This document shows positions 1 to 39,997 of a stretch of DNA of 39,997 nucleotides, in pieces. Position numbers and translations under genes: made by a program. The first letter of the stretch is position 1. Every line of letters starts with the position of its first letter. Location: positions 36,690,891-36,730,887 of the forward strand of contig NC_069002.1 of assembly GCF_001194135.2 (NCBI RefSeq). Direction: 5' to 3'. The DNA is from Octopus bimaculoides (lineage: Eukaryota). Below the pieces are notes generated by a model, which saw only the letters and a program-made list of their open reading frames with translations, had not been told where the DNA came from and did no database searches.

Positions 1-71
1 CACATGTGTGCACGGGTGTCTGTGTGTATTGATAATGCTTTACTTCCACATACATATATATATATATATAT

Positions 72-286
72 ACGAGCTTCTGTCAGTTTCCTTTGACCAA
101 ATCCACTCACAAGACTTTGGTTGGCACAAAGCTAAGGTAGGAGTCACATGCCCAAAGTGCCATGCAGTGGGGCTGAACCCAGAACCATGTGGTTGGGAAG
201 CAATCTTCTTACCACATAGCCATGCTTGCACCTATATATATATAATATATATATATATACACACACACACATATATACATATATAT

Positions 287-324
<38 letters not shown>

Positions 325-520
325 CTTTTATCTTTTACTTGTTTCAGTCAGTCATTGGACTGCAGCCATACTGGGGCAATGCCTCGAAGGGTTTTAGTCA
401 AACAAATCGGCCCTAGTACACATCATTTTTCACCTTGGTACTTACAATATTGTTCTCCTTTGCTGAACTGCTAAGTTACAGAGACATAAACACAACAACA
501 CCAGTTGTCAAGAGGTGGGG
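72..520 (-). mobile_element. Two half-copies of the same SINE family separated by (TA)/(CA) repeats
   Basis: 72-232 matches the 5' half and 323-520 matches the 3' half of 24145-24535. Confidence 0.75.
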
Positions 521-1491
521 NNNNNNNNNNNNNNNNNNNNNNNNNNNNNNNNNNNNNNNNNNNNNNNNNNNNNNNNNNNNNNNNNNNNNNNNNNNNNNNN
601 NNNNNNNNNNNNNNNNNNNNNNNNNNNNNNNNNNNNNNNNNNNNNNNNNNNNNNNNNNNNNNNNNNNNNNNNNNNNNNNNNNNNNNNNNNNNNNNNNNNN
701 NNNNNNNNNNNNNNNNNNNNNNNNNNNNNNNNNNNNNNNNNNNNNNNNNNNNNNNNNNNNNNNNNNNNNNNNNNNNNNNNNNNNNNNNNNNNNNNNNNNN
801 NNNNNNNNNNNNNNNNNNNNNNNNNNNNNNNNNNNNNNNNNNNNNNNNNNNNNNNNNNNNNNNNNNNNNNNNNNNNNNNNNNNNNNNNNNNNNNNNNNNN
901 NNNNNNNNNNNNNNNNNNNNNNNNNNNNNNNNNNNNNNNNNNNNNNNNNNNNNNNNNNNNNNNNNNNNNNNNNNNNNNNNNNNNNNNNNNNNNNNNNNNN
1001 NNNNNNNNNNNNNNNNNNNNNNNNNNNNNNNNNNNNNNNNNNNNNNNNNNNNNNNNNNNNNNNNNNNNNNNNNNNNNNNNNNNNNNNNNNNNNNNNNNNN
1101 NNNNNNNNNNNNNNNNNNNNNNNNNNNNNNNNNNNNNNNNNNNNNNNNNNNNNNNNNNNNNNNNNNNNNNNNNNNNNNNNNNNNNNNNNNNNNNNNNNNN
1201 NNNNNNNNNNNNNNNNNNNNNNNNNNNNNNNNNNNNNNNNNNNNNNNNNNNNNNNNNNNNNNNNNNNNNNNNNNNNNNNNNNNNNNNNNNNNNNNNNNNN
1301 NNNNNNNNNNNNNNNNNNNNNNNNNNNNNNNNNNNNNNNNNNNNNNNNNNNNNNNNNNNNNNNNNNNNNNNNNNNNNNNNNNNNNNNNNNNNNNNNNNNN
1401 NNNNNNNNNNNNNNNNNNNNNNNNNNNNNNNNNNNNNNNNNNNNNNNNNNNNNNNNNNNNNNNNNNNNNNNNNNNNNNNNNNNNNNNNNNN
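521..1491. other. Assembly gap (N run); others at 2691-2700, 3189-3754, 4863-5103, 9359-9368 and 9741-9750
   Basis: Runs of N. Confidence 1.
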
Positions 1492-1813
1492 TCAAAAACA
1501 CACACACACACACACACACCCACATAGGTAGAAACACACACGACAGGCTTCTCTCAATTATGTATTATTTTTGCAGTGCACAGAACTACACACCTAGCTT
1601 CCTAAAGCACACCAGTGTACTATGTCATGCCATTTAGGGACCTCTCTGCCTTTGCGGGGGTTTTTTAACACACTACAAACAAAAAATGAAAACAAAATAA
1701 TACACCAGGAATAGATACATATACATGCAAAAAAAAAAAAAACACCAAACTTGTTTTTGTAGAGGTTGGGTTGTATTATTATTACTATTATTATTATTAT
1801 TATTATTATTCAC

Positions 1814-1922
1814 CTTGCGGTGTGGCTGTGGACAAGCTGCGACAGCTCTGTGTGTACATTGTTACTGAGCTCATGTGGAAGTCCAGGCACTCTTGACGAC
1901 ATCGGTTGAATGTTTCCACTAA
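1814..1922 (-). CDS. INPP4: INPP4 exon 12: LVETFNRCRQECLDFHMSSVTMYTQSCRSLSTATPQ(G)
   Basis: ttttcctttttgtcag acceptor, AAG|gtgaat donor, phase 0 to 1. Aligns without gaps to recalled INPP4A [30 protein letters not shown] (L1, R9, Y23, L30). Confidence 0.8.
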
Positions 1923-2647
1923 CTGACAAAAAGGAAAAGTAATAACACAGTCACATTAACGGCAAGGAAGAAAAAGAAAAGAAGCTTAGTCTGTGTTTAA
2001 GAAACCTTCAAATTGCATTTCAAATTCACCACCACCACCACCACCATCATCACAGCTACAATTGAAATCATCACCATTGTCGCCATGATCATCTTTATCA
2101 TATGTGTCTCTCTCTATAAGCATGGACATTCCTGATCCATGATATTATATCAAGATGTCAGCTCCTATAAAGGAATAAGCAACAGCAGAAAATAAGAAAT
2201 AATTATAACAATAATAATTCTTGCTAGCAAAGGCACAAGGCCAGCAATTTGAGGAGGGGGAGGGGGTAAGTTGATTACATCAACCCCAGTGCTCAACTGA
2301 TACTTTATCTTATCAACCCCAAAAGGATGAAAGGCAAAAATCGACCTCAGTAAGATTTGAACTCAGAATGTAAAGACAGACAGAATGCTACTAAGCATTT
2401 TGCCAGTTGGCCACCTTCGTAACAATAATAATAATCCTTTCTACTAGAGGCATAAGGCCTGAAATTTGGGGGGAGGGGTACCAGTCGATTACATCAACCC
2501 CAGTACTCCACCAGTACTTAATTTATTGACCCTGAAAGGATGAAAGACAAAGTCAACCTCGGCGGAATTTGAACTCAGAACGTAACAGCAGACAAAATAC
2601 CACTGAGCATTTTGCCTGGTGTGCTAACGATTCTGCCAGCTCACTAC

Positions 2648-2690
<43 letters not shown>

Positions 2691-2700
2691 NNNNNNNNNN

Positions 2701-2743
<43 letters not shown>

Positions 2744-5700
2744 TTTATCAACATCATTAAATTGAGTTTTATGCATCTTTTATATATTGGGTTGGCAACT
2801 AAGTTCCCACGATTTTTTTAAATTTTGGAATCTGTCTTTTTCGAGAATTCTATTTTTGAACCATTTTGGAATCTATTTTGTTTTTTTTCTAGTTAATTTT
2901 AGTTAATTTTTGTTTATTTTCAGATCATTAAAATGGAATGTCAAGTTAAGAAAAACAAGCATTTTCGACACCTCCTTCTTTTTGCTTTTAATCAAGGTTC
3001 TAAGGCTGCAAAAGCTGCTCGCGACATTTGTGCTGTGTATGGAGAGGGTGCCATAGCTGAAAGAACCGCTTGTGATTGGTATGCCAAGTTCAAAAATGGA
3101 AATTTTGACCTCAAAGACGCACCTTGTTCTGGCCGTCCAGTTGAGTTCGATGAAGAGCGATTAAACCAACTTTTGCATGAAAATTCTCNNNNNNNNNNNN
3201 NNNNNNNNNNNNNNNNNNNNNNNNNNNNNNNNNNNNNNNNNNNNNNNNNNNNNNNNNNNNNNNNNNNNNNNNNNNNNNNNNNNNNNNNNNNNNNNNNNNN
3301 NNNNNNNNNNNNNNNNNNNNNNNNNNNNNNNNNNNNNNNNNNNNNNNNNNNNNNNNNNNNNNNNNNNNNNNNNNNNNNNNNNNNNNNNNNNNNNNNNNNN
3401 NNNNNNNNNNNNNNNNNNNNNNNNNNNNNNNNNNNNNNNNNNNNNNNNNNNNNNNNNNNNNNNNNNNNNNNNNNNNNNNNNNNNNNNNNNNNNNNNNNNN
3501 NNNNNNNNNNNNNNNNNNNNNNNNNNNNNNNNNNNNNNNNNNNNNNNNNNNNNNNNNNNNNNNNNNNNNNNNNNNNNNNNNNNNNNNNNNNNNNNNNNNN
3601 NNNNNNNNNNNNNNNNNNNNNNNNNNNNNNNNNNNNNNNNNNNNNNNNNNNNNNNNNNNNNNNNNNNNNNNNNNNNNNNNNNNNNNNNNNNNNNNNNNNN
3701 NNNNNNNNNNNNNNNNNNNNNNNNNNNNNNNNNNNNNNNNNNNNNNNNNNNNNNAGCAGCATGGAATTCTTCTGCTGCACGACAACGCCCGCCCTCATAT
3801 CGCCAATATGACCAAGGAAGCCATTCAAATGCATGGCTGGGAAGTGCTGCCACACCCGCCGTACTCTCCTGATTTGACACCAACAAATTTCCACCTCTTT
3901 CGATCTCATTGGAATGCTATGCACGGAGTTTCCTTCAATACTGATGCAGATTTGAGAGCTTGGTTGGATAAAATTTTTCAAGTGGAAATCGGGTGATTTC
4001 TACCAACGAGGTATTGAAAATCTTGTTGAACGTTGGGAAGAAGTTGTAAACAACAAGGGTGAATACATTATTGATTAATTAGTTGTAATTTTTTTATTAA
4101 ACTTTTTTAAAAAATATAAATTTTAAAAAAACGGCAGGAACTTAGTTGCCAACACCATACATCTTATAAAAAAGAATTAGTAATAGCAGAAGTTGGTATC
4201 ATCATCATCATCATTATCAGCAACACCAATATCACTAAATGTTTCTCCACCACCACAACAGTTCATAATATTATGTCAGACAATATAAAGTAATTAACAA
4301 CAACAGAGATCATCATCATCGTCATCATCACGTCTCCCTTCATCAAATTATGTTCTAGAATTGTTTCTCTAGACCAATGTTTCTCAACTACTTTTTACCT
4401 CTGAACCTCTTTGATTGTTACTTTACTTGATGGACCCACACAGCCATTCAATGTTTAAAAAATCATATTATATTTTTAGAATTAAATCTTATTCGGAATT
4501 GTATTTAAAAAATAGTTAAAATATTTTGTGTATTGTAGGAGCGTAACCAATTTACTGCAGATAAATTTTAACAACAAAATCTTATATGGACTCTACAAAA
4601 GTCCTTGTAGACCCCAGTCACTGCTCCAGTATTCAACTGGTACCTATTTTATCAACCCCGAAAGGATGAAAGGCAAAATCGACTTCAGCAGAATTTCAAC
4701 TCAGAATATAAAAACAGACAAAATGGTGCTAAGCATTTTTCCCTGCGTGCTAACAATTCTGCCAGCTCACCACCTGATATCATTTTGTGGTATGAAGTAA
4801 TTGTCAAGTTATGTCCTTAACATGTAACCTTTTGTACAACAAAAGTGCTCCCTCCCTCCCTCNNNNNNNNNNNNNNNNNNNNNNNNNNNNNNNNNNNNNN
4901 NNNNNNNNNNNNNNNNNNNNNNNNNNNNNNNNNNNNNNNNNNNNNNNNNNNNNNNNNNNNNNNNNNNNNNNNNNNNNNNNNNNNNNNNNNNNNNNNNNNN
5001 NNNNNNNNNNNNNNNNNNNNNNNNNNNNNNNNNNNNNNNNNNNNNNNNNNNNNNNNNNNNNNNNNNNNNNNNNNNNNNNNNNNNNNNNNNNNNNNNNNNN
5101 NNNAAAGAACAAGTGAGATACACAATACAGCAATCTCAATCCAAATTCTATTATTGTTGTTATTAAAAAATTCTTTTATATTATTACATTTTATACTTAT
5201 CATTTGTTGTCTAACAATACATGTCAGAGATTGATTGAGCAAGCGCACAATCAAATGCTGACTCATTATGTGTTGCCATGAAGCAAATGAGTCCAAGTCA
5301 AGGGTGAAAAGGATAGTTCAATCATTAAAGACATCATCATCAACATCAACAACGACATTTAAGATCCATTTTCCATGCTGGCAAGTGTTGGACAGCTGAA
5401 CAAGAACTGGCAAAGCCAGGAGCCACAACAGATTCCATAGTCTGTTTTGGCTTCGTTTCTACAGCTGGATGCCCTTCCTAATGCCAAGAAGGAAGAAACA
5501 TTTAATAAAAATTTCATAACTTATCTTGTTAAATAAATATACACGGAAAACACCACGACTACAAAATGAAAATTAGAAAAATAAAAACAACCACTGCTGG
5601 AAACTGGAAAAGAAAAGATATTTGGCAAATATCAATAAACAAAATTTACAAATGTCAAAGAGAGGTAATAAAAAAAAATTGATGATAATAGTACATGATG

Positions 5701-8700
5701 ATCCTGTTGATGATGATGATGACTATAATGATGGTGATGTTGGTAGAGGAACAGATGACCACAATATGGATGACGATAGCAGCAGTGATAACGACTCCCC
5801 ATCACTGGCCATCGTTAGTCTTTTGAAGTATTGACAAGATGATGATGATGATAGCGGTGCTGGTGGTGGTCTGGTATATTTACCTTGTAATTTATTCTTC
5901 AATACTGTAACAAGTATGGGGAAAACAAAGCTTCACTGATGATGTCGGAATAATACTAAAATATACCTAAAGTTATCTCCCATACTTGCAAACAAATAAA
6001 AACATTAATGATTTACTAATAGTTTGTTTGTTTGTTCTTTCCTTTTGGCATAATTATTTCTAATTAGCTTCCAACTTCTTTGTAATATATTAACACAAAG
6101 CCATCTGTCTGTTGGTCTCACTGGTTATTATTTTACCTTTAGTTAGCTTTGAATGCTCCATTCATTGCAATGTCAGCATTAACATATCGAGATACATATT
6201 TTAAACATTTACAAATGAGAATTTTGAAGAAAGGTGATAAACCATCAGGGAATTGAACCTGTATCCGCTGGCACTGGTTGTTGGTTGTTGCTCTGTCATT
6301 GTTCCTGGGAAGGATGAGAACATCACAACAATCGCTCCATTCTGGCCTCACATCAACAGATCTGAGTGGCATTCTGTCAGTTATGGAGTGACTAATCATA
6401 GATTAACAATGAGTGATTCAAGTGAGTGATAAAAGAATATTAAGTGATTGGTCAGAGGGAATCAAGCTATTCATCAGAGAAGATCAAATGATTGATCAGA
6501 AAAAGATCAAGAGAATAATCAGAGATGATAAAAAAAATTGACCCAATCCCTTCACCTCTGGTCATTAATATAACTCAAGACTTTGCTCTCAGAGATCAAA
6601 TAACTGACCAATTCATGGAATTGACATTTATCCTCACAATAATCTTCTATTTTTATTTAGTTGTGAGGAAATAAAAGAAACTTGATTACAATCATATCAT
6701 CCATCTCCATCTATTATTCCTGGGAAGGTCATGGGAGGAGAGTCCTCAGACACCTCTCTCACAGGCTTGCTATCAGAAGCAATTGTCAATAGACTTTCCT
6801 GTTGGATTCCCAAACATCACCAACTGAGATTAAGGATTTAATTCAACCATTTCATTCTTGGTCTATCCTTAGAACTCCTGCTGGCTGAATCAGCTTGAAG
6901 AACCTGTCATGCAATTCTTTTCTGTGACACATTAATCCCATGTCCATAGTACTGGAGCTGAGACCCCTTCAATGCAGAGAAGTAACATGCACCCAGTCAA
7001 GTAACGTTACTCCAGAGATCCTTCAACAAAAGCCCATTTCCGACCATAACTTGTAATTTAAACAGTTATTAGAGAACAAATATTATAGTTTAGAAGTGTT
7101 TCTCAACCCCTTTTTGCCTGCAGACCCCTTTAATTCCTATTTTACTCTACTAGACCCTCGTACCCAGTCAATGTTTTAAAACATCCTATTATACTGTTAT
7201 AATTAAATATTATTAAGAATTGTATTTTTAAAAAAACTGATATTTTGTGTATTGACGGACCCCCAAGGGCTATGTGGGCCCCAGTTGAGAATCCCTGGTT
7301 TAGAACAAGTATTATAGATTACCAAACAACCAGCTGAGGAATCAGTAGATCCATTTTTATTTCTTTTAGAACCTAACTGAGGAATGAAGGTACATTGCTG
7401 ATGGTTTCTCAAAGCTCTGCCACATTTGACAGAATGTCGTTAACCATAAATCTGCCCAATCAGAGCATGTCACTGAAAAATTAAGTTCAAGATTAAAAAG
7501 AAAGAAATACTAAAAAAATAAAAATGAAATTTGGAATGAAGTAGACAATAAAAATTCATTTGTGAAGATGAGAAACAAACCCACTGAAAAGAAATATCTG
7601 CTGTGTGAAAATCAAAGAATGTTTAAGATATCAGTAATATTAGTGTCAAAAGACGTGGTTGGCTACTCTCTTAGGCAGTGGGTATTAGTAATAATTTCTT
7701 AAACATTTGTAATGAATTATTCCAGAGTGCAAAGTAACTCAGTATTAATATGTGATGATATGCATAAACATATACACACATCTTGCATGCAAGTGTGTTA
7801 GGTTGTCAGATAAATTTTAAATTTTCTTTTTAATGTTATTTCAATCAACCTGACAATATATTTATCAGTGTTTTGTGGATTTTTCTGACTATCCTTTCTC
7901 TACAACTTTCATTTACTGCTTTTAAAATTTGAATAAATTTCATTTCCTTTCAGACATGTAACAATAGAGTGTCAAGTAGAAAAAGAAAATGAGCATTTTA
8001 GTGTTTAAACAGGTTATATCCAGCTCAATATTCCAGGTGTTTTATGTTCAAACTGGCAAGATTCAGCCTCTTACACCTACCCTACAATGTCATTCTAAAG
8101 CTAAACAAACACACCATCGAAATCTCAAAGCTACCAGGTAAATGTATGATTAATTCAAAACAATGTGAATAAATAAGCATTGTATTTAGTAGAGTAAGCT
8201 GAATGGCAAAGGGTTAAACACTTGCTTCACTTCACTTTCGTCATACAGTTCCAAAGCTGTCAAAGCCACTCAAGAACGTTTGTGTTGTGTACGGAGAAAG
8301 CACTGTTACTGAAAGAACTCTACAGAAACGGTTTTCATGATTCAAGGAGGAGAAATCTGACCTCACAGACTTTGCATATTCCAGCCGACCTGTTCGTTTC
8401 AATTAGGATCAATTGAACCAGCTCATTCACAAGGATCCACACTAATTCACCAGGGAATTGACCCAGTAGTTGCAAATGCTCAGTAGATGCAATGATACTG
8501 TTACCTATCACCTGAGCTCGATGGACAAGGTCCAAGAGCGCAGTGCATAGGTTCCACATACCCTGAATAAAAGAGATTCCTCCATCAAAGCCAGTTCTTG
8601 CTCATTTGACACCAGGCTCTTCGTGGATACAAACAGAGATTTCTTTACTGCATCATCACCATCAATAGAAAATGGTGCCTTTATGCCAATATGAAGCAGA

Positions 8701-9305
8701 GGAAAGAATGGCTGAGTCCCAGGAAGCAAACAACACCTTGAGCCAAGCCAGAGCAGCATCGACACAACGATATGCAACTGGTAGGATTGGAAAAGGCTAA
8801 TCCATAATAAAATGCTTAAAAACAATCATAAGGTCAATGCAGAGATTTTAAGTTCAGCAAAGACACTGGCTCAATAAGGCAATCCAAATAAGACCTCACC
8901 TGTGACATAGCATGCTTCTTCATCATGACAATGCTCACCTCACATTGCTAATTTAACCAAAAATGCTATTCAAATACTTAATTAGGAAGCTCTACTGAAG
9001 CTACAGTATTCTCTTGATATAGATTTATTATTATTATTATTATTATTAGAACCTTTTGCAGTCACTCTCCAACAGTCTACGAGGCATTTTATTCAACCAC
9101 ATGGAACTGAAAACATGGTTCATTGAATTCTTCAAGTCTAGATTCAGTGGTTTCAACCATCAAGGCATTAACAAGTTTATGGAACATTGGCAAGAAGTTG
9201 TGGACAATGAAGGGGAACGTAGTATTGACTGGTTTGTTGAAACTGTTCATGGGAAATACAGACTAAAATGCCTGGAAACAAAAATAAAGGATTTATCTGA
9301 CAACC

Positions 9306-9358
<53 letters not shown>

Positions 9359-9662
9359 NNNNNNNNNNACACACACACATACACACACACACACACACGT
9401 GAATGTGCATGGCTTAACAGTTAGGTAGTTGAGCTTATGATCACAAACTCGTGGTTTCGTTTCCCCCGACGGACAGCGCATTGCATTCTGGACACAAAAC
9501 ACTTCACTTCATATTGTTCCAGTCCACTTAACTCTAAATGGGTGACTGTGACAGCATGGCATTGTGTTCAGGGAAAATGTCAGCCAGTGGATAGAATCAT
9601 TTAAAAGCTACAATATATACATACACATACATGTTTATATATATACATACATACATACATAC

Positions 9663-9695
<33 letters not shown>

Positions 9696-11089
9696 CATAT
9701 ATATACATATATATATATATATAGACATATATATATATATNNNNNNNNNNATATATATAGACATATATATATATAGACATATATATATATATAGACATAT
9801 ATATATATATACAACCATATACATACACACACACATGCACACATACACACACTCATACAGATAATTTAAATATCCCAAAGTAGCACTTTACATGCAAAGT
9901 CTAAGAGACAAGTCGTGTTATAAGCCTACAATTTCAAGCATGCATGCAGGCATAAACCAGGATACAAACAAAAACAAGAAAAACAAGAAAACACAAATGT
10001 CTCAAAAAAAAAAACAAATTCTGGACAATTTCCAAAACACTTCTATATATATCTATATATACTGATTAACATTCAAGCCATTTCAATACATAATATTTAC
10101 CAGCATTCAAAATTTATGGCCTGAAAGTCTTGAAATAGATTCCTAATATTTGAACGAACTTCTTTCTTTTAAAATCTGGAGGTTTATATTGCTGCCCTTT
10201 TACTAACCGTTCATTAACACATTTTTTATCTTTTCAGTTTTACTTTTGGGTAGACAAAGTCTGTAAATTCATAATTTTGCATGCACCAGTTCTCTTTTAA
10301 CTATATATTTATAGATATATTTAATTGTTTTGTTTGTGCACATGCGTGCGTGTGTGCTTGCACGTTATATATGTATGTATGTATGTATGTGTGCATGTGT
10401 GTGTCTGTGTGTATCTCGTTGTTTTAATGTCCACTTTTCCATGTTTGCATGGATCAGATGGAAACCATCGAGGCAGAGTTTCTCTGGCCAGATGTCTTTC
10501 CTGTCAACACCCCTCATTTGTTTCAAACACGGTAATATTTCCTCATGAACAGGACATGTTATTATGGAAGATAAAACAAGGCATATATACATATAAGAGG
10601 CATGCTTCTTAGCCATATGGCCTTAACCCACTGTGCAGAACCTTGGGCAACTGTCTTCTCCTAAAGCCCCACAGGGCAACCAAAGCCTTGTCAGTGGATT
10701 TGATAGTTAGAAACTGAAGGAAACCCATTGTGTGCATGTATGTGTGTGTATGTATATATACACACACGCACATGTAATATATAGGTGTGTGTGTGTATGT
10801 ACTGTTGTGTAGACATCATGTGATGGCTGTAAATGAGCATCACTGTTATATATGTGAGGTTGTTCGTTTCCAATCTTCAGTGGAAAACGTTTGGCTATGG
10901 GGAAATATTACTTTGCTTGGAGACAGGTGAGTGTTGACAATAGGAAGGGCATCTGCCTCAACAAATTTCACCTGACCCATGAAAAGTGGATGTGATGATG
11001 ATGATGATGATTAAAGAGAGAGTTGTGTGTGTGTGTGTGTGTGTATGATACATGGGGAAACGCTGAAAAATAAGAAAAATGATATATTT

Positions 11090-11141
<52 letters not shown>

Positions 11142-14100
11142 GAGCAAGATAATTAAAATCATAGCAAAATCAATAGAATGCAGCAAGCAGCAAGATACCC
11201 TCAGCTTTCTATCTTTCTCTCTGATCCCACTGACTCTATTTCTCTCCTTTCTCTCACCTTATACTTACTCTGTGGCATGCACAAAGTACCATGATGACAA
11301 GGTTAAAGTGTTATGAACAAGCCGCAAGCTGCAAAAAGAACAGAGCATTGAGAAGGCCAGGTTGCGGCCCTTCGTAAATTGGTCCACCTGCAGTTACTTC
11401 CCCTGGTATGGCCCGGCACACCAGTTGGTCGACAGCTTCGGTGTAAAGGCCGGTCGAAATGGCTATGGCCAAGATCCAGGCTTGCTGTTGGCTTTCTAGA
11501 GTAATGGGCAGCTGAAAAATGACAACAGGCTTTTTATATCTGCTGAAGATTGACCACATTAGGAGGAGGTAATCAAGATTAATATGGGAAAAAATCAACA
11601 TCTAAACCTGGGGGAAGATTCATACACATTTACTAACATGAACGCACACACATAACTTTAACTCGCATAGACACACACATACAGACATGCCAAAACACAC
11701 AGGTACCCTTATACACACACTCGTGCAAACAAAAGAAATACATTTGCATGCACAAGCAGACGTCTACACACATAACATAACCTACAGATGTTAAGTACAC
11801 CACTACGTAGTCACTTGATCTGCTAGAAATAGCAGCTAAATGTCCTAACCTCACACTAACGTCTTAAGAAAAAGAAAAGACAACAGACAATATAATCGTA
11901 GGTATACAAAAGACAGGACGATCACGTATGGAACACCTTTCATCACAGGTCTGTTCAATCAACATTGACCTCTGTCTAACGAATAATCACTGACGTGTGT
12001 TCCACAGACGTTGTTTAATCTGCGGTCAGGCTTGATTGAGCAAAGAAAGCTACGATCAAATGAGTTCCATTTGTCGTCGTCCTGTCTTTTACTCAATGCA
12101 TTAGGACTATAAGTATCCAACATGTCCTTCTTTTGAAATACTCAGGATATGATCTGAAGGGGGTTTGCTTGATATTTTTAGCAAGTTGAGTGATCCTGTC
12201 GAGGTTCTCTCATTATTTCATGGTGGCTTTAGTTGTTGTTGTTGTTTCATTAATATTATTGCTGTTTAACCCAAGGTCAGACCTGGTCAGACTTATGATC
12301 AAAGTTGCTCCTCCTATTGGGATTCGAGCAGACCCAGGGCATGACAACCTCATGCCACCAGGAAAATGAACATATGATGATGATTAAATCCAGATATGAC
12401 CACCCAGTTCTATTTCTATGTACACTTTCTTTCTCAAAGATATTTAGAAAATGATCTGCAAGGGACTTGGCTGATATTTCTAGCTGGTTGAGTGACTGCA
12501 TTGAGGCTCCCTTGTTGGCAACATTCCACAAACAGTCGTCCAGACACTCATACATGTATGTACACACACACACACACACACACTGTAAACCACCATCCTA
12601 TGTAACACTGCCACTCATTTATGTAACGCTACACTAACAAATGGCAGAAAATGATATACTTAAACAAAAAAAAAAAGCAACAACTTCAAGAAAGCAAACC
12701 AAAAGTTTTAACAGATAAATCACATGCAAACTGGTTGTGAGACTGCATTGCATGTTGTGAGATTGTAGGGAGTTGTGGGAATAGATGAAAGTTGTAGCAT
12801 TATGTAGAGGTTGTGGTCATATAGGGAGGCTGAAAGACATTGGAAACTTTCTTGGCATATCAGGATGATCACAATGGAATAACAACAAGCTTTGCAGAAC
12901 ACAGTGGATAATGTAGTCCTAGATACATTGTGTCTGAATCATAGGTCTATACCATTAAGCTAAGAAAAATAAACAGAGAAATAAACTTGTGAAAAAGAAG
13001 AAACCAAAAGTGGTAGCCTCGAAACATCCAACCGTTAATGTCTAGACTTTGTTGCTGTTAGTTATGAAGTACTGTCATCACAGTGAATGGCAATTGTTAA
13101 TTCTGTTAGCAAACTGGTGGTTATGTGGTTATACACTTAATACTTTAATCTTTTAGCATTTAAAGTGGACACATGTCCAGCCCAAATTTTCTACCTGTTT
13201 TATGCTCAAACTGGCCAGATTTGGCCTCTTACATGTAGCTAACAATATACAATCACATCAAAATTTCAAAGCTATGAGATAATGGACAATTAATTCAAAA
13301 CAATGTGAATAACTAAGCATTACATTTGGCAGAATAATCTGAATGCTAAAAGGCTAAAAGTGATTGTTTAACTTGAAAGATTATAGTTTGAAATTTACTT
13401 TACTTATCTGTGCTAACAACTAAAAAACTCTTCACTGTACCTTCTTTATAATGAAAGTTCATACGTGAAAATGGAGACATATTGCCGAGAGTGGAAAATT
13501 TAAACTTAGAATTATGGAACTTGCTGAAAGAAAAAATCAAATTGTGCATCTCTTGGAAATTTGGTGTTTCTATGAAGAAAGGCCAACTGCAGAAAATGTG
13601 AAGCAGTAAATAATCTCTAAAGAGAAAGCAAACACATTATCCAGAACTAGAAAAAGAAGGAGATGAATGGGTGGAAGATGAGAGGAAAAATAAATGGTAA
13701 GAACAGTGTGTGTAAAATTACAAACAGAGAAAATGTCACAGGTTGAAATATATGTAGTCAGGCAATCTTTCAGATTTTCAAATGGATGGTGCCAGAGACT
13801 CTTCAAGAATCTTTCTTTAGAAAACAAAAATTTCACAGAAACTGAATAAAACTAGAAATATGAATAAGACACGTGTGTTTTTGAGACATTGGATACAATA
13901 AAAAGTAAAACTGAATTTATCAGAAGAAAAGCCTATGAAAAAATATTTTACTGCACTTTGTGTTGTTTAGCTGATGAAAGCAAACTAAATCTGATTATTT
14001 TAAAAAGAAAAAATATTCCAATTATCCACTGCCATTCTAAACTTTGGATGGATGGATGGAAGAGGAAAATGTATGTGTATGGTTCAGAAAGTACAGAATA

Positions 14101-17100
14101 ATTCAGAGCATTTTCAAGGCCACACCTGTAATGTTGGTGTAGGACGAAATTAGAGCTCACCCTACAGAGCCAGTGAATCACATGTCGAAAGATAAGGAAA
14201 GCATCAAGCTGTTTTATGATGTTTGGTAAACGTACTTCAGTCCCCTGATGTTGCATTGAACAAACTATTTAAGGACGAAGTTAGGAAGCATTGCATATCC
14301 TGGATATCTGATGAAGTGGGGAAAAACCAAAAGGAACAAGAGGTAACTTTAAGGATGCTAATACCACCAGGGTTAATGTAGCTTAGGCTGGTTTACTGGA
14401 ACATAATTTACAAGAGCTTTTTAAAGACTGGCATCAGTAATAGATTGTGGAATGATCAGGGTGGAACTAACTACAGACAATGCTGTAACTTTAGATAAAG
14501 AAAATAATGAAATGATAGGATAGGGTAAATCCAAAAGAATGGTTGGAGTTATTTGGATAACCAATGATGGGTCAGATTTTTTATGGTCTTGAAGTGATAA
14601 ACATACTTTATGACTAATGATAGCTTTTAATCAATAGTTGCTGGCCAAAAACAGGAACCATGCCAACTTTAGTGTTTTGAAGTTTGTCGTGATATTACAT
14701 TGGTTTCTTAACTCCAGCTGAACTAGAGGGTTGCATTATATACGAGGATAAAATATATTACTGACTGTCAGCTACAAAAGAGTCAAATTATATTCAAGAT
14801 TGCATTACACTCACGTAATTGCATAAACCAACATCAATAATAATTGGTCACTGCCTACTTGCCCTTATGGCCCAGCCGTCCAACAACAAATAACCGACAC
14901 ACAGACTTGTTTCTACTATGATCATAGCTGATAAAAGTTATCAAAATGGACATACTTCCCAATAACAAAAGAACCAAAAAGATTTGTGAAGACGGAGAAA
15001 TATTCTTTCAGAGAACTTACCTCACCAAGGTCTTGGAGCATATTAATTCTCTCCCGTTCTTCTTCAATGAAGAGCTTCCTAAAAGAAAAGCATGTAAAAT
15101 AGGAATAGGTTTTCAGTTCTCTGAGAAGTAACTCACATCAGTAATTTAGATAAAGAGTGAAAATCTACGAGAATGGAGTAAGCAGAGTAGGAGGATACAC
15201 ATGGATGGAAAAGGTTACTGAAGAGGTCACAGATATGTTACAAAAGATTTCCAGACAATGGACATAAGATAAAATAGGAACAATAATAAACAAGTGAAGA
15301 ACGAATATATAGTGTGTGTGTGTGTGTGTGTTTATTTGGCAAAAAAGAAAAAATTTACCATCAAACAATTTCCACCAATTTCACTGACAAGTTTTAGATT
15401 GATTCAAGATTATAATAAACAACAACACTTGTTCAAAGTACGGCACAAATGGATTGGACAAGAAACCTCAAGACAGCAAAGCAAACCTCATACTAGCAGA
15501 TCCCTTTAACATTCAGATTATCCTCTCAAATGTAATCCTTATTTATTCACATTGTTTTGAATTAATCATGGGATTATCTTGTAGCTTTCAGATTTCGATG
15601 ATGCAATTGTTTATTTTTAGAATGACATTGTAGAGCATGTGTAAGAGGCTGGATTTGGTCAGTTTAAATATAAAACAGGCAGAATATTTAGGTTTGATAT
15701 GACTAGTTTAAACGCTAAAGAGTTAAAGATCCAGCCCTTGTCATACAATCATGCTGATTCTGCTGAAGAACTTTATCAACCATCCACATAACTGTGGAAT
15801 ATTCAGCCACTTACACACCAATTACACAAGCAGATAATTCAGCTGATTAAACAACTGAATATCCATCAACAAAAGAGACAGAAATCTATTTACTCCTTAT
15901 TTATTATCATAAGTGATACTTACAGCAGCTGGAGTGGGAGTGTGTAGTTCCACTTAAACTCTGCCATCACTTCTTGGACAAACAACTGCATTCTTGCTTT
16001 GTTCGTGTCAAACCGAAATGTCTTCTTGATCGGGTTAGAGAACATGATTTTCAAGTTACCCAAACCCCGATTCTGCAATTTTTCTCCATAACTAACAGAA
16101 CCCTAGAAAGAAACAGAAAATTCATGAGAGTCACAAATAAGACTTCAGAATGAGTGAGGAGTGGAGTATGGTAATGGTAATGTTGATGGTGGTAGTAGTG
16201 GTGATGCTGATGATGGTGGTAGTGGTGGTGTTAATGATACCTACAGAAGAGAGTACTATTGTTTGTACCAGTCGCCTTCCTGGCACTTGTGCCGGTGGCA
16301 TGTGTAAAGACATTCGAGCGAGATCGTGCCAGTGCCCCTGGACTGGCTCTTGTGCAGGTGGCACGTAAAATACACCATTTCGAGGATGGCCGTTGCCAGT
16401 ACCGCCTGACTGGCCTTCGTGCTTGTGGCACGTAAAAGCACCCACTACACTCTCAGAGTGGTTGGCGTTAGGAAGGGCATCCAGCTGTAGAAACTCTGCC
16501 CTTTTGAAGATGATGTTATTAGTGATAATAACAGGTATTTGTAGTGACGATGTTGTCACTGTTGTCTATCCCTAATCAAGCAGACTATGATCAAGGTATT
16601 CCAGCCAGGACCATCCTGTCCTTTTAGGATATTGAAGAGTATATTATGCAGAGAATCTTTCCTCTTTATCAAGAGTGTATGGTTTGAGGAATATTTGGCA
16701 GCTATTTCTAGCAGGACAAGCAACTGCACAGAGGCTTCTTTGACTAGTGGTAACAACAGTGATGTTGCCAAGGAGAATAATGCTAATGTTGGTGGTAAAA
16801 GTGGAGATGATGGCAGCCATCATCCTCATCATCACCATTTAATGTCCGCTTTCCATGCTGGCATGGGTTGGACGGTTTGACTGGAACTGGTAAACCAGAG
16901 GGCTGCACCAGGCTCCAATCTGATTTGGCATGGTTTCTATGGCTGGATGCCCTTCCTAATGCCAACCACTCCAAGGGTGTAATGGGTGCTTTTTACATGC
17001 CACCAGCACAAGTGTCAATTATGTGATGCCAGCATCGGCCACAGGTACAATTTCACTTGGCAGTGAAGTAAGCATAAAGTTTGTGGTAGTGTTATGGGGA

Positions 17101-20100
17101 ATATGATGTAGTGGTGGCGGTGGTGGTGATGATGATGATGATGATAGTGATAATGTTGGTGGTGGGGTTAGTAGTGTGGTGAAGATAATGTCAGTAGTTA
17201 TGGTAGAGACAATGATGATGATGATGATGACAGTGGTAGTGACAGGTAAGAAGTCTGCTTCCCAAATACATGGTCCTGGGCCGTAGAATATCTACTTCAC
17301 TAAATTCCATCTGACCCATGCTGGATGTTTAAAAATGATGAAGATTATAATTCTGGTGGTGGTGGTGGTGGTGGTGGTGGCGGCAACTTAATTCACTGTC
17401 CTTTATTTTACTAAAACTTTTACCTTCCAACTACACCACATACGCCACAGATTTGGATATGGGTAAAGAGGTTGAGAAACCCATTTCAATTCCATCAGTA
17501 ATAATTGTTTCTAACGTGGGCACATTACCATCATCATCATCATCATCATTTAACATCCATTTTCCATGCTGGCATGGGTTGGATGGTTTGACAGGAGCTG
17601 GCAGGGCCAGAAGCCGCACCAGGTCCCATTGTCTGTTTTGGCATGGTTTCTACAGCTGGATGCCCTTCCTAGTGCAAACCCCTTTGCAGAGTGTACTGGG
17701 TAGATTTTACATGGCACCAGCACCCATACGAATGCTTTTTAGTGGTACCTTGGCTTTAGGATCTCAATTCTGTTGTTTCAGGGAAGGGTTTAGTGAATTA
17801 ACTCAAACGCAGTACTTGCTTCATACTTAGGAATGAGAAAATACAGTGCTAAAAGGATGAAAGACAGAGCTGACCTTCGTAGGACTTGAACTCAGAAATT
17901 AAAGAGCCGTAACAAATGCTAGAATGCATTTTGTCCAATGCTCTAACAATTCTACCAGTAAAACTCTATCAGTAAAATACTAATTCACATCAGCAATTTA
18001 GAAGAAGTATTTTTCTGATGACAGCTTTGCTACAGCATGGCCATAACCAACCAACTGGATGAAATCAGACAAAGAAAAAAATGAGCAAAAAGAAAGCATA
18101 ATTACCCTGGAATTATCTTCAATGAGAATGGATTCATCGTGGACCCAAGCAGTAATTTGTATTTGACCAGCAGCAGAAGAATCAGGAGACCTACAAAACA
18201 CATGTTTGGACACAGATAAATATTATAGCCGCGAAACAACAGGCAAACCTCTATGTAGTCACTGAACATGCTGGAAATTGCAGTCAAGTTTACCTAAAAT
18301 CACATTCTACCATCTTCAAAATTATTACATCTAAAACTACACTGGGTGCTGTAACTTTAGCTATAGGATATATATTGGCAGCGTTCTGAGTGTTTATTGA
18401 GCGAAAACACCTAAAAGCCCCACGAGGCTCCGGCAAGGGATGGTGACAAACCCTGCTGTACTCTGCCACCACAACTTTCTCTCACTCTTTCTTCCTGTTT
18501 CTGCGCTAGAGCAAAGTAGTAATGAAAAGAGCCCGTAGGTGAAAAATGGTTAACAACCTAGGGCTGTAGACAGACTGACAGAAATCTTTTGAAACAGTCA
18601 ATTCTATCAACCCCACTACTTGATTGGTACTTATTTTATTGACTCCGGAAGGATAAAAAGGTAAAGTTGACCTTGAAGGAATTGAACTCAGAATGTAAAG
18701 AGCCAAAATGATTGCAAGATTAGATCAATTTAGCCAGTTCTTCTAACATGGGCACAAAGACAAATTTGTTGAAAAGGGAAGGGTTACATGTGATATAGTT
18801 CCCCTTAAAAGGATAGAAAAGCTTATTGGAGTGTTTGAGTAGAAACAGAGAGACAGAAACTTACATTAATGGTAAATGTAATTTTTTATCAGGTTTCGCC
18901 AGAAGTGACTTCAGATCAAACATCACATAACCCAACTGTGACATCTGAAATAGATTAAAGGATTAAGAGATTAATGAATTAAAAGTTCAAGAATACAAGT
19001 TAAATGTCTAAATGTTGGAGATGAATTATTTTTTTTTTTTTTGTAATAAAATTTTGTAATAAAATTTCAGAATTTTAACTTCAGATTTAGAGATGGAATA
19101 TCATTGTTTTAATACCTGCTTTTTCAATGCTTGCATGGGTTACCCAAGACTTGTCAGGATACTATTCTAAAGTCAGACACCGTTCCTAATACCAATTCTT
19201 TATTTTTCAAATAAGGTACTTTATTCTCCACACATCAAACTGCTGTGGGACATTCTGCTACAAAAGTAGTGTTGATGCAAAGACACAAAGTCTATCTTCA
19301 TGTTTCTCTGGTAGCCCCAGTTGAGGAGAATAGGCAAAAATAATAGTTGCAGCTCCATTTTGTAAAACTGGTCTGAGCATAAGTATCCTATATGCTGTTA
19401 GGTTTTATCTCACAGTACGGTACTTTGGGAAAGTGCCTTATAGCATAGTCTTGAAACAACTACAGTCTTCAGTGGAATTTGGTAGGCAGAAACTGTGTGG
19501 AAAGTTGTCACTGCTCTTGGGTAGCAGACTTAAATTCACTGCCTAAATTATCAACACCACCACCCAGCCCCTGGGTAGCTTTAGCAGAAACGAAAAAAAC
19601 TAATAAAGACAGAGAAGAGAAGGTAAAGGTGAACGTAAGAAAGAGAGAAAAAGGAGACAAAAAAAACAGAAATAGAAAAAGGAGTAAAAACATAAAGGAG
19701 AGAAAGAGAGGGAGAAGGAGAGTAAGAAATGCTGACTCACGGTATTGGTCATCCTTTCGTTGACATGATAAACAGTAAACTTTACTCGTGTTTTCAGTTT
19801 GATGTTCATCCCAAAACCAATGGTCTTCAGAAACTGTGGATCATTGCTTCTCTAGAAAAAAGGAGAGGAATAGAAAATGGCACAAAGTAAATCAAGAGCC
19901 AAAAATCACTCCAAAACACCACAAAGTATACAAACAATACAAACAGAGAGGAATGGAAACTGTTGGTCTCTGATCAACTTCAAGCTTCTTGACTCCATTG
20001 AGGGAACGCTTCCAGTGTCACCTCCCTCCACTCCCACTTTCATAACCTTCAGAGCAGTGGTTCTCAACTGGGGTCCTTACAAAGACTTTTGGGGATCCAC

Positions 20101-22523
20101 ACAAGCAAACTACAGTGGTAGTTTAAGGGTCCACTGCATGGCCCCTTGGGCAAGTGTCTTCTATTATAGCCTCAAGCTGACCAAAGCCTTGAGAGCGGAT
20201 CTGGTAGACAGAAACTAAAAGAAGCCCATCGTGTGTGTGTGTGTGTGTTTGTCCCACCACCAGACCATTTGACAACCAGTGTTGGTATGTTTATATCCCC
20301 ATAACTAAGGGGTTTGGCAAAAGAGACTGACAGAATAAGTACCAGGCTTAAAAAGGGGAAGTCCTGGGGTCGATTCATTCAACTGAAAATTCTTCAAGGC
20401 AGTGCCCCAGCATGGCCACAATCTACCTGGTCAATGAGGGGAAATCTGAAGTTCATAGATTTAAATTATCCTACCTCAATGATTTCAGTGTGGCTGTTTA
20501 AGGTCCAGTTCTGTTGAGGTGGTGTGATTGTCGTTATCATGACAAAAGGGTTCGGAGGTTGTCCGGTCCGATCATTGGGTAAGTCTTTAGCAGCTGCAAA
20601 TAGAAAAACAAGGAAAAACACAACTGAATTAAGGGGCTGTGAATTAGGGAAGCTTCAGACCTAATGGTACAATGTTGCATAGAAAATTGTATGGCAACAT
20701 GGTGGGGTTGGATAACTGTTCTTAAGGATAAAATGCTATATACATATATACATACATACATATATAATTAAAACATAGGGTAAAAATCAGATATTAATTA
20801 ATATCGATTTATTACCAGGAAGCTAGCGCATTTAAAGAATCCGAGAGATTCAGAAAAAATATCTGAGATCTAAGGGGATTAAGGTATATTTTTATATATA
20901 TAACGTCGACCAGTAAAGTGGACATTTAATATGCTAGAAATAGACCACATGTGTCTACTAAGACCTAGTAGTTCTCTGAATTTCTCTGTATTTTGCTGAA
21001 TTTCTTTTGAGAACTACTAGGTCTTAGTAGACACAACATGTGGTCTATTTCTAGCATATATATATATATATACATGTGTGTGTGTGTTTTGCTATTTTTG
21101 TGGCTTATCAACATTCCATACCTGAACCAAATTGAAGGCAAACTGAATTGCCAGTCCATGACTATATACAAATAACGTAAAAATCATTTGCTGGTTTGCC
21201 CCAACGATACATACATAAGAATAAATTTAAATGTGAATTAGAAGTGGTGCTGGTGTTGTAAACATTTTGGGGAAAATCAAAATGGAATTTTGGATAAAAA
21301 AGGTCAAGAAACATTGGTTTAGTCCAGTGGTTCTCAGTTGGGGGTCTATATGGCCCTTGAGGATCCATATAAGATTTTTGGAGGTCCACACAACAAAATA
21401 GTAAATTGGGGATCCAGAATAGTATTTTAAGGGCCCCTGAAAAAATTTTGCTTTGGATGTGATTACTGCAAGAAATAGGAGTTTTTCTCAAACATTTTAC
21501 GTAGTTCAATGTACACAAGTTTAATGTTTGAAGAACAAAATAAGAATTTTGAAAGAAGTTTCTATAAAACTAGTTTTTAAACATCAAATGGCTATGGGGA
21601 TCCACTAGAATAAAATAGTAATCAAAGGGGTCTATAAGTAAAAAAAAAGGGGTTGAGAACTCCTGGCTTAGTCATTGGTATGCATGGCTGTTGGAACATA
21701 TGTATACAAACATGTATTTGCTTGTGGCAGTGTGAGGATCCAGCATTACTCTCTATTCTGGTGATTACTAAAATACAAACATGTGCAGACATACGTGAGC
21801 ATGGCACAAACCCATGTATATATATGTGTGTTTATTGTTATGTTGAAGCCAAGCTGTACTACCTAGCCCAATGGCTCTTAATGTTTTTGACTTTGTAAAT
21901 ATCACTAAATATCAGAGAAAAAGAAAAAAAACTACAGATGCTCTTCATGTGAAAAATTTAAAAAATTACTGATTTCTTCTCATGGAAATTTGAAGAAAAA
22001 TATTAGAATTAAAAATTAGAAAAAAATATAGAAAACTATTGCTTACCTTATTTTATTAATTTTACGTTCTAAAACAAATTTATGAATAATACATTTTTCA
22101 AGGTGCTCAGGAATTTGCATCGATTTTCTAAAGCCTTAATTTTTTTTTTTTTTTTAATCTATAGCACACCTAGATAAGGCAAGCAGAAGACTAGTGCACT
22201 GTAGTGCAACCTGTCACCCTTGGTCTTGTCAGTACAACACAGTGATAAAATCCCGTGCTGCACAGATACAGCACAGAATTTTGTCAGTGAACAGGTCGCG
22301 GTCTCAATGCAACCAAAATATTTTGGCAAATTAAATTTAAATGTTGAAGTGAATCTAACGGGTTTTTGTGTGTTTCTTAAATGGCTTATAAACACCTTCC
22401 ACGTCGCAATTGTTAGAATAAATATTTATAGAAAAAATAATTATTAATTTAAAATGATCTTAAGGTAGAAAACAAAATTACATTAATTACATGACAAAAT
22501 TAAATAAATTTTAATATAATGAC

Positions 22524-22572
<49 letters not shown>

Positions 22573-25500
22573 GAGATGACAAAAAGTCACTGACTTCTGA
22601 CTGGTCTGAGGTCAGTATAGTGTTATGACATTACAACAAAAATTAATGAGTTAATAGTTTAGCATAAAACATGCATATTAGAAGTCTAACATCTGAAAAA
22701 GACATATCATGACTAATTCTAATGAAATATAATGCCTGTGTGCTTCAATTTTCTGAAAATAATTAAGAATTCAGGAAGATTTAATAAATAGCACATTTTT
22801 TTTTCACAGGTGTTTGGCGTGTAACTTAACGCCATAACATTCAAATGAAATGCTTATCTATTCAAATTGTTTTAAATTGATCATGCATTATCTTGTAGTT
22901 TTAAGATTGTGGTGATGTGATTCTTTATTTTTAGGATGACATTGTAGGGTAGGTGTGAGAGGTCAGATCCAGCCAGATTGGACATGAAACCGGTAGAATA
23001 TTTAGGCCGGATAAAGCCAGTTTGAATGCTGAAAGGTCAAAAGGTGCTTACATAAAATTATGATGGAAGCATTTCTAATCCTGAACACTTTAAAAGAGAA
23101 CAGTTTTGTATCATAGAACAAGAAGTGGCCAAAGCAAGTTGGTATCGAAAGATTAACCGTTAGCTTACAGCTTATCACATCAAGCAGTTATCTCATAGCA
23201 AAGATTAACCTTTCAGCAGTCAGATTGTTCTGTCAAATGTAATCCTTATTCATTTACATTGCTTTGAATTAATCATCATTAACTTATAGCCTCAAGATCT
23301 CAATGCTGTGATTGTTTATTTTTCGAATACCTTTGTAGGGTTGGTGTAAGAAACCAGATTTAGACAATTTGAACAAAAAGTAGAATATGGGGTCCAGATA
23401 TGGGTTAAGGGTTAGTCTGTGTAAGTGACATATCACATAGCAAGGGTTAAGGGTTAGTCTGTAGCTCATTACAAGTGGCATACTACATTTTAGATAGATT
23501 AAAGGTTTAGTTACATAAATGACAGAACTATCACATAAAACTGATTTCTTTATTTCCTACACAACAAATAACATTCCCTGTAACAACAATATCAAACATT
23601 AGCTTCTCCTCTCCACCACCACCACCTGCCAGGGGTCTTTGTTTCCTTTATTTAAAAAGGGAGTCACAACTATGTGCCCTGGGACCGTTCAGTAGAGTGT
23701 ACAGTGAATGTAGCGCAAGTTATAATATGGTAACTTGGAACCTATGCAAACTGTAGTGTAGTAACAGTTATTGATGATGTTGATGTTTAATCTGAGATCA
23801 AATCTAATGGAGAAGAATTGTAACCAAAGGCACTCCAACAGTGAACCTCCCACCTCTTTTAAAGCTATCTAGGGCTAAATTATCTGGGTTTTCCTTTTTT
23901 TTTCTTGTTTTAAGGTGGTGGAGTGTTGAGAGATTCATTTTCATTTTTTTATTTTTTTATTTTATCTAGTTTCAGCTCATGAACTGTGGCCATGCTGGGG
24001 CACCGCCATTAATAATACACTTAATTTATCGACCCTGAAAGCGAAGTCGACCTCGGCAGAATTTGAACTCAGAACGTAAAGACAGACGAAATGCCGCTAA
24101 GCATCTTGCCCGGCGGGCTAATGTTCCTGCCGCTTCATCTTCTATCATTTACTTGTTTCATTAAACTACAACCACCTTGAAAAATATTTAGTTGAATGTA
24201 TTGATCCCCAACACTTATTTTGTTTTTAAAGCCTGATACTAATTCCATCAGTCTCTTTTGCTGAACCACTAAGTTATGGGGACATAAACACACCAACACC
24301 AGTTGTCAAAGTGGTGGGAACAAGCACATACACAAAGACACACACCCACCCATACATGTATATATAACGGGCTTCTTTCAGTTTCCGTCTACCAAATCCA
24401 CTCACAAGCTTTGATTGGCCCAAGGCTATAGTAGAAGACGCTTCCCCAAGGTAACATGCAGTGGGACTGAACTCAGTACTATGTGGCTGGGAAGCATGCC
24501 TGCACTTGTATTCGTACCACACAGCCACACCTGCAGCTATATTTGGCTGCTATTTTTAGTAAAGTGAACAACCATATAGAGGTATCATTGCTTGCTAGAG
24601 TTATAGTGGGGGGGGGGGTATATGTATGTATGCATGCATGTGTGTACATATGCGCCACAACACTACAGCTCACTCCAGTAAGCTGTACAGTGTGCGAGTG
24701 AGCTGTAGTGCCGTAGCACAAATGGTGAAAGGTTGTTGAATGGTGAAAGATTGGAGAATGGCCATGTTGTAAAAGATGTATAATGTAGCAGCCAGGACAT
24801 GTAAAGGGTGTAGTGTGACAGTATGAACATGTGGAGAGTGTTGTAGAATAGAGGTCAGCAGACAACTGCTTGGCGTTTAACAAGTGGTGAAAGTTGCAGT
24901 ATAGAGAGAGATTTTTGTTATCTGTAGAGTGCCATATGGTGGGAGCCAGGGTGCGGACTACACTGGACAGACAGATGGGGGGACACACACACACACAACC
25001 AAAACATTTTCGTATCCTGATATCTGTGGATTAGAGACTATTGTTACAGCTACAGTACATCTAGAAATAGAGATAAAAACAGTAGGACCCAACACCTCTT
25101 CTGAACAGAAGACAGGACAAGCTGATCATGCATGCATGCGCACACACACCATTTTACAGTTCCAGTATCATTTACAAGAGCCAACTATTCCACTTATTTA
25201 CAGCTAAGTGAACTGAGCCATTTATCACAGGTAGAGAACAAAGACAAATCATCTCAACCATCAACAAAAATGATATATAAAAGACAAGCTGATGAAGAAA
25301 AGTTTTGTATCGGTGCTTTAGGATCTGCAGAACCCTGAGGTTCACAATTAAAGTAGAGCAAGTCCAGGAATTGAGTTCAAAATCTGTTGAGGAGACAGAA
25401 TTTTCAAAAGCCTAGAATCTATGTAAAAAAAAAAATCATTTAAATATTAAAAAAAAAATGAGCTTTGACAGTGAAAAAGTTGGGAAGTACTGTTCTACAC

Positions 25501-28500
25501 AGTCTCTCAGCTTGCAAGAAATAATAGACAAACATCCCTCAAATCACACATTACTATCTAAAACACACAACTGCGATAAAATAAGTAACACCGATAGAAT
25601 AAGTACCAGGCTTACAAAGAATAAATCTTGGGGTCAATTTGTTCGAATAAAGGCAGTGCTCCAGCATGGCTGCAGTCACATGACTGAAACAAGTAAAACA
25701 ATAAAAAACTATGCCATTTTAATCCCAAGCAACGCCAGGTATCTCTGCTAGTAAATAATAATAATAATAATAATAATAATAATTGTTTCTAACATAGGCA
25801 AAAGGCCAGAATTTCTTTCAGGAGATGGTAAGTATCTTACTAATATCTTATCGACCCTGGAGGAATGAAAGGCAAAGTTGACCATGATAGGGTTTGAACT
25901 CAGAATATAAAGGAGCCAGAACAAATACCACACAGCATTTGTCTGATACTCCAACAATCCTGCTGACTCGTGGGGGGGGAGGGAGTGGAAGAGTCATTAG
26001 GGAGTCAAACAAAATGCTGTGCAGTTTTTAGTTGTGGTCATTTACATTCTAGTTCAAATCCCTCCAAAGTCAACTTTGTTTTCCATGCCCCTGAGGTGGA
26101 GTGGAGTGATAAAAAAGTACCAGTCGTATACTGGTATTAGTAAAAAAAAAACTATTTCCCTCCTACAAATTTTGAGGCCTATTTTATCAACTCCAGAAGG
26201 AAACAAAGTCTACCACAATGGGAAATGAATGCAGATCATTAATGAGTCATAACTAAATACCACAAGAATACCAATAAAATCATCAGCAATTAAAAACGAA
26301 AAGCACCCACTACACTCTCGGAGTGGTTGGCGTTAGGAAGGGCTTCCAGCTGTAGAAACTCTGCCAGATTAGATTGGAGCCTGGTGTAGTCATCTGGTTC
26401 ACCAGTCCTCAGTCAAATCACCCAACCCATGCTAGCATGGAAAGTGGACGTTAAACGATGATGATGAAACTAAAACTAGTGTGATTATTTTAAAATCTGC
26501 TAAAATTGCTGCTTTAACCCATTAAGGGTTGTGGCTTATTGACACAACATGCTTTCTTCCACAGAGGACGGGTGTGGTTTATCAACACACTGCTACATTT
26601 GCATTATAAAGTATTTGATTAATTATCATCTTGTATTTTTGTTTTTTTCTTTTCCTTTTTTTTGTGTCCCACACAAAAAGACTTGCTATTTATACCCAGC
26701 CTTAAAGGGTTAGGATATGACTTTATGAGACACTTTTAAGAAAACAAGAGATGGCCCAGAATGGATGAGGGGCTTGACTTAAAAAAGGAAAAAAACATTT
26801 TTATACGATAGCTTTGTCTTTAGAAATTTTGCTCTGCAATAAAAATATTGCGAATTTTCTTTTGAGAAAAAAAATACACAAATCACTATTTTCCAAAAAA
26901 ATATTCTCTTTTATTATTCCATATAAAAGTATAAAATATATAATAAAAATCTCTTATTTATCTCAAAGGGGTTAGATCTGTTTATCAGAAAAAGTATTTT
27001 GTTATTTGTTTTAAATAAAAAAATTGTTTCTAAATTCCTATAAAAAAAGGAAAAAAAAAAACTGATTTTACTCAGAGAATAAAAAAGTTGATCATCTTTT
27101 TTAAAAAAAAGTTGGTGAGATTTTTCTAACCTGCAAAAAGAAAAGATGTCTGTGTAAAAGTATTGAAATGAAAGAATTACTAAACTACCAGAACTATGGT
27201 GGGAAACTGGCATTTATGGAAGAAAATAACAGTAATAATAGTCAAGTTTCATTCAGATTAAGCTTTTCCAATCTATCAGCTGTACGTTTAGAGATGAAAA
27301 ATGTTTAAATATTTACATCTACTCAGTGTTTCAAACGGTTTGATCTCTGACCATAGTCATCATCAGGTGCCATATTCCTGGATGTGTACACTATCCTAAA
27401 CTGTTTTGAACTAAGGAACCATTATTTCTAAACTAACACTAACAATTATATTGGAGGGGATAAGTCAATTACATTGACCCCAGCAATCCCAGTTAGGTTG
27501 GCATGAAAACAGTTTAATAATGAAAGGACATATTAGGTAATGCAATCCAACAGAGGTCAAATAAGACAGGATGGTCACAGCTAGAATGTTTTTGGTCATA
27601 GATCTGTGATCTGTTCAATTAAGCTTGACCTGGGCTACACAATAACATATTGCACAATAACATCCACAATATACAAAAGGATGAGATTATCGTTTATTAC
27701 CCAGGAAGCTTACTAGAAATAGTTGTCAGTTGGTGTTGTGAAAGTGTAGTAACCAGGGTATAGGAATGGGGTGGAACCAGTTTAGGGAACTATTTTTTGT
27801 CTGTGTTAAGGATAGACAGTGCATATGTAAGAAATGCAATATTGCATGAGAGTAAAACATGATGCAGAAGATGTGCAATGACTGGAAAGAATTGCATGCA
27901 TGAGTGACAGAAAAAAATGAGCATTGGGCCATCGGGTGCAAGAGAGGGTGACAGTGATGGTACAGATATGTGATGTATATGAAGGATGAGAGTTAAATGA
28001 TGAAGTGCTAAGAAATCCAATTGAAAAGGGATGCTGAGGAAGGTTTAGAAAGAAACGGTAAATGCTGAAGTTGGGATACTGGATATTGCAAAGATGAGAA
28101 GGAACAATAACAAACAGCAAGATACTGTGTTGAGATGGACTCTTCAATCTATGGAGAAACAGGCGTAAAATGATGATGATGATGGCAATATCAATCAATG
28201 ATCAATCACAAAACTTTAGGTATTGAACTTTTGCTAATTTCAGTATCTCTATTTCTTTATGAGTAAATTTAGATCAGTGGTTGTCAACCAGATTCCATAA
28301 GGACCTTTGGGGTCCATATATAAAAGTTTGTTGTTAAAATTTGTGTGCAATAAATTGGTTTTATATACTCTCACAGTGCACAAAATATTTAAACAATTTT
28401 TTCACACAATTCCAAATAATGTGTCTCTTTCTGTCTGTGTTTTTGTCCCACCCTACCCACTGCTTGGCAACTAGTGTTTGTTTGTTTATGTTCCCATAAG

Positions 28501-29669
28501 TTAGCAATTTGGCAAAAGGAGACTAATAGAATAAGCACCAGGCTTAAAAACAAAAGTAATACTAGGGTTGATTCATTCAACTAAAAGTTCTTCAAGACAA
28601 TGCCCCAGCACGGCCACAGTCTAATGACTGAGACAGATAACAGAGAAAAGAAGGGTAAGCAACAGAAAAAAAACACCCACCCTGAATATTGTCTCAATAA
28701 GTCTCATCCAACCCAGGAGACCATAAAAAAAGGTAGAAGTAAAAACAATGATGCTCATGATGATGATGATGTGAATATCTCCCCTCGTCCCCAAAGGAGC
28801 AGCTAAGAAACTCACTGTTTCCTCTGGTTTTCTGGCTTAACTAAATGAGAGATACATCTCTCCAAAAGTGTACCTCTGATCAGTCTATCGCAGATAACTT
28901 TCCCAGATAATCTGCTATATATATAATCCCTGACAGTCAGCTGATCAGAAGCATTGCCGAATAAAGTGTTCTGCCTCAGAAACACACCAGAAAACTATTG
29001 TGAATTTGAAATATAAGTATGGGCAAGAAGGTTGGTTGTTGGACAATCCAATAAGTCAGATACTCAGCCAGGTCACTTCCACTGGAGTAGAATAGCTTAG
29101 GGTGGAGACAAAAGTAAAGGAGTTAGACATAAAATACAGTGGGGGGGGGGGTTACTGTGGTGGTCTTAGAGGAAGCTGTGTATACTGTGTTAGAAACAGA
29201 GAACGAAAGAGAGTTGCTGCTCAGGGAGAGATAATCGTTTCTAAACATATCAATTTTTTTATCTTCTGTGGAGAATTTTTTTTTTTTTTTTTTGCAAAGA
29301 ATGAAAAGGGCATACATCTTATTGCAGATAATTCTTTTATTATTATTTTTTTAATTATCATCGTAGTTTTTACTGTGTGTACCAAGTGCTTTTTCCTGAA
29401 ACTGCCACTGTTTTATTTTATATTAATAATCTAATTAAACATAAATGAAAGCAATTTGAAGTATAAAAGCAAACCCTAACAGCAAACGCAGACACACACA
29501 CACACTTATAACATAACACAACACACACACACACATATATATATATACACACACACGGCAGCCAGCAACATAGAAAGGTTAAAGACTTACCAATACATAT
29601 CTCAACACATGGTTCTTCACCAGAAAGATCTATAAAAATAAACAAAACATATCTATATATATAATATAA

Positions 29670-29715
<46 letters not shown>

Positions 29716-32700
29716 AATTACATATATTTGTGTATGCATGTATAAATATTTATTTGCATTTGTGCATGAATATACATGTATACATGTTAATGCATATAGC
29801 TGAACTTTTGTTTTCCCTCTCAACCCTTTCTGTCAAAGAGCATAGGTTCAAAACGCCAAAGACTTTCTCATTTTCCCAAGCATTAAACTAATACACCTGC
29901 TTGTTGTTCTATCAACTGTCTTCATCTTTTGTTTTCTGTAAATTTGAATTATATATATATAAGCATATATATTTATGTATATAATATTTATATGCATGTG
30001 CAGATTCATATAAATATATATATATATTATCATAATCATTTAAGGTTTGTTTTCCATGCTGGTATGGGTTGAGCAGTTTGATAGAATTCAACAAGCCACA
30101 GGACTGCGCCAAGCACAAATGTTAGATTTGGAAGGGTTTTTATGACCTTCAAGGCAATGCCTATGAAGAACGGTAGATGGTTAAAAAGTGACACAGTGCT
30201 GACAGTGGAACATACAAATGAAAGTGGTGAGGTCTGATCGACAGACGCTAGGCCTCTCTTTTGTGGATTCCAACACATGGCAAGATGCTGTGTTGAAACA
30301 GTCCTGTCCTACCTGTATCAGCATGGAAAAGAGGTCATAGAAAGGTGTTAATAATAGTGACATATACATGTTAGTAAATAGAAAACTTTCAGAGCATTAT
30401 TCATAAAACGTTTCCACTATCCACCCACGAGAACCATAAACTGTTCAACAGAAACAACATAAAGGTTAGCTACAGTTGTATGATAAACAATGCCAAGCTG
30501 ACAGATTGAAGCAGCAAACCTGACTCACAACCAGAATGAAACAGCAGCAACACAATAACACTGGGCCAGAACTAAACTTGAACACAAAATATTGCTTACC
30601 TGGAGTGTTGGTGGAGCATGTATCTTGTTGAGGCATTCTATCAAGTGGATCATGACCTGTTTTGCTAACCAACTGTTCGCGTAAACTTTGCAGCTGCATT
30701 TTGAGACACTCATAACTCGCAATATGCAATGTCTGAATCCACTGATCTCTCTGTTCTTCTGTGCGTGTGGCAAAATGGACAGGATTCTCATCTCCTTCAT
30801 ACACTGCAAATAGAAAAAAAAAAAGAATTATTTGGCATTAGGAGGGGACATCCAGCTGTAGAAACCATCCCAAAACAAACTATGGAATCAGGTGCAGCCC
30901 CTGACCTTGTCAGTTCCTGTCAAACCGTCCAACCCATGCCAGCATGGGAAACAGATGTTAAATGATGATGATGATGATGATGATGATATTCAAATATAAT
31001 TTTTATAAGTTTCCTTTGCTGGCCTTGTACCAAAATTTGAAACCAATATTAATTGATGGTAGCAATTTTCAGTTCATAACATGTGCAGAGGAAGTGGAAT
31101 GTTATGTAGAAGTCAGGACGTGTTGTGTTGAGGGCAGTGTGACATTGATGGACATGGAGTGAAGTGTGGCCATCACATCATGCTGTACAGAGTGAGGTGT
31201 GACATTCTAGGTATACTGAGTGGAATGAAGTAGGATAATCAAAATATGTTGAGTGAAGTGTAGCCATGAGGTCAAGCAATATCTAGTTTACTGTCCAGTC
31301 TGTTTGTGTGTGTATGTGTTCATTACTTAAGTTTACCAGAGCCACCTATTTTACATTTAGCATAAATATAGATGAATTCTTAAAACACCAACAGAAAATG
31401 GCTGTGATAGATCAAAACATGGAATTAACAAACATGGTAATGGTGACAGAAAGACAGGAAAATGACCATGTCATAGCGTTCCAGGAACTTGAAAATAAAA
31501 ACTACTTACCTAGCATAAATCCATGTAAGTTTTCATCATCTGTGTCTAATTCTACTGTACATCTTTCAATAATCAACACACCCAATGGATCTGTGTTCTG
31601 CAATGAAAAAAAACAGCTATATTATATTACACTGAAATCATGAATAATGCTGTACTCCAGCATTGTTGCTAACCAATTGCTGAAACCCGTAAGAGAGTAA
31701 AAGATTATGCATTTACTAGTATACCCATGTCAGCAAAAATGCCAACGGCTTTATTAAGGATAGAAAATGGCACATCAACACAATAGGGAAACCAATAATA
31801 AATGGTGGTGGTGGTGGTGGTGGTGGTTGTGTGCGTGCGTGTGTCTTTGTCTTGATATCACAAAAATACTTGTGAAACGACTGTCCTTCATTTCCACTTT
31901 TCTGCAAGAACATGTCTGGCCAAGGGAAAATGTTACCTTACTTGCAAACAGGTGAGGGTAGCAACAGAGAGAACATCGAGCCTCAATAAACTCCATCTGA
32001 TCCATGCTGGCATGGAAAAATGGACATTAAAATGACAGGAAAAAAACATAAAATGGTGAATTACTTACTGTGAACTCTTTACTCTTGAAATAAAACAGCA
32101 TATTCCCCTTTAGTCTGCAGAATCTTTCCACAAAAGCTGCCAAAGATAATAATAATAATAATAATAATAATAAAATTATCAAATTTAAATAAACATACAA
32201 CTACATGAATGTTTATACATATGCATGCGTTATCATACTTTCATACAAGCTTCTTGCATCATTCTATATTTTTGAGACGAGGAATTATGTCCATTATTTA
32301 CAATGGATGGATAGGTGTCCCCATCTTGTTTGTTGCTACCACAATGTTTCAGCTGGTGTACTCTCCAGCCTTCATCAGGTGTTCTGGTGGAATTTCAAAT
32401 CCCAAGCCTTTATTTGACTAACAGGGTACACTGTTCTCACTCTATAATTGCCCACAGGCATATAGCATAGTGGATAAGAGCACGGGTTACTAACCCTCAG
32501 ATTCTAAGTTCAATCCCAGGAAGGACTTGAAAAATAATATCAACGGCAAAATAACATCAGCAACATACCTTTGGAATGAGAACAGTGTACCCCATTAGTC
32601 AAATAAAGGGTTGGGTTCGAAATTCCACCAAAACACCTGATGAAGGCTGGAGATTACATCAGCAGAAACGTGATAACAATAAACAAGATGGGGACACTTG

Positions 32701-34631
32701 TCTGTCCATTATAAATAAAGTTTCTTGCAGTTTGTTTGGAGCAGTAAAGTTGTCAACATTTTGGAGCAGTAAAGATGTCAACGTGCAAAAAATGAACTCT
32801 GACAGTAACACTGACAGGTGATTAATGTGGAGGAATTTGACAGTTATGACACAACAGTCACACACAATGAGCAATAAAAGTCAGAATGTAATATGCGGTT
32901 AATGCTGCGTTGTGCAACATAAATATTTGTGACTGGTGACAGAGTATTGTTGTATACAATGCATGAATACATGATCTCATTATTCAGGAGGTAAGTTTCG
33001 AAACCTTTCATATTACTCCTTTTTGCCATTAACCTGAATTCAATTCACAAGTGCATTTGTATTCATAGACTGTGGTAAACTGGTTTGCACAGTGCGCTTC
33101 TTTGTTGCAAATCTTTTTATAAAAACTTTACATATTTGATCTTTAAAAATTGTAAAACATTTGTTCACCATTCTTTTTTTTTTTTCTATAACCTCTTTTA
33201 GACTACAGACCGGTGTCAAACAAGACAATTTTTCCACAGACAGGAGGATCACACACATAACAAATTACAACTAAGTGGATAATATACAATTTAATTAAAC
33301 AATACATACATATTATTTGTATATGTGTGTGTGTGTGTTAAATGTGTGATATATAATGGTTTCAAATTTTAGCACAAGACCAGCAATTTCAGGAGAGGGG
33401 GGTAAGTCGACTGCATCAACCCCCAGCACTCAACTGGAGTTTATTTTATCCACCCTACAAAAGGGTGAAAAGCAGAGATGACCGTGGCAGAATTTGAACT
33501 TTATACTATAAAAGACGGATGAAATGTTGCTAAGTGTGCTGCCTGGTATACAATTATATATGTATCATATATGTAATATATAACAATGCTAAAACACCCA
33601 GAAGACTGTGATCGTAGTTTCAATCCTAGTAACTGATGGTGTGTTGTGTTCTTGAGCAAAATACTTCATTTCATGTTGCTCCAGTCCACTCAGCTGAAAA
33701 GGAGTACTGGCAATAAATGGGAAATTTACCCAGCAATGGACTGGTGTCCTGTTCAGTGGCGAGTGCTGTAACCTTGGCAACTGAATTAAGCTCAGACTTT
33801 AGGAGCCCTTGAGCTCCTGACAGACCTAAGTCTAAATAAGTGAGTTTTTTCATGGCTCAGTCAGAGAAGCAGTACAGTGCAACGGACCCTTGTGGAATTA
33901 CCAAGAATAGGAAGAAACGGAGGAAGGAAACTTCTGCTTATGGTTGCTGCAATAGGAAACATGTTTTCTACAAATGGAATAGCTTAATTTTCTTCTCGTC
34001 TTGACATAATTTTGATGAATGAGCCAATTGTATCTATCCAATCAATATATTTAGGCTTCAAATATATCCAGTAAACATAAGTCATTGGCTCTTAAATGGT
34101 GCTCTGTGGTGCATTGCAGATTTTAGAAAATATAATTTAAGACTTTTGAAAAACTCCATACTAACCATTGGCCATCTTAGAAACCCTAACATAATTTTTA
34201 GAAGTAGTTAAACTAGTTTTTAAGCCTTTTGCTGTTGAACTTTCAGCAGATATGAATACATTTTGTTATTCTCTTTATACACATAAAATAAAGGAGATTG
34301 CCCTGACAAGTCTCAGTGTATTGAGCACTCAAAGGACAAGAATCCCTCAACTTCTCATTCCTCTGTCCATGGGACTATTTAGATCAACACATTCTAGAAC
34401 TTAGATGTAATTTGCTTACTATACATTTATCTGCAACACATTTAAATAATTAATCATTATTTAATTTAATCACTATTTAACACAGTGTGTATTAGAAAAC
34501 TTATATTCCTTACCTTCTCCTTTCTTAAAAAGTCCATCTTGCTTGTCTTTCATCCATACAATACCTTCTTTATCAAATTTCATGTTGGTCTGCAAAGAAA
34601 GACTTGCAAGTGCTTTGCTATTGAACCTCAT
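1814..34631 (-). CDS. INPP4: Type I inositol 3,4-bisphosphate 4-phosphatase (INPP4A/B-like), 5' partial gene model with 12 coding exons (PH + C2 + start of helical region); continues left of 1814
   Basis: Manual splicing of 34631-34514, 32136-32069, 31597-31510, 30803-30600, 29629-29591, 20593-20475, 19851-19741, 18944-18865, 18190-18106, 16102-15924, 15078-15021 and 1922-1814 gives 1258 nt (419 codons + 1). No stops, all GT-AG, all phases compatible. The translation follows my recollection of human INPP4A segments in order: EPCVEICI~EPVLEFSL, TPPQQNWTLNSHTEIIE~TPPQAFWTKHAQTEIIE, QEVMAE~LEQMAE, KLFIEEE..LQDLGE~KLLLEED..LEELGE. Not database-verified. Confidence 0.92.
2228..2645 (-). mobile_element. 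Two tandem copies of a tRNA-derived CORE-type SINE
   Basis: GCTGGCAGAATCGTTAGC head, B box GAGTTCAAATTCC (2564-76), core CTTTCATCCTTTCAGGGTCAATAA. Other copies at 4613-4770, 17845-17960, 18598-18705, 24020-24132, 25792-25968, 26013-26190 (+) and 33370-33545. Confidence 0.8.
2647..2742. repeat. (AAT)n microsatellite spanning a 10-N gap
   Basis: Direct reading. Confidence 0.95.
2787..4157 (+). mobile_element. Full-length mariner (IS630-Tc1-mariner) element, inactive transposase; centre in assembly gap 3189-3754
   Basis: TIRs ttgggttggcaactaagttcc (from 2787) and ggaacttagttgccaacacca (to 4157), each flanked by TA. ORF from 2933 (MECQVKKNKHFRHLLLF, HTH ..DAPCSGRP). C-terminus HDNARPH..HPPYSPDLTPTNFHLF. 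Frameshift near 3980; true stop at 4076-4078 after ERWEEVVNNKGEYIID. Confidence 0.95.
6139..6290 (-). pseudogene. Possible UBX-domain remnant (retrocopy fragment?)
   Basis: RIQVQFPDG (6267-6241) and LKYVSRYV lie in ungapped register with the UBX consensus RLQIRLPDG..L..VYDFV. The intervening codons read HLSSKFS in the +1 frame. Confidence 0.4.
7096..7297 (-). mobile_element. hAT (Charlie-like) MITE
   Basis: gtgtttctcaac ... gttgagaatccctg with perfect 8-bp TSD gtttagaa at 7088-95 and 7298-7305. Related partial copies at 4375-4612, 20055-20130 and 28276-28390. Confidence 0.8.
7801..9306 (+). mobile_element. Second, heavily decayed mariner element with a nested MITE
   Basis: TA+ggttgtcagataaa at 7799-7814 and tttatctgacaaccc+TA ending 9308. 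Transposase remnants CQVEKENEH (~7970), HDNAHL (~8925) and HQGINKFMEHWQEVVDNEGE (ORF 9056-9424), with many stops and frameshifts. Confidence 0.88.
7995..8217 (+). mobile_element. piggyBac-type MITE nested in mariner 2
   Basis: Right end ctgaatggcaaaggg|TTAA; body shared with the copies at 13146, 15505, 22845 and 23205; left TIR degraded. Confidence 0.7.
9308..9860. repeat. Microsatellite cluster: (CA)n, (TA)n, (TACA)n, (ATATAGACAT)n with 10-N gaps
   Basis: Direct reading; tracts at 9308-9398 and 9612-9860. Confidence 0.95.
9405..9590 (+). mobile_element. Decayed tRNA-derived SINE
   Basis: B-box-like ggtttcgtttccc followed by ttcatattgttccagtccact, shared with 33595-33760. Confidence 0.55.
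13146..13357 (+). mobile_element. piggyBac-type MITE (~210 bp)
   Basis: Ends TTAAtcttttagcatt ... aatgctaaaaggcTAA are inverted repeats with TTAA-like flanks and CCC/GGG-type termini. Confidence 0.75.
13450..14757 (+). mobile_element. Decayed pogo/Tigger-family DNA transposon (DDE_1 transposase pseudogene)
   Basis: Remnant motifs FKLRIMELAE (HTH), RNMNKTRVF (~GNMDETPVF), LCCLADESKL..ILKRK (~LACTADGTKLPPMIIFK) and VLQSPDVALNKLFKD (~LQPLDVSINKPFKD). Pogo-like terminus gcattatatacgag at ~14733. Left boundary uncertain. Confidence 0.8.
15021..15078 (-). CDS. INPP4: INPP4 exon 11: KLFIEEERERINMLQDLGE
   Basis: cttttcttttag acceptor, GAG|gtaagt donor, phase 2 to 0. Confidence 0.92.
15505..15726 (-). 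mobile_element. piggyBac-type MITE, opposite orientation
   Basis: Reverse-complement similarity to 13146-13357; ends ccctttaacattcag ... aaacgctaaagagTTAA. Confidence 0.75.
15924..16102 (-). CDS. INPP4: INPP4 exon 10: GSVSYGEKLQNRGLGNLKIMFSNPIKKTFRFDTNKARMQLFVQEVMAEFKWNYTLPLQL(L)
   Basis: tttctgtttctttctag acceptor, CT|gtaagt donor, phase 0 to 2. TFRF...VQEVMAE aligns with MYRF...LEQMAE. Confidence 0.92.
18106..18190 (-). CDS. INPP4: INPP4 exon 9: SPDSSAAGQIQITAWVHDESILIEDNSR
   Basis: tgttttgtag acceptor, AGG|gtaatt donor, phase 2 to 0. GQIQITAW aligns with GNITVIGW, the last C2 strand. Confidence 0.88.
18865..18944 (-). CDS. INPP4: INPP4 exon 8: MSQLGYVMFDLKSLLAKPDKKLHLPL(M)
   Basis: tctatttcag acceptor, AT|gtaagt donor, phase 0 to 2. 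Confidence 0.9.
19741..19851 (-). CDS. INPP4: INPP4 exon 7: RSNDPQFLKTIGFGMNIKLKTRVKFTVYHVNERMTNT
   Basis: ctccttttttctag acceptor, ACC|gtgagt donor, phase 0-0. C2 motif NP-F...TRVK-TVY. Confidence 0.93.
20143..20423 (+). mobile_element. Headless copy of the same SINE, 52 nt from the exon 6 donor
   Basis: ccttgggcaagtgtcttctattatagcc ... gcagtgccccagcatggcc is the reverse complement of 24145-24460. Confidence 0.8.
20475..20593 (-). CDS. INPP4: INPP4 exon 6: (A)AKDLPNDRTGQPPNPFVMITTITPPQQNWTLNSHTEIIE
   Basis: tttttctatttgcag acceptor, GAG|gtagga donor, phase 1 to 0. C2 motif PNPFV...TPPQ..W....TEIIE. Confidence 0.93.
20930..21058. repeat. Near-perfect inverted repeat: 47-bp stem, one 3-nt bulge, 32-nt loop
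   Basis: 20930-20976 is the reverse complement of 21009-21058 apart from 3 extra nt in the right arm; TA at both outer ends. Confidence 0.95.
21325..21665 (+). mobile_element. hAT (Charlie-like) MITE with 8-bp target-site duplication
   Basis: TIRs cagtggttctca / tgagaactcctg; flanks gtttagtc (21317-24) and gcttagtc (21666-73). Confidence 0.85.
22524..22571. repeat. (GAT)n microsatellite
   Basis: Direct reading. Confidence 0.95.
22845..23410 (-). mobile_element. Two further piggyBac-type MITE copies (~22845-23040 and ~23205-23410)
   Basis: Same internal motifs as the 15505 copy (tgaattaatcat, tttttaggatgacattgtaggg, gtagaatattt). Confidence 0.7.
24145..24535 (-). mobile_element. Full-length tRNA/CORE-like SINE with internal (GT)/(AT) microsatellite
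   Basis: Head GCAGGTGTGGCTGTGTGG..GAGTTCAGTCCC, then a MIR/CORE-like CCTTGGG-AAG-GTCTT segment and a 3' domain. Other copies at 72-232, 323-520, 10598-10730, 19375-19505, 20143-20423, 25590-25700 and 28425-28640. Confidence 0.8.
26298..26466 (+). mobile_element. RTE-type 3' end with (GAT)n tail
   Basis: aaaagcacccactacactctcggagtggttggcgttaggaaggg...catggaaagtggacgttaaacgatgatgatg. Copies at 16290-16500 (+), 30833-30986 (+), 5335-5487 (-), 16822-17010 (-), 17530-17725 (-) and 30030-30150 (-). Confidence 0.7.
29591..29629 (-). CDS. INPP4: INPP4 exon 5 (39 nt): (D)LSGEEPCVEICI
   Basis: tttatttttatag acceptor, G|gtaagt donor, phase 1-1. Start of the C2 domain. Confidence 0.85.
30600..30803 (-). 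CDS. INPP4: INPP4 exon 4: (V)YEGDENPVHFATRTEEQRDQWIQTLHIASYECLKMQLQSLREQLVSKTGHDPLDRMPQQDTCSTNTP
   Basis: ttttctatttgcag acceptor, CAG|gtaagc donor, 204 nt, phase 1-1. Contains the PH C-terminal helix W motif and TGHDPL (TGKDPL in PLEKHJ1). Confidence 0.93.
30833..30986 (+). mobile_element. RTE-type 3' end abutting the exon 4 polypyrimidine tract
   Basis: Same family as 26298-26466; (GAT)n tail at 30962-30986. Confidence 0.7.
31510..31597 (-). CDS. INPP4: INPP4 exon 3: NTDPLGVLIIERCTVELDTDDENLHGFML
   Basis: ttttttcattgcag acceptor, G|gtaagt donor, phase 0 to 1. P-G---ERC resembles PLEKHJ1 PVGALLLERC. Confidence 0.92.
32069..32136 (-). CDS. INPP4: INPP4 exon 2: (A)FVERFCRLKGNMLFYFKSKEFT (PH beta2-beta3)
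   Basis: ctttggcag acceptor, ACA|gtaagt donor, phase 1 to 0. RLKGNMLFYF is a typical PH motif. Confidence 0.92.
32457..32718 (+). mobile_element. tRNA-headed SINE-like element with Penelope-like 3' tail
   Basis: Head ggcatatagcatagtggataagagcacgggttactaacc..aagttcaatcccagg; tail cacctgatgaaggctggag...cagaaacg resembles the CCTGATGAAG..CCGAAACG terminus of Penelope-like elements. Confidence 0.6.
34514..34631 (-). CDS. INPP4: INPP4 coding exon 1 (start codon): MRFNSKALASLSLQTNMKFDKEGIVWMKDKQDGLFKKGE
   Basis: Acceptor ttttattttgcag at 34638-39, 6-nt UTR ACAATC, ATG at 34631, donor G|gtaagg (phase 1). The MRFN-K start resembles PLEKHJ1-type PH domains. Confidence 0.9.
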
Positions 34632-36439
34632 GATTGTCTGCAAAATAAAACATGGAATATTTCCAATATTTTGCTGTTGTTATATTTGTGTCCTTCCTTT
34701 ATTAAAATAGTAGGGTGTTGCTTGAGGGAGATTTAGCTACTATTTCTAATATATACAATTTGTTTTGTTGGCTCACGCTGTTAGGGTTGCTTAATCCCAA
34801 GTCAACCCTGATGAAACAGATGCTCCAACTATGACCATCCTATCGTTCTTCAGACTTAGTCTTATTTAGGACCACACTATTCAAAGTGGGTGAGGGGAAT
34901 TTGGTTGTTATTTCTAGCAAGACAAGTGATTCAGTAGAACAGCATTTCCAAATTTTTTAGATTCCATTTTGGCAAATTAGTAAATCTCCACAACCCATTT
35001 GATTAAATATTTAAAAATAACCCACCCCTAACCCCTTGAGGAAATATTCCTTAGTTTTTGTTTGTAGTAAATGATGCTGTCTTGTGGCTTTTATGCCTCA
35101 AATAGTTTATTGTATAACACATTTATAACATTTCACAGTGTAAACAGGTTAGAAATGGTATCCAACCATAAAAATCAGGCCAAAAATAGAATTTAGGAGT
35201 GAGACATGATCCTCTGCTCCATCTAAAAGTGCAGCAGCCTTGAATATGAACTGAGATTCAACAACCCATACCAGCAGGGAAAACAGCTGTAAAATGATGA
35301 CAATGATGATGATTTTAGATTTTATCAAACATTTTAAAGATGTCCTTTCTTTGCTTTTCTACTGCTTCTACAATGGCTCTACTTCTCAGAGCTGGCTGGG
35401 CATTCCCAACCCATCCCTCTTATCTTTGCTGTATCCAACCCCTCAAGCCCTATACTAATCACTGCATTCAATTCTACCTTCCCAGAATGTTGACCCTCTC
35501 AGGCTCTTTCCCAAGATGTAGACTTGCAATTGCCAAAGAAGAATATTAACTGCATCAGTCACATTGGTCCTGAACAGCTTAAGAAGGCTATGGGCAATCC
35601 CCATTTCTCCAGACCCAGCCAAATAAAAGAAAATTATCTTTGTGACTCTATCAGAACCATATTACAACCCAGTTTGGTAAGCAGTGTCACAGGAGTTCTT
35701 TGAATATTCAGTTCATTGCTGACCTAGGGGTAACTGAAAGAGTGTATCTGTAGAGATGAAATATGAATGACAAGGGATGAAATATGAGATATGCCAATTC
35801 CTGTCCCATGTTACAGTCTGCACAACATACACACACCCAATTATTCTCCCTCTCTCTCTCTCTAAAAGTGAACCCCATTTAAAAAGAAAAAGAAGAAATA
35901 AGAAAGTAAGAAGTGTTTCCCTTCTTGTTCCACAGATGGCTGATTAGCAAACAGTGAGGAAGGAGAAGTGAGAAGAACTCGAGCAATTACCAGCCAACCA
36001 ATGGAAGCAGAGGGAAATAAATGCAATGCACCAAACGATTACAAAAAGAGAGAGGGAAGCTAATTATAACACAATTTACATATGCTTTAATTGTATAATT
36101 ATTAAGGCTCTACACTACTAACCACATAGTCATGCATTTAAACAGTGTTTAAGCTTCAAGATTCTTCTCACACCAAACTATATACCAGGCTGTCATCTGT
36201 ACTTGTCACTTACTTCCTTCCCTCCTTCCTTTCTTTTTCTTCTTGTCAACTCTAAATGAAACCAGTAATCCAACAAGCATACACACTTTAGATCAAAATG
36301 TTTCTCAAATTGAACACCCTTGCCCTTAAAGCATAGCTTCCCAAAGTGGGCGATGGGTGAATTTCTAGAAAATGGTGAGCGATATGAGAATTTTGTGGGT
36401 GACAAAGAATTTTTAGAAATTAAGTCTGATATTGGAAGT

Positions 36440-37012
36440 ATCTACCCACATGTAGGAGATGTATGACATGTGACCTCAGCCTTGAATGAATTCTGAATTT
36501 AATGTCAAGGTCGTTTGGACAACGCTGGTGGTATATTCTCCATATTGTGCAAATGGTGCAGCACTCACAGCAGCGGTGGAGAGAATAAAGGTTCCACGTT
36601 TTAAGGGTGTCCCAAAAATCAAGATCAGTCATACCCTTTCAATTTTCTAGTGAATGCTCTCAGGGATGACTCAATTTCCATAATGTTTTGTTTGGTGTAA
36701 GGGAAACCACAGGGGCAACGATATTCTAGGTGTGGCCATAGAAAGGTGAAGAGGGGAATGGTGACACATTGCTCTCTGAACCAAAAAGATCCGAGGAACC
36801 TGAGCTCATCCAGCAAGCCAGAAGTTTATTGTTGATGTGGACACTCCAGCTGAGATTGTTGTCAACAATTACCCCAAAGTCCCTGATATTATTGGATCCT
36901 GTGAGTAGTTCTCCTAAAGGAAGAGAATATGGTTGTTGGAGCAGTCTTTTTCCCCCCAAGTACATGATTTCAAATTTACCCTCATTTAACATTTTACTTT
37001 TGTGTGCCCATT
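36440..37012 (-). mobile_element. 5'-truncated CR1/L2-type LINE, RT C-terminal remnant
   Basis: RDFGVIVDNNLSWSVHINNK, WPHLEYRCP...IESSLRAFTRKLKG and DFWDTLKTWNLYSLHRC across shifted frames (ORFs 36726-37145, 36625-36816, 36420-36632). Confidence 0.85.
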
Positions 37013-37048
37013 GGCTTACATACACACATACATACATACATACATATA

Positions 37049-37249
37049 TGAAGAGGTGCTGAAAAGTTCCTGGTTTTAAGGATATCACGAAAAGCCTGGT
37101 TGGAGTTCTTTTACAGGGCTTAGAAAAAATGAAGGACTGCTGCAATAAGTGTGTGAATCTGAGAAGTGAATATATTGCATAAAATCATAATTAACTGATT
37201 CTCCTGTATTTTCTTTTACCCAAAGTCAGGAACTTTTCAGCACCTCACC
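37049..37249 (+). mobile_element. Internally deleted mariner (MITE)
   Basis: TIRs gaggtgctgaaaagttcctg / caggaacttttcagcacctc flanked by TA. Retains a transposase C-terminal remnant CNKCVNLRSEYIA*. Confidence 0.85.
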
Positions 37250-39118
37250 TATACACACACACAAGTGTATGTATGTGTAGAGAGAGAGAAAGAGAGAAAT
37301 GTATTTGATTTGCAAATTTATTCTTAGTATGTTCTGGCAGATTCAAATGCAAAAAAGCTAATTACTCTTGTGCATGTCACAAGAAAACATTTCCCTATTA
37401 CAATGGCAGTGCATGCATAATACACCCAGTTTACTGGTGCAAGGGGCTCTGGAACACTGCTGTTTTGACATGTTATGCCTTATCGGCAGAAGCATCCAGA
37501 CCTTTGAACCCAAACAAGCCACTGTCTTTCTTTATAATTTCAGTGAGCAAACTGTTTGCTGACCAGCGCTTGTATCTGCAAACTGATAGAAAAATCTTAT
37601 TTGCACTGTGTACAGCGAGATTTGAAACAATGATTTGTATTTTTTTATTCTTAATAAATTCCTGCAGATTCAAATGCAAATATGTTCATCACTGTTCTGT
37701 ACGTCACAGGAGAACAACTTCTCTCATTGACGATAGCGTGTTCATCACATCTCAAAACACTCGTGTCCCAGAATCCCTTGTGCCAATAAGCCAAGTATGG
37801 TTATGATCAGAATAGCCTTTTGACCATAGGTTTATATCCAAAGTGAGGAAGTCAAAGAGGGGAACTGCTAGAAATAACAAATAATTTTGGAACCAGACCT
37901 TTCTGATGTGAAATAAAATAACAAAAAGAAAACATTAAATAATGTGATCCAAGGTACACTATGACTGCAAAAAAAATTATAAAACAGGATGGTCACAGCT
38001 AGAATGTCTTTAATTAGGGTTAATTTGAAGCCAACATAAATTGTACGGCGATATGTGCATGTGGTAACTGCATGAGTTGTGCATTGCACTGTTGTCAGTG
38101 TGACTCCATTTGGATGTTGTTTACATTTGCTCCAGGGATCATGTTTGGCATGTCTGGAATTTTTATTGTTCCTAGGTTTGTCTTGATAGTAGAATGTGAG
38201 GTAAGGGGATAGGAGGGAGGAGGCTGGTGTGTAAGAGATGGGAGAGGAGGAGCCAGGAGAGGCTGGCTTGTGTGTCTGTGGGATGGTGGTAGATTAAATG
38301 GCATGATTGGTTTTGAGAGGCTGGCTGCTTGCTTTCACCTCAATTGTTTGCAGGTTTGTCAATTATAGAAAACTGCAGGCTGTAAAAATCAGCAAAGTTT
38401 GGAAGGCAGGTTGGGGGTGAGGTGGTGTGGTTTTGAGAGAGTGACAAATAAAGACAGGGGGGGGGGAGATAAATAGGAAAGAAATGAAAGTTAGAAGGGA
38501 GTTTAGAGGGAAATGGAAGCTGCATGGAGACGGACAGACACCAAAAGAGAAAGAGAGGGAGAAAGAGAAAGAGTTGGAGAAAGAGAGGGAGAATACTGAA
38601 GAGAGCTTTGAAAAGAAAGAGAGAGTTTAGTGAACAGGAGAATGTAGTATCAGACGATATTTATACTATATAATGTATTTAATTACCCAATGCTGTGCAA
38701 TATATTCTCTGCTTTACACTCTCTTTCATTCGCTTCCAAATAGACAACAGAGGAAATGAAAATTCTCATTAACAACTGAGATTTAAACCAGAGAATAATA
38801 ATAAAGACAATCGCACACAATGTTTAACAATACGTTCCTTAAACATTTCAAATGCACTTGTCAACGGTCACTCAACATGCTAAAAATTGAAGCAGGAGTA
38901 TAAAAAGAAAAATGGAACAATACATTAGATAATTTATTCACCCTGTGTCAGAATAAAAGCTGCAAAGATCACCAACAGTGTGCTATTGACTATAAAGGTC
39001 TGCCTGACAGGAGTGACTTCAGGTTAAAGAACATTTTCTTTTTATGAACATGACACATCACTCTAATTGTCTCCTAAACATGTTTATACTAAATATATGT
39101 AAATACATACAGAGATAT

Positions 39119-39492
39119 TGTTGTTGGCACTCTGTCGCTTACGGCGTCGAGGGTTCCAGTTGATTCGATCAACAGAACAGCGTGCTCGTGAGATTAACGT
39201 GCAAGTGGCTGAGCACTCCACAGACACGTGTACTCTTAACGTAGTTCTCTGGGGATATTCAACATGACACAGTGTCACAAGGCTGGCCCTTTTAAAAACA
39301 GGTACAATAGAAACAGGAAGAAAGGGAGAGAGAAAGAGTACAGCAGGGTTCCCCACCATCCCCTGCCGGAGCCTTGTGGAGCTTTAGGTGTTTTCGCTCA
39401 ATAAACACTTACAACGCCCGGTCTGGGAATCGAAACCGCGATCCTATGACCGCGAGTCCGCTGCCCTAACCACTGGGTCATTGCGCCTCCAC
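39119..39492 (-). mobile_element. Full-length tRNA-derived SINE (~370 bp)
   Basis: Head GGAGGCGCAATGACCCAGTGGTTAGGGCAGCGGACTCGCGG..GGTTTCGATTCCC with A box (39470-80) and B box (39425-37); CAACAACAA tail. Headless copy at ~18378-18503 (+). Confidence 0.85.
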
Positions 39493-39636
39493 ATACAGAG
39501 ATAATGATGCAAATAAACAAATAAAACTGCTTGGGCTAGATACACAAAATATACATACATATATGCGTGTAAATGGAGAGAGGACAAAAACTGAAAATAT
39601 TCGGACAATGAATATTCGTGTATGAATATATAAATA

Positions 39637-39666
39637 CAGGGGTTGGACAAAACAATGGAAATACCT
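39637..39666 (+). mobile_element. Tc1-like terminal inverted repeat, interrupted by the RTE fragment
   Basis: TA + caggggttggacaaaacaatggaaatacct, a Tc1-type end from recall; the partner TIR is not in the window. Confidence 0.55.
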
Positions 39667-39997
39667 GACGCATGCGTACGAACAGCCATGCTACATGGCA
39701 GTGAAACATGGGCTGTAACTGCTGAGGACATACGTAAGCTCGCAAGGAATGAAGCCAGTATGCTCCGTTGGATGTGTAATGTCAATGTGAATACCCGTCA
39801 GAGTGTAAGTATCTTGAGAGAAAAGCTGAACATTAGAAGCATCAGTTGTGGTGTGCAAGAGAGACGATTGCGCTGGTATGGACATGTGGTGAGAATGGAT
39901 GAGGATAGCTGCGTGAAAAAGTGCCACACCCTAACAGTTGAGGGAACCCGTGGAAGAGGTAGGCCCAGGAAGACCTGGGCTGAGGTGGTGAGGCAAG
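39667..39997 (+). mobile_element. RTE-clade LINE, 3' part of ORF, open to the window end
   Basis: Uninterrupted frame DACVRTAMLHGSETWAV...MLRWMC...RRLRWYGHVVRM...EGTRGRGRPRKTW: hallmark RTE post-RT motifs. Missing from the ORF track because there is no stop in the window. Confidence 0.92.

Follow-up and report, generated by a model that had tools for sequence, protein, structure and literature searches.

A GC-rich island lies between exons 11 and 12 of the gene carried by the minus strand of the 39,997-nt Octopus bimaculoides stretch analysed here (the window), and the question it raises is whether this island is an alternative coding exon and, if so, what its inclusion would do to the encoded protein. 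The initial annotation had put forward three outcomes: an exon with the same phase as exon 12 and mutually exclusive with it, a read-through form ending at an early stop codon, and a 60-nt exon starting at an internal acceptor. Our analysis favours the first of them, to which we give a probability of roughly 0.72: the island exon (12a) and exon 12 (hereafter 12b) would constitute an ancient tandem-duplicated pair of mutually exclusive INPP4 exons, each giving rise to a full-length isoform.

The window contains the 5' half of INPP4, comprising a PH domain, a C2 domain and a linker; the 3' half, exon 13 included, lies beyond the window edge. Its exons are collinear with a Sepia-type INPP4 (P0008), in which Pfam finds both PH and C2 domains, with 261 identities in 379 alignment columns, 71 of which are gap columns corresponding to exons omitted from the query; identity across the aligned residues is about 85%. 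The exons also align with a Tegillarca protein described as 'phosphatidylinositol-3,4-bisphosphate 4-phosphatase'. After the C2 domain come conserved linker helices, in the same linear order as in known INPP4 proteins, and the C-terminal CX5R phosphatase motif reads CKSGKDR in the cephalopod orthologue P0008. The gene was correctly named as INPP4, and the coordinates and phases initially assigned to the exon 11/12 junction were right. Exon 11, whose end reads …LQDLGE/gtaagt, can be aligned with P0008 as well as with its counterparts in Tegillarca, two further bivalves (L003 and L004), Candidula and Tubulanus. Exon 12b encodes LVETFNRCRQECLDFHMSSVTMYTQSCRSLSTATPQ(G) and ends at the donor AAG/gtgaat. 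No further INPP4-like open window and no constitutive exon was seen between exon 11, 12a and 12b, N gaps (3189-3754, 4863-5103 and others) constituting a small blind spot in this search. A tblastn search with a human INPP4A query picked up exon 11 and the C2 exons and neither 12a nor 12b; this stretch has diverged too far for vertebrate queries to detect.

Table 1. Features of the window and exon positions at the corresponding loci of other molluscs (slashes within splice-site sequences mark the exon-intron boundary).
Feature	Position	Strand	Description
INPP4 exon 11	15021..15078	-	58 nt, …KLFIEEERERINMLQDLGE, phase 0 end, donor GAG/gtaagt; constitutive, upstream
Polypyrimidine tract and acceptor of 12a	11512..11533	-	aaagcctgttgtcatttttcag
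Candidate a-type alternative exon 12a	11388..11511	-	124 nt, phase 0 to 1: LPITLESQQQAWILAIAISTGLYTEAVDQLVCRAIPGEVTA(G)
Weak donor of 12a	11382..11387	-	CAG/gtggac; 5/9 matches to CAG/GTAAGT
Intron flank downstream of 12a	11269..11387	-	GC-rich ~55 nt; possible regulatory flank or long poison-form extension
Exon 12b, b-type (exon 12 of the initial annotation)	1814..1922	-	109 nt, phase 0 to 1
Tegillarca L001, exons 11/a/b/13	28863-28919 / 29438-29540 / 33472-33574 / 35825-		
Bivalve L003, exons 11/a/b	4599-4655 / 10154-10256 / ~14960-15062		
Bivalve L004, exons 11/a/b	4364-4420 / 10106-10208 / 17917-18019		
Candidula L005, exons 11/a/b/13	23403-23459 / 24539-24641 / 27796-27898 / 29457-		

The elements originally read in the island (acceptor, open frame, donors, TAA and internal AG), together with the coordinates of exons 11 and 12, hold on the minus strand. 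The acceptor gttgtcatttttcag has its AG at 11513-11512, and the frame that starts at 11511, LPITLESQQQAWILAIAISTGLYTEAVDQLVCRAIPGEVTAG, is open over the 41 codons of 12a and then over 25 more. The GT that follows 11388 is the earliest phase-1 GT in this frame and provides its only phase-1 donor. Downstream of 12a lie an internal AG (11330-11329), the in-frame TAA (11313-11311), a TGCATG (11281-11276) and a donor-like AGA/gtaagt after 11269. The description of the island as rich in GC and CpG stands as regards GC, which amounts to 51% over 11269-11511 against 37% in the whole window (99.6th percentile among 243-nt windows); 12a alone, at 56%, is at the top of the nine exons measured (range 0.33 to 0.50). 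CpG enrichment is just moderate, with eight CpG in the same interval and an observed/expected ratio of 0.50 against 0.30 overall (85th percentile). The 60-nt exon proposed at the internal AG was rejected: entered in phase 0 it stops after five codons, and nothing homologous to it was found.

As judged from sequence comparison, the decisive similarity of 12a is to the exons of other species rather than to exon 12. Among 12,543 open 35-codon windows on both strands, 12a ranked first against two bivalve a exons, with anchored ungapped scores of 35 and 30 (combined z = 6.3), and its acceptor AG marks exactly the point from which it is homologous to the a exons of the bivalves and the snail. An HMM built on seven non-cephalopod a exons also placed the 12a ORF at the top of the list (E = 0.0097; next 1.5), aligned from precisely residue 1. 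Exon 12b, in turn, is the best match in the window to the Tegillarca b exon (score 31; next 17) and the top match of the b-exon HMM (E = 0.0016), and takes second place when the Tegillarca a exon is the query. On average, 12a scores 29.0 with a exons and -5.8 with b exons, and 12b scores 9.9 and 32.0, respectively. When 12a and 12b are compared directly, they share 7/35 identities ungapped (BLOSUM62 sum +6), a weak match; the gapless alignment reported at the outset does exist, but as evidence on its own it is not above chance, and resemblance to exon 12, or to human INPP4A, is by itself at chance level. The single exon of other phyla can be aligned gaplessly with either of the two, with L1 and Y23 as shared invariant residues, and it is via the family that we infer their mutual homology.

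Could such a signal come from an open frame arisen by chance in a GC-rich intronic patch, or from a fragment of a mobile element? Short ORFs beside an AG are common, 719 open 35-codon windows being preceded by one, and cephalopod introns are repeat-rich. Nevertheless, this explanation is highly improbable: two independent foreign exons both pick out 12a first, their alignment sets in right at the AG, and the HMM match has the strand, intron and exon order expected of an a exon. The island was initially said to match none of the repeat families of the window, and blastn (word 7) agrees, finding it single-copy there, with the best other match of 17-30 nt. Neither strand gave a Pfam match in the four reading frames searched, no tRNA or Rfam family was found in the island, and just sub-threshold miRNA matches appeared on the adjacent (TA)n; a repeat or transposable element origin and an RNA gene were both rejected on these results. 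The island is very probably a real, unannotated alternative exon of INPP4, the counterpart of the bivalve and snail exon.

Pairs of a and b exons are found at the same position in four other mollusc genomes, those of three bivalves (Tegillarca, L003 and L004) and of the land snail Candidula (Table 1). The order is in all of them exon 11, a, b, followed by exon 13 where the locus extends that far, and each a and b exon is 103 nt long, runs from AG to GT and goes from phase 0 to 1, against 124 and 109 nt, with the same phases, in O. bimaculoides. The nemertean Tubulanus, the one outgroup sampled, has one b-like exon, and its flanking introns hold no second copy. We propose that 12a and 12b are tandem-duplicated homologous exons lying between exon 11 and exon 13, that the duplication would be older than the split of bivalves, gastropods and cephalopods, and that 12b may retain the ancestral-like sequence, 12a being the divergent copy.

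The reading frame bears on how the pair can be used. Since neither exon has a length that is a multiple of three (each is 3n+1), only mRNAs with one of them stay in frame. In Tegillarca and Candidula, 11+a+13 and 11+b+13 read through; inclusion of both exons leads to a stop within b, and skipping both results in a frameshift. With the same phase and compatible lengths, either exon alone keeps the frame. In models and transcripts of other species, each type is indeed used alone: a in P0001, P0005, P0007 and P0154, and b in P0002 and the P0008 cluster. A bivalve transcript (L002) joins exon 11 directly to an a exon, and two full-length models, Potamilus P0005 and Bradybaena P0154, also use an a exon, as does the partial Candidula model P0007, which runs from it into exon 13, these a-type gene models being predictions and L002, the sole direct a-type transcript, retaining the intron that follows. 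The b exon is present in Tegillarca P0002 and in every Sepia-type transcript or model read that spans the region (90% cluster). The orthologous pairs of four mollusc genomes and the separate use of each type support the proposal that 12a is mutually exclusive with exon 12, whose 0-to-1 phase it shares. The initial annotation had gone on to suggest a splicing switch deciding whether a catalytically competent phosphatase is made; as a main role this finds no support, the full-length a-type proteins of Potamilus and Bradybaena keeping the C-terminal phosphatase motif CKSAKDR. In the mutually exclusive pair that we favour, productive mRNAs would carry exactly one of the two exons, because their 3n+1 lengths make both or neither shift the frame, and both proteins would be full-length phosphatases differing in one helix of about 35-41 residues. 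That 12a is spliced in O. bimaculoides itself is what we infer.

Some observations run counter to the use of 12a in cephalopods: the Sepia-type transcripts and models read carry 12b, 12a has 124 nt instead of 103, and its sole phase-1 donor is weak (gtggac). These would also be expected if 12a were a true orthologue that is never, or almost never, spliced in cephalopods and is heading to decay, 12b alone being used; we consider this unlikely. The candidate peptide is, in addition, absent from protein collections: a search with the 66-aa candidate ORF gave no match, and the 96-aa and 82-aa ORFs were absent from the protein collection by exact look-up. However, an exon 11+12 control was likewise matchless although Sepia-type proteins with those words exist, so that the negative search with the 66-aa ORF was not counted. 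As opposed to a decaying exon, 12a has an open frame of 41 + 25 codons, an AG at the exact homologous position and a phase-1 GT. Its identity to a bivalve a exon (12/35) is about that between two bivalve a exons (13/35), which gives no sign of decay, and neutral sequence would not retain such likeness after more than 400-500 My. Moreover, the Sepia data represent another cephalopod lineage, with a protein about 85% identical, and assemblers favour the major isoform.

The donor side of 12a suggests another role, in which the donor would be left unused and translation would end at the TAA, or splicing would proceed from the donor after 11269, giving an NMD target or a PH-C2-only product and a lower phosphatase dose. 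In each of the five mollusc species, the a-exon donor (gtctta, gtctcc, gtctcc, gttgaa or gtggac) is weaker than those of exons 11 and b; in bivalves, conservation stays at the level of the exon for some 50 nt beyond this donor, a stretch that includes GCATG; and in the window the strong donor-like GTAAGT comes after the in-frame stop. In L002, all upstream introns are removed and the intron after the a exon is kept, with a stop after 25 codons, which is one hint toward the read-through outcome of the initial annotation. Known poison (NMD-coupled) cassette exons and detained introns share with this locus the weak donor with an in-frame stop just past it, the conserved intron flank seen in bivalves and a transcript with the downstream intron retained. 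They differ from it in that the body of the 12a-type exon is a conserved homologous peptide, continuing in frame into exon 13 in Potamilus, Bradybaena and the partial Candidula model (the two full-length proteins reach the catalytic motif), and in that the stop associated with 12a is intronic, not exonic. An exon that serves only to bring in a stop need not conserve a helix-forming peptide with invariant L1 and Y23, and L002, a single Logan contig, may be unfinished pre-mRNA. Truncation as the main function of 12a seems quite unlikely to us, but it can coexist with the mutually exclusive pair.

With regard to regulation, the number of GCATG motifs on the downstream side of the a and b exons is suggestive and falls short of significance. 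The fold of 11530-11300 is no more stable than that of shuffles (z = +0.54), with no donor-hiding local RNA structure, and the surroundings of the a exon showed no competing RNA structure. The choice between 12a and 12b might be governed by the consistently weak 12a donor together with downstream intron elements, possibly of the GCAUG/Rbfox type, 12b presumably being the default form. We put forward more tentatively, as a proposition that is doubtful at present, a regulated two-way switch of conchiferan INPP4, more than 450 million years old, that swaps one helix between the C2 and phosphatase domains, with tissue-specific 12a, control through its deliberately weak donor and a conserved Rbfox-type GCAUG enhancer in the downstream intron, and an unspliced PH-C2-only by-product. 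If true, 12a would be switched on in particular tissues, e.g., neurons or muscle, and cephalopods would have a tissue-specific form of a PI(3,4)P2 phosphatase that annotation has missed.

As for the protein, the a exon corresponds to residues 398-432 of Potamilus P0005, and the structural model predicts a helix at 400-428 (pLDDT 87-95) that follows the exon-11 helix at 369-393; no solved structure spanning this INPP4 region was found. Throughout the INPP4 family, L1 and Y23 of the alternative exon recur, L398 and Y420 of P0005 being at least 90% conserved among 24 INPP4s. Each exon of the pair would encode the second of the long helices that follow the C2 domain, directly past the exon-11 helix, and both would keep L1 and Y23 while most other residues differ. 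The swapped segment is then a confidently predicted helix beside the C2 domain, and the two isoforms would represent a natural experiment on the role of this INPP4 helix in membrane targeting, partner binding or autoregulation.

If correct, the pair adds a coding exon to the cephalopod INPP4 gene model and explains why mollusc INPP4 annotations disagree, some having picked exon a and others exon b, with the Tegillarca model breaking at this point. It also provides a dated case of tandem exon duplication, one that bivalves, gastropods and a cephalopod share and a nemertean lacks.

Substitutions between tandem-duplicated mutually exclusive exons have been catalogued in human (PMC9741552; PMC8373072), INPP4 being unnamed in the main text of the first catalogue, and further duplicated exons include SCN-alpha exon 5a/5b (PMC12772994), oyster AOX (PMC5589949) and helminth and mollusc coq-2 (PMC7434440). 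As in those systems, the INPP4 exons are adjacent, probably homologous, of the same phase and nearly equal length, and correspond to the same structural element; the arrangement is ancient and conserved across classes, one copy is often missed by annotation, and double inclusion or double skipping is penalised by a frame shift. The INPP4 pair differs in having been seen in molluscs only, the nemertean having one exon, in the unequal copies of O. bimaculoides and in that no competing RNA structure was detected near the a exon; its exclusivity is read from the frame and from single use in models and transcripts of other species.

The vertebrate inositol polyphosphate 4-phosphatases type I and II (INPP4A and INPP4B) belong to the same orthologous family, with a C2 domain, the exon-11 helix (…LEELGE), the helix that follows it (P0037/P0038) and, at the C-terminus, a CX5R phosphatase domain. 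The invertebrate proteins have, in contrast, an extra N-terminal PH domain. In vertebrates, where no exon duplication was found, this region has diversified by whole-gene duplication into A and B; the molluscan counterpart, likewise a lipid-signalling enzyme, carries the exon duplication instead.

The 5' half of a gene for INPP4 (inositol polyphosphate 4-phosphatase) lies on the minus strand of the window (animal DNA of 37% GC with several N gaps); its exons were recognized as stop-free segments with splice signals at both sides. A spliced query assembled from these exons retrieved mollusc INPP4 proteins and is collinear with the full-length Sepia-type protein P0008, with ~85% identity across aligned residues, which points to a cephalopod other than Sepia as the source. 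In Sepia-type transcripts, LVEVHNRCRQECLDFHMSSVSMYSQS… comes immediately after …LQDLGE, so the exon 12 of the initial annotation is a real exon. INPP4 exon 13 and the gene's catalytic half are outside the window. Within this protein group, the Acanthosepion pharaonis model P0155 (982 aa) is devoid of the N-terminal 26 residues of the Logan products P0008 and P0156 and of an internal segment (…LDELR[ELHTAES…CRVA]MRGT…) present in both of these 1051-aa transcript products, reflecting either mis-annotation or another alternative region.

Coordinates of INPP4 features in the window and in bivalve sequences
Feature	Position	Strand	Details
PH domain-coding segments (examples)	34679-, 32137-32067, 30803-30600	minus	
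C2 domain-coding segments	20594-20475, 19848-19738, 18935-18867	minus	
Additional INPP4 exon	16100-15923	minus	
Exon 11	15078-15021	minus	…KLFIEEERERINMLQDLGE/gtaagt
12a acceptor	5' of 11511	minus	gttgtcatttttcag/; reading frame open from 11511
12a donor	after 11388	minus	CAG/gtggac; earliest phase-1 donor in frame, giving an exon of 124 nt
AG dinucleotide	11330-11329	minus	
TAA stop	11313-11311	minus	
AGA/gtaagt	after 11269	minus	
Exon 12 (12b)	1922-1814	minus	109 nt, LVETFNRCRQECLDFHMSSVTMYTQSCRSLSTATPQ-G
Tegillarca a exon	L001 29438-29540		unannotated, 0.5 kb past exon 11
Tegillarca b exon	L001 33472-33574		annotated; exon 13 next
Conserved intron flank past the a exon	L003 10257-10306, L004 10209-10258, L002 1449-1498		

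The candidate exon (12a) lies in a segment, 11269-11511, for which all sequence statements of the initial annotation proved correct. Its description as a GC- and CpG-rich island holds for GC, at the 99.6th percentile of the window, but CpG enrichment is moderate. The segment is single-copy within the window, and neither of its strands gave a match to a tRNA, an Rfam family or a Pfam domain. The ungapped alignment to exon 12 is present but weak (7/35) and meaningless by itself. No support was found for a 60-nt exon starting at the internal AG. Nearby, a (TA)n microsatellite at 11100-11155 gave matches to mir-297, mir-1277 and mir-3149 below threshold on both strands, which are a low-complexity artefact.

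The decisive evidence for the identity of the candidate comes from other molluscs. After exon 11, the bivalve Logan transcript product P0001 has LPSLLESFVAADINFRGATVSDYTDAINLLACHQG, and the bivalve Tegillarca model P0002 has ISSEIQSACQEAQDYCMTRETLYSQQIKHITSYKG. Both exon types, a and b, are present in the Tegillarca genomic locus (L001), and the order exon 11, a, b recurs in two bivalve contigs (L003 and L004) and in the land snail Candidula (L005), whose gene model takes a and leaves b without annotation. All eight a and b exons of these four loci are 103 nt long, run from AG to GT and go from phase 0 to 1. In the Tegillarca granosa assembly (GCA_029721355.1, L001 33472-35910), model KUTeg_024887 (P0002) overruns the b-exon donor into the intron, ending in …SYKG-DWETYF-stop, and the next called gene starts at INPP4 exon 13; a single INPP4 gene is thus split into two models, broken precisely at the alternative-exon region.

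When all 12,543 open 35-codon windows of the query window were scored ungapped on both strands, the candidate starting exactly at 11511 ranked top against two bivalve a exons (35 and 30; combined z = 6.3; best unrelated window, 20), and exon 12 ranked top against the Tegillarca b exon (31; runner-up, 17). In addition, a profile built from seven a exons of non-cephalopods placed the candidate ORF first among 1,232 ORF segments (E = 0.0097; next, 1.5), with the alignment starting at the residue encoded at 11511, and the corresponding profile for b, built from four non-cephalopod exons, matched exon 12 (E = 0.0016). Mean scores against a and b exons were 29.0 and -5.8 for the candidate, and 9.9 and 32.0 for exon 12, separating the two types cleanly. 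Given these window scores, profile matches and mean scores, the island is best read as the cephalopod orthologue of the mollusc a exon, and exon 12 as the b exon (12b); a chance segment or a mobile element is effectively excluded. Moreover, the similarity of the candidate to a bivalve a exon (12/35) is on a par with that between two bivalve a exons (13/35), which argues for continued purifying selection. The N runs at 521-1491, 2691-2700, 3189-3754, 4863-5103, 9359-9368 and 9741-9750, located within the 12a-12b intron and 3' of 12b, could hide additional exon copies.

Single exons of other phyla score as b-like, and the nemertean Tubulanus, the one outgroup examined for the duplication, has only one exon, of b-like sequence, in the interval from exon 11 to exon 13, with no second homologous open window found in its flanking introns. 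The duplication would therefore date back at least to the common ancestor of bivalves, gastropods and cephalopods, 12a being the putative divergent copy.

Both 12a and 12b are 3n+1 in length. In Tegillarca and Candidula, exon 11 reads through either a or b into exon 13, while a joined to b runs into a stop within b, and omission of both causes a frameshift; in the window, joining a to b likewise shifts the frame. Because double inclusion or double skipping breaks the frame, productive mRNAs would be expected to hold exactly one of the two exons. Frame disruption and NMD are the usual route to mutual exclusivity. The orthologous a/b pairs, and the use of either type alone in gene models or transcripts, support the proposal that 12a is mutually exclusive with exon 12.

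No solved structure was found that covers this region of INPP4. In the AlphaFold model of the a-type Potamilus protein P0005 (pTM 0.73), the a exon (residues 398-432) forms a confident helix at 400-428 (pLDDT 87-95), immediately past the exon-11 helix (369-393). The candidate has both L at exon position 1 and Y at position 23, residues at least 90% conserved in 24 INPP4s. Since the exon corresponds to a helix, and the additional codons of the cephalopod exons are located past it in predicted coil, the switch would replace the surface of a single helix that lies between the C2 and catalytic regions. The suggestion that it controls catalytic competence is not sustained: in Potamilus P0005 and Bradybaena P0154, full-length models that use a, the reading frame runs on into exon 13 and the CKSAKDR motif is present near the C-terminus.

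Use of the a exon is directly observed in a bivalve, whose transcript L002 (SRR6473829) has exon 11 spliced directly onto it. Exon a also appears in P0007, a partial Candidula model, which stays in frame on entering exon 13; like all the gene models taken from other species, it is a prediction. The b exon is used in Tegillarca and in every Sepia-cluster member read that spans the region. These Sepia transcripts, together with the weak 12a donor, are consistent with 12a being a relic no longer spliced in cephalopods, but its reading frame, exon boundaries and peptide similarity are preserved, and we consider a relic unlikely. The candidate peptide was not found in protein collections, a result of little weight because the same search also missed exon 11+12. 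In this regard, the word-indexed search missed the Sepia-type cluster (P0008) despite long exact words shared with the query, the cluster being returned by the exhaustive representative search; negatives of the indexed search need caution.

In L002 (1449-1781), the intron after the a exon is retained, with all upstream introns removed and a stop after 25 codons, which could represent a detained intron, a truncated PH-C2 isoform or an unfinished pre-mRNA. This retention is the one hint of a mainly truncating or poison function for 12a by read-through to the TAA, a role compatible with mutually exclusive use and, as principal function, quite improbable.

We infer that the choice between a and b is regulated. 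Among exons 11, a and b, it is a that has the weakest donor in each of five species (consensus matches of 4-5/9, against 5-6/9 for b and 6-8/9 for exon 11). Bivalve intron sequence is conserved to the level of the exon over the initial ~50 nt past the a exon (72-84% identity vs 30-50% for the other intron flanks compared), with an invariant core, AAGCATGGCnGATCACGTAGTTAT, and a GCATG; this flank may be a splicing enhancer (GCAUG) or encode a conserved read-through peptide (GLPHxxKHGRSRSY). In the window, the flank of 12a is GC-rich, TGCATG occurs at 11281-11276 (minus strand), 108 nt past the 12a donor, and another TGCATG lies at approximately 1723-1728 (minus strand), 86 nt past the 12b donor. 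GCATG is likewise found past the a exon in L003, L004, L002 and Candidula, Tegillarca being the exception; on a background of 0.25-0.54 per 300 nt, this is suggestive only. No unusual RNA structure was found around 12a.

A full-text literature search on mutually exclusive exons in INPP4 returned cancer splicing surveys only; no account of an INPP4 exon pair of this kind was found, and INPP4 is unmentioned in the main text of PMC9741552. Mutually exclusive exons that arose by tandem duplication are well described as a class (PMC9741552, PMC8373072, PMC9013439), with mollusc cases in other genes (PMC5589949, PMC7434440), and the INPP4 a/b pair would be an addition to this class.
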